Assembly (NCBI GenBank): GCA_028284415.1
Contig: JANQRU010000007.1
Span: 969,243-1,033,242, forward strand
DNA: 64,000 bases
Source of the DNA: Pyrinomonadaceae bacterium
GTDB taxonomy: Bacteria > Acidobacteriota > Blastocatellia > Pyrinomonadales > Pyrinomonadaceae
Direction: 5' to 3'
Shown: positions 1 through 64,000 of the stretch, one piece after another
How the letters are laid out: the number at the start of each line of letters is the position of its first letter
Numbering within the stretch: the first letter of the stretch is position 1
Notes under the pieces: generated by a model
Database searches by the model: none
Told to the model about the DNA's origin: nothing
The model's input: the letters and a program-made list of their open reading frames with translations, nothing else
Position numbers and translations under genes: made by a program

Positions 1-79
1 ATTGATTTTTTAACCTAGCTCTTGCGAACTAGGCTTTACGCTGGTCGCCCATTTTCATGGGCTGAAATCAGGAGAACTA

Positions 80-1144
80 CTACTTTGCCAAGCTATACCA
101 AGTTGCACGAGCCTTACCGTGTTGTTCGATGTGTTTGTCGGCGACGAGTTCGCGGAGGCGGACTTTTATTGTGTTGCGGTTGGCTTTGGTGAGAGTTTCT
201 ATCTCAGAGATGTTTAGGCGTTCGTGTTCACGCAAAAGTTTGAGGATTTTGGCGGAGAGTTTAGGGAGTTTTTGAGCGAGTAATCTTTCGCGTTCCAGTT
301 TTCGGGCGAGATTGTCCTTTTGTTTTTTGAGACATTTTAGGAAAAATTCGATCCATGCCGCCCAATCGGGTTTGTCTTCTCTGAAACTTCTTTGAGTTTT
401 TCGCAAGGCTTCGTAATAAAGGTCTTTGTTTTCTTCGATGATACTTTCGAGTGATGAATAAGGAACATATTCGTAACCGAAGCGAAGGAGCAAAAGCGTC
501 GTCAAAATCCTTGAGATTCTGCCGTTGCCGTCTTGAAACGGATGAACGGCTAAAAATGACACAATGAAAATTGCTACGATTAAAAGCGGATGGAGTATTT
601 CCTCTTCGTTTGTCCAAGCAATGAGTCTTTCCATTTCAAACGGGGTCTGAAATGGTGTTGCAGTTTCAAAAACGATGCCAATCTCTTTACCGTCTGCATC
701 AAACGCAACGACATTATTTGGTGATTTCTTATAGTTCCCTCGATGGGACTTATCTTTTGTGCTGAATTTTAAGAGAGATGAATGAAGTTGCTTGATGTGA
801 TTTTCGGTTAAATCCAATTCTTGCCAAGATTCAAAAATCAAATCCATCGTTTCTGCATATCCGGCAACTTCCTGTTCATCTCTAGATTTAAATGAATAGG
901 TTTTCAGATTAGCAAGCAAGGTTTCAACTTCTCTGTCAGAAAGTTTTACGCCTTCGATCCGTGTCGAAGAACCAACGCTTTCAATTGTTGCCACACGCCT
1001 TAATGACGAAAGTCTGTCAGGTGAAAGATTAGAAAAAACCTCCCATTTCCCTTTAAATTCATCAATTTCAGAAATAAGCTTTATGACTTCATGGGAAGGC
1101 TTATAATCTTTTGAAACATTAACAATTGCATCAAGCATACCCAA
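80..1144 (-). CDS. Fic family protein (Fic/DOC domain with C-terminal winged-helix)
   Basis: Canonical Fic motif HPFQDGNGRISR is seen in the translation. The 354-aa length and C-terminal basic helix region are typical of Fic-wHTH proteins. Confidence 0.85.
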   Translation of the reverse strand: MGMLDAIVNVSKDYKPSHEVIKLISEIDEFKGKWEVFSNLSPDRLSSLRRVATIESVGSSTRIEGVKLSDREVETLLANLKTYSFKSRDEQEVAGYAETMDLIFESWQELDLTENHIKQLHSSLLKFSTKDKSHRGNYKKSPNNVVAFDADGKEIGIVFETATPFQTPFEMERLIAWTNEEEILHPLLIVAIFIVSFLAVHPFQDGNGRISRILTTLLLLRFGYEYVPYSSLESIIEENKDLYYEALRKTQRSFREDKPDWAAWIEFFLKCLKKQKDNLARKLERERLLAQKLPKLSAKILKLLREHERLNISEIETLTKANRNTIKVRLRELVADKHIEQHGKARATWYSLAK

Positions 1145-1729
1145 TAATATACCCGATTACACCCAATTTGGAAACCTGACAAGATTAACCTTTTTTCATC
1201 TTCTAACGTGTCTTGATGGTCTTTGAAAACACCTTCGGAATACCGCAATGAAACATTGTGCTAAAGCAATAAGGAATTTTGCTTTTTGCTAATTTGGCTA
1301 AAGCCAATAGTTTCTTCATAAAGTATCCTCCAACTGAAGTTGGAGGCAAGTTATAAGAAAAGAGAATTTCCACTTTATAACTTGCCACTAGCTTGAGCTA
1401 GTGGATAGCTAAAACAAGAAAACACAAGGCTTTAGCCGAAAATCAAATAAAAGTAAATTCCTTACAGCTTTAGCTAAATTTATTACGGCTTTATCTTTTC
1501 AAAGACCATAAAGGCACGCCTAAATTTACGAAGGTTGCTGACGCGACTTGAAATGTGTTGTTTATACATTTTGAAACATTCTCTTCTATCAAAATCAAAG
1601 AAGGAATGTTATATTAAATTTATAAAAGCTGACCAATTTAATCCTTTTACATAGAAATTTCGCTTGATGATTTTTAAATAAATCAAGCCTAAATTTTTGT
1701 GTGTTTTATTAAAATATTTGGAGGCTTTT

Positions 1730-3364
1730 ATGAATAGATTTATTGTTTCGATTTTGCTGTTATTTGTCTTTCTTTGTTCGGGAGTTAAAACGAATGCAGA
1801 GGATAATTTACCGACTTATGCTTTTGTTAACGGGAATTGGTTTAATGGCAAAAGTTTTGAGAAGAAAGACTTTTTTTCCGTTAAGGGAATCCTTACCAAC
1901 AGCAAGCCTCAGAAAATTGATTATGTAATTGATCTTAAAGATAATTATGTAATTCCGCCCTATGGTGAGGCTCACAATCATAATTTGGACCAGCCGAGAG
2001 GGATTCAAAATCAAATCCGTATGTATCTGCGGGATGGAGTTTTTTATTCAAAGAATCAGAGCCACGTTCCTTTGCAAACCAATAAAATTCGGGATTTAGT
2101 TAATAAACGTTCGAGCGTTGATGTGTCTTACGCAAATGGCGGTTTGGGTGCGAGCGGCGGACACATTGTTGAAATCTATGAGAGATTTTTAAGGAGAGGA
2201 TTTTTCAGAAACATAGCTCCCAATTGGCAAAATAAAGATTTGGATACAAAGGCTTTTTTCCTGATCAATAATGAAAAGGATTTACTGGAAAAATGGGAAT
2301 TAGTTCTTAAAGATAAACCCGATTTTATCAAAACTTTTCTCGAATACTCCGAAGAATACGAAAAACGAAAAGATGATCCTGCCTTTTATGGAGCAAAGGG
2401 TATAAAACCCGAGATTTTACGCCAGATTGTTGAAAAAGCTCACAAAGCAAATTTGCGTGTTTCTACGCATATTGAAACAGCCACAGATTTTCGCAACGCA
2501 GTTCTCGCCGGTGCCGATGAAATTGCTCATATGCCCGGTTATAAAATCCCAGAAAATGCAGATATTTCTAAATTTCAGCTTACCAAAGAAGATGCAAAAT
2601 TAGCCGCCGAAAAAGGAACGGTAGTTTTAACAACGACGCATTTGAGTAACAATCTGTTTAGAAATAATCCGAAACAGCTTAAGGTAGTAAAAAAGAATTA
2701 CATACGGAATCTGAAATTGCTTTACGAAAACGGTGTCAAAATCGCTCTCGGTAGCGATGATTATGGTACAACTTCTTTAAGTGAAGCGTTAAACCTCTAT
2801 GAATTTAAGGTATTTGATAATTTATCACTTCTGAAATACTGGTGTGAAGAAACGGCGAAAACTATTTTCCCGAAACGGAAAATAGGACATTTGAAAGAAG
2901 GTTTTGAAGCAAGTTTTATAACTCTAAAAGGCAATCCACTTGAAGATTTTATGAATGTCAGACGAATTAATTTGCGATTCAAACAAGGAATGCCGTTAAA
3001 TCTGAAACTCACCGAAGAAGAAAATTTTACAAATTTAATTTTTACCGAAGGGACAAAAAAGGCAATCTCAATTTATGAACAAAAGAGAAAGAATAATCCT
3101 TATATATATTCTTTCAGTGAAAGAAGTTTCAACCGCCTCGGTTATCAATTTATCAGAGAAAGAAAAATTAAGGACGCTCTGGAAATTTTTAAGCTAATCG
3201 TCAAAGAATATCCAAACTCAGCAAATGCCTACGACAGCTTAGCCGAAGCCTATCAGCTGAACGGAAGTAAAGAATTGGCAATTAGGAATTATCAAATATC
3301 TTTGAAATTAAATCCCGAGAATGAAAATGCAAGAGATAAATTAAAGGAACTTCGGACTAAATAA
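1730..3364 (+). CDS. Secreted amidohydrolase-family metal-dependent hydrolase with C-terminal TPR repeats
   Basis: Start refined to the ATG at 1730, with GGAGG 8 nt upstream and the signal peptide MNRFIVSILLLFVFLCSG. It carries an EAHNH metal-binding-like motif and amidohydrolase-like organisation. The C-terminus has TPR-like repeats (ANAYDSLAEAY...AIRNYQISLKLNPENENA). Confidence 0.6.
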   Translation: MNRFIVSILLLFVFLCSGVKTNAEDNLPTYAFVNGNWFNGKSFEKKDFFSVKGILTNSKPQKIDYVIDLKDNYVIPPYGEAHNHNLDQPRGIQNQIRMYLRDGVFYSKNQSHVPLQTNKIRDLVNKRSSVDVSYANGGLGASGGHIVEIYERFLRRGFFRNIAPNWQNKDLDTKAFFLINNEKDLLEKWELVLKDKPDFIKTFLEYSEEYEKRKDDPAFYGAKGIKPEILRQIVEKAHKANLRVSTHIETATDFRNAVLAGADEIAHMPGYKIPENADISKFQLTKEDAKLAAEKGTVVLTTTHLSNNLFRNNPKQLKVVKKNYIRNLKLLYENGVKIALGSDDYGTTSLSEALNLYEFKVFDNLSLLKYWCEETAKTIFPKRKIGHLKEGFEASFITLKGNPLEDFMNVRRINLRFKQGMPLNLKLTEEENFTNLIFTEGTKKAISIYEQKRKNNPYIYSFSERSFNRLGYQFIRERKIKDALEIFKLIVKEYPNSANAYDSLAEAYQLNGSKELAIRNYQISLKLNPENENARDKLKELRTK

Positions 3365-3416
3365 AATACTGTAAAAGTTTAGATATTTAATCTGTCCAAA
3401 CTGTAAAAGCTATGAT

Positions 3417-4031
3417 TTAACTGTTTGAAATCGGCTTTTTATCTTTGAGATGCCTTGTCGTATTTTCGGTAACGGATGAAAATTCTGTTTGTGCAGAGGG
3501 CGGCATCAGTAGTTCATTGGTAGTTGCGTTTATACTATTCGATTGAGGAACAGCTTCGTTTTCGGGAGATGATAACTCGCCACCCCGTTTTTTGGGTACG
3601 GTGAAAAACATACCGTTTATGATTATGGCAAAGCCGATGAACATCGTGATCAATCCCATTGCAGAAACGACGACTATTTCGGGGTCAACTAAAATACTAG
3701 CGACAAGAAAACCTACGGCGACGCCTAAGCCGACAAAAGAAACGGTGCTACCGATTCGCAGGCGACGCAATTTTCTCTGTTCGGGAGATTCAAGAAATTT
3801 TTCGATTTCGGGGAGAACCTCTTCAGCAAATTGACTGAGTTGGGAGGAATCATTTGTTTGCTGAATTTTTGCAGCGACAGCTCTGCCGATCTCATCGTGT
3901 GCTGAAACTTTCGAAGTAGCAAAGCTATCAGGCGTTTCCATCATCACACGGACGCTGCTTAAATTTGTTCCGCAAGCACGACAAAACTGATTTTGATTAT
4001 CTTCGTTTGAACCGCAGTTTGGACAAAACAT
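3417..4031 (-). CDS. Zinc-ribbon domain membrane protein
   Basis: The N-terminus has CPNCG...CRACG (a C4 zinc ribbon). The C-terminal half has two hydrophobic TM segments. Confidence 0.6.
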   Translation of the reverse strand: MFCPNCGSNEDNQNQFCRACGTNLSSVRVMMETPDSFATSKVSAHDEIGRAVAAKIQQTNDSSQLSQFAEEVLPEIEKFLESPEQRKLRRLRIGSTVSFVGLGVAVGFLVASILVDPEIVVVSAMGLITMFIGFAIIINGMFFTVPKKRGGELSSPENEAVPQSNSINATTNELLMPPSAQTEFSSVTENTTRHLKDKKPISNS

Positions 4032-4094
4032 CTCTTTATAGAATCTCCTGTTTTATTTTTCCTATCTATTATACGCTAAAACGCAAAACAGAGT

Positions 4095-5696
4095 TCAAGG
4101 AGTCAAACCAATTCTAGGTTCTTGCAAAGGCAGATCAATCAACAAAGGGCGATGATCGGAAAGCCTGTCTTCGATCGCTTCATTTACATCCTGAAGGGTT
4201 CTGCCAAAATGCGGTGCAAAACGATACGGCTCATCGTCTTCATCAGGTTCATTGAGTTTGTAGGGCTTTACGAAAAACCAATCAAGTTTGTATTTTCCAA
4301 TAAATCCGATCGGTCTTTTTACCTGATAAGTTGTTTCAAACCCCTTTTCAGCCCTTTGATTAGAATTTGCAAAATCACTATCGCGTCCGTTTGAAGAGCG
4401 TAATTTATCACCGCGAAAATCAAAGGAGTTCCCATCAGAAAAGCGGAAATCCTCTAATCTGTTAAAAAACTTTCTTGCCGGATTTGGTGAGAAAAACGGA
4501 ATATGTCTGACGGTCGGGTCACCCTGCGTTCTCCCAAATGTAATTCCGCCAATAAAAATATCCTCGACCAAACCAAATCCAAGTGCGTAAGAGATTCCTT
4601 TTTTTAACCAAAATTTTGTGCTTCCGAATCGTTTAGCTAATTCCCTCTGAATTGATGTCGGACGCAAATCTTTTCCCGAAGTGTTCATATCGCCCGCAAG
4701 TATCACAGGATTTTTAATGTCTTTAATATCTCCGAGTATTTCTTCCAATTGCTTAACTCTTCCCTTCGATTTAGTTCTGTTTTCCAGATGAGTTCCAACA
4801 ATTGTTACACGTCCCTCCGGAAATCTTTCATCAACGATGTCTGCATAAAGCGTGGTACGTCCGCCGCGTCTGACCTCACGCAAAGTTTTCTCTAGAAAAA
4901 CTTCTTCCGTTATCTTTCTTTTTCCTTGTTCTAAAATGCTCGGACCATCTTTTTCTGATTCGTACCAGTTATAAGGCTGATGCTCAAATGGCACAAGGCG
5001 GACATTTTCTAATGGAAAACGGCTTAAAATAGCTACGCCATGAAGTCCTTTGTAGCGTTCAGGCTTGACCCTTATTATTTCCAGAGCTTCATTTTCTTCT
5101 GCTTTTTCGCTCTTCTTTTCGCGGCTTAAATTAACTGCACTTAACTCTACAAACTGAACTCCGAACGCATAATTCATCTTCAAACTTTTTGCGAGATCAG
5201 CCGTGACATTTCTATAATCCGAACGCTTCATTCCCCAATCAACTTCATTAAGAATTATCACATCCGCTTTTTGCAAAGCTTCTACCTGCTCAAGAATATT
5301 GCTTCTCTTTTTGCTCCCTTTTGGAAATTTCGTTTCATCTAAGAGAGTTATGAATTTCTCCATATCGGAAAATGCTGCTTCAATAGCTTCATACTCCAAG
5401 CCGCGTTCGATGTTCCAAAGAGCTACCCGCAAATGTTCGCCGAGTTCGGGTGAAGTTTCCAGTTTGATTGATTTATTTGAAGCGTAGGAATTATCAACAA
5501 AAGGTGTCGTTAACAAACGATTCAATTTATTTTCGAGTGGTTCGGGAAGCTCTTTTTTGTCATAAAGTGTGGTTAGTTCTTCATAAGACAAAGTTGGTGG
5601 AGAGTTTTCTGGCTTTGCGATTACGAAAGAAGAGACCAATAAAATCAAAATAAAACTTTTGATTATCAATTTGCCGAACGTTTTTACCTTGTACAT
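4095..5696 (-). CDS. Endonuclease/exonuclease/phosphatase (EEP) family protein, secreted
   Basis: Signal peptide is present. EEP hallmarks LRVALWNIERG and ADVIILNEVDWG are seen, with an ORF length of 533 aa. Confidence 0.7.
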   Translation of the reverse strand: MYKVKTFGKLIIKSFILILLVSSFVIAKPENSPPTLSYEELTTLYDKKELPEPLENKLNRLLTTPFVDNSYASNKSIKLETSPELGEHLRVALWNIERGLEYEAIEAAFSDMEKFITLLDETKFPKGSKKRSNILEQVEALQKADVIILNEVDWGMKRSDYRNVTADLAKSLKMNYAFGVQFVELSAVNLSREKKSEKAEENEALEIIRVKPERYKGLHGVAILSRFPLENVRLVPFEHQPYNWYESEKDGPSILEQGKRKITEEVFLEKTLREVRRGGRTTLYADIVDERFPEGRVTIVGTHLENRTKSKGRVKQLEEILGDIKDIKNPVILAGDMNTSGKDLRPTSIQRELAKRFGSTKFWLKKGISYALGFGLVEDIFIGGITFGRTQGDPTVRHIPFFSPNPARKFFNRLEDFRFSDGNSFDFRGDKLRSSNGRDSDFANSNQRAEKGFETTYQVKRPIGFIGKYKLDWFFVKPYKLNEPDEDDEPYRFAPHFGRTLQDVNEAIEDRLSDHRPLLIDLPLQEPRIGLTP

Positions 5697-5802
5697 AGAC
5701 CCATATTTTTTCTAATCGGGAAGAAGATTAGACGGTTTTCTGATTTTGTGATTTTTTATTCAAGGGGATTCTAGCAAATATATCTGATTTACAGTAAGTT
5801 TT

Positions 5803-6930
5803 TCAACGTCGGCTTTGTTCTACTTTCAAAACTTTTGCGATAAATTGCTTTTCTCCTTCCGATAAATTGATATTTTCGGGCTTAAGTTTTTTATCAGGTT
5901 TATACCAGAAAAATTGCGAATAGAAGTTTTTGATCTGTTTATCCTTGAAATCATATCCGCGAACGGCAAAGAAATAATTTCGGATATAACGCAATTGCAA
6001 CGGTGATAATTCTGCAAGTTCTTCTTCCGTATGCCCTTCCCAAGGAGACAAATCAAAATAAGGCACAACTTTTTTCAGATTTTGTGGCTCAGTGCATTCC
6101 TTTGCAAAATCGCACCAACGGGAAACCCAGCCTGCCGCCCAATTATATTCTCCTATCAAAATGTCATTGTCAGGCTTAAATTTTTTCTCCCTTAATTTTA
6201 GATAACCGTGATTAAGATGTGCCATTCTGATCTTTGGATTATCTTCACCAAACCAAGCTCTGGGCGTTGGCGAAATTACTCCATCTCCAACGATTTTCCA
6301 GTCGGCGAGTTTTTCATCTTTCCGAAAAGATGCAGGAATAAAGTAAACACCATTATCAAGATGCACCTGCAACTCAAAATCATCTATCTGTTTATTTGCC
6401 CAACGCTTTCCGGTCGTGATCTGATAATCAAAATTTCGCTGTGTCTCAACTGACATTCCGCCTAAAAATCTATATGTGTGGCGGATTTTGTTTGTTCCCC
6501 GTTTGAATGTAACAGGAAAGTAATAAACAAAATCATTACCTCTCACGGACATATCGCCCATTTTGAAGGATGTATCTTTCATTTTTTTTATTTTGTAAGG
6601 GATATTTTTACCATTTACCAATACTGTAAAACCTGAAATTTTCGGATGCTTCTGCTCTTCTTCGGTTACATCCCCATCAGCTGGCGGAGTTACAAAACCG
6701 ACAGTTACGGTCTTAGCCTTGCCGGGATTATAAAACTCAAAATCTATTTCGACATCCATATATTTGAAGTCCCGAACATAAAACTTGAGCAATTCTTTCT
6801 TCAGCGAAACTTGTGTTTCCTGAAGCGGAATCAGAGTGTTTCCCTTTGCATAAAAAACACCATCATTTGCCATTGAGAAACTACTTAAAAATAAAAGGCT
6901 GATAATAAATCCCAAAATAAGTTTTTTCAT
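5803..6930 (-). CDS. Secreted YARHG-domain protein (N-terminal DUF4424-like region)
   Basis: Signal peptide is present. The C-terminal LRYIRNYFFAVRGYDFKD matches the YARHG motif pattern (LRNEIYARHGYxFKD). Confidence 0.6.
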   Translation of the reverse strand: MKKLILGFIISLLFLSSFSMANDGVFYAKGNTLIPLQETQVSLKKELLKFYVRDFKYMDVEIDFEFYNPGKAKTVTVGFVTPPADGDVTEEEQKHPKISGFTVLVNGKNIPYKIKKMKDTSFKMGDMSVRGNDFVYYFPVTFKRGTNKIRHTYRFLGGMSVETQRNFDYQITTGKRWANKQIDDFELQVHLDNGVYFIPASFRKDEKLADWKIVGDGVISPTPRAWFGEDNPKIRMAHLNHGYLKLREKKFKPDNDILIGEYNWAAGWVSRWCDFAKECTEPQNLKKVVPYFDLSPWEGHTEEELAELSPLQLRYIRNYFFAVRGYDFKDKQIKNFYSQFFWYKPDKKLKPENINLSEGEKQFIAKVLKVEQSRR

Positions 6931-7054
6931 AATTGATCTCCTAAAAATATGTCTGCAAATAAAATAACTTCTTATTAAATTTTCAAATTATATTTCTTCT
7001 ATTATTATAACTTTTTTCTTAAGATTTCTTGCATCTTTTCGTATCTGCTTATAT

Positions 7055-7110
7055 AAAAAAAAGACTGTAAAAGAAACAGATAAACTCATTTCTTTTACAG
7101 TCTTTTTTCT
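7055..7110. terminator. Bidirectional intrinsic terminator downstream of the MOSC gene
   Basis: AAGACTGTAAAAGAAA / TTTCTTTTACAGTCTT 16-bp stem flanked by A8 and T6. Confidence 0.65.
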
Positions 7111-7122
7111 CTTTCTAATTAT

Positions 7123-7680
7123 TCAAACTTTCTTAACGGTATCACCGACCTTTACTGTTCCAGCTTCAATGACCTTTGCGTTTATACCTCTTAAATGCAA
7201 TTCCTTTCCAATCGGTGAATTTACGAATTTTACTGCATCAATACCAAAACGTTCTGTAAATTTTTTACAACCGTTGTGGGGAATTTCAGTTACTTCAACA
7301 ATTGCAGAGCCGATTTTCATGCGGCTTCCGGGCGGTAGGTTTTTATCGCTCAAATTCATATCAATATAAAGTTGATCCCCTGCAAGTTTCCAGCGATCTT
7401 TGTCTTGAGCGACGAGTGCAGCAGAGCGTGAATTCATAATGTTCAATTGCATATCAGGATGCCCGAAACCATCGTTTGTTCTCGAACTTCCGCGAGTTTT
7501 CCAGTTATCACCGATCAAACCAAGCTCCAGATCGAGTTTACCTTCCTCTAAAACTTCTCTTTCGTTTTCTGCGGGACGACAAACAATCATTTCCAAAATC
7601 CCTTCATCCAAAGGTGATTTTTTGATTTCATCAACTCCTGCCTCAAGTTCGTTCATAGTCAAATGTCTGACTTCTGCCAT
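7123..7680 (-). CDS. MOSC domain-containing protein (YiiM-like)
   Basis: Length of about 185 aa. The MOSC beta-barrel region has a conserved Cys (PHNGCKKFTERFG). It overlaps the upstream gene by 22 bp; the alternative start MNELEAG at 7656 removes the overlap. Confidence 0.6.
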   Translation of the reverse strand: MAEVRHLTMNELEAGVDEIKKSPLDEGILEMIVCRPAENEREVLEEGKLDLELGLIGDNWKTRGSSRTNDGFGHPDMQLNIMNSRSAALVAQDKDRWKLAGDQLYIDMNLSDKNLPPGSRMKIGSAIVEVTEIPHNGCKKFTERFGIDAVKFVNSPIGKELHLRGINAKVIEAGTVKVGDTVKKV

Positions 7681-8876
7681 CTAAATTGCTCTCTCCTTTT
7701 TGTAAAAGATAATTCCTCAACCGGAACTATTCGGAAGATTTTATCATCGCCCTGTTTTGTGTCACCACGCCCATCCCGATTTGAAGTTGAAAAATATATA
7801 TGACCAGCGGGGCTTACCGCAACCTCACGAATTCTTCCATACTTTTTCTTAAACAAATACTCTTGTGCGATGACCTTTCGCCCTTCGATTACAAGACGAA
7901 CCACAGCTTGCCCTTTTAACGCACCGAAAAAGAAATTGTTTCGATATGCTGGAAAAGCTTCGCCACGATAAAATGCTCCGCTCGCAGGTGCGACTGCGGG
8001 AGAATACTCAACCAGAGGCGTTTCCATACCCTTCTTTGTCATCTTATGCGAAATCTTTGCCCAGCCATAATTTTTCCCACGTTTGACCAAATTTATTTCA
8101 TCACCCCCAGTGCGTTTTTTAAACCACGAAACGCCATCAATAAAGCTCGGTCCGTGTTCGGTCTGAAACATCTCTTTTGTCTCGGGATGCCAATCCATAC
8201 CTTGAGCATTTCGATGCCCGTAAGACCAAATTTCAGGACGTGCGTTTTTAGTTTTGATAAAGGGATTATCTTCGGGAATCGTTCCATCGTCATTGAGTCG
8301 TAAAGTTTTCCCATTTATCGAACTCAATTTTTGAGCCGTCTTCTGCTTGGTTGCATCGCCTGTCGTTATGTAAAGTTTTTTATCAACAGGCGAAAAACCC
8401 AAACGTGTCCCCGCATGAAATTTTGCAGCAGGAATTCCTTCGATAATTGTCTTAGGATTTTCTAAGGCAGTGCCTGCTTCTTCATAACGGCTGACACGAA
8501 CAAATTTATCGCCGTCCTTCTCGTAAACATAGGCAAAATAAAGCCAACGGTTTTCTGTAAACTCAGGATGCAAGACCATGCCCATTAATCCCGTTTCGCT
8601 TGAAAGACGAACATCAGGCAAGGTATGAAGAGGCTTTTCCCTTAACTTCCCGTCTTTTTCTATCACACGAATTCTGCCCGGACGTTCGGTAAAGAAAACC
8701 CTTCCGTCGGGAGCAAAAGCAATTGACCAAGGAACTTCCAAATTTGTTGCTACCGTTTCAACCCTAAATTTCGGAGATTCTTTCGGCAAAGGCAAATCCT
8801 TATCATCTGCCGTCTGGCAGTTCACTAAAACAGGTAGTAAAGATAATAAAACAAAACTCAAAATCTTTTTTTTCAT
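7659..8876 (-). CDS. PQQ-dependent sugar dehydrogenase (soluble glucose/sorbosone dehydrogenase family)
   Basis: Signal peptide is present. It has beta-propeller GSDH motifs (GHRNAQGMDWHP, EHGP), and the 405-aa length is typical of the YliI-like family. Confidence 0.7.
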   Translation of the reverse strand: MKKKILSFVLLSLLPVLVNCQTADDKDLPLPKESPKFRVETVATNLEVPWSIAFAPDGRVFFTERPGRIRVIEKDGKLREKPLHTLPDVRLSSETGLMGMVLHPEFTENRWLYFAYVYEKDGDKFVRVSRYEEAGTALENPKTIIEGIPAAKFHAGTRLGFSPVDKKLYITTGDATKQKTAQKLSSINGKTLRLNDDGTIPEDNPFIKTKNARPEIWSYGHRNAQGMDWHPETKEMFQTEHGPSFIDGVSWFKKRTGGDEINLVKRGKNYGWAKISHKMTKKGMETPLVEYSPAVAPASGAFYRGEAFPAYRNNFFFGALKGQAVVRLVIEGRKVIAQEYLFKKKYGRIREVAVSPAGHIYFSTSNRDGRGDTKQGDDKIFRIVPVEELSFTKRREQFRWQKSDI

Positions 8877-8907
8877 AATTTCTCTGTGTATTTGGGGGGA
8901 GTAAACA

Positions 8908-10137
8908 TTATTTCAAACTTGCGTAAACCTTCCCTAAAAACTCATCAATCTTGTTGTTTGAAATCCAACGGGCAACGATCACCAAGTCATTTTTTCGGTC
9001 AATGTAAACCATATTTGTCCCATTTCCTAAAAAAGCAATCGTGCCTTCGGGTGCACTCGGGTACATTTTTTTGTCCGTGTTTACGAAGAAATTCATAAAC
9101 CCATAAGTTGGCTGCGGAACACTTGGAGTTTCTGCCATTTTTAAGAATTTCTTTGAAAGAATCCGTTTGTTTCTCCAAGTTCCTTCACGTTCAACTAATA
9201 AACCGAAACGAGCCATATCTCTGGCATTGATAAACATTCCGCCCCCCCAATGTCCGCCACCACTGACTGACTGCATTATCTGCCCGTCAATCAAAACATA
9301 GGAATTTTCATACCCGTGCCAACGCCATGTCTGTGATGCACCAATCTCGTCCATCAGATGTTTCTTTAAAACCTGTGGAAGTGGTTTTCGCCAAACATTC
9401 AAAGCAGTCAGAGCAAGTAAATTAACCCGAACATCATTGTATTCATAGACAGTTCCCGGATTATTTCTTTCGCGTGTCAGCCAAGTTCTGCGATCACGCG
9501 AAGGTCTGTCTGCCCAGTCGGGTTTGTTCCAGAGAGTTCCTTCCCAATCGCTGTTCTGTTGCAAAAGGTGTATCCAAGTAATTTTTTTGTTGTGTTCGCT
9601 TTCAAAGAGTTTGAGAAATTTTGATTTGCCAAATTTTTCAGCATCATCAAATCTTTGCATTGGATTATAAGCTGATACGGGAGCCATTTCTTTGTAAACA
9701 GGCACATCAAGATTTGGAATTAACTTGCGATCATAAGCCAAACCAACCGTTGCGGTTAAGAAACTTTTCGTAACCGAATGAGTCATATCAACCCGCATTG
9801 GCTCGCCCCATTCGGCAATGATATAACCATTGCGAATAATTATCCCGGTCATATCACCACGAAACTTAAACGGTCCGATGGCTTCGCCAAACGGCTCGCG
9901 TCCGAATGTCTGTGCTTGTCCAAGTTCTTGATCTCGCGGTGCTGTTGATTCATTTGCTTTAGCAAAATCAATCGCTTCTTTTAGTTTTTCTGCATCAAAC
10001 TTTGCACTTTCGGGTGTCTTTGTTTCCCATTTTTCTTTGGCTGGAAAATATGTGTTTTGAGCAAAAGCTGAAAAAGAAAAAGTTACAAAAACTAAAAGAA
10101 TATAATAAATGTTTTTTGGAAAATTCAATCTTTGCAT
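8908..10137 (-). CDS. Serine hydrolase, beta-lactamase/transpeptidase-like family
   Basis: Signal peptide is present. It carries an S-x-x-K active-site motif (SVTK) and overall class C beta-lactamase-like features. Confidence 0.6.
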   Translation of the reverse strand: MQRLNFPKNIYYILLVFVTFSFSAFAQNTYFPAKEKWETKTPESAKFDAEKLKEAIDFAKANESTAPRDQELGQAQTFGREPFGEAIGPFKFRGDMTGIIIRNGYIIAEWGEPMRVDMTHSVTKSFLTATVGLAYDRKLIPNLDVPVYKEMAPVSAYNPMQRFDDAEKFGKSKFLKLFESEHNKKITWIHLLQQNSDWEGTLWNKPDWADRPSRDRRTWLTRERNNPGTVYEYNDVRVNLLALTALNVWRKPLPQVLKKHLMDEIGASQTWRWHGYENSYVLIDGQIMQSVSGGGHWGGGMFINARDMARFGLLVEREGTWRNKRILSKKFLKMAETPSVPQPTYGFMNFFVNTDKKMYPSAPEGTIAFLGNGTNMVYIDRKNDLVIVARWISNNKIDEFLGKVYASLK

Positions 10138-10249
10138 ACTTTAAAATGGATTTATTTATTGAAATTAGTACCAATCATAATACAGCTAAATACCTTTATT
10201 ATAATCAACTGTTATATTAAAATATCTTAACAAAGCAAGGAGCTAGATT

Positions 10250-10807
10250 ATGAATAAAACTTTCTTCTCATTTATCTCAATAATTTTGTTTAGTCTCTGC
10301 ATATTCGGGCAAAAAACCAGTACGATATATGACTTCAGCGGAACTTGGGAACTAGATGAAAAAGCAAGTTTACTTACTAAAAAGCAAAGAGAAAAGACAA
10401 AAGACTACAAACTAATTATTAATGATAAAGGCAATAAAATACTAATTAATGTTAGTTATCTCTTGGAAAATGACAACTACGAAAAAAAGATTGTGTTAAA
10501 TGCCGATAATAGCGATGAAAAAAGTTTTGATTTTAAAAACGGAAAGCAAATACGCGAAATAAATTCAACAACTTACAGAAAAAAAAACGTTATTTACCGA
10601 AGTTATATTAGGAAAATGCCTTTTGGAAAAAAAAACACTCTAAACTTTAAAGTTACAGAAAAATACAAGCTCTCAAAAAAAGAAGATAAAATCACCCTAA
10701 CTATAAACGGCAAATTGATTTCCACATCCGATATTAGACTTTCTGAAGTCTTTTCTGGTAGCCAAATGTATACCAAAGAAAAATATGTTTTCCGCAAACA
10801 AAAATAA
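10250..10807 (+). CDS. Hypothetical secreted Lys-rich protein
   Basis: Signal peptide only. No recognisable domain. Confidence 0.45.
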   Translation: MNKTFFSFISIILFSLCIFGQKTSTIYDFSGTWELDEKASLLTKKQREKTKDYKLIINDKGNKILINVSYLLENDNYEKKIVLNADNSDEKSFDFKNGKQIREINSTTYRKKNVIYRSYIRKMPFGKKNTLNFKVTEKYKLSKKEDKITLTINGKLISTSDIRLSEVFSGSQMYTKEKYVFRKQK

Positions 10808-10833
10808 TCTACTTCTGGAGTCTAGTTATATTT

Positions 10834-11256
10834 TTATTCGATCTTAAACTCTTTGCTTTCCTTTAATTTACCGTTCAAAAATACATCTACGCGATAATCT
10901 CCAGTTGCCCAAATGCTTTTTGGCGAAGCTGTAAAAGCTACTCCGCTTTCGCCTTTTTTAGTTTTATATGAAGCTACGACCATCTTTGTATTAGGACGCA
11001 GACCTTTTGCTTTGACGGCGATAAAATTCATTTTGACTAACGTGGGTTTTTCAGAATTTAAATCAATATAGCAATAAATCGGAATATCTTTTGTTCCGAA
11101 GACCTCTAAATCTTCGATTATATTCCCTTGAGAATCTTTTTTGGCGAGTGATAATTTTGTTATCTTTACTTCTTCGTCATTTTTGTTTGGTGCGGTTTGT
11201 GCTTGAAAGCTGAAGCTTAATAAAAGACACAGCGATACTATTAAGACAATCTTCAT
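10834..11256 (-). CDS. Hypothetical secreted protein
   Basis: Signal peptide only. No recognisable domain. Confidence 0.45.
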   Translation of the reverse strand: MKIVLIVSLCLLLSFSFQAQTAPNKNDEEVKITKLSLAKKDSQGNIIEDLEVFGTKDIPIYCYIDLNSEKPTLVKMNFIAVKAKGLRPNTKMVVASYKTKKGESGVAFTASPKSIWATGDYRVDVFLNGKLKESKEFKIE

Positions 11257-11471
11257 TACTTTGCCTCCGTGAAAATTTTTATTTTTTGGAATTAAGGTTA
11301 AAAAAAGGTGTCAGAACGATTTGCAGTAATTGATGGTTTAATTCAAATATGAATCAGCTATCTTCAACCAAGTAATTACGGCGAAAGGTTCTGACTTGTT
11401 TTGTGGTTATTGCAACAACTAACTTAAAAGGTGCGGCAACTCTGGAATAGGTTGCATTTGAGCGAAAGATT

Positions 11472-12614
11472 TTACCTTATTTTCTTAAATATGGTGTGAA
11501 ATGCAGCAATTGTAAAAGGCTTGAGCGGAACGGTTTTCATTACACTAAAATCTTCTGTTAGAGAGGTGTCTTCGTTAAGAAATTTGAGAACCCTAGAGGC
11601 TTTGTTCTTTTTAAAAAGACATGTAAAAACATCGTCAATAGAATGTTTTTTATCTTGCATAACATTCAATAAAACACTATCGAGATACAATTTCCAATTC
11701 CTATGTTTGAGTTTCGGCTCTTGTCTTTTCTCTAAATCCTCTACCAATTTTTTCAGCTTTCTTTGAGTGCTTTTGAAGCTATACCCCGTCGAAGGTTTTA
11801 CAAAACCACCTGATGTACCGATTCTGATTATTTTTGAATCTTTAGTTTGCGTGTGAGGCTCATCAGACATAGGAATTATGCCGAATTCCGTTTCTTGGAC
11901 TGTGTAATTTTCAATTTGTAGGTTTTTGGAAACGTATATTCTTAAATTTTCCTCGTATTCTTCTCTTTCAATCAAATTATCCGAAAAAATCGTAAATTCA
12001 ATCAGTGCTTTGTTTTCCGAAAAGGGCAAAATGTAAATAAAACGGCACTCATCCATTTGTTCGATTCGAAAATCAAAAAGTGTCATTTCATCAGAATCAA
12101 AAACAGCATCTTCTGTTTCAATCACCCAACCTAAAAAATGTTGCCAAAGATTATGATATTTCGGATTATCATATTCTTTTCGTGAGAAGCTATCGAAAAT
12201 ATATTCATTTGCGGTAAATTCGCCTTTATCAGTTTTTACCGTTTTGTTTTCTACGGAAGAAATATCAGCCTGCAAGAATTTGAAGTTTGAATTTTGCTCG
12301 AGTTTTGATTTTACAAATTCATAAAAATCTATCGCTCGAATCATTTTGTATTGATATTCATCAAAATCCAAAAGTTCACTAAAATCTTGTGTTCCATGAA
12401 ACCAAAACTTATCCCAGCAACGAAAAATTATTTCTTCAAAATCGGATTTTCCATTTTCCCAAAAACACCAGGTGTGATCGTTTGAAGTTTTCTCATCGCG
12501 GTCAATTATGAGAATTTTTTTACTTTTGAGTGAGCTTTCATTCAAATAAAATCCAAGCGAAAGCCCTGCCATACCTCCACCTGCGATGATGTAGTCAAAA
12601 GATTTATCTTGCAC
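11472..12614 (-). CDS. Lycopene cyclase family flavoprotein (CrtY/CrtL-like)
   Basis: N-terminal FAD/NAD Rossmann motif DYIIAGGGMAGLSLGFYL. Its roughly 380-aa size and overall pattern resemble the lycopene beta-cyclase family. Confidence 0.6.
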   Translation of the reverse strand: MQDKSFDYIIAGGGMAGLSLGFYLNESSLKSKKILIIDRDEKTSNDHTWCFWENGKSDFEEIIFRCWDKFWFHGTQDFSELLDFDEYQYKMIRAIDFYEFVKSKLEQNSNFKFLQADISSVENKTVKTDKGEFTANEYIFDSFSRKEYDNPKYHNLWQHFLGWVIETEDAVFDSDEMTLFDFRIEQMDECRFIYILPFSENKALIEFTIFSDNLIEREEYEENLRIYVSKNLQIENYTVQETEFGIIPMSDEPHTQTKDSKIIRIGTSGGFVKPSTGYSFKSTQRKLKKLVEDLEKRQEPKLKHRNWKLYLDSVLLNVMQDKKHSIDDVFTCLFKKNKASRVLKFLNEDTSLTEDFSVMKTVPLKPFTIAAFHTIFKKIR

Positions 12615-13010
12615 AATTTAGAGTTTTGCAAAAAATGAGAGTTATTTCAAAGCTAAGTGAATTTGTTCTGCTAAAACTAAGTCAGTGCTTATAATTAAAA
12701 ATTGCGATCAAAGAAATTTTTCTCTGACCGCAAAAAGTAAAACACTATAGAAAAGATGGAAACTGGTGTTTTACGCACTTGTTTAACTAAACAATAAAGG
12801 AGTTAAATTAAAAGTCCCTTAAGCTTTTCATTTATCAATACCCATGTTCAGAAACTTTTATTGATGACCTGCCAAGAATACATCAAAAAATTTGCTTCTA
12901 CTTACTAATGCGTAAATTCTCCTAAAAAAGTGTCACTGATAATGAAAAAAAAAATTTCAACCCTCTCAAATTTTCCGAAAAATTGTTTTACGTGATACTT
13001 TAGTCAAGCT

Positions 13011-13451
13011 ATGAAAAACACATCTCTTTTAATTTTATTTTTTCTAATTTTTATCAGTATGACTTTTGCCCAATCTGACAAAACAAAAATCGAAAATGCC
13101 GTAAAAAAGGTTTTAACTGACCAAACCGAAGCTTGGAATAAATGTGATATTGAAGACTTTATGCAAGGTTACTGGAAGTCGAAAGATTTGAGCTTCACTT
13201 CGGGAAATAAGAACACACGCGGTTGGCAGGCAACTTTTGATAATTATAAGAAAGGTTATGATTCCTGCGAAAAGATGGGCAAACTTTCTTTCTCGGAATT
13301 AGATGTAACTGTCTTAAGCAAAAAATCTGCGATGGTTCGCGGAAGATTCTTGCTTGAGAGAAAAAATGATAAGCCGACAGGATTATTTACGCTCATTTTC
13401 CGCAAATTCAAAGATGGATGGAAAGTCATACACGATCACACATCGGTATGA
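13011..13451 (+). CDS. Secreted SnoaL-like/DUF4440 (NTF2-fold) protein
   Basis: Signal peptide, a length of about 146 aa and a pattern consistent with NTF2-like folds. Confidence 0.45.
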   Translation: MKNTSLLILFFLIFISMTFAQSDKTKIENAVKKVLTDQTEAWNKCDIEDFMQGYWKSKDLSFTSGNKNTRGWQATFDNYKKGYDSCEKMGKLSFSELDVTVLSKKSAMVRGRFLLERKNDKPTGLFTLIFRKFKDGWKVIHDHTSV

Positions 13452-13540
13452 ACTTGAACGGAACGCTTCTTGCTTCTTCTTAATTATATAAAAGGCTTTA
13501 TTAGCCAAAAGCTATAGAACAAGGGGAATTAAAAAAATTT

Positions 13541-14032
13541 ATGAATGACAACAGACAAGAAGCAGTAGATAAACTTAGAGATTTGATACAAGACGTTGAA
13601 ACAGCAATGCTTACGACAATTGATGGCGGAGTTTTACGTTCCCGTCCAATGGTAACTCAGCAAACAGAATACGATGGTGACTTATGGTTTTTCACTAGCT
13701 TGGAGACTGAAAAGGTAAGCGAAATAATGAAAGATAATCGTGTAAATGTTTCATACGCTTCGCCCGAAAACAATACATACATTTCGATCTCAGGGACAGT
13801 AACATTTTCAACCGACCGTGATAAAATCGCCGAGCTTTGGAAACCGAGACAAATCGTATGGTTTCCCGAAGGAATAGATGATCCGAATCTGGTCTTGCTA
13901 AAAGTTAATGTTGAACAAGCTGAATATTGGGATTCAAATTCAAACACTTTTGTAGAAATTGCCGGATTCTTAAAAGCAATGGCAACAGGCGAGGTTCCTG
14001 ATTACAGTGAGAACGAGAAAATAAACTTCTAA
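13541..14032 (+). CDS. Pyridoxamine 5'-phosphate oxidase-like general stress protein 26
   Basis: PNPOx-like split-barrel pattern (LWFFTSLETEKVSEIMKDNRVNVSYASPENNTYISISGT). Confidence 0.65.
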   Translation: MNDNRQEAVDKLRDLIQDVETAMLTTIDGGVLRSRPMVTQQTEYDGDLWFFTSLETEKVSEIMKDNRVNVSYASPENNTYISISGTVTFSTDRDKIAELWKPRQIVWFPEGIDDPNLVLLKVNVEQAEYWDSNSNTFVEIAGFLKAMATGEVPDYSENEKINF

Positions 14033-14062
14033 ACAATTAAATACACAAAAAATGACTGCTCT

Positions 14063-14098
14063 GACGATATGGAAATTTTCCGTATCGTCTTTTTTTTT
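14063..14098 (+). terminator. Intrinsic terminator after the PNPOx-like gene
   Basis: GACGATATGG / CCGTATCGTC stem with one G-U pair, followed by T9. Confidence 0.7.
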
Positions 14099-14217
14099 GA
14101 ACCTGCAAGTTACAGACATCGTTAAGTCTGTGTTAACAAGCTAGAAAAGGGTTAAGGAATATATTAAAAAGATTTTGGAATTAATGATTTATAGACTAAA
14201 GTAGCTGGTAAAAAAAT

Positions 14218-15069
14218 ATGTCGAAAAGGCTTATACGAAACGTCAAAACGGGTGTCACGAAGACTTTGAAATCCAAAAAGATTGTAAAGAAATCACAGTC
14301 GCCATATATATTTCAAAACATTCCGCCCATAAACTTTTCCGACAAACGCTTTACCGTAAAAATTGCAGAGAACGCGGAAGAAGTAGAAGCAGCCTTACGA
14401 CTTCGATACAAAGTATTCAATATTGAGTTTGGTGAAGAAAAAGATACACCTTTCGGGATGGATGTTGATAAATACGACTACACGTCCCATCATCTGATCG
14501 TCAGAAAAAATGATACAAAAGAGGTAGTTGGAGTTTACCGTTTAAGAACATTAGAACTTGCCCAAACTGCCGATCAATTTTATTCAAATCAAGAGTTTAC
14601 ATTAGAAGATTTGTCCGTTGATGTTCTTAAAGATGCGATAGAAATCGGAAGAGCCTCAATTGCTAAAAACTATCGCCACAAAAATGTTCTGTTTCTGCTC
14701 TGGAAAGGTTTAGCCGAATATATCAAAGCCACAAACAAGCGTTATGTTTTCGGTTGTTGCTCATTATTTTCGCAAGACTACTCCGAAGGTTTAAGCACAT
14801 TTCATAAGCTTAAAAATGAAAATTACTTGTGCAATGACAATTTTGTTGAGGGGCAAAAAGAATTTGATTTTACAGATGAAGAAAAACTCTCCGCTAAAAT
14901 AAATGAAGAAATAGAACTTCCACAACTTTTTCGGCTTTATCTAAGAATCGGAGCAAAAGTTTGCAGTCCACCCGTCATCGACAGAAAATTTGGAACGATA
15001 GATTTCTTTGTAATCTTCGACATAGATAATCTCGACAGACGCTACCGAATGCTATTTTTTGGATTGTAA
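14218..15069 (+). CDS. GNAT-fold N-acyltransferase, OlsB/hemolysin-like family (PF13444-like)
   Basis: The 283-aa protein has a pattern typical of ornithine-lipid / lyso-lipid N-acyltransferases. Confidence 0.55.
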   Translation: MSKRLIRNVKTGVTKTLKSKKIVKKSQSPYIFQNIPPINFSDKRFTVKIAENAEEVEAALRLRYKVFNIEFGEEKDTPFGMDVDKYDYTSHHLIVRKNDTKEVVGVYRLRTLELAQTADQFYSNQEFTLEDLSVDVLKDAIEIGRASIAKNYRHKNVLFLLWKGLAEYIKATNKRYVFGCCSLFSQDYSEGLSTFHKLKNENYLCNDNFVEGQKEFDFTDEEKLSAKINEEIELPQLFRLYLRIGAKVCSPPVIDRKFGTIDFFVIFDIDNLDRRYRMLFFGL

Positions 15070-15092
15070 TGTCAGAACCGTCTGCGGTAGTC

Positions 15093-15394
15093 ATTAGTAT
15101 CTACACATCTTTGAAAACTCAATGTCTATTGACTTGTATTCAAGTTTTCTGAGTCGCCAACGGCGACAAACATTATAGCCTATGGTGCAGGCTAAAAGCC
15201 GAAACCATAGGAATTATTAATCAGTCAGTTGTGTCGCTGAAAGCGACAAACATCATTGAACATAGGTTGTTCGTCGCCTACAGCGACGCTATGTTTATTA
15301 CATTTCACCTAGCGATTCTCGCTAGGCTTTAGTGTTTGTCGCCGTTGGCGATAGACAACACAAAGCATCATGTCAAACTTGTGTAGATACTAAT
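15093..15394. mobile_element. MITE-like non-autonomous element / BIME-like REP cluster
   Basis: Perfect 15-bp terminal inverted repeats ATTAGTATCTACACA (15093-15107) and TGTGTAGATACTAAT (15380-15394). GCGGTAG direct repeats lie just outside both ends, at 15084-15090 and 15396-15402. Four internal GTCGC-N4-5-GCGAC(AAACA) hairpin units sit at about 15153, 15233, 15273 and 15338, the last an inverted copy of the first. The element lies between convergent genes. Confidence 0.6.
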
Positions 15395-15494
15395 AGCGGT
15401 AGCGAATGGTTTGAGTTAGTAAACTTGATACTTGATACTTAAAGTTCGAGTTCTCAAAGTTAAACTGCTCACAACCAAAAGCCATTCAGAAAGA

Positions 15495-16220
15495 TCAATG
15501 AAAAGTTTTCTCCTTGAAAGTAATCTCGCCATTCTCATCAATCAAAAGAATTGTTGAAGAGCGTGTTCCGTAAATAGGTGTTTCGATAAATATTGGGGAA
15601 AGAATTCTCTCTTTTTCCAATCCAATTCCCGTGTCGGGTAAATCTTTATCTTCAGCAAGAGTTTTATCGGCGAGGACTTCAAAAAACTTTTCTTCTTCAA
15701 ATTTATCTTGTGAAAGCATCTGAGTTAGAGCTTTTTTGCCACGAAGAACTTTTTGCCAAGGAGTATCTAACAAATGATTGCTTAGTCCATAAACTCCGCT
15801 TGAGAGCATTTTGATTTTCTCACTACAATTTGAGTAATACGCAATCTCTTGTTTTTCATCATTTAATTCGCCAACCAACAAATTAAATCCGGAAAATTTA
15901 TCTTTGTTAGATTCAATTTCTTTCAAATAATCTTTGCTTGAATCATTTCCTTTTAAGAAATTACTGACAAGATCGCCACGCGAAACTGTGCCTTTTGGTG
16001 AGTTTGGTTGGCGATAGTTTGTAACGGCGGCAAAACGTCCCGTGTCGGTCACACCTAACCAAGTTCCGCCACGAACCAAATCTCTACCTGCCAAAATGTT
16101 TGGAAAGTCCTGCCATTTCTGAGCGGCGGCAGTTGGTCTTTCATAAAATTCATCTCGATTCGCCAACAAAATCAGCGGATACTTCGGATGTTCTTGAAAT
16201 GCAAAAAAGATTACGCACAT
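15495..16220 (-). CDS. NRDE family protein (TANGO2-like)
   Basis: LANRDEFYERP motif is present. Family members typically start with MC..., so the start was set at MCVIFFAF (16220), 1 bp after the upstream stop. Confidence 0.7.
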   Translation of the reverse strand: MCVIFFAFQEHPKYPLILLANRDEFYERPTAAAQKWQDFPNILAGRDLVRGGTWLGVTDTGRFAAVTNYRQPNSPKGTVSRGDLVSNFLKGNDSSKDYLKEIESNKDKFSGFNLLVGELNDEKQEIAYYSNCSEKIKMLSSGVYGLSNHLLDTPWQKVLRGKKALTQMLSQDKFEEEKFFEVLADKTLAEDKDLPDTGIGLEKERILSPIFIETPIYGTRSSTILLIDENGEITFKEKTFH

Positions 16221-16221
16221 C

Positions 16222-18006
16222 TTAATTCTCAATCTGCTCGACGAGTCTTTTTTTCTCTTGTTTTTTTGAAGAATCCTTTTTCCAAAGATTTGAAAAAGTT
16301 ATTCTTACCAGCTCACTAAATTTCAAAGGTTTAGCTCCACTTTTGATATTTTCTACACCGATTTCAAAGGCAATCCGCCACTGGTCAAAAAGAATTCTGT
16401 AAGCACCTAAAAGATTATGTTTCGGATCATAAATGTTTGTTGATTCCGAACTTACGCCATTTAATTCAATTATTTTGAAATTTTCACCTCGCTTAAAATC
16501 TTCGACGGAGGTTGTTCGAACATCAAATCTCCCAAAATAAAAACCTTCAAAACCACCACATATCCCGTCAATTTTTTCTTCCAATTCTTTAGTATAAATC
16601 CATCCACCATCAAGAAAAATTGCTCCTCTTGAATGAGTTCCGATATTGATAATTTTTCTTTTTTCACCGTTTTTCAGGACTAATTCTAAGTCCTCCTCGT
16701 TTTGACTTAAATAATTTTCTGCCAAACAAACCGCTCGCTTATCATTTAGGATCAATTTCTCTAAAGTTGATTCTCCATCTCCTGTAACTTCGGGAAATTG
16801 CTTTTCCGTGATAGAAAAAATTTTGCCTTTTTCTCTGCTCGGATAGCGATAGTAAAAAACGCTGAACTCTTCTCCTTCAGCAAATTCCTGCAAGATCATA
16901 TCCTGATTTAGTTCAGAAACCCGCTCCTCTAATTCTTCTAAACTGCTGACAAATCCTGCGTCTTTTCCGCGTTCGCCAATGTCAGGTTTCAAAGCAATTG
17001 GAAATAACAGATCGTTTTCTTCAATAAACTTTTTAGCTTTTTCAAAGTTTGTTTTTGCTGACAAGTCCGATTTTAGAAGAGTGTGACTGAGCAAATATGG
17101 CTGAGCAGATTCCGAATCTCCTAAGCCCTGTAAAATTTCCTCTTTTGATTCTCCGATAAATCCACTCGCAAAAATTGCAGGATTTGTCGCTGTAAAAACG
17201 GTGATTCCTCTATGTTTAATCGAAAGCCAAAGAACATATAATGCAACGGGAAAATAAAAAACTTTTAGCGACCAGAATTCCCAATAAAAACGCTTTTTTA
17301 TCTGTCCCCAAAAGATTCTACGGCTTCGCCAATTTGTCAACTTAAGCCCGACTTTAATAATCAAAAACAAAGCTAAAACAAAAACGATCAAGCCGAAAAG
17401 AAAATGACTCTGGAAAAAAGGAATCTCAAAAAACTCCCTCCCAAGCCAAGCCGAACCACCAACTAAAATTGGTGTCCAAAAAGCCGTAGCTAAGAAGAAG
17501 AAAAGAGTAAATTTGATAAAGCTTGTTTGTAAAATCCCAGCTAAAACATAGGTTGGCAAACGCAAACCCGGTGTAAAACGGCTTAAAAAGACTGCCCACA
17601 GTCCGTACTTTTCAAGAAATCTTTTTGCCCTCTCAAGAGTTTTATCACTGATGAATCGTTTCACTATTTTTGAACGTAAAATTGCTGTTCCGCCAATTCG
17701 TCCGAAAAGATATAACAAAACATCTCCGACAAAAATCCCGACAAAACAAGCTCCTATTCCTAAAGCTAAACTGATGCGACCTTGAGCGGCGAGTGTTCCA
17801 GCTGTAAGGCAAGCAATGTCTTCGCTAAAAAATGTTGAAATAGCAAGAATTATAAAAATAGCGAGGGGACTAAATCTTTCGGTGGAAAGACTGTCTAAAT
17901 TATTTAAAGAACTAAAAAGTTCGGGATTGTAAAAATACAATCCCGAACACGTAAATACAATAATTATAATTCCCAGCCCGTAGGCTATTTTTTGAAAACT
18001 TCGCAT
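16222..18006 (-). CDS. DedA/VTT-domain membrane protein fused to a C-terminal ATP-grasp ligase domain
   Basis: The N-terminal half has the DedA/SNARE-associated pattern (FSEDIACLTAGTLAA...GDVLLYLFGR...GLWAVFLSRFTPGLR). The C-terminal half has ATP-grasp signatures: the loop LKPDIGERGKDAGFV, then EEFSVFYY, FGRFDV and IELNGVSSES. Start chosen at MRSFQKIAYG (18006); the track's longer start overlaps DoxX. Confidence 0.6.
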   Translation of the reverse strand: MRSFQKIAYGLGIIIIVFTCSGLYFYNPELFSSLNNLDSLSTERFSPLAIFIILAISTFFSEDIACLTAGTLAAQGRISLALGIGACFVGIFVGDVLLYLFGRIGGTAILRSKIVKRFISDKTLERAKRFLEKYGLWAVFLSRFTPGLRLPTYVLAGILQTSFIKFTLFFFLATAFWTPILVGGSAWLGREFFEIPFFQSHFLFGLIVFVLALFLIIKVGLKLTNWRSRRIFWGQIKKRFYWEFWSLKVFYFPVALYVLWLSIKHRGITVFTATNPAIFASGFIGESKEEILQGLGDSESAQPYLLSHTLLKSDLSAKTNFEKAKKFIEENDLLFPIALKPDIGERGKDAGFVSSLEELEERVSELNQDMILQEFAEGEEFSVFYYRYPSREKGKIFSITEKQFPEVTGDGESTLEKLILNDKRAVCLAENYLSQNEEDLELVLKNGEKRKIINIGTHSRGAIFLDGGWIYTKELEEKIDGICGGFEGFYFGRFDVRTTSVEDFKRGENFKIIELNGVSSESTNIYDPKHNLLGAYRILFDQWRIAFEIGVENIKSGAKPLKFSELVRITFSNLWKKDSSKKQEKKRLVEQIEN

Positions 18007-18016
18007 TAAAAAAAAC

Positions 18017-18403
18017 TTAGAGCGAATCTCCGATAATTGGTAACTCCTGACGATTAATATAAAGCAAGATAGCACTTGAAACAAATACGGTCACCGCCAA
18101 GCCGAAAAGGGCACCACCATCGCCTGCGTGGGAGATTCCGAGTGTTGTAAAGTGGCTCATAATTGCTCCTGCCATTGTTCCCAGAGCTATCAGAGCTCCG
18201 AGCCAAGTTGTTTTCGGAATTAAAACTAGAATAATTGCAATTAGTTCAACAACCCCGGTTCCTATTCTCATCAGAGCCTCGTTTTCACCCGCCAATGTTG
18301 TAAAAAGTTCTACAGATTCAGAAGCCCCTGTAAATTTAAAAAATAAAGTTTGTCCTAAAATTACTGCTATTAAAATCCTCAATACCCAAGCAAATATTTT
18401 CAT
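18017..18403 (-). CDS. DoxX family membrane protein
   Basis: Length of 128 aa with four TM segments and a DoxX-like N-terminus. Confidence 0.6.
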   Translation of the reverse strand: MKIFAWVLRILIAVILGQTLFFKFTGASESVELFTTLAGENEALMRIGTGVVELIAIILVLIPKTTWLGALIALGTMAGAIMSHFTTLGISHAGDGGALFGLAVTVFVSSAILLYINRQELPIIGDSL

Positions 18404-18420
18404 TTGGTTAGCCCTTCCCT

Positions 18421-19041
18421 TTAGTTCAATAAATTGGATTCCGTTCCGTGGGATTTATTTCCCAAAGAACCTTGTTTTTGTTCATTTTCCGCCCAATACT
18501 GCAAGGTCGAAGGGGCAACTCCGAAACCTTTTCCGACATTAAAACCCAGCAATGCAAGCTTATCAGCAATCAAAGCGTAATGATGTAAAGTATGACTATG
18601 CAAAAATTCAAGCTCCCTCAAAACACTCGAATCACACCATTGTTCGGATATTTCAGGATTATCAGGAGATTCCTCTAATCTCACAGAAACCTTTTTGCAA
18701 CCAATATCTACTGGTAAATTACATAACTCTTCAATGACAAAATCGAAACGCGAAATGGCATATCTTCGGTCTTCTTCAACCCGCAAATCTCTTTCGCGGC
18801 GGTTGTAATCAATTTTTCCGCTTGCCAATCCTCGTAAAAAGTTTAAAACAAAATCCAGATTGTGCCTGAAATGACTTCCAACACAGGCTTTTCCCTCAGC
18901 TTCGGGAGTTACATAAAGCTCCTCATCTATTTCATTGATAAGCTTTACGCCCTGTCGCAAGATTGCTATGCAACGTGCCGTCAAAGGATTTTGTAATTCT
19001 GTTTTTGCTTTAACTTCTCGCAATTTTTCGCTCTCAAACAT
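18421..19041 (-). CDS. DinB_2/YfiT-like putative metal-dependent hydrolase or thiol transferase
   Basis: His-rich motifs GSHFRHNLD and FLHSHTLHHY are arranged as in the DinB_2 four-helix-bundle His triad. Assigned with low certainty. Confidence 0.35.
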   Translation of the reverse strand: MFESEKLREVKAKTELQNPLTARCIAILRQGVKLINEIDEELYVTPEAEGKACVGSHFRHNLDFVLNFLRGLASGKIDYNRRERDLRVEEDRRYAISRFDFVIEELCNLPVDIGCKKVSVRLEESPDNPEISEQWCDSSVLRELEFLHSHTLHHYALIADKLALLGFNVGKGFGVAPSTLQYWAENEQKQGSLGNKSHGTESNLLN

Positions 19042-19172
19042 TTATAATTTGCGTTTGCTGATTCTATCATTCCAAAAGACTTCATACTTATTCCAAGATG
19101 TTAAAGGAATTTTTTATGTAGTTTTAGGAATTGGTTAAATAGATTACGTCAAATCGTTAGAATAGTTCAATT

Positions 19173-19811
19173 ATGAAGAAATTTGTAGTTACAATTTTGT
19201 TAATTATTTGTTTTTTGACTGGGTTTGTTTTTGGAAAGCAGGATGCAGTCGAAAAAACTAGAGCTTTAGTTAATGAAATTGTGACTAAATCTTATCCCGA
19301 AATTAAACTTGAAAAAATCAGAATCAAAACTTTTAAGAGCAATTCAAATTATTTCAAAGCACGTTTTTCCTACACGAGGTTTTTTACTTTTCAAAAAATG
19401 CGTCATCTTCTTTACGTCAATCCTTCTGTCTTTGAAAAAGGTGCTCCAGGAGAAGGAATACGCGGGATTGTAGCTCATGAACTTGCACACATTTTATATT
19501 ACACAGAGAAAAATAGGTTTGAATTGCTTGGTTTAGCGAGTCTTGCTTCAAAAAGCTTTACAACAAAGTTTGAACGCAGAGCCGACCTTGAAGCAATTGC
19601 CAGAGGCTATGGCGAAGGGCTTATAAAATATAGAGAATGGCTCTACAAAAATGTACCTGCTAGTAAATTAGATAACAAAAAACGGGATTATTTTACGCCC
19701 GAAGAAATTAGACTTTTAATTCCTGCGTTAAATAAAAACCCGGATTTGCTTGATAAATTAAAAGATGATGTGCCATTGAATCTGGCAGAAACTGAAAGAG
19801 CTGTGCAGTAA
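19173..19811 (+). CDS. Secreted putative zinc metallopeptidase (HExxH)
   Basis: Signal peptide and a HELAH motif. Family not resolved. Confidence 0.4.
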   Translation: MKKFVVTILLIICFLTGFVFGKQDAVEKTRALVNEIVTKSYPEIKLEKIRIKTFKSNSNYFKARFSYTRFFTFQKMRHLLYVNPSVFEKGAPGEGIRGIVAHELAHILYYTEKNRFELLGLASLASKSFTTKFERRADLEAIARGYGEGLIKYREWLYKNVPASKLDNKKRDYFTPEEIRLLIPALNKNPDLLDKLKDDVPLNLAETERAVQ

Positions 19812-19812
19812 T

Positions 19813-38762: not shown

Positions 38763-38820
38763 GAGTTTAGAGTTTGGAGTTTGGAGTTTTTTCTGAAATC
38801 TGAAATCTGGAATCTGAAAT
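38763..38820. repeat. Two adjacent heptanucleotide tandem arrays: (GAGTTTR)x4 and (CTGRAAT)x4
   Basis: Read directly from the sequence: gagtttagagtttggagtttggagtttt then ctgaaatctgaaatctggaatctgaaat, in the rplU-rpmA spacer. Confidence 0.8.
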
Positions 38821-38826
38821 AAACAA

Positions 38827-39111
38827 ATGGCTCATAAGAAAGGTGTAGGTTCATCAAGAAATGGACGTGATTCAAACCCGAAAATGCTCGGGATCAAAAA
38901 ATATGGTGGAGAAAAAGTTCTCGGCGGTAATATCTTAGCTCGCCAACGTGGAACAAAATGGAAGCCGGGCAGCAACGTAGGCAAAGGAAAAGATGACACT
39001 CTGTACTCTTTGATTGATGGCGTTGTAAAATTTGAAACAAGAGGTCGCAAAGGTAAATTTATCAGCGTTTATGCTGAAGGTTCGCCGGAACTCGAAAAAG
39101 CCGCCGCGTAA
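38827..39111 (+). CDS. rpmA: 50S ribosomal protein L27
   Basis: [29 protein letters not shown]... is unmistakably L27. Confidence 0.9.
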
Positions 39112-39136
39112 ATACTTACAAAATTTTTATAAGAAA

Positions 39137-39172
39137 GATGGTGATACTTTTAGCTATCGCCATCTTTTTTGT
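39137..39172 (+). terminator. Intrinsic terminator after rpmA
   Basis: GATGGTGATA / TATCGCCATC stem with one G-U pair, followed by TTTTTTG. Confidence 0.65.
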
Positions 39173-39410
39173 ATTTATTTAGATATTTCAAACTAAAATT
39201 TACAATAAAAATATTTTTTTTAGACTTCTTTTGGGGGAGTTTTCCACAGCTTTGTTGACATTTCAAAAATAATTTGAGTTTTCTTAAACCTAATACTTCA
39301 TTGATTTTGTAAAGTTTTCCACAGAGTTTTCCACAGGCACTTGCATATTTTTTGTGCAAAAGGTGGAAATTTTATGCTCAAAAAATGCAAATACTTAAAG
39401 CATTTTCTAC

Positions 39411-39438
39411 TTGACTTTGGGAAAAACGGGTGTATTAT
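39411..39438 (+). promoter_or_regulatory. Near-consensus sigma70 promoter driving a non-coding transcript
   Basis: TTGACT (39411-39416), a 16-bp spacer, then TG-extended TATTAT (39433-39438). No ORF follows. Confidence 0.55.
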
Positions 39439-39444
39439 ACCTCT

Positions 39445-39962
39445 CACAGTCAACAATGCTTACGGGCTTTTGACCGATACAAGGATAGGCAAATAGAGCG
39501 GTGACGCATTATTTGAGAACAATGAAAAGCGGAAAGTAGTTGTTATAACACCTTGAATCGAAACCGAAAGGTTTTGCTAGGAAAGGTTGATAAACTTTTC
39601 TGAGTTATTTGAATAAAAACAAGTAACACCTTTTTGGCAAGGAACCACCAAAAGGAGCTAAAAGTCGCTTATTACTTTATGTAGTAAGCCTCGTTGCCGG
39701 GAACGTAACCGGAGGTGGAGGTAAAGCCACCGAAATAAAAACCTAACGGCACTGACAATCTTCGGAATGTAGAAAATGTGCAAACATTTTAAGTGCTGAC
39801 CGGAAAAATTCTCCGCAAGAATTTGATTTCGGAATACAAAATTCGGCGATTGATGCGTGTACATGCTCAATCGCCAACATTATCCAGAATACCTTGAGTA
39901 TTCGATAATTCACGGAAAATACTGTTTTGACATTCTTGTTAAAACAGTATTTTCCTTTTTGT
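39445..39962 (+). ncRNA. Candidate structured non-coding RNA of about 520 nt, class unknown
   Basis: A 900-bp gap between rpmA and obg has no ORF of 60 aa or more on either strand except two implausible antisense frames. The candidate is bounded by the promoter above and a strong terminator: GGAAAATACTGTTTT / AAAACAGTATTTTCC 15-bp stem (39914-39955) followed by TTTTTGTG. Only stop-interrupted mini-frames lie between them. Confidence 0.45.
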
Positions 39963-39995
39963 GCGTAAATATAAAGAAATAGAGCTTTTTGCTAA

Positions 39996-41059
<1,064 letters not shown>

Positions 41060-41060
<1 letters not shown>

Positions 41061-41347
41061 TGACTAAAGAAGAACTTGAAAAATGGGCGACAGTCCGCAA
41101 ACAAGGAAAAGCGAAGTTTGTTAAAAGATACCGAATTATTTACACCCTGCTAACAACAATTTTAATAGCTATTTTTACTCTTCTTATGCTCTTGCTTTCT
41201 AATTTGTTCGATTTCGGTATTTCTGGAACTAATATTTTTTTGGCGGGAATGGGGCTAATCGTTATCTATTCAATATTTGCAATGATTATTCCCGCTAAAG
41301 TTTGGGAGAGAAAAGAAAAAGAGTTTTCAAGAAAATTTGAAAAATAA
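41060..41347 (+). CDS. Hypothetical small membrane protein
   Basis: Two TM helices. Start overlaps the obg stop (ATGA-like coupling). Confidence 0.4.
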
Positions 41348-41354
41348 GGGATTA

Positions 41355-41699
41355 ATGTTGATTGAAGAATTAAAAGATAAATTTACTAAAAACGCACGGC
41401 ATTTTGTGGATTTCCCTGAAGTTATTTTCTTTGATGATTTTGCCGATCATGTGGAAAAACTTTTTGGTGCGGAAATAATCAGATTTGAAGCCGATGGCAC
41501 AATCGCAATGTGGCTGGAATTCACTTACAGCGAAAACAGATTTTTTGTGACAAATCACTTTGGCGATTACCAGTTTTACGTGGAAGACGAAAAATGTCCT
41601 GAATATATTTTGTTGGAAATTGCCGATCATTTCAGACAGTTGTTAGAAAAAGATGAGTCTGAACAAATAAACTCAGAACAGTTTGAGGGAAATCATTAA
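41355..41699 (+). CDS. Hypothetical protein
   Basis: ORF in the obg-nadD operon. The ATG at 41355 is preferred over the TTG at 41337. Confidence 0.4.
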   Translation: MLIEELKDKFTKNARHFVDFPEVIFFDDFADHVEKLFGAEIIRFEADGTIAMWLEFTYSENRFFVTNHFGDYQFYVEDEKCPEYILLEIADHFRQLLEKDESEQINSEQFEGNH

Positions 41700-41714
41700 C
41701 CTAATCTGAGAAAT

Positions 41715-42365
41715 ATGGAACGAATTGCATTTTATGGTGGAAGTTTTGATCCTGTTCATAATGGACATCTGACAATTGCAGAAAAACTGACTGATATTTT
41801 TAAGCTGGACGAATTTGTTCTGATTCCGGCTTTTCATGCTCCACATAAATCACGCTTGAAGCCAACTTCTGCTTATCATAGATTTGCGATGCTGTGTTTG
41901 ACGACTAATGATGAAAAGAAAATTAAAGTTTCAAAAATGGAACTGGAAGTTCCCGAAAAGCCTTATACAATCGAGACTCTAACGAAAATCAAGAAAGAAC
42001 TACCGAACGATGAAATTTTCTTTGTAATGGGGGCAGATTCCTGGCAAGAGATTACAACCTGGCGGGATTGGGAAAAGGTCTTAACAATCGTAAATATAAT
42101 TGTTGTTACACGTCCGAATTATGAAATCGGATTTTCACATGTCACGGATGAGATTCGAGAAAGAATTGTTGATTTGAGAGGACAGAACGAATTCCCTGTT
42201 ACGGATTGCAAAGGAAAAGAAAAAATTTTCATAACAGACGCTGTGCAGTTGGATATTTCTGCAACAAGAATTCGTAAGATGATTCGAGAAAATGTAGGAG
42301 ATTGGAAAGATTCTGTGGCAAATGAGGTTATTAAGCATATCGAAAAATATGATTTGTATGAATAA
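41715..42365 (+). CDS. nadD: Nicotinate-nucleotide adenylyltransferase
   Basis: AFYGGSFDPVHNGH nucleotidyltransferase motif. Confidence 0.85.
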   Translation: MERIAFYGGSFDPVHNGHLTIAEKLTDIFKLDEFVLIPAFHAPHKSRLKPTSAYHRFAMLCLTTNDEKKIKVSKMELEVPEKPYTIETLTKIKKELPNDEIFFVMGADSWQEITTWRDWEKVLTIVNIIVVTRPNYEIGFSHVTDEIRERIVDLRGQNEFPVTDCKGKEKIFITDAVQLDISATRIRKMIRENVGDWKDSVANEVIKHIEKYDLYE

Positions 42366-42431
42366 GGTGACAGAACAATTTATGCTTAAATATTTACAAA
42401 TACCGATAAATGTTCGATTATATAAAACTCA

Positions 42432-42875
42432 ATGAATATGGAAGAAGTAACAAAAAATAAATCTCTTGAGCGGGAAACGGCTTCTGAAACTATAGAAATC
42501 GTAGCTAAGACAACCCCGTTTGAAGAAATAGATGAAGAAGTTAAACTCGCCACGCATTCTACCTCAGAGAAAAAGGCAGTTGATACAGTTGTGCTCGATT
42601 TGCGTGAACTCACGAGTTTTACGGAATTTTTCGTTATTACGAGCGGAACAAACCAAAGACAAGTTCAGGCAATTGCTGATGAAGTCTCCGACCAACTAAA
42701 AAAACAGATGAAGTACAAGCCAAGCCGAATCGAGGGGTATGACTCTGCCGAGTGGGTTTTGCTTGATTACGGTGATTTCATCGTTCATATCTTCAATGAA
42801 AAATCACGGCAGTTTTACGACTTGGAAAGACTTTGGCGAGACGCTAAAAGAGTAGAACTACCTGAAAATATTTAA
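42432..42875 (+). CDS. rsfS: Ribosome silencing factor RsfS (Iojap-like)
   Basis: [33 protein letters not shown]...[22 protein letters not shown]. The true start may be downstream of the first Met. Confidence 0.8.
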
Positions 42876-42952
42876 TTTTAATGGATAACGGATAATGAAA
42901 AATGGATGATATGACAATTTTCCATTATCCGTTGTCCATTTTTCATTAACTT

Positions 42953-43405
42953 ATGAAATTCCATTTTATTTGGGTTGGGAAAACTAAAAATAAACATTGG
43001 CGAGCGTTGCAGGAAAATTATCTGCAGCGCCTTTCGCATTTTGTAAAGTATTCAATTACAGAGATTAAGGACAAAGCAAAACACGAAAGTTTGGAAATTG
43101 AGGGCAACCGTATATTACAAAAAGTGAATCCAAATAGCTTCGTTTGTTTATTGGACGTGAAGGGACGCTCGCTTGGTTCGAGAAAGCTTGCCAAAGAGGT
43201 AGAAAAATGGCAAATTCGCGGGCTAAAAGAGATTACTTTTATAATCGGTGGATTTGAAGGAGTGTCTTCTGCGGTTGTCAAAAGGGCTAACTTTAGTCTA
43301 TCCTTATCCGTTCTAACATTTACACACGAAATGGCTCGTGTGATTCTAATTGAACAGCTATATCGAGCTTATTCTATTATCAAGGGGTATCCATATCAGA
43401 AATGA
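42953..43405 (+). CDS. rlmH: 23S rRNA (pseudouridine1915-N3)-methyltransferase RlmH
   Basis: MKFHFIWVGKTK...SPOUT-fold RlmH pattern, about 150 aa. Confidence 0.85.
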   Translation: MKFHFIWVGKTKNKHWRALQENYLQRLSHFVKYSITEIKDKAKHESLEIEGNRILQKVNPNSFVCLLDVKGRSLGSRKLAKEVEKWQIRGLKEITFIIGGFEGVSSAVVKRANFSLSLSVLTFTHEMARVILIEQLYRAYSIIKGYPYQK

Positions 43406-43755
43406 GTGAATTAAACTTAGAAGAAATTAAAGAAAAACTAATCACCGAACGCGACGTTATCATCGGTAAATTAAGTAGCAAGGATTTATCCATAGATGAC
43501 TCGGAAATGCCCGATCCGGTTGATCTGGCAGTAAAAAACTATTCCAAAAATGTAATGCTTTCTGTTTCTGAAAATGAATCAAAACAGTTAGTTTTAATTA
43601 ATGAAGCTTTGGAAAGACTTGAAGATGATGAATATGGTTTATGTCAAAATTGTGAAGAAGAGGTAAACCCTAAACGCCTTAATGCAATTCCATGGGCTAG
43701 ATATTGTTTAAATTGTCAAGAACTTCAAGAAAAAGGCTTACTTGAAGAAAATTAA
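43402..43755 (+). CDS. TraR/DksA family C4-type zinc-finger protein
   Basis: C-terminal CQNCEEEV...CLNCQE zinc finger after a coiled-coil region. Confidence 0.7.
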   Translation: MSELNLEEIKEKLITERDVIIGKLSSKDLSIDDSEMPDPVDLAVKNYSKNVMLSVSENESKQLVLINEALERLEDDEYGLCQNCEEEVNPKRLNAIPWARYCLNCQELQEKGLLEEN

Positions 43756-43823
43756 ATTTTAGTAAAAAGGCAAAAGTTTATTACTCTAAAGATAGAGTTC
43801 TTTAGCTTTTGCCTTTGTTTTAA

Positions 43824-44546
43824 ATGATAAGCAAATTTTACGACTCCCTTCTAACTCTCGCCTATCCTCAGTCCTGTCATATCTGTGAAAAAAGCGTTGA
43901 AAGTTCTAATGATGGCGTAGTCTGCCAAAAATGCTGGAGCAAAACACATATTTTTGATAACACTGAAACGATCTGCCATAAATGCGGTAGATTTTTGAGT
44001 GATAAACCTACTGATTTCGAAACTTTCTGTCACCAATGTGATGAACACTTTTATGATACAGCAAGGGCGGCTGGCAAGTATGAAAAAGGACTCTCTGCCT
44101 CAATCCTAAATCTAAAAAAAGAACCTTTCATTTCTAAAAGACTAAAAAAGCTATTCATCGAATCTTATTTTGAAAAACCTTTCCAAGATGTAAATCGAAT
44201 TATTCCTATACCATTATCTAAACAAAGATTACTGGAACGTGGCTTCAACCAAGCATCCGTTCTAGCAAAAGTTTTGGCAAGAGAGACAAATTTAACTTTA
44301 GATGAATATAGCCTCATTCGCACAAAGCATACTCAAGTTCATCGGGCAGGAATGGACAAAAAAGGAAGAGAATTAAGTGTGCAAAAAGCTTTTGAGGTAA
44401 AACGCGAGAAATTAATAAAGAATGAAAATATATTGCTCATTGATGATGTTTTTACATCAGGTGCAACAGCTTCTATATGTGCAAAAGTCCTTAAGAAAAA
44501 AGGTGCGAACAAAGTGTATGTCTATACAATTGCTCGCACTGTCTGA
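43824..44546 (+). CDS. ComF family protein (phosphoribosyltransferase domain)
   Basis: N-terminal Cys-rich zinc-finger region and a C-terminal PRTase motif ILLIDDVFTSGAT. Confidence 0.75.
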   Translation: MISKFYDSLLTLAYPQSCHICEKSVESSNDGVVCQKCWSKTHIFDNTETICHKCGRFLSDKPTDFETFCHQCDEHFYDTARAAGKYEKGLSASILNLKKEPFISKRLKKLFIESYFEKPFQDVNRIIPIPLSKQRLLERGFNQASVLAKVLARETNLTLDEYSLIRTKHTQVHRAGMDKKGRELSVQKAFEVKREKLIKNENILLIDDVFTSGATASICAKVLKKKGANKVYVYTIARTV

Positions 44547-44560
44547 TTTTTCCAATTTTT

Positions 44561-45013
44561 CTAACCTTCCAAATCTATACAGGTCTTTCCTTTTCCAAGC
44601 TTTTTCAAATCATCTTTTAGGAAGGGTGAAAATCCGTTCATATCTTTTGAGCGGGAACACCTGCCATCCCGCAAACCGCCTTCTTCATCATCTTTTGCAA
44701 AAACCACATGAGTTTCGCCCTCATCAAAAGGTGACTGGAATCTAGGGTTCTCATAAACTGTTACTTTTACCTTGGTTTCTTTAATTCCCTTCCAGTATTT
44801 TTTTACCTTAAATTCAGTAATTTTTTTGTTGCCATCTTTTTCTACGTTAATGACTTCTCCGATAAAAACCGCTTTTGAGTTTTTATATTCCTTTTCAAAA
44901 TTCGGTGTAGCACATCTTAAAATTACATTTTCCTCATTTACAAAACCGTAAAAATCTGATGAATAGACCAAACAAATACCGATTAGCAAAAATACTGAAA
45001 TAAACTTTTTCAT
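44561..45013 (-). CDS. Secreted TIMP-like (NTR-fold) protein, paralog of 37911-38375
   Basis: NSKAVFIGEVINVEK matches KSKAVFIGKAISIDD, and FKVKKYWKGIKETKVKVTVYE matches FKVKKSWKGAKEDKITVKAAY. It lacks the N-terminal CxC after the signal peptide. Confidence 0.5.
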   Translation of the reverse strand: MKKFISVFLLIGICLVYSSDFYGFVNEENVILRCATPNFEKEYKNSKAVFIGEVINVEKDGNKKITEFKVKKYWKGIKETKVKVTVYENPRFQSPFDEGETHVVFAKDDEEGGLRDGRCSRSKDMNGFSPFLKDDLKKLGKGKTCIDLEG

Positions 45014-45095
45014 TGATAGATCTCCTATTTATTCTTGGGGAAAGAAAAAATTCTAACAGACATACTAACTTTCAAAAGATAAGATTTGCAAGATT

Positions 45096-46172
45096 TTACA
45101 GGCGATAACGAACTTTTTTCTTTCTTAAGTCGGCGTCTTCAAGTTCAATATTTTGCAGACGCATCGTTACATCTGCGGTTATATCCAAATCTGACCTTTC
45201 ACCTCTTTCAAGATGAAAATTCCCTGCCGCCGCTATCATTGCTGCATTATCTGTTGAAAGATGTTTTGAAGGAAAATATACAGGTAGATTCAGCCTTTCA
45301 CCGATCTTTTCGGAAGCCTCACGCAAAGCCTGATTACAAGCTACTCCGCCTGCAACAATTAAAGTTTTTGGATTGTATTCTTTCGCCTGTTTTTCCATTG
45401 TCCTCGTCAAAGCAAGAACGACAGTATATTGAAAACTTGCACAGATGTCTTTGATATGTTGACTTGGTTCTCGTCCCTCTTTAACAGGCTCAACTTCATT
45501 TTCCCGCAAGTAACGCATTACGGCTGTTTTAAGCCCGCTAAAGCTGAAATCAGGACGACCATCAGAGATTTTTGCGATCGGAAACTTGATAGCTTTTGGA
45601 TTTCCCTCTTTTGCGTATTTTTCGATTATCGGACCGCCCGGATAACCAAGTCCCAACATTTTCGAAACCTTATCAAAAGCTTCCCCCGCCGCATCATCTC
45701 TTGTGCGAGAAACAATTTTATATTTCCCCTTCTCAGGGGCGTAAAAAAGATTTGTATGACCACCTGAAACTATCAGAGCCATCGCCGGATACTCAGTCGG
45801 CAGATTATCAAATTCAACTGAGAAAAAATGTCCTTCAATGTGATTTACACCAATTATTGGAACATCTAAACCAAAAGCTAAAGCCTTTGCATAACAGACA
45901 CCGACCAATAAAGAGCCGACCAATCCCGGACCTTGCGTGACGGCGATCGCATCTATGTCCTGTAATGATACATTCGCTTTTTCGAGAGCCTCTTCTACGA
46001 TCGGATCAATTTTAATAAGGTGTTCACGCGAAGCAAGCTCGGGAACAACTCCACCCCATTCCTTATGAATATCGATTTGTGAAGAAATCACAGATGAGAG
46101 CATTTCTCTGCCATCACGCACAACTGCCGCCGCCGTTTCATCACAAGAGCTTTCTATTCCTAATACCAACAT
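45096..46172 (-). CDS. tsaD: tRNA N6-adenosine threonylcarbamoyltransferase
   Basis: [18 protein letters not shown]... and GGVACN motifs typical of the Kae1/TsaD family. Confidence 0.9.
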
Positions 46173-46289
46173 ATTTTAAGTTTAATTTGATAATCCTTAA
46201 CTAACAAGCAGAAAAATATCTTGACTCAACATAAAAACTTACATATTGTAAGGGTGCTTTCTAAAATTCTGCTGATTGAGGACAAAATA

Positions 46290-46595
46290 ATGAAAAACAA
46301 CGAATTTCCAAGTCTTTCAGGTAAAGAGTTTTTAATTATGGAAATGCTCTTAAATGAAGGTGATATGTTTGGACTTGAAATGGTTGATGAATCAGGAGGC
46401 AGACTAAAAAAAGGAACTATCTACGTGACTTTACAAAGAATGATGGATAAAAAGTTGCTCGAATCCTGGGAAGAAGAGAGAAATGAGGCTGAAAATGGCA
46501 TTGCCCGCAAGCTTTATACTCCAACTGATTACGGTGAAAGAGTCTTCAAAGCTCAAGAACTTGCTTTGAAATATCTAAATATGGGCAGTTGGTAG
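46290..46595 (+). CDS. PadR family transcriptional regulator
   Basis: FLIMEMLLNEGDMFGLEM...GTIYVTLQRMMDKKLL winged-helix pattern. Start set at the ATG at 46290. Confidence 0.65.
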   Translation: MKNNEFPSLSGKEFLIMEMLLNEGDMFGLEMVDESGGRLKKGTIYVTLQRMMDKKLLESWEEERNEAENGIARKLYTPTDYGERVFKAQELALKYLNMGSW

Positions 46596-46641
46596 AAAAG
46601 TTAAAAATTGCTAGTCCATATTTTTTATTAAATAGCTAAAA

Positions 46642-47556
46642 TTATATAAAATCATCCTTATTTTTTTTATCTTTTTTTGATAGAGTGATTTCTTCTAATA
46701 ACAGAGGCTTTTGTGGAAACAGCTTTACTCCAGAATTCCTTAAAGTCCGATTTATAACTGTTGAAGCTTCATCAAACAATTTTAGAGGGCTACTCAATTC
46801 AGGATTTATCCAAAAATAAACCGTCAGATTTATTCCCTCGGCGGCTAAATTTGTAACATAAATAGACGGACTCGGATCTTCTAAAACTCCTTCAATTTTT
46901 CCAAGTGCTTCAAGTAATTTTTCTTTTGATTGTTCAACCTTGGACTGATAATCAACATTTACACTTACCTTCATTCTACGGGCATCTCCCGCCGCTCTGA
47001 TTATCAAAGCAGTGGAATACATAATGCTATTTGGAATCAAAATCTTTTCGCCATCAACCATCTTCAAATTTGTCGCTCGAATTCCTATATGTTCAACCTC
47101 ACCTTCATTGTCTTCGACAAAAACATAATCGCCAATCTTAAATGGCTGTTCCCACAAAATTAAAATACCTGAAAATAAATTATTTAGAATATCCTTTGTT
47201 GCAAATCCAACAATAAATGAAGAAAATCCTAAACCTGCTATCAAATTACCAAATGTAAAATTAGGAATAATAACGGTTAAAGCAGCAAAAAAACCTATCA
47301 CAAAAACAAGTAATCCTAATAAACGGCTAAACAAAATTCGCAATCGCAAATCCATTTTCGTCCGTTTTGATGTTGACAAAAATATCTTTTTAGCAATTCT
47401 CCCAATAATCCAAAAGACTATTAAAACAATTAGTCCCGCTACGATATATGGCATTTGAGATACTATGCTAGTAAAGATATTTTCAATTGATTTGTAAGCA
47501 ACACTTGAAATGTATTCGGCTGTATTTGTGTTTGTATTATTATCTTGAAAAAACAT
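46642..47556 (-). CDS. Mechanosensitive ion channel (MscS family)
   Basis: TM helices followed by the MscS beta domain (FKIGDYVFVEDNEGEVEHIGIRATNLKMVDGEKILIPNS). Confidence 0.8.
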   Translation of the reverse strand: MFFQDNNTNTNTAEYISSVAYKSIENIFTSIVSQMPYIVAGLIVLIVFWIIGRIAKKIFLSTSKRTKMDLRLRILFSRLLGLLVFVIGFFAALTVIIPNFTFGNLIAGLGFSSFIVGFATKDILNNLFSGILILWEQPFKIGDYVFVEDNEGEVEHIGIRATNLKMVDGEKILIPNSIMYSTALIIRAAGDARRMKVSVNVDYQSKVEQSKEKLLEALGKIEGVLEDPSPSIYVTNLAAEGINLTVYFWINPELSSPLKLFDEASTVINRTLRNSGVKLFPQKPLLLEEITLSKKDKKNKDDFI

Positions 47557-47718
47557 ATATTCTTAAAACAAGTTTACTTGTTTGAAATGCAAGCTACGAA
47601 AGGAGACAGTTTACCTTAACTTTTCTTTAAATACATCATATAGGACTATTAAAAAACATTAAGTGTAGCTAATTCTTTTAGATTAGCTACACTTAATTTC
47701 TTTATAAATACTTAATTT

Positions 47719-47925
47719 TTAAAGCTTTGTTCCTGTTCTAGTTTCGGGAGTGTTTAACTCTCCATCGCTCACTGCTCCTATGAAACCGCCGAACAATAAA
47801 AATGCTGTGATTGCAACAATCATTAATAAAGTTCCCAAAAACCACTTAACGCCTCGGTATGCCTTAGCTGTATCTTCTCTAACAACAACTTCTTTTCCAT
47901 CAATTTCTAAAACTTCTTTTGCCAT
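47719..47925 (-). CDS. Small membrane protein (68 aa), hypothetical
   Basis: Single TM helix. Plausible but unverified. Confidence 0.3.
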   Translation of the reverse strand: MAKEVLEIDGKEVVVREDTAKAYRGVKWFLGTLLMIVAITAFLLFGGFIGAVSDGELNTPETRTGTKL

Positions 47926-48145
47926 AATTTACTTACTCCTCCTTGTTCTCTAATAATGATTGATTCAATTAAACCACTGAATGATTTTCATACAACATCT
48001 AAAAAACTTATGTTAAAACTGTTCTGTGTTTTCGCAACTTTGAATTATTTCAATACATAATCATCGTTAATCTATTCAAGGTATGTAAATTGCAAATGCT
48101 ATGCCTTAGATAAGATTCTGATCTTTAACTTAAGATTATTTCAGT

Positions 48146-48182
48146 TTGACTTTTAACATATTTAGAATTAGAATAATTCTAA
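48146..48182 (+). promoter_or_regulatory. dps promoter with overlapping PerR/Fur-type operator
   Basis: TTGACT (48146-48151), a 17-bp spacer, then TAGAAT (48169-48174). A perfect 7-1-7 palindrome TTAGAAT-A-ATTCTAA (48168-48182) sits over it, and an extra TTAGAAT half-site lies at 48162. Confidence 0.55.
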
Positions 48183-48205
48183 ATTGGAGGAATAAAATAT
48201 ATATT

Positions 48206-48682
48206 ATGCACAGTACAAAAATTGATATTGATAAAGAAACAAGAGAAAAAATGATAGGACACTTAAATGCCAGACTTGCAGATTCACTTGATCTGAAATC
48301 ACAATCTAAGCAAGCCCATTGGAATGTAAAGGGAATGAACTTTATTGCCTTACATGAATTATTTGACCAAGTGGCAGAAGAAGTTGAAGGCTACACGGAC
48401 ACGATTGCAGAAAGAGTTACGACCCTAGGCGGAACAGCAGAAGGAACAGTTCGAGTATCGGCAGAAAAATCAACTCTAAATCAATACCCGATGGAGATTA
48501 CAAGCGGGCGCGATCATGTAGATGCACTTTCTACTGCTCTTGCAGATTTTGGTAAAAAGGTGCGTGCGAACATAGAAGATGCAGCAGAAGCGGGAGACGC
48601 TGATACCGAAGATCTATTTACAGAAGTTTCACGCGGAATTGACAAACTCTTGTGGTTCGTCGAAGCACATATTCAAGACTAA
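48206..48682 (+). CDS. dps: DNA starvation/stationary-phase protection protein Dps
   Basis: GGAGG RBS. Ferritin-like Dps pattern (HWNVKGMNFIALHELFDQ...EEVEGYTDTIAERV). Confidence 0.85.
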   Translation: MHSTKIDIDKETREKMIGHLNARLADSLDLKSQSKQAHWNVKGMNFIALHELFDQVAEEVEGYTDTIAERVTTLGGTAEGTVRVSAEKSTLNQYPMEITSGRDHVDALSTALADFGKKVRANIEDAAEAGDADTEDLFTEVSRGIDKLLWFVEAHIQD

Positions 48683-48705
48683 ACTAAATTTCAAATTGCT
48701 AAAGA

Positions 48706-48746
48706 AAAAGAGCACTTGTCTTAATCACAAGTGCTCTTTTTTATTC
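48706..48746. terminator. Bidirectional intrinsic terminator between dps and the convergent serine hydrolase
   Basis: AAAAGAGCACTTGT / ACAAGTGCTCTTTT stem flanked by an A-run and a T-run. Confidence 0.7.
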
Positions 48747-49928
48747 CCCACTGTTATTTTGGAGAATCTCAAAAACCTCTATAATCGTTCGCCCCAAAGG
48801 TCTTCCAATATCTCTAGGTACACTTGAATTTACCTGAACAGCAATTGCGATCTTTTCTTTTGGGAAATACATCATTTCTGTAAAGTACCCGGGAAAAAAT
48901 CCACTATGCCCATAAGTTAAACCTTTTGATGTTGGGCGGATTATGACTCCAAGACCATATTTTGCATTGCGACCAAGTTGCGGAGATTCAACGCCTTCGA
49001 GCATTTCTTTGAGGGCGTATTTTGAAAAAGCTCTGCCTTCATACATAGCTTTTGCCCAACGCGATAAATCTTCCGCCGTCGAAACCATTCCACCACCCGT
49101 CCATTCAAATTGCGGATTGAAAACAAATTTACCGTTTTTCAAAACTTCATCTTCACCACCAAAAGGATTTCCCTTTCCGGCATAACCTTGAATCAAACCT
49201 TTTATATCAGGACTCATTTGAGGTTTTGTTCGTTTTAACTGAAGCGGTTTTAAGACTCGCTTTTTCGCCAATTCGTAATAACTTTTGCCCGAAACTTTTT
49301 CAATAATCATTCCCAAAACAATGTAATTCGTATCGGAATAATTCCAACCTTTCCCTGCTTCAAATGGTGCTTTTGAGCCAAAAAGATATGCGACCTGTTC
49401 TTCGGGCTTCCACTGCTTGTAAGGATTTGCAAGTAAATCTTTTACAAACTGCGGATTGAATTCATACCGAACCAAGCCGCTTGTATGATTCATCAACATT
49501 CGAACAGTTATATCTTTTGCATTCGGCAATTCTGCAAACCACTTTTCTTTTTCAAGATATTTTTCGATCTTTGCATCGAGATTAATCTTGCCTTCTGCCA
49601 CAAGTTGCAAAGCGACTGCCGCAACATAAGTTTTCCCGACACTTCCCGCCAACATATAATCATCGGGTTTCATAGGCGTTTTCTTCACGCGGTCAGAATA
49701 ACCTGTTGCAATACCAAAAGATTTGCCGTTTGCTAAAGTTACACCAACAGTAGCTCCTGAGAATTTTGCATTTTTATGCCATTCATCAAGCTTTTTTTGT
49801 ATATTCTCTTTTAGTTTTTCATAGTCCGCTTTTGATTTTTCAGCCGCAAAAGCACTACTTACTAAACTCAAAAACAAAAAACTGAAAATTAAAAGTTTTC
49901 CTGATAAAAAACCTTTTTTGGTTGTCAT
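48741..49928 (-). CDS. Serine hydrolase, beta-lactamase family
   Basis: Signal peptide and an SVGK (SxxK) motif. Class C-like length. Confidence 0.65.
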   Translation of the reverse strand: MTTKKGFLSGKLLIFSFLFLSLVSSAFAAEKSKADYEKLKENIQKKLDEWHKNAKFSGATVGVTLANGKSFGIATGYSDRVKKTPMKPDDYMLAGSVGKTYVAAVALQLVAEGKINLDAKIEKYLEKEKWFAELPNAKDITVRMLMNHTSGLVRYEFNPQFVKDLLANPYKQWKPEEQVAYLFGSKAPFEAGKGWNYSDTNYIVLGMIIEKVSGKSYYELAKKRVLKPLQLKRTKPQMSPDIKGLIQGYAGKGNPFGGEDEVLKNGKFVFNPQFEWTGGGMVSTAEDLSRWAKAMYEGRAFSKYALKEMLEGVESPQLGRNAKYGLGVIIRPTSKGLTYGHSGFFPGYFTEMMYFPKEKIAIAVQVNSSVPRDIGRPLGRTIIEVFEILQNNSGE

Positions 49929-50081
49929 ACTTTTCTCCTCTCAAGGCTTTTACGGAAGTTTTAGCAATAAAGTTTTCGTCTTTATAAATTCTCATTTTTA
50001 ATTCAAATTTGCAGACAAAAAAAAGATGCGTAAGCAATGTAATCTCACGCATCTTTTATACAAAAAGTCTTTTTCTCAAGG

Positions 50082-52382
50082 CTAAAAGGTCAGAGGTGGG
50101 TCATGAAATTTACTCAGACTCTTCAAATTCTTTTGCAGGAAGGGTTTAACAAAATCAGTTCCTGCAAAAAATTGGTTTTTCTCGTTAATTTTTTTCATCT
50201 TTTCCTTATCCTGCATCACGCGGAATTTTATTGACGTATTTTTGACCACTATCGAGTTTTCAACCTCAGCAACACTATCTTTTACAGTAATTTTTATTAT
50301 CTGATTCGGCTCTAGATTCATACTAAAACGCTTATGTTTTGGTAGTGAGATAATTAAATTTGTTTTCAAGTTTTCCCCTGAAAAAATGTATATCTCACCT
50401 TCATCTCGTTTGAAGCTGTATTTCAACTTTCCATCTCCAACTAAAACTGAGCTTTTTATTTCAGTAAGTTCAGCAGGAATTTTTGGTTCGATGGTAATTT
50501 TGTTTTCGAGCATATCTGGACGGATTCCGAAAAACTGCTGATAAAGAACTCTTATGTGTTCGGCGTTTGACCAAGCCTGCAGGAAAGTTCCCGAAAGTTT
50601 TCCGCGTTTCTTTCCATCTCTCGGCAAAGCATCAGCGTTCTCGCTCAAACTTCCAACCGCACCTTCCTTAAATGCTTGATAGTTCATATTTTCAAAGAGT
50701 TTATAAGCAATTTCTTTCTGTCCTTGCTCAATCATACGTTGCATTGCCATTCCATTATTCCAAAGCCAAACTGTTCCGTTGTGATAAGCGGAGTCTTTGT
50801 GATAGTAATTCCAATTTTCGTGATATGGGTGAAAATCCTTGTCCATTTGGCTCAAAGACGCAACGCCCCATGGATAAACCAGAGATTCCCAAACCTTCTT
50901 AGTTATTTTCATTTTTTTCTCTTCGGAATTAACCAACTCGTAAGCATAAAGCTGATTTGGACGAAGTTTGAAATCTTTTCTGTTTCTAGCAGTTATGCGG
51001 TCTGCCATATATTCGTATTTGGAATTAAAGAAATCTCTTGCAAAATTCTTTTTGACCTTTCTGGCAATCCTACGCCATTTTTTAGCATTTGCAGGTTCGC
51101 CCATAAATTCCGCCATTATTGCAGATGCTTCCAATTGCTGAACCCAAAGCGATTGAATATCATTGGCACGATTTCCTCTCGGCGAATACGGAATTCTATT
51201 TTTGATTTTCGCATCCATCCAAGTGTCGGCATCTTCGTGAGTCAAATAACCTTTGCGGTCAACCCAATTTTTGAGCGAACCGTTTACCGCTCTTTTTACG
51301 TTTGGATATAAATCTTTGATTATCGAAGTGTCGCCCGAATACTTCACATAATCCAAAATTTGAATCACAAAACGCGGCGTTCCGTCGGTTGTGTTATAAA
51401 GAATTCCATCTGGATTTGCACGATTTGGAACTCGCCCGTAATACTTTGATTTTCTGTTAGTGTTTTGAAATTTTGCGAAGGATTTTAAGACATCTTTTGC
51501 CGTATCAAACTGTCCCGTAACAAGACAAGCACCGGGCATCGTGATGAACATATCGCGTCCCCAATAATCCGTAAACCAAGGTAAACCCGCATAGATTCCG
51601 CGTCCCATTTGGTTCGTTATGAGTTGGTCAGTCGTCAAAATCAGCCAAGGAATCACCTTGTTCATCTTTTCATCATTCGTCTCAAGCGGATTATTTTTGT
51701 TTATCAAATCGCTCATCCGATTCATTCTTTCCTGATACCAACGCCCATTATTCGCACGAAAATCCGCTAGCATTTTCACGGCATCATCTTTTTTTGAAGC
51801 ATATAAAAAAACAAAACCGCCAGCGTCTTTACTTGCCGAAATGACCTCATTTTGAACCTTAAACTGCATATCCTTCCAAGGTGCGACCAAAATGAAATCT
51901 TTATCGGCTTCTTTCGGAATGACAAAAAAGCCTTTTTCACTAACTGATTCAAATTTATGCAAATCGCCCGCAAGTTTCAGAGAAATATTTTCACCCATTA
52001 CATTTTCGAGTTTGATTCCGACAATGTTTCTATTATCAAACATCAAAAGAGTTTCCTTTGAATTCGAATAAATTCGTTTCATTCGATTCGGATAAACCGT
52101 AACTTCCGACTTCATACGGTCGAGTTTTTTACCGTCAATCAGCAGTTCATAATCCTTCAAAACCTTACGCGTATTTACATTCCACCCCGCAAACCATTCC
52201 TCATTAAAATTAGAATGCGTCCGTGCGTAATAATAGGCATTCTTTTTATCCGTGTAAGAAAATTCCCGATTCTCGTCCGCCGAAACCTTCATTCCGAGGC
52301 TATCTAATTTAATTGGATATTGGGCAAAAATTGAGGTTGAAGAAAAAAGAAATAGAAAAGCAAAAACAACTAAAAACTTCAT
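50082..52382 (-). CDS. Glycogen-debranching-enzyme-like glycoside hydrolase (GDE_C / amylo-alpha-1,6-glucosidase family)
   Basis: Signal peptide. The GLPWFTDYWGRDMFI motif is characteristic of GDE_C (six-hairpin glycosidase). Confidence 0.6.
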   Translation of the reverse strand: MKFLVVFAFLFLFSSTSIFAQYPIKLDSLGMKVSADENREFSYTDKKNAYYYARTHSNFNEEWFAGWNVNTRKVLKDYELLIDGKKLDRMKSEVTVYPNRMKRIYSNSKETLLMFDNRNIVGIKLENVMGENISLKLAGDLHKFESVSEKGFFVIPKEADKDFILVAPWKDMQFKVQNEVISASKDAGGFVFLYASKKDDAVKMLADFRANNGRWYQERMNRMSDLINKNNPLETNDEKMNKVIPWLILTTDQLITNQMGRGIYAGLPWFTDYWGRDMFITMPGACLVTGQFDTAKDVLKSFAKFQNTNRKSKYYGRVPNRANPDGILYNTTDGTPRFVIQILDYVKYSGDTSIIKDLYPNVKRAVNGSLKNWVDRKGYLTHEDADTWMDAKIKNRIPYSPRGNRANDIQSLWVQQLEASAIMAEFMGEPANAKKWRRIARKVKKNFARDFFNSKYEYMADRITARNRKDFKLRPNQLYAYELVNSEEKKMKITKKVWESLVYPWGVASLSQMDKDFHPYHENWNYYHKDSAYHNGTVWLWNNGMAMQRMIEQGQKEIAYKLFENMNYQAFKEGAVGSLSENADALPRDGKKRGKLSGTFLQAWSNAEHIRVLYQQFFGIRPDMLENKITIEPKIPAELTEIKSSVLVGDGKLKYSFKRDEGEIYIFSGENLKTNLIISLPKHKRFSMNLEPNQIIKITVKDSVAEVENSIVVKNTSIKFRVMQDKEKMKKINEKNQFFAGTDFVKPFLQKNLKSLSKFHDPPLTF

Positions 52383-52471
52383 AATTTATAAATCAAAAAT
52401 ATACCTGCGAAACACACGAAACATATTTCTTTTATTCGTGAAAATTCGCGTTCATCTGCAGGCAGAAAATC

Positions 52472-53785
52472 TTATTTTGAGTAATCAAAAACGATATTAG
52501 CAAACGCCTTTATTCCAACGTCCAAACGACTATCATCCAAATAAAAGTCAGGCGTGTGATGTCCTGCCGCTTCCAAAGGATTTTTGCCTTTTGGCATTCC
52601 ACCAACGAAGAAATAAAATGCTGGTGCTTTTGTACCGAAATATGAAAAATCTTCCGCACCAGTCGTCCATTCGGATTCAATTAAACGGTCTTTTCCAACA
52701 ACTTTTTCGAGCGATGGAAGCATTTTCTCAACTAATTCTGGCGTGTTAAATGTAACAAGCGTTTTCGTATCAATTTCAACTGTTGCAGTTGCTCCCTGAC
52801 TTTCAGCAATTGTTTTAACAGTTTTCTTAATTCTCTCGTGAACATCCTTTTGCATACGCGAATCAAGCGTGCGAATCGTTCCAGCCATTTCGAGAGTTTC
52901 GGGAATTATATTTTCACGAACTCCAGCGTTTATTTTGCCGACTGTAATAACGACAGGTGCAGTCGTTAAACGAGATTGACGGGAAACAATCGTTTGCAAA
53001 CCTTGAATAATTTGTGATGCGGTAACAATCGGGTCAACTCCCGCCCAAGGTGCTGAACCGTGTGCTTGTTTACCTTTTATCTTGATTTTGAACCAATCTG
53101 AAGAAGCCATCGTCGCACCTTTTTTGTAACGTATTGTGCCGATCTCAGTCTGGGAATTGATATGAAGTCCAAAAATTGCATCAATTTTCGGATTGTCCAT
53201 CACGCCTTCTTTAACCATTAATTCCGCTCCCCCCTCTTCGCCTTCAGGTGGACCTTCTTCGGCAGGCTGATAGATAAACACGACCGTTCCTTTAATTTTA
53301 TCCTTCATTTTCGCAAGAACTTCCGCCGTTCCCATCAGAATCGCAACGTGCGTATCATGTCCGCAAGCGTGCATTACAGGAACTTGCTTGCCCTGATAAT
53401 CTGTAACGACTTTAGACGCAAATGGAATATTAACTCTTTCCTTTACAGGCAGAGCATCCATATCTGCACGTAGCCCAATCGTTGGTCCCGGCTGTTTACC
53501 TTTCAAAATCCCGACAACGCCCGTTTTTGCAATTCCCGTTTTAACTTCAAATCCAAGACCACGCATATGGTCAGCAACCATTTTCGCTGTTTTAAATTCA
53601 CGATTTGAAAGCTCAGGATTCTGATGAATATGCCGACGCCACTTAATAACCTGCGGCATAATTTTCTCAGTTGCGGCATTGATCTCTTTGCTCATATCTT
53701 TTGCACTTGCAAAAGTTACGAGTGAGAAAAGAACAAATAGAACACAGAAAATGCTGATAGTTTTCTTCAACATAAATTTCTCCAA
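52472..53785 (-). CDS. M20D family amidohydrolase (N-acyl-amino acid / hippurate hydrolase-like)
   Basis: HACGHDTHVAILMG metal-binding motif. Signal peptide. Confidence 0.8.
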   Translation of the reverse strand: MEKFMLKKTISIFCVLFVLFSLVTFASAKDMSKEINAATEKIMPQVIKWRRHIHQNPELSNREFKTAKMVADHMRGLGFEVKTGIAKTGVVGILKGKQPGPTIGLRADMDALPVKERVNIPFASKVVTDYQGKQVPVMHACGHDTHVAILMGTAEVLAKMKDKIKGTVVFIYQPAEEGPPEGEEGGAELMVKEGVMDNPKIDAIFGLHINSQTEIGTIRYKKGATMASSDWFKIKIKGKQAHGSAPWAGVDPIVTASQIIQGLQTIVSRQSRLTTAPVVITVGKINAGVRENIIPETLEMAGTIRTLDSRMQKDVHERIKKTVKTIAESQGATATVEIDTKTLVTFNTPELVEKMLPSLEKVVGKDRLIESEWTTGAEDFSYFGTKAPAFYFFVGGMPKGKNPLEAAGHHTPDFYLDDSRLDVGIKAFANIVFDYSK

Positions 53786-53875
53786 ATTATCTGATTTTAA
53801 TGGATTTGATTAGATTATTATCGCAGATTGTTCTGATTTGAACAAAAAAGATGCGTAGTGGAAGTTTTTTGTAAT

Positions 53876-54904
53876 TTATTCAGCTTCTTTTTGATGCCAT
53901 TTTTGCAGTAAATCTTTTTCTCTTTGTTCAGAAATTCCGGCTTTCATTTCGGTATCAATGTCTTTTCGCCAATTTAAGGTGTCAAAAACGGTTTCGCTTA
54001 ATGGACGAAATTTTAATCCTTTTTCTAAAGCCTTATCAATATTTGCCGCTCGCATATTTGCAAGCGACTTGGGAAGATGAAGAGGCATATCTGACCAAGG
54101 AGCAACTTCATTTTCCTGCATAAATTCTTCGCTTACCCAAGTAAATTTTGCATCGCTTTGGCTAACATTTTTTATCTCTTCGAGCATTTTGCCAAAAGTT
54201 ATTTCAAAAGGTTTATTAACTGCATTGAATATGCCCGTTTCATCATTTTCTAACAAATGAATTAACCAACGCATTAAATCCTTTGCGTCAATAAATTGAA
54301 CAAAAGCATCGGGATTGCCTGGAGTTAAAACTTCACCGCCTTTTGCCACACGCATAACCCAATAAGTGAAACGATCTGTAAAATCTTGTTCACCAACGAT
54401 CAAACCGGGACGGATTATTAGGTTATTCTCGGGGAAAGTTTTTAAGACGATTTCTTCGCAAAGAACTTTTAATGCCCCATACATATCGCCTAAATCAACG
54501 GCATTAAAATCCTTTGTTGTATCAACCTCTGCAAATCTTTTTTCTTGTTCGGGGTTGAGTTGTGCAAGTTTTGTGTTTTCGTCAAAATCAGCTTCGCTTA
54601 AATCGCTGTAGGCAGAAATTGAGGAAATAAAAACGTATTTTTTAACTGAATCTTTTAATGCTTTTGCGGAACTCTCTACCCATTGCGGTAAATACCCGCA
54701 CATATCAACACAAACATCCCAATTTCGATTTGCGAGTTTTTCCAGATCAAAATTTCTATCACCAATGATTTCTTCGACATCGCCTAAATCGTCAGTCGAA
54801 TGATTTCCACGATGAAAAATCGTCACCTCATGATTATTCGCCAAAGCTGATTTTACAAGATGACGACCGGAAAATTTTGTTCCGCCGATAATTAAGATTT
54901 TCAT
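53876..54904 (-). CDS. NAD-dependent epimerase/dehydratase family (SDR) protein
   Basis: N-terminal MKILIIGGTKFSGRHL Rossmann motif. Confidence 0.75.
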   Translation of the reverse strand: MKILIIGGTKFSGRHLVKSALANNHEVTIFHRGNHSTDDLGDVEEIIGDRNFDLEKLANRNWDVCVDMCGYLPQWVESSAKALKDSVKKYVFISSISAYSDLSEADFDENTKLAQLNPEQEKRFAEVDTTKDFNAVDLGDMYGALKVLCEEIVLKTFPENNLIIRPGLIVGEQDFTDRFTYWVMRVAKGGEVLTPGNPDAFVQFIDAKDLMRWLIHLLENDETGIFNAVNKPFEITFGKMLEEIKNVSQSDAKFTWVSEEFMQENEVAPWSDMPLHLPKSLANMRAANIDKALEKGLKFRPLSETVFDTLNWRKDIDTEMKAGISEQREKDLLQKWHQKEAE

Positions 54905-54993
54905 GTAAATAGTTTAGCCACGAATGAACACAAAAGAGTCACGAAAAAAAATTATTAATTTTTGTGAAACTTCGTGTTTGTTCGTGGCTGATT

Positions 54994-56319
<1,326 letters not shown>

Positions 56320-56414
56320 TTATGACAGTAAATTTAACGTGAATATCAGAAAGGGACAAGTGAAATACTAAAATTCACTCGTCCCTTCACCTTAAATAAA
56401 TGTTAACTGTTTTT

Positions 56415-56978
56415 TTAGTTAAGCGTCACATCTACAACATTAGAATTTATTTCTTTGTAAATGGGTGTTTTTTTAACAACAACTCTAATCAATTTCCCGT
56501 TGCTATCATACAAAGGTCCTTTATTCTTTTTTTTGTAGCCGTCCAATGTTTTTGTTCCCGCGTAGAAATAAATATTATCTTTTGGAATCACACTAAAATT
56601 CTTTTTATTTTCTGCTGAAAAATGGCTGATACTTCCTTCCATCCAAAACAAATCTGCCAAGTTCACGGTAAATTCAAAACTCTTATCTTCTCTGATCTTT
56701 TTGAAAGGAATTTGTGCAGATGCAGTATAAATATCACCGCTTTTTTTACAAACGGTTTCAATCGGACATTTTGAAAAGTGAAAATAAAGCCTCTGCAAAC
56801 GCGAGGTTAACAAAGTTTCTTCTGCTTTGTTTTTGATGATTACTCTTGCGTTTATCTCACTGGAAGATTTTTCAATTGCGGTGTCTTCGAGATAAGTTTC
56901 AATTTCGTAATTCATCTCCTGTGGAAAAACTGAAACTGAAAAAACAAAGATAAATAAAACTAACAATTTGAATTTCAT
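56415..56978 (-). CDS. Hypothetical secreted protein
   Basis: Signal peptide. Overlaps the upstream gene by 4 bp, so it lies in an operon with the CNNM gene. Confidence 0.45.
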   Translation of the reverse strand: MKFKLLVLFIFVFSVSVFPQEMNYEIETYLEDTAIEKSSSEINARVIIKNKAEETLLTSRLQRLYFHFSKCPIETVCKKSGDIYTASAQIPFKKIREDKSFEFTVNLADLFWMEGSISHFSAENKKNFSVIPKDNIYFYAGTKTLDGYKKKNKGPLYDSNGKLIRVVVKKTPIYKEINSNVVDVTLN

Positions 56979-58369
56979 TTTTTACTTTTCTCCATACGAA
57001 CCTTCAAAATGCGACGCTTATCAACCTCTTCGATTTTGAAAATGTGTCCATTAAATTTTACGCTTTCGCCTTTTTCTAAAACTTGTCCTGCCTCACTCAT
57101 TAAAAATCCGGCGATCGTAGTATATCCATCGGAAACGGGCACGTTTAAACCAAGTTGGCGGTTCAAATCCCGCACAGCAAGTCCGCCATCTAAAACAAAA
57201 CTGCCATCATCTTGTCTGTGAATTTGTTCAGCAACTTCCTCATCAAATTCATCGTCAATCTCACCAACAATTTCCTCAAGCAAATCTTCCAAGGTTATAA
57301 TCCCTTCGATTCCGCCATGTTCATCTACTACAAATCCGAAGTGGAATTTCTCTGCTTGCATCTGCCGTAAAACATCTTCGAGCCGTGCAGTATCAACAAC
57401 ATAAACAGGCTTTCGCAGGACTTTTTCAATGCGGAATTTATCAGGAGTTAAGAGGTTTATCATTATGTCCTTGCTGTGAACCGTTCCGGCAATGTCATCC
57501 ATTGATTCGCGGTAAACAGGAAGACGCGAATATCCGCATTCGCGGAAAGTTGCGGCAATTTCTTCAATTGGCATCGTAACGGGAATTGCAATAATTTCCG
57601 TCCGTGGAATCATCGCTTCACGAACAGTTGTTTCCGAAAATTCAAAAACCTGGTGAATGAGTTTTCGCTCTTCTTCATTAAGATGACCACTTTTTTCGGA
57701 AATATTAATGAGTTGGCGTATTTCTTCTTCCGTGTAAATCGAACCGTGTTCGCCCGAAGGTTTCAAACCAAAAAGCCTTACGGTCTTAATTCCCGTCCAA
57801 TCTAGGGCACGAATCGGATAATAAAAAACCCTGTAAAAAATCTTGAGCGGAAGAGCGATAATTAACGCAACTCTTTCGGATAATTCGAGAGCCACCGTTT
57901 TCGGAGCAAGTTCACCAAAAACTATGTGCAGAAAAGTTATGGTTGAAAAAGCAATAGCAAATGAAATAGTTGCGACAATCGTCGGGCTTGCGAGAAAAGT
58001 TATTCCAGTTGCCGCTCCCAATTTCATCAATGCCGGACCAATAAAATCAGCAATAGCAGGCTCAGCAATATAACCTAAGCCAAGTGAAAAAAGCGTTATA
58101 CCCAGCTGGGTGGCAGAAATGTATGCATTGAGATTGTTGAGCAATTCTAACAATCTGTTAGCCGCCTTGCTTCCTTCTCTAGCAAGTGATTCAATGCGAG
58201 ATTTTCTAACCGCAACAAGGGCGAATTCCGATGCCACAAAAAATCCGTTCCCCAAAACCAAAAGGAATACGATGAGCAAACTAAATAAGAATGAAACTAT
58301 GCTTAAAGGTTCATCGCCGGTAGGAATCTCGGCAAGAAAGAGTAAGAATAAACTAAAGGGATCGTCCAT
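56975..58369 (-). CDS. Hemolysin-family / CNNM (DUF21-CBS-CorC_HlyC) membrane protein
   Basis: N-terminal DUF21 TM domain, a CBS pair and a C-terminal transporter-associated domain. Confidence 0.75.
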   Translation of the reverse strand: MDDPFSLFLLFLAEIPTGDEPLSIVSFLFSLLIVFLLVLGNGFFVASEFALVAVRKSRIESLAREGSKAANRLLELLNNLNAYISATQLGITLFSLGLGYIAEPAIADFIGPALMKLGAATGITFLASPTIVATISFAIAFSTITFLHIVFGELAPKTVALELSERVALIIALPLKIFYRVFYYPIRALDWTGIKTVRLFGLKPSGEHGSIYTEEEIRQLINISEKSGHLNEEERKLIHQVFEFSETTVREAMIPRTEIIAIPVTMPIEEIAATFRECGYSRLPVYRESMDDIAGTVHSKDIMINLLTPDKFRIEKVLRKPVYVVDTARLEDVLRQMQAEKFHFGFVVDEHGGIEGIITLEDLLEEIVGEIDDEFDEEVAEQIHRQDDGSFVLDGGLAVRDLNRQLGLNVPVSDGYTTIAGFLMSEAGQVLEKGESVKFNGHIFKIEEVDKRRILKVRMEKSKK

Positions 58370-58547
58370 TTTTTAATAACTAGATTTTCGATTTGCAATT
58401 TTGGATAAGCAAATCTTTTTAATTAATCTCCTTAAAATACATTAGTAAAGTCAGACTCTAAGATTATACACTAACGAAATTTAGTGTAAAAGCCTTTTTG
58501 TTCCATTAAAGGCTCTAAATATTTAAAATAGAGAACTATATTTTTAA

Positions 58548-59123
58548 TTAATCAAAACCTTGCGAATCTAGAATATCCTGAATTAAAGGCTGGCACGAAC
58601 CGCACCCTGTTCCAGCATTGCAGATTTCGCCAACTTCTTCGACGGTTTCGAGATTGCTTTGCTCAATTTCAGCTTCAATTTTTTCTTCTGAAACCCCGAA
58701 ACAAGTGCAGATAAGAGCCTTTTCACCCATCCATTCTTCGATTTGAGAAGTTCTGTATTTGGCGAGTGCATTTTGCAGAGCATCAAAACAAGTATCTAAA
58801 CAATGTCGGCGATTATCAGGGAAATCGTTAAATTCTTTGATAACTTCGACTTCCAGATCGTCTAAACCGTGCAGTTCTGTGAGTTTTTGTCCGATGATAT
58901 TTTCGCATAGGAAATCAGCGGTTGCGACGACATATCCGCATCCATTTGTTTTAAATTTAGCATCCTTTATCTCTTTAGTTTTGTCGTCTATCAATAGAAA
59001 AAAGCTAACTGAAATACCGCAAACGAAACTCGCCCACTTTGCCTGAGCATTAGTTTCCTCAAGTATTCCAATATGCTTTGGTGAGTTAAATCTTTCATTT
59101 ACTTTTTTTGGATAAAACCCCAT
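58548..59123 (-). CDS. NifU-like Fe-S scaffold protein (NifU_N plus BFD-like [2Fe-2S] domain)
   Basis: YPKKVNERFNSPKHIG matches the NifU_N start. Cys ligands in GCGYV. C-terminal BFD-like CTCFGVSE...CNAGTGCGSC. Confidence 0.75.
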   Translation of the reverse strand: MGFYPKKVNERFNSPKHIGILEETNAQAKWASFVCGISVSFFLLIDDKTKEIKDAKFKTNGCGYVVATADFLCENIIGQKLTELHGLDDLEVEVIKEFNDFPDNRRHCLDTCFDALQNALAKYRTSQIEEWMGEKALICTCFGVSEEKIEAEIEQSNLETVEEVGEICNAGTGCGSCQPLIQDILDSQGFD

Positions 59124-59128
59124 TTCCT

Positions 59129-59162
59129 TAAATGGTAAATGCTAAATGGCAAATGGCAAATG
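59129..59162. repeat. Heptamer tandem array (YAAATGS)x5 immediately upstream of the NifU-like start codon
   Basis: taaatggtaaatgctaaatggcaaatggcaaatg, read directly from the sequence. Confidence 0.8.
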
Positions 59163-59218
59163 TTTAGTTTAAAATTTACTTTTTACAAACAAATTTTGAC
59201 TATCTAAAATTTATAAAT

Positions 59219-59791
59219 ATGCGAGTTATTTACCTTTGTATTCTGATTTTTTCTTTTCTGGTTGCAAGTGCCTGTAATCCTGCCAGACCAGTTTCGGTTT
59301 CAAATACCCCAATTGATCGAAACCGTATGCCGAGAACTAATTTGCCGATGCCACCAAGCAAACCTGTTGAGCAATTAGGCTGGAAAATTTTTGATAGTGA
59401 AAAAGAAGAAAAATTCGGTGACTTGAAAGGAAAGGTCGTGATTTTAGACTTTTGGGCAACATATTGTCCACCATGTATCAAAGCAATTCCGCATCTCAAA
59501 GAACTGCAAGCAAAATATGAAGATAAAGGTTTACAGGTCATCGGCTTGCACGTTGGCGGCAAAGAAGATGCTCCAAGAGTTCCCGATTTTATTGAGCGTC
59601 TGAAGATTGATTATCCGATTGCTACGCCCGAAGATGAATTAACATATTCTCTGCTCGGAACAGACAATCGCATCCCGCAAACCTTAATTTTTGACCGAAA
59701 TGGAAAACTCGTAAAACAATTTGTTTCTTATGATGATGAGATAAAAAAACAGATAGACGAAACAGTAGAAAAAACAGTTAACAATGAATAG
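59219..59791 (+). CDS. TlpA-family thiol-disulfide oxidoreductase (thioredoxin-like)
   Basis: Signal peptide and a WATYCPPC active site. Confidence 0.8.
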   Translation: MRVIYLCILIFSFLVASACNPARPVSVSNTPIDRNRMPRTNLPMPPSKPVEQLGWKIFDSEKEEKFGDLKGKVVILDFWATYCPPCIKAIPHLKELQAKYEDKGLQVIGLHVGGKEDAPRVPDFIERLKIDYPIATPEDELTYSLLGTDNRIPQTLIFDRNGKLVKQFVSYDDEIKKQIDETVEKTVNNE

Positions 59792-59852
59792 TGGATAATA
59801 ATAACTTGTCCAGACTTTATGAATTAAATTATCCATTTTCCACTAATCGAAT

Positions 59853-60764
59853 ATGTCTCAGCGTAGATTTTTTGCACTCGGAACTGCCAGCCAAGTTCCA
59901 ACCCGAAGCCGTAATCACAACGGCTATTTTTTGCGTTGGGATGCGGAGGGGTTTTTGTTTGATCCGGGCGAAGGAACGCAACGTCAGATGATTCATTCGG
60001 GAATTGCGGCTTCTGACATCACAAAAATTTTCATTACACATTTTCACGGCGATCATTGCCTCGGATTAGCAGGCGTTTTACAGAGACTTTCGCTTGATAA
60101 TGTTCCGCACAAAATTCAGATTTTTTATCCGAAAAGCGGGCAGGAATATTTCGATAATCTGAAAAATGCTTCGATCTATCATCAAAAAGCTATTATCGAA
60201 GAGATTCCGATTGAAGAAGACAGTGTAATTTTTGAGGATAAAAATTTAACGATTGAAACAAAACAGCTTGAACATTCCGCCGAATCTTGGGGCTATCGCG
60301 TCAATGAAAAAGATTCCGTAACGATGCTTCCCGACAAATTGAAAGAAGCAGGTATAAAAGGAAAAAATATCGGCAAATTACAAAAGGAAGCCAAGCTAAC
60401 CATTGATGATAAAACCTTTGAATTAAAAGATTTTAGTGTTGAAAAGAAAGGACAAAGCTTTGCATTCGTAATGGACACAAGGCTTTGTGATAATGCTTAT
60501 AAATTGGCAAAAGATGCGGATATGTTGGTCTGCGAATCAACCTATCTCAAATCTGAAACAAATGAAGCCCACGCTCACGGACATCTAACGGCAACCCAAG
60601 CCGCAGAAATCGCCCAAAAATCTAACTCAAATATGTTAGTATTAACCCACTTTTCCCAAAGATATCCGAGAATAAAAGATTTCTTAGTCGAAGCAAAAGA
60701 AATTTACAAAGATGTTGTTGCGGTTAAAGATGGTGATTTTGTAGATTTGCCGAAAGGAAAATAG
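59853..60764 (+). CDS. rnz: Ribonuclease Z
   Basis: LGTASQVPTRSRNHNGY...HFHGDHCLGLAGVLQ MBL-fold RNase Z pattern. Confidence 0.85.
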   Translation: MSQRRFFALGTASQVPTRSRNHNGYFLRWDAEGFLFDPGEGTQRQMIHSGIAASDITKIFITHFHGDHCLGLAGVLQRLSLDNVPHKIQIFYPKSGQEYFDNLKNASIYHQKAIIEEIPIEEDSVIFEDKNLTIETKQLEHSAESWGYRVNEKDSVTMLPDKLKEAGIKGKNIGKLQKEAKLTIDDKTFELKDFSVEKKGQSFAFVMDTRLCDNAYKLAKDADMLVCESTYLKSETNEAHAHGHLTATQAAEIAQKSNSNMLVLTHFSQRYPRIKDFLVEAKEIYKDVVAVKDGDFVDLPKGK

Positions 60765-60797
60765 AGAGCTTTGATTAACACATTCAGATAAAAATTA

Positions 60798-61220
60798 ATG
60801 GCTATCAGTAAGAAAGGAAAACGTAAAATCACAGTCGGTAAACATATTTATTACTGGGTTTATAAATATCTTGATGATGGATTACGCTTAACGGTAATGA
60901 CTGATGAAAAAACTCATTCCAATCTGATTTGTGATTTTACTTATAAGGAACTTAATATTTATTTTCGAAAACTGGTTGAAGACGATGATAAATATAAAGA
61001 TTTACTTCTTTGGATTACCCCTGGAGTTTTGACTCCGTATGTTGTTCATCAAGTGATTGATTATAGTTTAGAAAATGGTTGGAAACCTTTTAGAAAAGAT
61101 AAAGACTTTGTAATAAAAGGAATCGAGCATCAACTTGATATAAACTTTTGGACAGAATCAAATAAAGAAGATAGAAAAAAGTGGAAATCCAAAATCCACA
61201 ATCAAAAATCTAAAATATGA
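60798..61220 (+). CDS. Hypothetical protein, overlaps the GH15 gene start by 4 bp
   Basis: ORF only. Confidence 0.4.
   Translation: MAISKKGKRKITVGKHIYYWVYKYLDDGLRLTVMTDEKTHSNLICDFTYKELNIYFRKLVEDDDKYKDLLLWITPGVLTPYVVHQVIDYSLENGWKPFRKDKDFVIKGIEHQLDINFWTESNKEDRKKWKSKIHNQKSKI

Positions 61221-64000: not shown

Follow-up and report, generated by a model that had tools for sequence, protein, structure and literature searches.

A probable MITE with Tn5/IS50-like ends and a cargo of REP-like hairpins between two convergent genes of a Pyrinomonadaceae bacterium

Background

A long palindromic block lies between two convergent genes in the 64-kb stretch of Pyrinomonadaceae DNA analysed here (the window), which raises the question of whether it is a mobile element, a cluster of extragenic repeats or a structure native to the locus. 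An initial annotation, made from the sequence of the window, had favoured a non-autonomous MITE and had named a REP-type cluster or a complex terminator as alternatives. In what follows it is argued that the block is very probably a MITE with the ends of a Tn5/IS50-like insertion sequence (IS) of related Acidobacteriota, and that the REP alternative was right in part, and for the interior of the element only.

The locus and the extent of the element

The gene upstream of the block (14218–15069, + strand) encodes a GNAT acyltransferase of the OlsB-like kind (Acetyltransf_5, PF13444, E = 1.7e-25), and its stop codon falls 22 nt before the element. Downstream, and in convergent orientation, is a gene of the NRDE/TANGO2 family (15495–16220, - strand; PF05742, E = 1.5e-82), with its stop codon 99 nt from the element; the protein is 241 aa long to judge from database homologues, one of which (P0001, 241 aa) is 100% identical. 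The closest relative (L001) has both flanking genes in the same convergent arrangement, at 78% amino acid identity each, and the syntenic spacer there is 108 bp long and lacks the element. At this distance, L001 being no sister strain, the spacers do not align, and an empty site could not be defined to the base.

Boundaries were set by comparison with 30+ complete relatives, and the MITE proper was placed, with no strand assigned, at 15092–15395. The block originally described as 302 bp is real, although its true termini lie one base further out (the C at 15092, and 15395), hence a length of 304 bp. The perfect 15-bp terminal inverted repeats (TIRs) were confirmed as ATTAGTATCTACACA at 15093–15107 and its exact reverse complement at 15380–15394; they understate the full inverted repeat, which is 22 nt long with two mismatches (91% matched). 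With up to two mismatches allowed, ATTAGTATCTACACA was matched twice in 64 kb, against an expectation of 0.08, as befits the TIRs of a MITE. The element is non-coding: the longest open reading frame (ORF) to overlap it has 36–39 aa, there is no transposase ORF, and its size is well under 1 kb, all of which is usual for a MITE. The window as a whole had been said to contain no transposase; this was checked by tblastn with the cognate IS4-type transposase and a Y1 transposase, neither of which produced a match. It is also correct that the entire block forms a long imperfect palindrome, which is nested. The label 'AT-poor' has less to recommend it, since G-C content is 40.5% in the element and 37.3% in the window, and the remainder of the intergenic spacer is equal to the element. 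A tRNA scan of the window and a search of plasmids for the element both returned zero matches.

Ends and target-site duplication

The ends of the element read CATTAGTATCTACACA(TC/AG)TTTGA and resemble the two different ends of an autonomous IS. The left end, CATTAGTATCTACACATCTTTGAA (15092–15115, + strand), is like the transposase-distal end; all 24 nt recur unchanged where the IS in L044 ends, and the sequence agrees with the consensus for ends in the IS50 subgroup, CW------Y---CA-A--W- (PMC2266710 Table 1). The right end (15371–15395, - strand), reading TATTAGTATCTACACAAGTTTGACA on that strand, is like the transposase-proximal end, and from position 2 to position 25 it shares every base with the left IS end in L037 and L041. 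The right terminal base of the window copy is A (T on the - strand), where all relatives have G (C).

Immediately outside these ends are two copies of a putative target-site duplication, GCGGTAGT on the left (15084–15091) and GCGGTAGC on the right (15396–15403), which match at seven of eight positions. Agreement at this level or better (at least 7/8) occurred in only 3.4% of comparisons among flank pairs that were not partners. The length of the duplication is that found in cognate IS copies, where it is a perfect 8 bp, and a duplication of this kind is a regular attribute of MITEs. The motif GCGGTAG, previously placed just outside both ends, is present at 15084–15090 and 15396–15402 but does not adjoin the 15-mer; gaps of 2 nt and 1 nt intervene, because the duplication is 8 bp long throughout the family (GCGGTAGT / GCGGTAGC).

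The imperfect duplication and the right terminal base, which departs from the family, count against the MITE reading.

A family of elements with common ends

A decisive question was whether matching TIRs occur elsewhere. Exact copies of the end motif ATTAGTATCTACACANNTTTGA were found at 25 loci in representative genomes and on 23 metagenome contigs; this wide recurrence favours a mobile element at the level of the family. Searches demanded an exact match at 20 specified bases, so that the conservation of ends relative to cargo is in part built in; by our own estimate, about one match to 20 specified bases is expected by chance in 596 Gb. All but one of the representative-genome loci (24 of 25) belonged to metagenome-assembled genomes (MAGs) of Acidobacteriota/Pyrinomonadaceae, many of them at contig ends. 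The other, L025 in a Flavobacteriaceae MAG, lay within an ORF with no partner end and was treated as the expected chance match. There were ten end-motif loci in one MAG and five in another, which makes the family multi-copy in related MAGs; the 64-kb window has a single copy. Zero matches to the motif were found in viral contigs.

The same ends enclose a cargo like that of the window (in the window copy, L009, L010, L017 and others), a second, unrelated cargo, minis of 84–104 bp and elements of approximately 1.4 kb. The window element is colinear over its full length, at 72–76% identity, with copies in three other MAGs. When complete copies were examined, whether short or long (two scans), 10 of 31 matched at 7/8 or more positions of the flanking duplication; these represent nine distinct insertions, since L030 and L036 share one junction. 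A clean duplication was absent from about two thirds of MAG and metagenome copies, which may be due to recombination between copies or to chimeric assembly. In L009, the right flank is half a REP-like unit and the duplication is absent; this copy was looked at as a possible nested insertion.

An IS50-like autonomous partner

The search for an IS with matching ends, which had been proposed at the outset, was successful. Autonomous elements with the same ends were identified at L031, L037, L038, L041, L044 and L050–L054, providing the partner that a MITE should have. They are 1391–1469 bp long and contain one ORF, encoding a DDE transposase of 421–445 aa. The catalytic residues are D70, D164 and E308, at spacings of 94 and 144, and the YREK motif (Y301, R304, E308, K315) is invariant in alignment A1; members of IS4 are recognised by the spacing D(60-110)D(100-150)E together with the motif Y-2-R-3-E-6-K (PMC2266710).

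Of the proteins in PDB, a profile of four transposase sequences matched the Tn5 transposase alone (E = 4e-8), in an alignment that paired DREAD and RWRIE-F-K and matched D188 and E326 of Tn5; a single transposase sequence produced no match in PDB with phmmer. NCBIfam models of the IS4 family were matched at E = 1e-22 to 1e-27, although transpos_IS4_3 scored 76–94 bits, below its cut-off of 160, and, of four proteins compared with Pfam DDE_Tnp_1 (cut-off 23), one scored 24.8 bits, one 20.5 bits, and two had no match.

The IS50 subgroup is characterised by a length of 1350–1550 bp, ends of the form CW------Y---CA-A--W-, the YREK motif and direct repeats of 8–9 bp (PMC2266710 Table 1). The autonomous elements fall within this subgroup in size, in their single ORF, in their ends and in their duplications (8, sometimes 9 bp), and the IS end CATTAGTATCTACACAAGTT fits all conserved positions of the consensus. 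On a closed contig of 4.53 Mb there are four identical IS copies, each with a perfect 8-bp duplication abutting C...G termini, and the copy in L054 likewise has a perfect 8-bp duplication abutting C...G termini. An earlier candidate reading of the direct repeats, as the att core of a site-specific recombinase, was dropped because such copies, bearing a DDE transposase and perfect 8-bp duplications, were found. Databases contain about 2000 proteins of the cognate family, most of them annotated as 'hypothetical protein', and the family usually assembles as orphan contigs of 1.4 kb.

The interior hairpins

Inside the element are four GTCGC...GCGAC hairpins, at 15153, 15233, 15273 and 15338, as had been observed; the loops are all 5 nt, and not 4–5 nt as first given. 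The pattern GTCGC-N5-GCGAC has four matches in the window, against 0.56 expected, and none is outside the element. The hairpins belong to four cargo units ordered ++--. Unit 1 (15153–15211, + strand) consists of hairpin A, GTCGC-CAACG-GCGAC, the linker AAACATTATAG and hairpin B, CCTATGG..CCATAGG, which encloses a further hairpin, GGC-TAAAA-GCC; its architecture is like that of free REP-like units in relatives. Unit 2 (15233–15252, + strand) is a hairpin A, GTCGC-TGAAA-GCGAC, plus AAACA, and its hairpin is identical to that of a free unit at L040:2541. Unit 3 (15268–15287, - strand) is an inverted hairpin A and forms a doublet with unit 2, with arms of 20 nt that are 85% complementary and 15 nt apart (inverted repeat I3). 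Unit 4 (15308–15352, - strand) is an inverted near-copy of the hairpin A and linker of unit 1, with CCTAGCGA-TTC-TCGCTAGG as its hairpin B; the segment was kept in all four of the aligned copies. Earlier remarks that the fourth hairpin is an inverted copy of the first (inverted repeat I1, 29 nt, 93%), and that there are further hairpins (CCTATGG...CCATAGG at 15179–15211 and CCTAGCGA..TCGCTAGG at 15308–15326), were both upheld.

Free bipartite units, with hairpin A, linker and hairpin B, are present in the intergenic DNA of relatives. Across 18 units, hairpin A was paired at 93.5% with 31 double-change cells, a value that none of 500 shuffles attained. In L054, a single locus, units flank a gene for a Y1 transposase of 150 aa, which scored 83.7 bits as IS200/IS605 TnpA (cut-off 55) and 28.9 bits as RAYT (cut-off 80). 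The interior is taken to be a cargo made up of units from another repeat family, which is REP-like, and is apparently not derived from the IS.

These observations could be read in another way: that the hairpin units are themselves the mobile or functional entity, forming a REP/BIME cluster spread by a Y1 enzyme (RAYT or IS200-like), to which the outer repeat is incidental. The four GTCGC-N5-GCGAC units do match a covarying bipartite family that occurs free in related genomes, the Y1 gene of L054 is flanked by such units, and the doublet of units 2 and 3 is REPIN-like. However, the outer ends are common, exactly, to dozens of elements with unrelated interiors and to IS bearing transposases, and it is the whole block, rather than single units, that is bordered by the 8-bp duplication and the target consensus described below. 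Hairpin-A and linker motifs were found nowhere in the 64-kb window outside the MITE, so that the dispersed copies typical of REPs are missing there, and the window contains no Y1 gene. Nor do the units carry the usual tag. A REP is an imperfect palindrome of 20–40 bp, one end of which is marked by GTAG or CGTC; the units of the window have ATAG and AAAG in place of GTAG (...ATTATAG-CCTATGG and ...CTAAAG-CCTAGCG), while most free units in relatives read GTAG-CCCA(C/T)AG. For the element as a whole, this explanation was largely refuted and is considered very unlikely.

Target preference

Copies with duplications were used to derive a target consensus, CC-N4-[8 bp]-N4-GG, which has two-fold symmetry and which all five IS copies in L050–L054 obey. 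The window copy fits it also, with the CC half at 15078–15079 and the GG half at 15408–15409, in the context aaCC gtct GCGGTAGT ... GCGGTAGC gaat GGtt. The site before insertion is expected to have read ...AACCGTCT-GCGGTAG(C/T)-GAATGGTT...

In relatives, the flank itself is conserved (...AATTGCCAC-TAGCTTCAGC-C|ATTAG) and corresponds to one arm of a hairpin, CCACTAGC-NNNN-GCTAGTGG, that serves repeatedly as a landing site and is split by the insertion. Three other accounts of this flank were dropped: an extended TIR of 40 nt, as the flank is the arm of the landing hairpin; a short reading frame beginning here (MAEASGNL...), as there are stops in many copies; and a promoter, given a spacer of about 22 nt. 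The commonest landing site of the IS and MITEs in relatives is the loop of hairpin B of the repeat unit. Unlike these, the window insertion is not in a REP-like unit; its reconstructed empty site is a weak palindrome that merely fits CC...GG and is no more stable as a fold than shuffled sequences are (z = -0.9), and insertion into a terminator hairpin is for that reason not claimed for this copy.

Alternative origins of the block

Another possibility is that the block is native to the locus and was selected in place, whether as a structured RNA that has escaped annotation or as a complex terminator serving both directions. Its fold is very stable whichever strand is taken (z = -10.6 for + and -12.4 for -), its position between convergent genes would suit a terminator, and between 14800 and 15700 the terminator consensus, a GC-rich hairpin followed by a T-run on the transcribed strand, was matched four times against 0.4 expected, with three of the matches within the element (a count from sequence patterns). 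Yet stability of this order is a trivial consequence of the palindromic build, a scan of the whole window with Rfam 15 at gathering score returned no family, the nearest relative has no such element in its syntenic spacer, and homologous elements occur in many unrelated contexts. As an origin for the block this is highly improbable; a terminator function could have been acquired by exaptation after insertion. It is just as improbable that the block is the relic of a complete IS that entered this site and then lost its interior by deletion. The two different ends (transposase-proximal and transposase-distal) would suit such a deletion derivative, but only some 24 bp at either end are homologous to the IS, and the same 300-bp cargo is found, full-length and colinear, elsewhere in three or more other genomes, which shows the short form to predate the window insertion and to have moved independently of it.

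A MITE with IS50-like ends is accordingly the preferred reading, and the following course of events is proposed. The two ends of about 24 bp would be the putative sites at which a DDE transposase of Tn5/IS50-like type binds and cuts; this enzyme, supplied in trans from a 1.4-kb IS, would bind both ends and excise the element by cut-and-paste. Joining to a target cut with a stagger of 8 bp (sometimes 9 bp) at CC-N4-[8 bp]-N4-GG, and repair of the stagger, would then have left GCGGTAG(T/C) in duplicate. Having fallen in the spacer of two convergent genes, the insertion is probably neutral there. The window copy may now be immobile, because its right terminal base and one base of the duplication have mutated.

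Comparison with known systems

In their single ORF, DDE and YREK residues, length (1391–1469 bp), duplications of 8–9 bp and ends, the autonomous partners are like IS50/Tn5. The inner nine bases of the ends, TACACAAGT / TACACATCT, are the same as in the outside end, CTGACTCTTATACACAAGT, and the mosaic end, CTGTCTCTTATACACATCT, of Tn5. A transposase from a Citrobacter plasmid is 37.6% identical to the cognate enzyme, and its element has the ends CATAAGAATCTACACATCT / CATAGGCATCTACACAAGT and a 9-bp duplication. There are differences also: the window has a non-coding derivative only, the transposase is very divergent, falling mostly below curated Pfam and NCBIfam cut-offs, and the symmetric target, CC-N4-N8-N4-GG, is longer. 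Moreover, the ends begin with CA, where most IS10/IS50 members have CT (PMC2266710), and the host clade is Acidobacteriota, whereas a survey found the IS50 subgroup mainly in Proteobacteria (De Palmenaer et al. 2008, PMC2266710).

Bacterial MITEs such as the Correia elements of Neisseria, and those derived from IS (reviewed in PMC10969869), are likewise short, non-coding and intergenic, with IS-identical TIRs, a duplication and a fold into a long hairpin; they are multi-copy, as the present family is in related MAGs. The present element differs in that its interior bears no relation to the parent IS, being made of units from another repeat family, and in that the same ends occur with at least two types of cargo as well as in the 84–104-bp minis.

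The cargo units, and the landing sites in relatives, resemble REPs in being GC-rich palindromes of 20–40 bp, extragenic and covarying. GTAG-tagged REPs are treated in PMC3733652; the units of relatives are often preceded by GTAG, unlike those of the window. Units here differ from REPs in being bipartite. The inverted doublet of units 2 and 3, and the Y1 gene flanked by units in L054, recall REPIN/RAYT and IS200/IS605 systems, although the L054 protein is of IS200/IS605 type rather than a RAYT and represents one locus, with none in the window. Insertion sequences that target REPs reportedly include IS1397 and ISKpn1. The IS and MITEs of relatives, in entering a hairpin loop, are similar to IS1397 in BIMEs, but the inserting IS is here of IS4/IS50 type and not of IS3 or IS110 type.

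Conclusions

The symmetry of the target, the repeated insertion into hairpin B and a cargo built from units all bear on a bolder idea: that the IS50-like family homes to the loops of hairpins in Y1-associated repeats, and that its MITEs captured those units as cargo. We regard this as unlikely, though less so than the alternatives dismissed above. If true, each MITE insertion would seed further landing pads and so give rise to self-nesting, 'Russian-doll' palindromes, and the element could be mobilisable by two unrelated transposases, a DDE enzyme acting on the ends and an HUH/Y1 enzyme acting on the hairpins.

The element is of an ordinary, well-documented type and leaves the current understanding of MITEs and IS4 elements unchanged. 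For annotation, it means that the intergenic palindrome is best described as mobile-element DNA, rather than as a regulatory RNA or a locus-specific terminator. The palindrome is now tied to a large IS50-like family that breaks the assemblies of Acidobacteriota MAGs, and its REP-like cargo shows different repeat families combining. With its CC-N4-[8]-N4-GG target and its landing in REP-like hairpins, this family offers a testable relative of Tn5 with a strong site preference.

Structure and setting of the element

The 304-bp candidate element (15092-15395) lay between two convergent genes, a GNAT/OlsB-like gene (14218-15069, + strand), whose stop was 22 nt before the element, and an NRDE/TANGO2 gene (15495-16220, - strand), whose stop was 99 nt from it and whose product had its next relatives in Pyrinomonadaceae/Acidobacteriota. 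The 15-bp terminal inverted repeats described in the initial annotation were recovered, ATTAGTATCTACACA occurring at 15093-15107 and, exactly reverse-complemented, at 15380-15394; with up to two mismatches allowed, the 64 kb yielded these two matches and no others (0.08 expected), three mismatches added no further match in the window, and the inverted repeat reached 22 nt (91% matched). The flanking GCGGTAG repeats were likewise present in direct orientation (15084-15090 and 15396-15402), as were the four hairpins, GTCGC-N5-GCGAC, at 15153, 15233, 15273 and 15338; the window held no other match to this pattern (0.56 expected). AAACA directly followed hairpins 1 and 2 on the + strand, and the - strand tail was GAACA at hairpin 3 and AAACA at hairpin 4. 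Hairpins 1 and 4 formed an inverted repeat of 29 nt (93%) and hairpins 2 and 3 one of 20 nt (85%); because these pairs are nested, the block is an imperfect palindrome, as had been proposed. Its fold was far more stable than those of shuffled sequences (z = -10.6 and -12.4 for the two strands). The description of the block as AT-poor was correct in direction, the difference being slight (G+C 40.5% versus 37.3% for the window). The element contained no ORF longer than about 36 aa, and neither an Rfam scan at gathering score nor a tRNA scan produced a match within it.

Recurrence of the termini

A lack of matching termini elsewhere had been named as favouring a complex bidirectional terminator over a mobile element; matching termini were found. 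A scan of one genome per species (596 Gb) for the end motif ATTAGTATCTACACANNTTTGA (20 specified bases), in which about one match was expected by chance on our own estimate, identified 25 loci, 24 of them in Acidobacteriota/Pyrinomonadaceae MAGs, with ten loci in one MAG, five in another and two each in two more. Many lay no more than 200 nt from the end of a contig, as is usual where a dispersed repeat interrupts assembly. A match in a Flavobacteriaceae MAG was situated inside an ORF and had no partner end; this was taken to be a chance hit. JGI metagenomes supplied 23 further contigs; there was no match to the end motif among viral contigs, or to the element among plasmids.

Comparison of the interiors by BLAST and inspection resolved four classes. 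The first comprised window-like elements of 302-328 bp, full-length and colinear with the window copy at 72-76% identity (L009, L010 and L017), together with partial examples (L003, L014, L022, L026 and L027), a short form (L016) and a variant with an extra insert (L023). The second, to which the majority of loci belonged, measured 226-249 bp and carried cargo unrelated to the window's, with GCGGC-NNN-GCCGC and GAGGC-NNN-GCCTC hairpins. The third consisted of 84-104-bp elements that were hardly more than two ends (L029, L030, L036 and L045), L029 having a perfect 8-bp duplication, GGTTTGAG; the fourth consisted of elements of approximately 1.4 kb (L031, L037, L038, L041 and L044). Identical ends around unrelated interiors have the look of a transposase recognition site. 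Copies of both cargo types with inner inserts, including ACAGGCTGTTAGCCTGT-like hairpins, occurred at L007 (401 bp) and L023 (395 bp), and are repeats nested within repeats. The window copy is unlikely to be a full insertion sequence (IS) that decayed in situ, since further genomes have the short form as well, at different loci.

An IS4/IS50-type partner

Each of the 1.4-kb elements had a single ORF of 429-445 aa. Four transposases in the alignment were 46-72% identical to the L037 protein; D70, D164 and E308 were invariant (spacings 94 and 144), as was Y301-x2-R304-x3-E308-x6-K315, within ALWYYWRWRIESFFKLLK. Pfam DDE_Tnp_1 gave borderline scores, and NCBIfam IS4-family models matched under their equivalog cut-offs (E = 1e-22 to 1e-27). 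A single transposase sequence had no match in the PDB; a four-protein profile matched only Tn5 transposase and its inhibitor there (E = 4e-8), placing DREAD on the D188 region and RWRIE-F-K on the E326 region. The C-terminal 340 positions of another model, NF011312 (PRK14723, 'flagellar biosynthesis regulator FlhF'), matched the L031, L037, L038 and L044 proteins at E = 1e-24 to 1e-34, far under its cut-off yet better than the IS4 models, which suggests that an IS4-type transposase had entered the sequence behind this model, as a fusion or as contamination.

The IS50 subgroup is defined by a length of 1350-1550 bp, ends of the form CW------Y---CA-A--W-, the YREK signature and direct repeats of 8-9 bp (PMC2266710, Table 1). 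The lengths (1391-1469 bp) and duplications of the 1.4-kb elements fell within this definition, and the end CATTAGTATCTACACAAGTT fitted all conserved positions, the conserved C before ATTAG being position 1. The inner nine bases of the end coincide, in register, with their counterparts in the outside end (..TACACAAGT) and the mosaic end (..TACACATCT) of Tn5. A 37.6%-identical gene on a Citrobacter freundii plasmid (L055; NZ_CP046504.1 77162-78958), annotated only as 'transposase', had CATAAGAATCTACACATCT / CATAGGCATCTACACAAGT as its ends, flanked by the 9-bp duplication CCCAAGATG; the end type ..ATCTACACA(T/A)(C/G)T is therefore common to distant proteobacterial relatives, its conservation reaching far outside Acidobacteriota. 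The transposase family numbered 2072 matches, most of them on contigs of about 1.4 kb and labelled 'hypothetical protein'.

Duplication and target site

One closed contig of 4.53 Mb carried at least four identical 1391-bp IS copies at separate loci (L050-L053), with perfect 8-bp duplications (GTCTTAGC, CGACAGCC, GTTTTAAC and GCTTTAGC) abutting C|ATTAG...CTAAT|G; the IS copy in L054 was flanked by CCGTGAGG. Across the two scans, 8-bp duplications matched at seven or more positions in 10 of 31 complete elements, versus 3.4% of non-partner pairs; these ten represent nine distinct insertions, L030 and L036 being one junction. Two further elements had 9-bp duplications. The window duplication was GCGGTAGT (15084-15091) / GCGGTAGC (15396-15403); its 8-bp length and the family-wide termini explain the gaps between GCGGTAG and the 15-mer. 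The copies with duplications shared a target of two-fold symmetry, CC-N4-[8 bp, often GCTNNAGC]-N4-GG, present at all five IS copies (L050-L054), and the window site fitted it also (aaCC gtct GCGGTAG(T/C) gaat GGtt). The right terminal base was A in the window versus G in three aligned relatives, which, with the mismatch in the duplication, suggests that the window copy is older and possibly immobile.

Other arrangements were seen at insertion borders. In L021, L008, L024 and L040 the 8-mers adjoining the ends were reverse complements (e.g., GCTTCAGC, GCTGAAGC), not direct repeats, and the entire hairpin arm was mirrored; such patterns may stem from assembly chimeras, from homogenisation of palindromes or from recombination between oppositely oriented copies. 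In L015 (3019-3173) an element of about 155 bp, without the ATTAGTATCTACACA 15-mer, lay between the same arms as IS insertions (CAATTGCCACTAG / CTAGTGGCAATTG); its ends (TCTTTGAAAA / TTATCAAAGA) were 8 nt from the arms, as with IS insertions, and the 8-mers were unlike each other (GCTGATGG versus CAATAAAC). GGTCTTTGATAA is also a subterminal motif in the IS left end. In the window, CGCTACCGAATG (15040-15051, encoding RYRM at the 3' end of the GNAT gene) resembled CGGTAGCGAATG (15397-15408, at the right duplication) at 10 of 12 positions in direct orientation, probably a coincidence arising from the quasi-palindrome CGGTAGCG.

Hairpin cargo and landing sites

In relatives, many insertions shared a recurrent flank, a bipartite unit in which a linker of roughly 10 nt (..CAT.TT.(G)TAG) joins hairpin A, whose stem varies, to hairpin B (CCCA(C/T)AGC-loop-GCT(G/A)TGGG). 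Occupied units had the IS or MITE inserted in the hairpin-B loop; units without an insertion were found at L033:210, L033:12773, L039:8200, L040:2541 and L049:10419. Over 18 units, including window units 1, 2 and 4, hairpin A was 93.5% paired and five of six pairs had changed on both sides (31 such cells), a level reached by none of 500 shuffles; slid registers were 22-57% paired. Within the element, unit 1 (15153-15211) and the inverted unit 4 (15308-15352) had the full A-linker-B layout, and units 2 and 3 were an inverted hairpin-A doublet. The term 'REP-like' is thus fair for the cargo, with the reservation that the GTAG tag is absent from the window units. The block as a whole fails as a pure REP/BIME cluster, since the duplication and target consensus surround all of it and its ends recur with other cargos.

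The 64-kb window contained no free hairpin unit and no Y1 gene. In L054 (4290-5130), a Y1 transposase gene (4563-5015, 150 aa) was flanked on both sides by directly oriented units (hairpin B, CTTTATGCTTTC, hairpin A), and a third, upstream and inverted, held the IS4-type IS. The Y1 protein scores as an IS200/IS605 TnpA (83.7 bits, cut-off 55) and not as a RAYT (28.9 bits, cut-off 80). This arrangement suggests that the REP-like units represent either the termini of a Y1 element or sequences derived from one.

Another palindromic block of MITE-like form (1216-1509) occupied a spacer between divergent genes; the perfect 14-bp inverted repeat ATGGTCTTTGAAAA marked its two limits (1216-1229 and 1496-1509), with no clear duplication at its borders. 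It contained CCACTAGC-TTGA-GCTAGTGG (hairpin 1385-1404), identical to the hairpin that the IS50-like IS and its MITEs split in relatives and here free of any insertion, and its homologues directly adjoined insertions in L053, L052, L019, L016, L028 and L039.

Candidate empty site and proposed mode of mobilisation

The nearest available relative (L001; 78% aa identity for each flanking gene) kept the convergent gene order around a spacer of 108 bp, without the element; subtracting the element and a single duplication copy leaves 113 bp of the window spacer, and the two spacers are too diverged for base-exact comparison. A native terminator or RNA fails on this absence from a syntenic spacer and on the presence of dispersed homologues in other settings. 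Between 14800 and 15700, four terminator-like sites were counted (0.4 expected), and terminator activity may have been gained after insertion; the pre-insertion site was a weak palindrome (z = -0.9), so no claim is made of a former terminator there.

The interpretation with most support is that of a MITE moved in trans by a transposase of the IS50 subgroup. The comparisons show common ends, duplications, the target consensus, a partner IS and the element's absence from the relative's spacer, in line with the earlier MITE reading. By analogy with Tn5, mobilisation would proceed in trans through cut-and-paste chemistry, the transposase joining the element to the symmetric target at an 8-bp staggered cut.

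Literature searches brought up general MITE surveys and the IS4 classification, none of it specific to this IS/MITE family in Acidobacteria; the element, a MITE, and its IS4/IS50-type parent are an apparently unnamed member of a well-known kind. The family is mildly interesting for its strong symmetric target, its frequent landing in hairpin loops of a second repeat family, and its cargo from that same family.

Follow-up and report, generated by a model that had tools for sequence, protein, structure and literature searches.

The four co-directional genes of this locus, together with a convergent OlsB-like gene and a divergent gene encoding an HExxH protein, are best read as one conserved cluster, an accessory module for the synthesis of ornithine-lipid-type (N-acyl amino acid) aminolipids. 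Linkage to OlsB-type acyltransferases is the strongest signal. The cluster lies in a 64,000-nucleotide stretch of Pyrinomonadaceae bacterium DNA (hereafter the window), in whose coordinates its features are as follows.

14218..15069, plus strand: OlsB-family N-acyltransferase, 283 aa, convergent to the operon (PF13444)
15070..15494, no strand: intergenic spacer, 425 nt, with nested inverted repeats, between two convergent gene ends
15495..16220, minus strand: gene 4, TANGO2/NRDE-family protein, 241 aa, full-length homologue of human TANGO2 (PF05742)
16222..18006, minus strand: gene 3, VTT(DedA)::ATP-grasp fusion, 594 aa from the probable start ATG at 18006 (ORF, homologues, AlphaFold2)
16282..17301, minus strand: juxtamembrane helix with an invariant WEFW, then the ATP-grasp ligase domain, about residues 236-575 of the fusion (Foldseek, PDB profile)
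17332..17874, minus strand: VTT/DedA membrane domain, about residues 45-225 of the fusion (PF09335)
18017..18403, minus strand: gene 2, DoxX/MauE-family small integral membrane protein, 128 aa (Pfam)
18421..19041, minus strand: gene 1, DinB-superfamily (DinB_2-like) putative metalloenzyme, 206 aa (ORF, orthologue Pfam matches)
19173..19811, plus strand: secreted HELAH (HExxH) protein, 212 aa, divergent from the operon (signal-peptide-like N-terminus, motif)

The operon is transcribed from the minus strand in the order DinB-like, DoxX, VTT(DedA)::ATP-grasp fusion and TANGO2/NRDE, with intergenic gaps of 17, 10 and 1 nt, in agreement with a first-pass annotation that had described four co-directional genes separated by 1-17 bp. 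That annotation gave the fusion a length of 595-620 aa. The ORF spans 18084..16222, but translation almost certainly begins at the ATG at 18006, yielding 594 aa, because the longer, 620-aa version would run into DoxX and the copy in the database (P0001, 100% identity) has 594 aa. The convergent gene proposed to encode an OlsB-type aminolipid N-acyltransferase is real, scoring 90 bits against PF13444 and 138 bits (E = 4.6e-40) against the NCBIfam OlsB model, under the equivalog cutoff of 350. The spacer had been taken for a MITE, an assignment that we do not retain: it merely holds nested inverted repeats (15093-15114/15373-15394, 15154-15182/15323-15351 and 15233-15252/15268-15287), with four GTCGCC-N3-GGCGAC hairpins and terminator-like hairpins, and the repeat has no second copy within the window. 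The window contains neither an OlsA-type O-acyltransferase nor an alpha/beta-hydrolase, which counts against an aminolipid function.

We compared 90 related loci, drawn from 80 species-representative genomes and 10 further contigs. The ATP-grasp gene is accompanied by OlsB-like or OlsF genes in 57 of them, by TANGO2 or a divergent NRDE protein in 52 (33 and 19), by DinB-like proteins in 50, DoxX in 49, an alpha/beta-hydrolase in 40 and OlsA in 32. An orthologue of the HExxH protein, whose window copy has no Pfam or NCBIfam match, is an occasional member (18 of 90 loci) and usually immediately follows the fusion gene. The cluster adopts at least five gene orders and orientations, and the comparison supports the four genes as a conserved unit. 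Linkage to OlsB or OlsF occurs in Acidobacteriota, in Vibrio and in contigs with alphaproteobacterium-like neighbouring genes. An operon of seven genes (VTT, ATP-grasp, DinB, NRDE, YHS, DoxX, OlsF), terminating in a bifunctional OlsF-type synthase, is present in Vibrio aquimaris, V. vulnificus and V. splendidus; two metagenomic contigs (L087 and L088) have a minimal operon of just three genes, ATP-grasp, OlsB and OlsA; and L085 carries a split version, with OlsA and OlsB on one strand and DoxX, DinB, VTT, NRDE and ATP-grasp on the opposite strand. Counting against an aminolipid function, 33 of the 90 loci, several of them on short contigs, have no OlsB or OlsF within their flanks, and the modules of Paracoccus denitrificans, Azospirillum, Salinivibrio and Nevskia have no adjacent aminolipid synthase.

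The operon had been proposed to make or modify a membrane-bound small molecule. The OlsB/OlsF linkage in 57 of 90 loci favours one form of that proposal, modification of an amino-acid lipid head group, and we consider it somewhat probable that the ATP-grasp module acts on the OlsB/OlsF aminolipid pathway. The part of the proposal that we do not uphold is an aminoacylated lipid in the MprF sense, a phospholipid ester, which finds no support since the linked synthases make N-acyl amino-acid lipids. In V. cholerae the OlsF homologue VCA0646 is an experimentally demonstrated ornithine-lipid synthase, and its gene closes a putative four-gene operon whose upstream gene functions are not discussed in that study (PMC12186959). 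Our literature search found no paper describing an association between the ATP-grasp module and aminolipid synthases; the cluster, which is conserved beside ornithine-lipid synthase genes from Acidobacteria to Vibrio, would on our reading be an undescribed accessory module.

The fusion protein contains both motifs ascribed to it, LKPDIGERGKDAGFV and ELNGVSSES. Its domain combination had been called uncommon, yet it is not rare within its own clade: at 90% identity its homologues form more than 1,445 clusters, with 84-100% coverage among the matches listed. Since more than 1,400 sequence clusters have the same architecture, the fusion is not a frameshift artefact. VTT is a separate gene near ATP-grasp in Vibrio, Salinivibrio and L085, and where the two are split they remain neighbours, adjoining in Vibrionaceae operons and lying within one or two genes of each other elsewhere (L085, L092). 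Natural fusions also take the forms ABH::VTT::ATPG, ABH::ATPG, TANGO2::ATPG (P0172) and TANGO2::ABH::VTT::ATPG (P0255). TANGO2 always occupies the extreme N-terminus of such fusions and begins with MC, and about 40% of family representatives contain a fused alpha/beta-hydrolase domain.

The C-terminal half had been annotated as a complete ATP-grasp ligase, and both a profile search of the PDB and the AlphaFold2 model of the fusion (mean pLDDT 80) confirm the fold. The profile search retrieved Ddl (1.2e-5) and CphA/cyanophycin synthetases, in alignments extending through the E-x-N motif, and Foldseek matched the model to the cyanophycin synthetases 7ta5 and 7wac (7e-9 to 9e-9), GshAB (3ln6) and Ddl; as modelled, this half is nearest to the cyanophycin-synthetase G domain, GshAB and Ddl. 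Alignment with Ddl and CphA matches the ATP-binding lysine, the Gly-rich loop and the E-x-N metal motif, all of which are invariant across the family; the invariant residues include K340, G344, E345, R346, G347, Q373, E374, R493, D495, E514 and N516. The ATP-grasp has an atypical N-terminal subdomain, and the window copy is sub-threshold in Pfam (RimK 17.3, cutoff 21), observations that count against our reading of the cluster. A representative library contains 2,729 clusters that match the ATP-grasp domain at E<=1e-3. Stand-alone ATP-grasp proteins retain the hydrophobic helix and a WEFW-type motif, which argues for a membrane-bound substrate.

The VTT domain matches PF09335 with 63.6 bits (3.2e-17; cutoff 33.9). 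Its best NCBIfam match is the undecaprenyl-phosphate transporter UptA, and ATP-grasp ligases such as Ddl act on peptidoglycan precursors, so that the module could instead serve the envelope or stress responses in general, with the DedA-type domain recycling undecaprenyl phosphate or maintaining membrane homeostasis, the ATP-grasp modifying a peptidoglycan or polyprenol-linked precursor, and the aminolipid genes lying nearby merely through stress co-regulation (low phosphate, low salinity). The several proteobacterial loci that have the module and no adjacent aminolipid synthase fit this explanation. We nevertheless regard it as distinctly unlikely: the UptA score is 59 bits, far under the cutoff of 250; no recurrent cell-wall genes were found in the cluster neighbourhoods examined; the fusion partners are TANGO2 and alpha/beta-hydrolases, with no Mur or Pbp enzymes; and the OlsB/OlsA/OlsF linkage persists through repeated rearrangement across phyla, down to a three-gene operon.

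The window copy of gene 1 has no Pfam or NCBIfam match, and its family was assigned through 17 orthologues (34-51% identity to it), 13 of which match PF12867 DinB_2 and nine PF05163 DinB. A profile of gene 1 retrieves the 'DinB-like protein' 3dka from the PDB (E = 0.0036), and H60, H150, H153 and H154 are invariant. Gene 2 barely exceeds the cutoffs of PF07291 MauE (28.1 bits; cutoff 27) and PF07681 DoxX (26.5 bits; cutoff 23.6). DinB_2 proteins include thiol transferases and DoxX takes part in a redox complex; by analogy, and as the first-pass annotation had offered as its second option, the cluster might form a membrane thiol or redox pathway, in which a GshB-like ATP-grasp would ligate a thiol compound (for example cysteine), with DinB_2 as S-transferase and DoxX as thiol oxidoreductase, to give a low-molecular-weight or lipid-anchored thiol. 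DinB-like and DoxX genes are linked nearly as tightly as OlsB (50 and 49 against 57 of 90 loci), the Vibrio and Nevskia clusters additionally include a YHS metal-binding protein, and the best structural matches include the GshAB ATP-grasp domain. The GshAB match is no better than those to CphA or Ddl, however, the clusters contain no recurrent genes of cysteine or sulfur metabolism, and the minimal operon of L087 and L088 has neither DinB nor DoxX. The argument being one of family-level analogy, we judge a thiol pathway the least probable of the explanations weighed here.

Gene 4 opens with an ATG at 16220 (protein MCVIFF...) and stops at 15495. It matches PF05742 TANGO2 with 278 bits (1.5e-82) and aligns with the human TANGO2 structures 8sv7 and 9bwa across residues 1-239 (E = 5e-46), with Cys2, NRDEF, GLSN and PWxK kept. 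These residues are the proposed catalytic centre of a cysteine Ntn hydrolase in TANGO2, which has also been proposed to use fatty-acid derivatives (PMC13044924). Among the cluster orthologues NRDE is present in 32/32 and the MC start in 30/32, the other two having a mis-called start. The cluster could accordingly serve turnover or head-group exchange, remodelling ornithine-lipid-type lipids rather than making a new lipid class: TANGO2, as amidase or transamidase, and the alpha/beta-hydrolase would dismantle the lipid, and the ATP-grasp would re-ligate the freed fatty acid or amino acid or cyclise the ornithine head group to a lactam. Cysteine Ntn enzymes, such as bile-salt hydrolase and isopenicillin-N acyltransferase, hydrolyse and also transfer N-acyl groups, which suits such a role, as do the proposed substrates of TANGO2 and the frequency of fused hydrolase domains. 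Turnover would further account for the absence of a reported extended ornithine lipid. The hydrolase is missing from the window and other type-A loci, however, and we know of no precedent for the activation of a fatty-acid carboxylate, or the formation of an ornithine lactam on a lipid, by an ATP-grasp; we therefore hold this explanation to be very improbable. The literature reports no extended ornithine lipid for Vibrio, and the comparison table for Blastocatellia in a taxonomic paper on Chloracidobacterium lists no aminolipid (PMC12816986); both observations weigh against the preferred aminolipid reading.

For the preferred aminolipid reading we infer a scheme whose hub would be a membrane-tethered ATP-grasp carboxylate-amine ligase; the substrates, the direction in which they are ligated, the movement of lipid across the membrane and the parts played by TANGO2, DinB and DoxX are all inferred with it. 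The OlsB-like enzyme would make an N-(3-hydroxyacyl) amino acid. At the cytoplasmic face, the ATP-grasp domain would phosphorylate a carboxylate, the likeliest being the free alpha-carboxylate on the lipid head group, and join it to the amine of an amino acid or taurine-like compound, extending the head group. The choice of the alpha-carboxylate rests on analogy with the CphA G domain, GshAB, Ddl and RimK, each of which activates an alpha-carboxylate at a C-terminus, and specific amidation at this position is possible though doubtful; the lipid could instead supply a side-chain amine as the acceptor and not donate the carboxylate. The DedA-type VTT domain of the fusion may hold or present the lipid or carry it across the membrane, flipping being assumed because other DedA proteins do so. 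TANGO2, a putative cysteine N-terminal-nucleophile amidase or acyltransferase, would edit or turn over amide bonds, the fused alpha/beta-hydrolase of relatives may act on ester bonds, and the DinB-like protein and DoxX would perform a further metal- or redox-dependent step.

The ATP-grasp might also act before acylation, making or modifying a soluble amino compound (a dipeptide or a modified ornithine or lysine) that the OlsB-like enzyme then N-acylates, with the tether serving only to position it. Its nearest structural relatives, Ddl, GshAB and CphA, use soluble amino acids and peptides, it lies upstream of OlsB and OlsA in the L087 and L088 operons, and the window OlsB-like protein, being under the ornithine-specific equivalog cutoff, may use another substrate. 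We find this order of events unlikely, as neither the invariant juxtamembrane helix nor the fusions to VTT and to lipid-type hydrolases would have an obvious purpose with a soluble substrate, and the Vibrio partner is an OlsF-family protein like the V. cholerae enzyme whose product is plain ornithine lipid.

The window ATP-grasp shares with the cyanophycin-synthetase G domain, the GshAB ATP-grasp, Ddl and RimK the common fold, the ATP-binding lysine, the Gly-rich loop and the E-x-N metal site, and with cyanophycin synthetases a GDGxSTLEELI insertion. Identity to these enzymes is only 10-20%, however, and the window type differs in being membrane-tethered or fused and in having a juxtamembrane WEFW helix and an NPxI..GFxGESK motif in place of the usual N-terminal subdomain. 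The PF09335 VTT domain is clearly common to the fusion and the DedA family (UptA/PetA-type lipid transporters; eukaryotic VMP1/TMEM41B), whereas the fusion lies far under both the UptA and the DedA equivalog cutoffs and, to our knowledge, no enzyme-domain fusion has been described for characterised DedA proteins. Gene 4 is a close bacterial relative of a human disease protein: it shares full-length homology and the putative catalytic residues with human TANGO2 (8sv7, 9bwa), but is operon-encoded beside lipid enzymes, and some of its relatives are fused to ATP-grasp.

MprF, the aminoacyl-phosphatidylglycerol synthase/flippase, follows the same design logic, combining a cytoplasmic head-group-modifying domain and a lipid-translocating membrane domain in one protein, and its operon-linked alpha/beta-hydrolases parallel the hydrolases encoded or fused here in being able to undo the modification. 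The two systems are not homologous, and no window protein has a Pfam match to an MprF domain: the catalytic domain is an ATP-grasp (ATP, acyl-phosphate intermediate) rather than a tRNA-dependent transferase, the membrane part is DedA/VTT rather than the MprF flippase, and the linked synthases make N-acyl amino-acid lipids rather than phosphatidylglycerol. A parallel to the proposed chemistry is in the OlsBA/OlsF pathway and its tailoring enzymes (the OlsC/D/E hydroxylases, the OlsG methylase and the cerilipin taurine transferase), whose OlsB/OlsA or OlsF homologues adjoin the window-type genes. The window OlsB-like protein is under the OlsB equivalog cutoff, and VTT, ATP-grasp, DinB-like, DoxX and TANGO2 have none of them been described as Ols genes. 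In cerilipin synthesis, ATP-dependent transfer of taurine onto the ornithine carboxyl group is biochemically known, with no gene assigned (PMC12971839), and this amide-forming step resembles the one that we propose for the ATP-grasp module.

The cluster consists of four co-directional genes on the minus strand, separated by gaps of 17, 10 and 1 nt, an arrangement that the first-pass annotation had read correctly as an operon-like array. The cluster and its surroundings in the window are as follows.

19041..18421, minus strand, gene 1, putative DinB superfamily protein (206 aa)
18403..18017, minus strand, gene 2, MauE/DoxX protein (128 aa)
18006 (ATG)..16222, minus strand, gene 3, VTT::ATP-grasp fusion (594 aa)
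16220 (ATG)..15495, minus strand, gene 4, TANGO2 protein (241 aa, starting MCVIFF)
14218..15069, plus strand, OlsB-like N-acyltransferase, convergent with gene 4
19173-19811, plus strand, HExxH protein (orf212, 212 aa), divergent from gene 1, with a signal-peptide-like N-terminus and a HELAH motif
7659-8876, glucose/sorbosone dehydrogenase, a neighbor unrelated to the cluster
8908-10137, beta-lactamase-family protein, a neighbor unrelated to the cluster
11472-12614, lycopene cyclase, a neighbor unrelated to the cluster

We favor the ATG at 18006 as the start of gene 3 because the 620-aa reading from a TTG codon runs into the DoxX gene; the identical database copy (P0001) is likewise 594 aa long. 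The HExxH protein has no family match in Pfam or NCBIfam. No tRNA or Rfam family was detected across the 64-kb window, and neither an OlsA nor an alpha/beta-hydrolase gene was found in it by tblastn. The OlsB-like and TANGO2 genes converge on a 425-nt spacer (15070-15494), where a MITE had been proposed; it contains nested inverted repeats (an outer 22-nt pair, then 29-nt and 20-nt pairs) and four GTCGCC-N3-GGCGAC hairpins. MITEs combine terminal inverted repeats with multiple dispersed copies, and the spacer motifs have no second copy within the 64-kb window, so the spacer is at most a putative MITE; it may act as a bidirectional terminator. Inside the fusion gene, about 58 nt past the start codon and within a poorly conserved N-terminal segment, a 13-bp stem without mismatches (GTTCGGGATTGTA...TACAATCCCGAAC) leads into TTTTT (window 17919-17948, minus strand). 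This element may be an attenuator, a pause site or a chance occurrence.

A search of 5.8 billion proteins (E≤1e-3) identified at least 1,445 clusters of gene 3 homologs. The best 120 of these clusters, mainly from Pyrinomonadaceae and other Blastocatellia, share 51-77% identity with gene 3 (the identical P0001 apart) over 84-100% of the query, and 18 of the 120 carry an extra N-terminal alpha/beta-hydrolase domain. The unbroken open reading frame and the same architecture in these 120 homologs establish that the fusion is genuine and rule out a frameshift artifact. Where separate VTT and ATP-grasp genes are found, they adjoin each other or sit at most two genes apart.

Pfam detects VTT_dom (PF09335) in gene 3 at 63.6 bits (cutoff 33.9), and NCBIfam places the VTT part closest to UptA and DedA, yet far under the cutoffs (UptA-type equivalogs NF052604, 59.4 versus 250 bits, and NF008102, 36 versus 236 bits). 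The C-terminal half matches the Pfam RimK ATP-grasp family at 17.3 bits, under the cutoff of 21 (E = 0.004), and in NCBIfam shows weak similarity to cyanophycin synthetase, CofF and an archaeal Ddl-like ligase. The Pfam ATP-grasp cutoff is exceeded by the homologs P0149, P0181, P0201, P0127, P0129, P0143 and P0166. Both peptide motifs quoted in the first-pass annotation are present in the gene 3 translation. In an alignment of 27 family members, the residues expected of an ATP-grasp enzyme (K340, G344, E345, R346, G347, Q373, E374, R493, D495, E514 and N516) are invariant in all 27 sequences, as are WEFW (242-245) and NPxI..GFxGESK (275-288). Ordinary ATP-grasp enzymes lack the latter two motifs, whereas the gene 3 family has both; it also carries the GDGxSTLEELI insertion typical of cyanophycin synthetases. 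In the PDB, the alignment profile finds D-Ala-D-Ala ligase (1.2e-5), a carbamoyl-phosphate-synthase-like protein and cyanophycin synthetases. K340-P-D-x-G-E-R-G, which corresponds to the ATP-binding lysine and flexible glycine-rich loop of ATP-grasp enzymes, pairs with vvKP..G in Ddl and CphA, and IELN pairs with iiEiN of CphA2; the CphA2 alignment extends through the Mg-binding E-x-N motif.

An AlphaFold2 model of the fusion (mean pLDDT 80) gave 270 Foldseek matches in the PDB at E≤1e-3, the best-ranked 50 of which are all ATP-grasp ligases, with cyanophycin synthetases (7e-9 to 5e-8), the GshAB ATP-grasp domain and many Ddl structures at the top. The proposed ATP-grasp identity of the C-terminal half was thus borne out, with a modeled three-subdomain fold and aligned catalytic motifs, and the enzyme is predicted to carry out ATP-dependent carboxylate-amine ligation through an acyl-phosphate. 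Lys and Arg are abundant in the loops at 101-142 and 225-245; under the positive-inside rule, this would put the ATP-grasp domain on the cytoplasmic side, as long as residues 246-262, a hydrophobic stretch modeled as a single helix with residues 226-245, are interfacial and not membrane-spanning.

Gene 4 matches TANGO2 (PF05742) at 278 bits over residues 5-245 in Pfam and is a full-length homolog of human TANGO2 (PDB 8sv7, E = 5.2e-46, residues 1-239), with Cys2, NRDEF, GLSN and PWxK all aligned. Among its orthologs in related loci, NRDE is kept in 32 of 32 and the MC start in 30, the other two being mis-called starts. A recent crystallographic study (2026) proposed that the Cys2, NRDEF, GLSN and PWxK positions form the active center of a cysteine N-terminal-nucleophile hydrolase acting on fatty-acid derivatives, of which the paper itself names no definite one (PMC13044924). 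Gene 1 alone has no match in Pfam, NCBIfam or the PDB. Through its orthologs, which match PF12867 (DinB_2) in 13 of 17 cases (best 8.9e-8) and PF05163 (DinB) in nine of 17, and whose profile matches a DinB-like protein (PDB 3dka, E = 0.0036), we assign it by homology to the DinB superfamily; H60, H150, H153 and H154 are invariant across the 17 sequences and are putative metal ligands. Gene 2 scores just over the Pfam thresholds for MauE (28.1 versus 27 bits) and DoxX (26.5 versus 23.6 bits). The convergent OlsB-like protein matches Acetyltransf_5 (PF13444) at 90.1 bits and falls under the NCBIfam equivalog cutoffs for ornithine specificity (NF052554, 138 versus 350 bits; NF052555, 126 versus 320 bits).

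We examined the gene context in 80 loci, taking one genome per species, nearly all from Acidobacteriota, and in ten further contigs, detecting neighbors first by tblastn and subsequently by HMMs derived from the neighbors in the window. The nearest relatives belong to the class Blastocatellia of the Acidobacteriota, which makes this class the probable origin of the window.

Neighbors of the ATP-grasp gene among 90 loci (minimum counts, because several loci are short contigs)
OlsB-like N-acyltransferase, 57
DinB-like protein, 50
DoxX, 49
Alpha/beta-hydrolase, usually fused, 40
TANGO2, 33
PlsC-type OlsA, 32
Divergent NRDE, 19
HExxH protein (orf212), with orthologs adjoining the fusion gene, 18

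Gene order and orientation vary among loci, as the following arrangements illustrate (> and < denote the plus and minus strands of the locus; ATPG, ATP-grasp; ABH, alpha/beta-hydrolase).

Window type: DinB> DoxX> VTT::ATPG> TANGO2> <OlsB
Second type: OlsB> OlsA> DinB> NRDE> ABH::VTT::ATPG> HExxH> <DoxX
Third type: <OlsB <HExxH ABH::VTT::ATPG> DinB> DoxX>
Split type (L085): VTT, NRDE and ATP-grasp, each a separate gene

In two contigs (L087 and L088), a stand-alone ATP-grasp gene forms a three-gene operon with OlsB and OlsA; the neighbors hemE, hemH, rho, mnmE, secB, Tim44 and mltA appear to resemble an alphaproteobacterial origin region. Two others (L089 and L090) combine a stand-alone ATP-grasp with DoxX, DinB and NRDE. 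Several further genes were observed near the cluster. An HbpS-like/cupin and SGL (SMP-30/gluconolactonase-like) pair lies within a few kb of it in three distantly related contigs (L082, 3157-5757; L085, 9786-12332; L089, 944-3470). L085 and L089 also share an LtrA-family membrane protein, and L089 and L090 share a Ferric_reduct+Rieske protein. An acyl-CoA dehydrogenase gene adjoins the cluster in the Pyrinomonadaceae contig L082 (11939-13081) and the VTT::ATP-grasp fusion gene of Azospirillum sp. B510 (L091, 4886-6064).

Domain architectures were counted for the top 150 representatives (50% identity).

Architectures of ATP-grasp family members (150 representatives)
VTT::ATPG, 62
ABH::VTT::ATPG, 57
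ATPG alone, 19
ABH::ATPG, 5
TANGO2::ATPG, 1 (P0172)
TANGO2::ABH::VTT::ATPG, 1 (P0255)
Split or duplicated HMM hits, 5

In each of the two fusions with TANGO2, that domain occupies the extreme N-terminus and begins with MC, exactly the position required of a free N-terminal cysteine nucleophile. From the recurrent linkage and these fusion architectures, we therefore conclude that the ATP-grasp enzyme is the hub around which these proteins were repeatedly linked and fused in evolution.

A tblastn search of a plasmid and chromid collection detected the ATP-grasp family in Vibrio, Salinivibrio, Photobacterium, Paracoccus, Azospirillum and Variovorax; among acetic acid bacteria in this collection, the only homolog was a distant one from Komagataeibacter (26% identity) in an uninformative plasmid context. 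Azospirillum sp. B510 encodes a VTT::ATP-grasp fusion, Paracoccus denitrificans PD1222 an ATP-grasp (PDEN_RS24485) and an alpha/beta-hydrolase (PDEN_RS25810) with VTT (PDEN_RS24475) on the opposite strand, and the Salinivibrio kushneri genes are annotated as VTT, 'D-alanine--D-alanine ligase', DinB family and NRDE family. V. aquimaris, V. vulnificus and V. splendidus share a tight seven-gene operon (VTT, ATP-grasp, DinB-like, NRDE/TANGO2, YHS, DoxX and OlsF-type) that ends with a bifunctional synthase of 581-585 aa, some homologs of which are named L-ornithine N(alpha)-acyltransferase in UniRef. The 581-aa OlsF homolog of V. cholerae, VCA0646, was experimentally shown to be an ornithine-lipid synthase induced at low salinity, and is the final gene of a putative four-gene operon (VCA0649-VCA0646) whose upstream functions were left undiscussed (PMC12186959). 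The size of this operon, with about 2 kb upstream of VCA0646, fits NRDE, YHS, DoxX and OlsF of the other Vibrio operons, and by synteny the upstream genes are probably NRDE, YHS and DoxX.

In the Vibrio operons, the YHS gene that separates NRDE from DoxX encodes a small secreted metal-binding-domain protein (L095, 9354-9791; L096, 7089-7526; L097, 7097-7534). The window contains no equivalent gene. In Nevskia, two YHS genes are located directly upstream of the cluster (L083, 4541-5543). The V. vulnificus operon (L096) has several transposase genes on both sides (1-3417 and 9860-16235; DDE_Tnp_1, Transposase_mut, Y1_Tnp and rve), which suggests that the whole cluster can be transferred horizontally.

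The best-supported interpretation of these data is a functional tie of the module to N-acyl amino-acid (ornithine-lipid-type) lipids, because the linkage covers both split OlsB/OlsA and fused OlsF synthases, shrinks to a three-gene operon, and spans Acidobacteriota, Vibrionaceae and two contigs with alphaproteobacterial-looking neighbors. Three features suggest a membrane-resident substrate for the ATP-grasp enzyme: its juxtamembrane helix is invariant, stand-alone members retain this helix, and the family includes fusions to VTT, hydrolase and TANGO2 domains. Its closest relatives take an N-substituted amino acid, activate the C-terminal alpha-carboxylate and join an amino compound to it; judging by what these enzymes activate, the matching site on an N-acyl amino-acid lipid is the free alpha-carboxylate. 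Reverse polarity, with a lipid side-chain amine as the acceptor, is possible, as is synthesis of a head-group precursor by the ATP-grasp enzyme. In cerilipin, taurine is amidated onto the alpha-carboxylate of ornithine lipid in an ATP-dependent step for which the gene was not identified (PMC12971839).

The chemistry of the closest enzymes and this orphan step therefore lead us to propose head-group amidation. The ATP-grasp domain would amidate the lipid head group at the cytoplasmic face, the VTT domain would handle the lipid, and TANGO2 and the hydrolase would edit amide or ester bonds. In a more far-reaching form, which we consider unlikely, the module would extend ornithine-lipid-type lipids by one further residue through an amide bond, giving a lipodipeptide or cerilipin-like head group, with the TANGO2 ortholog serving as a Cys-Ntn amidase or transacylase on N-acyl amino-acid lipids. 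Several observations count against amidation: the module occurs without an aminolipid-synthase neighbor in several Proteobacteria, tblastn finds no OlsA in the window, the literature reports no extended ornithine lipid for Vibrio, and a Chloracidobacterium paper gives no aminolipid for Blastocatellia (PMC12816986). A general envelope role, a thiol pathway, and aminolipid remodeling or lactam formation are also possible.

The component proteins are members of known superfamilies. Searches of the literature on DedA or ornithine lipids with ATP-grasp, and of that on TANGO2, DedA, DoxX or NRDE with ornithine lipids or OlsF, found no description of their association, and two recent aminolipid reviews do not mention it. 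Ornithine-lipid synthases are known, and to our knowledge no ligase, transporter or amidase has yet been tied to them; the review literature also leaves the serine-addition step of serine-glycine lipids without a named enzyme. A conserved membrane ATP-grasp beside OlsBA or OlsF provides a concrete class of candidates for such orphan lipid-ligase activity. If the module does extend the head group by a further amide-linked residue, its ligase would be the ATP-dependent ornithine-lipid carboxyl ligase that has long been missing.

Loss of TANGO2 causes a severe human metabolic disease, and the biochemical function of the protein is not settled. Here a TANGO2 homolog shares an operon with a synthase of N-acyl-amino-acid lipids and in some relatives is fused to the ligase, which makes N-acyl amide lipids a candidate substrate class. 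If the homolog does act on such lipids as an amidase or transacylase, this would be the first biochemical activity assigned to the TANGO2 family and would offer a bacterial model of the human TANGO2 deficiency gene; Vibrio and P. denitrificans PD1222 are genetically tractable bacteria with this context. DedA/VTT proteins are thought to move lipids, and a natural VTT fusion to a lipid-directed enzyme would aid the definition of their cargo. The fusion does not belong to MprF, with which it shares no domains, as Pfam detects just VTT and the weak RimK match. It resembles MprF-type synthase/flippases in design and not by homology, since their tRNA-dependent aminoacyl-transferase and flippase domains are absent from the fusion.

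Follow-up and report, generated by a model that had tools for sequence, protein, structure and literature searches.

Probable free-standing gene for an uncatalogued, highly structured RNA of about 0.5 kb in Blastocatellia

To our knowledge, bacterial RNAs as rich in helices as the one described here are rare; beyond rRNA, RNase P, tmRNA and the self-splicing introns, we know only of OLE, GOLLD, ROOL, HEARO and raiA. New biochemistry has come, or is now coming, from every one of them. The RNA that is the subject of this report lies between rpmA and obg in a 64-kb stretch of DNA (the window, analysed at its full length), and its complexity is within the range of the OLE, ROOL or raiA RNAs.

OLE (RF01071) and the RNA in the window are both bacterial ncRNAs of about 0.5-0.6 kb in which many covarying helices are set among highly conserved nucleotides; each occurs as a single chromosomal copy within a restricted lineage, and neither sequence discloses its function. 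OLE, however, occurs in anaerobic or extremophilic Firmicutes and is co-transcribed with oapA or located beside it, whereas the RNA in the window is from Blastocatellia, is bounded by a promoter and a terminator of its own, is not tied to any one neighbouring gene, and matches OLE in neither sequence nor structure. The raiA motif RNA is likewise a stand-alone ncRNA gene with a conserved complex fold and of a presumably abundant type, as the RNA described here would be; but raiA RNA is about 200 nt long and found in Firmicutes and Actinobacteria, and our RNA has no match in Rfam. The ROOL and GOLLD RNAs resemble it in being large and ornate, with many hairpins and conserved loops. In contrast to its chromosomal location and stable positions, and to its lack of an Rfam match, ROOL and GOLLD are often associated with phages or prophages and located near tRNAs. 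By cryo-EM, both are RNA-only homo-oligomers (PMC12286853).

Two housekeeping RNAs also invite comparison. The 6S and Ms1 RNAs share with this RNA an independent strong promoter, often a conserved housekeeping neighbourhood, and stable trans action, which for our RNA is a proposal; 6S, however, is a rod of about 180 nt whose central bubble mimics an open promoter, whereas this RNA is about three times longer, multibranched and without an Rfam match. RNase P RNA (type A/B) is of comparable size, and both are stand-alone genes with GNRA tetraloops and multi-domain folds; the RNA in the window differs in having no P4 pseudoknot, no P1 end-pairing and no CR-I to CR-V blocks.

Boundaries of the transcript

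A preliminary description of this DNA had placed a discrete, unclassified non-coding transcript of about 520 nt in a gap of about 900 bp between rpmA and obg. The gap measures 914 bp, from the end of rpmA at 39111 to the obg ATG at 40026. Homologous RNAs were found in three gene neighbourhoods (see below), of which the rpmA/obg type is referred to as group 1 and the other two as groups 2 and 3. The elements that delimit the RNA are as follows.

39128..39173, + strand: intrinsic terminator of rplU-rpmA, the upstream boundary (context)
39393..39410, + strand: A/T-rich conserved element ACTTAAAGCATTTTCTAC, touching the -35 hexamer; near-invariant as AGTTAAAGTATTTTCTAC in group-1 homologues
39411..39438, + strand: sigma-70-type promoter, TTGACT-16 nt-TATTAT, predicted start at about 39445
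39445..39962, + strand: predicted primary transcript, a structured ncRNA of about 518 nt with ends deduced from promoter and terminator
39914..39962, + strand: intrinsic terminator with a 19-pair stem, a 4-nt loop and a U-tract (helix 27; 15/15 pairs covary, 91% of cells paired family-wide)
39989..40028, + strand: obg's own promoter, TTGCTA-17 nt-TACAAT, ending 8 nt 5' of the ATG at 40026; no Shine-Dalgarno sequence

The promoter hexamers (TTGACT at 39411-39416 and TATTAT at 39433-39438) match the consensus at 10 of 12 positions. A TG stands immediately against the -10 hexamer; this is not the canonical TGn of an extended -10 and was left out of the scan score. Both hexamers are kept in 36 full-length group-1 sequences, about 280 nt 5' of the core motif, and the adjoining element at 39393-39410 may serve as an UP element or bind a factor. 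The terminator arms (39914-39932 and 39937-39955) form 15 perfect pairs, one G-U pair and three more pairs, followed by TTTTTGT; the terminator ends 64 nt short of the obg ATG. Relatives keep all three, promoter, body and terminator, and such joint conservation is what marks an independent ncRNA gene. Transcription would start at a strong sigma-70-type promoter and stop at an efficient intrinsic terminator.

The elements on which the preliminary description had relied are all present where it had placed them: the promoter with its 16-nt spacer, the terminator with its 15 perfect pairs and T-rich tail, and an interior hairpin, GGTGG-aggtaaag-CCACC, at 39714-39731. The bracket of about 518 nt agrees with its estimate of the length. 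Its central reading, a discrete non-coding transcript of no recognized class, is supported by the conservation, the covariation, the lack of an open reading frame and the lack of an Rfam match.

Conservation, fold and coding potential

Homologues were found in four of seven Obg-anchored relatives and on at least 120 matched soil-metagenome contigs, about 117 of which carry real homologues. To collect homologues, an exact pattern of 21 nt taken from the core was used, so the invariance of that stretch is partly an ascertainment effect. We aligned 45 homologues that are pairwise less than 85% identical and calculated an RNAalifold consensus with 78 predicted pairs, using register-shifted (slid) alignments and shuffles as controls. 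Compensatory changes were present at 53 of the 78 pairs. The proportion of paired cells was 95.5%, compared to 30-45% in the slid controls, and the covariation score was 0.464, compared to 0.06-0.13; none of 500 shuffles reached the observed values. Compensatory substitutions thus exceed the controls and the structure is conserved; given the strength of the covariation, it is the folded product that matters. Several variable hairpins (helices 4, 17, 18 and 22) were aligned poorly by MAFFT and had low scores. One long-range helix proposed by RNAalifold (39469-39471 with 39917-39919) clashed with the terminator stem and was dropped in favour of the supported 5' hairpin.

The minimum free energy of 39440-39962 on the + strand is -163.7 kcal/mol, compared to -114.1 +/- 5.7 for shuffled sequences (z = -8.66). 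Folding of the opposite strand is weaker (z = -4.7), and the many G-U pairs within covarying helices would be A-C mismatches on that strand. In the consensus structure, about 17 local helices follow one another as a chain, arranged in multibranch domains over about 470 nt. Its parts are listed below.

39449..39474, + strand: 5' hairpin GUCAA/UUGAC with an inner 2-bp stem and the conserved loop UUACGG (39460-39465); helices 1 and 2, 91% and 98% paired, inner pairs covarying (GC, AU, CG, GU)
39475..39560, + strand: 5' multibranch domain with closing helix 39475-39484/39551-39560, a GUGA-capped hairpin (39498-39507) and a second hairpin (39518-39522/39540-39544) with conserved GCGG (39529-39532) in its loop; 8/9, 3/3 and 5/5 pairs of its helices compensatory, 96-100% paired
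39561..39574, + strand: near-invariant hairpin AAACC-GAAA-GGUUU with a GNRA tetraloop (helix 5, 100% paired)
39581..39600, + strand: variable hairpin (helices 6 and 7; 6/6 pairs covary)
39604..39627, + strand: hairpin with a covarying stem and a conserved A-rich loop, family consensus G-GAUAAAAA-C, in the window AAUAAAAA (helix 8, 99% paired, 4/5 pairs covary)
39630..39655, + strand: hairpin with a 10-nt loop, CAAGGAACCA in the window and AAAUGAUCAG or AGAGGACCCG in other subgroups (helices 9 and 10; 6/6 pairs covary)
39667..39689, + strand: hairpin of variable length (helix 11, 98% paired, 4/5 pairs covary)
39690..39746, + strand: invariant twin-hairpin core, composed of CUCGUU, GCCGG-GAACGUAA-CCGG, GGUGG-AGGUAAAG-CCACC and an A-rich linker to ACCUAAC
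39747..39798, + strand: domain closed by CGGCAC/GUGCUG with variable hairpins inside (helix 14, 97% paired, 4/6 covary); site of an insertion of about 60 nt in group 2
39800..39832, + strand: helix CCGG/UCGG around a small hairpin whose loop has conserved CCGC (39813-39816) (helix 15, 100% paired, nearly invariant)
39833..39844, + strand: conserved single-stranded AAUACAAAAU
39845..39875, + strand: hairpin GGCGAUUG/(C)AAUCGCC with conserved cap CGUGUACAUG (helix 16, 7/8 covary, 93% of cells paired)
39879..39909, + strand: 3' hairpin AUUAUC-CA-GAAUAC ... GUAUUC-GAUAAU (helix 26, 84% paired, 5/6 covary), its outer part found in the window alone

The core (39690-39746) is 85-92% identical to the window in all three subgroups. 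The stem of its second hairpin (helix 13), which lies outside the search pattern, is identical in 45 of 45 sequences; the invariance of the first hairpin is partly imposed by the pattern. The apical tetraloop of the hairpin at 39845-39875 is palindromic (GUAC, or GGCC in subgroup 2), and such a sequence would allow a putative loop-loop self-association.

Complementarity was also seen between the loops UUACG (39460-39464) and CGUAA (39704-39708), and between GCGG (39529-39532) and CCGC (39813-39816). All four partners are invariant, one of them forced to be so by the search pattern, and contacts are therefore not claimed. Two further resemblances in loops were set aside. An AGGA in the loop at 39719-39726 recalls a CsrA-type sponge, but GGA loops number only one to three and are not conserved between subgroups; a sarcin-ricin-like sequence (GAGAGGACC) occurs in a subgroup-2 loop and is absent from what the other subgroups conserve.

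That the region instead encodes one or more small proteins is extremely improbable. Mechanical ORFs of 28-70 aa can be drawn on both strands, and only such short ones fall within the rpmA-obg gap, in keeping with the initial judgement that it holds no credible ORF; but among the 45 homologues no reading frame is conserved in position, length or frame on either strand. Each frame through the conserved core is broken in one homologue or more, the shortest span between stops there being only 6-22 codons, depending on the frame. Indel lengths do not keep to multiples of three, and the substitutions occur in pairs instead of being synonymous.

Known RNA families and gene neighbourhoods

The Rfam 15 collection (4227 covariance models) was searched at gathering thresholds and, for 39100-40040, permissively at E <= 10. 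The gathering-threshold search gave no match anywhere in the 64-kb window. At E <= 10, the matches to 39100-40040 were sub-threshold miRNA and sRNA noise, located on the two terminators, and RNaseP_bact_b at 11.5 bits. Thirteen homologous loci (138 kb) returned a single match, to the unrelated Acido-Lenti-1 elsewhere in locus L166, and two divergent homologues (L149 and L100) returned nothing relevant at E <= 5. ARAGORN found neither tmRNA nor tRNA in the window. Literature searches by sequence string and keyword gave no paper on this RNA, and a survey of 224 motifs (PMC5737381) mentions neither Acidobacteria nor obg nor rpmA.

These searches bear on whether the RNA could be a highly divergent housekeeping RNA (RNase P RNA, tmRNA, 6S or SRP RNA), classes that the preliminary description had already put aside from motifs and length. 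Such an identity would fit with a gene that stands alone and has a strong promoter and a terminator, with a length close to that of RNase P RNA or tmRNA, and with conservation throughout the lineage. RNase P RNA is recognized by a P4 helix formed from the GGAAAGUCC and ACAGAAnnCGGCUUA blocks, by P1 end pairing and by the P7-P10 cruciform. GCGGAAAGU superficially resembles the CR-I block GGAAAGUCC, and AUACAAAAUUCGGC resembles CR-V. However, there is no Rfam match at gathering score, RNaseP_bact_b reaching 11.5 bits against a gathering threshold of 97, and two GC-richer homologues are also without a match. GCGGAAAG belongs to the loop of hairpin 39518-39544, which is local and covarying, and not to a long-range P4 helix; more generally, the positions of GCGGAAAGU and ACAAAAUUCGGC, within a local hairpin loop or a linker that is single-stranded, do not allow P4 to form. 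Between the 5' and 3' ends no pairing is supported, the end-pairing helix from RNAalifold having been discarded for its overlap with the terminator stem. A tmRNA would have a tRNA-like domain with T-arm, a CCA-proximal acceptor and a tag frame, for which both ARAGORN and Rfam were negative. For 6S, which is double-stranded, rod-shaped and about 180-200 nt long with a large bubble at its centre, Rfam was also negative, and the chain of local hairpins is unlike such a rod. SRP RNA, with its domain IV/helix 8 loops and GNAR tetraloop, gave no match at any threshold used. We regard a divergent housekeeping RNA as very unlikely, and the exclusion of all four classes is confirmed by Rfam and, for tmRNA, by ARAGORN.

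OLE, GOLLD, ROOL, raiA and HEARO were rejected as identities, since no covariance model matched, the neighbours differ and no viral contig carries the RNA (0 matches in 2.9 million searched). No relation to any known family is detectable, and we regard the RNA as a genuine and apparently undescribed class of large ncRNA.

The three gene neighbourhoods of the homologues are unrelated: rplU-rpmA/obg; tag / VOC-EamA-SSADH; and DUF / lpxD-dut. Within each lineage the position of the RNA is stable and syntenic, with one copy per contig, and no protein gene was consistently adjacent among the RNA loci examined. A guide or scaffold RNA associated with a mobile element or phage, of the HEARO/omega-RNA, ROOL or GOLLD type, could be this large and ornate and could occupy different positions in different lineages. 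The stable placement and single copy argue against such an origin, as do the lack of Rfam matches to HEARO, ROOL or GOLLD and the lack of terminal repeats and of adjacent transposase, IscB/TnpB, reverse transcriptase or phage genes; we give it very little credence.

The preliminary description had offered as a fallback that the RNA is a very long conditional leader of obg, i.e., a cis-acting, riboswitch-like leader or attenuator that terminates conditionally before the gene. The RNA does lie directly 5' of obg on the same strand, both in the window and at some 35 of the loci among the matches listed, and in the window its terminator stops just before the gene. The association is not constant, however. 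The RNA is also found beside unrelated genes; two loci (L097 and L177) have a convergent gene next to it, with obg 3.7-5.2 kb away, and in four loci the distance to obg is 3-5 kb. Conversely, in two Obg-anchored loci (L084 and L207) the distance from rpmA to obg is only about 65 bp and the RNA is not in between. The promoter of obg (TTGCYAA, 17 nt, TACAAT) is conserved in many obg loci, 3' of the RNA terminator and ending 7-9 nt before the ATG, and is also present in loci without the RNA at this site, such as L001, which has a different synteny and was the sole close relative from an Obg contig scan dominated by a universal Obg peptide. Exact look-ups of L27 and Obg of the window, and of the 100%-identical P0001, gave no record. 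The terminator stem of 19 pairs has no evident antiterminator. The compact junctions, convergent neighbours, unrelated contexts and separate promoter contradict the fallback, and a leader function is largely refuted and highly improbable. The three contexts and the separate obg promoter point instead to a stand-alone, probably trans-acting RNA; obg itself would be transcribed separately, from its own near-leaderless promoter.

The DnaA-box-like array and the reading of the locus

Upstream of the promoter, the window contains a set of sites that resemble DnaA boxes.

39240..39248, + strand: distal DnaA-box-like 9-mer TTTTCCACA, preceded by a T-rich tract of 20% GC (39174-39239)
39313..39336, + strand: two tandem 12-nt units AGTTTTCCACAG, with DnaA-box-like 9-mers at 39315-39323 and 39327-39335

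Three copies of TTTTCCACA fall within 96 bp, and the whole 64 kb contains five, compared to 1.8 expected by chance. The distal box lies 74-75 bp 5' of the proximal pair, an arrangement that recurs in many group-1 homologues; the two-box core is kept in relatives and was invariant in a comparison of four sequences, and exact TTATCCACA sites are present in relatives. Among the matches listed, 41 group-1 loci extend far enough 5' of the promoter, and all of them contain 2-5 TT[AT]TCCACA / TCCACA sites on the same strand, mostly spaced by 11, 12, 23 or 24 bp, whereas none of 54 group-2 and group-3 loci has a box.

With multiple TTATCCACA matches of at most one mismatch in helical phase, the array has the form of a DnaA-box cluster. 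Like oriC, datA, DARS and the B. subtilis DBCs, it consists of several TTATCCACA-type 9-mers in one orientation with a period of about 11 bp, and its distal box lies beside an A/T-rich tract. It differs from these clusters in that it is not beside dnaA, is not accompanied by a clear skew switch and lies directly 5' of an ncRNA promoter. An oriC would in addition be expected to have an unwinding element next to the boxes, a switch in GC skew or gene orientation and, usually, dnaA/dnaN as neighbours. The distal box does adjoin the T-rich tract of 20% GC; no dnaA gene was found in the window or in the more than 120 loci among the matches listed, and neither GC skew nor gene orientation switches clearly at 39.2 kb within the window. 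The boxes were not confirmed as an oriC. In the lineage of the window, the helically phased array of candidate sites, 75-170 bp 5' of the -35 hexamer, probably couples transcription of the RNA, or use of the locus, to DnaA.

Transcription itself could then be what matters: the locus might be a place of DnaA assembly (oriC-, datA- or DARS-like) where a strong promoter facing outward would chiefly modulate local supercoiling or the action of DnaA, with an RNA that is secondary or acts at the origin. The co-oriented consensus boxes in every listed group-1 locus, together with the distal box and its T-rich tract, recall the left half of E. coli oriC, and DnaA-box-like inverted pairs also occur 5' of obg in two loci without the RNA (L001 and L085). 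Set against this are the 54 listed group-2 and group-3 loci, all of which keep the RNA without any box, the strong covariation of the folded product, and the missing dnaA and switch. Because groups 2 and 3 carry the RNA without boxes, the RNA is selected independently of them, and because the array is missing in two of three subgroups, it is not essential to the function of the RNA. We therefore consider a DnaA locus with a secondary RNA improbable, though less remote than a leader, housekeeping or mobile-element identity.

Our preferred reading, which we hold to be probable, is that 39445-39962 on the + strand is a free-standing gene for a stable, highly structured ncRNA of about 0.5 kb, and that it is one member of a family that occurs across the Blastocatellia (Acidobacteriota) and has not been catalogued. 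The RNA would fold into about 17-20 helices, with two or three multibranch domains around the invariant twin-hairpin core, and with conserved joining strands, GNRA tetraloops and loops rich in A. Such a construction suggests that the tertiary fold is compact and that the RNA acts in trans by virtue of its folding, not through simple pairing with an antisense target. By analogy with RNAs of similar complexity, its role is most likely that of a scaffold or RNA subunit of a ribonucleoprotein, with a protein partner, or possibly that of a catalyst.

A bolder proposal, which we put forward as speculative and unlikely, is that this RNA is the founding member of a ribozyme- or RNP-grade class universal in Blastocatellia, and that the Pyrinomonadaceae gene is hard-wired to the DnaA-box array and acts in, or reports on, the control of replication initiation. 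If true, it would be an example of an origin-proximal regulatory or structural RNA, or of a DnaA-controlled growth-state RNA that acts together with its neighbours obg and rsfS, which are genes of ribosome assembly.

The Blastocatellia are abundant, poorly studied soil Acidobacteria. Because of this abundance, and because the RNA is present in more than 100 soil-metagenome contigs, it offers a fresh target for structural and functional RNA biology and a candidate entry for RNA databases, so that such intergenic regions would no longer be annotated as empty. An unusual feature of the lineage of the window is, moreover, that a structured RNA gene is physically linked to a conserved array of candidate DnaA boxes.

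Signals in the rpmA-obg gap

The gap between rpmA and obg spans 914 bp. The TTGACT-16-TATTAT promoter and the T-rich intrinsic terminator of the preliminary description were both recovered in it by a consensus scan; the TG that had been noted before TATTAT directly abuts the -10 hexamer and hence is not a canonical TGn extended -10. The features of the gap are as follows (window coordinates).

to 39111, rpmA (end of the gene)
39128-39173, rpmA's own terminator
39174-39337, DnaA-box array with T-rich tract
39240, 39315 and 39327, three copies of TTTTCCACA
39411-39438, RNA promoter: TTGACT, 16-nt spacer, TATTAT
39914-39962, RNA terminator: 19-pair hairpin and U-tract
39989-40028, obg promoter region
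40026, ATG of obg

The gap was described as lacking a credible ORF, and it contains short mechanical ones only. Neither strand has a reading frame that is conserved among the homologues; all frames through the invariant core (the twin-hairpin block at 39690-39746) are broken in at least one homologue, the shortest stop-to-stop span there being 6-22 codons. The 523 nt between promoter and terminator fold with a minimum free energy of -163.7 kcal/mol, compared to -114.1 +/- 5.7 kcal/mol for dinucleotide shuffles (z = -8.66). The complementary strand of the same stretch folds clearly less stably (-142.6 kcal/mol, z = -4.7). Because of this asymmetry, and because the covarying helices are rich in G-U pairs, we assign the RNA to the forward strand.

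Two repeats were observed nearby. The rplU-rpmA spacer contains tandem heptamers (38762-38820; AGAGTTT four times, then TCTGAAA four times), and an imperfect 22-nt tandem repeat, TGCAAATTTTATGCGCAAAAAA, is present in 2.3 copies at 39342-39392, between a pair of DnaA boxes and the promoter. At the latter position many relatives instead carry a small conserved hairpin, CCCGTAAAATAAGGG.

Homologues and their gene neighborhoods

A Pyrinomonadaceae MAG encodes an Obg that shares 93% identity with the window's; the best 120 homologues of the window's Obg are 76-100% identical to it, and the named ones belong to Pyrinomonadaceae, Aridibacter, Blastocatellia or Acidobacteriota. Seven loci were fetched with Obg as anchor. 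In four of these (L081, L082, L083, and L086), rplU and rpmA are followed by a gap of 0.8-1.5 kb and then obg, and the sequences can be aligned to the window from upstream of the promoter through the terminator. Absence of conservation in relatives had been named as an argument against the RNA; promoter-to-terminator homologues are present in these four relatives. Only about 65 bp separate rpmA from obg in L084 and in L207 (a MAG of Aridibacter famidurans), and no RNA is found there. In L085 (Obg-anchored) and L001 (from a genome scan), obg is located in another context.

The most conserved block of the RNA, CGTTGCCGGNAACGTAACCGG, was used as an exact pattern in a metagenome search, which returned at least 120 contigs, nearly all from soil. 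L113, L167, and L187 share the seed match only; they were taken as chance matches and excluded from the family alignment. No core was found in viral contigs. By gene context, the remaining contigs among the matches listed can be divided into three groups.

Group 1 (includes the window): rplU-rpmA, RNA, obg
Group 2 (GC about 52%): 3-methyladenine glycosylase, RNA, VOC/glyoxalase, EamA transporter, succinate-semialdehyde dehydrogenase
Group 3: DUF protein, RNA, lpxD, dut

The named relatives of the neighboring proteins in groups 2 and 3 are from Pyrinomonadaceae or Blastocatellia. In every group the promoter is located at the same distance, about 280 nt, from the core, and a terminator is present. 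Between groups BLAST detects the 66-nt core alone; the multiple alignment reveals homology over the full length. At about 1 kb from the large RNA, one group-2 contig (L166) also encodes an Acido-Lenti-1 RNA (Rfam RF01687; 12803-12850, minus strand), which scores 40.7 bits (gathering score 37).

The obg promoter and the upstream DnaA boxes

About 30 obg loci share a conserved promoter (TTGCYAA, 17 nt, TACAAT; in the window downstream of the RNA terminator) that ends 7-9 nt before the ATG or GTG, without a Shine-Dalgarno sequence; L001, which does not contain the RNA, has the same arrangement. Since this promoter is so close to the start codon, obg is most likely transcribed from its own promoter, and the sequences suggest a leaderless or near-leaderless mRNA for it in Blastocatellia. 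The preliminary description had also considered that the RNA is a very long conditional leader of obg. This is contradicted by obg's own promoter, by the occurrence of the RNA in three unrelated neighborhoods, and by L097 and L177, where obg lies 3.7-5.2 kb from the RNA and the gene that follows the RNA is convergent with it. In L086, L088, L093, and L182 the spacer of the obg promoter contains runs of a (C/T)CTAAAAT heptamer, which resemble the rplU-rpmA heptamers of the window.

TTTTCCACA occurs five times in the 64 kb of the window, compared to 1.8 expected by chance. Among the matches listed, two to five same-strand TT[AT]TCCACA or TCCACA sites were present in all 41 group-1-type loci that extend far enough upstream, and in none of 54 loci from groups 2 and 3. 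Many of the group-1 sites are exact matches to the DnaA-box consensus, TTATCCACA. Their spacings are mostly 11, 12, 23, or 24 bp, i.e., helically phased; a distal box is often found 74-75 bp further upstream, preceded by a T-rich tract (e.g., L089, L119, L151, and L168). In the window, this tract (39174-39239) has a GC content of 20%.

DnaA is a transcription factor as well as the initiator of replication; on this basis we interpret the array as a putative lineage-specific DnaA input to the RNA promoter or the locus. It might serve to regulate a promoter through DnaA, to titrate DnaA, or as an origin-like region, and may have an oriC-, datA-, or DARS-like role. Its layout is reminiscent of a DnaA-oligomerization region; the dnaA gene is absent from the window and from every locus examined, and within the 64 kb neither the skew nor the gene orientation shows a convincing switch. 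Loci without the boxes conserve the RNA just as well, so the boxes do not belong to its core function.

In groups 2 and 3 a near-invariant element, AAAATAAAACAC(A/G)C, stands in place of the array, just upstream of the RNA's -35 (e.g., L149 at about 2890-2905 and L186 at about 900-915); a role as UP element or as binding site for a factor is possible. DnaA-box-like inverted pairs were also observed upstream of obg in L001 (2800-2935; a 20-bp inverted repeat, TTATCCACAGATGAACACAG / CTGTGTTCATCTGTGGATAA, around about 80 bp of A/T-rich DNA) and in L085 (3435-3495; GTGGATAA ... TTATCCACT), although neither rpmA nor the RNA precedes obg in these loci.

Fold, covariation, and nature of the RNA

Covariation was assessed in 45 RNA sequences with mutual identity below 85%. 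RNAalifold predicted 78 pairs; compensatory double changes support 53 of these, and a single pair often shows them in 10-20 sequences. In this alignment 95.5% of cells are paired and the covariation score is 0.464; sliding the 3' partners by 1-3 columns lowers these values to 30-45% and 0.06-0.13. None of 500 shuffles matched any observed pairing or covariation measure. An added 5' hairpin (loop UUACGG) and the terminator helix were both supported, the latter with covariation in 15 of 15 pairs. One RNAalifold helix was dropped as it clashed with the terminator stem, and some variable hairpins, misaligned by MAFFT and scoring low, were left out of the argument. The fold comprises, from 5' to 3':

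39449-74, 5' hairpin
39475-39560, multibranch domain: GUGA-capped hairpin and hairpin with GCGG in its loop
39561-74, near-invariant GAAA hairpin
between the GAAA hairpin and the core, four more hairpins, one with the conserved loop GAUAAAAA
39696-39731, invariant twin-hairpin core
39747-98 and 39800-32, two further domains
after 39800-32, single-stranded AAUACAAAAU
3' end, two hairpins, then the terminator

The invariance of 39692-39712 is partly forced by the search pattern; the GGUGG...CCACC hairpin is outside the pattern, yet identical in all 45 sequences. Most sequences have a palindromic apical tetraloop on the covarying hairpin at 39845-39875: groups 1 and 3 carry GUAC and many group-2 sequences GGCC, while other group-2 sequences have GACG. 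Such a palindrome could in principle allow homodimerization through loop-loop contacts.

Rfam 15 gave no match in the whole window at gathering thresholds, and only noise in the gap at E <= 10. ARAGORN detected no tRNA or tmRNA in the window, and the RNA has no tRNA-like domain. Strings resembling RNase P, noticed by eye, are not at P4-like positions, and the topology is unlike that of 6S or SRP RNA; the earlier exclusion of these four RNAs therefore stands. Searches with exact sequence strings and keywords, in partial coverage of the literature, returned nothing relevant on the RNA, and Acidobacteria, obg, and rpmA all go unmentioned in a survey of 224 motifs (PMC5737381).

The locus is a separately promoted and terminated gene whose product is strongly selected for its multi-helix fold and its loop and linker sequences, whatever the genomic context. 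Conservation, covariation, and the lack of both an ORF and an Rfam match bear out the original reading of an unclassified promoter-to-terminator ncRNA. We have high confidence that this is an independent structured ncRNA of a new family, as it could be related to no known one. We infer that the RNA is stable and trans-acting. It has about 17-20 helices, two GNRA tetraloops, several A-rich loops, and invariant stems; such complexity is typical of RNAs whose action depends on their folded shape, e.g., RNP scaffolds, RNP subunits, or catalysts, and not of antisense regulators, and the RNA would work in this way. With this trans-acting mode of action included, the claim is still probable. It appears to be a large structured ncRNA that occurs across the class Blastocatellia and had not been described.
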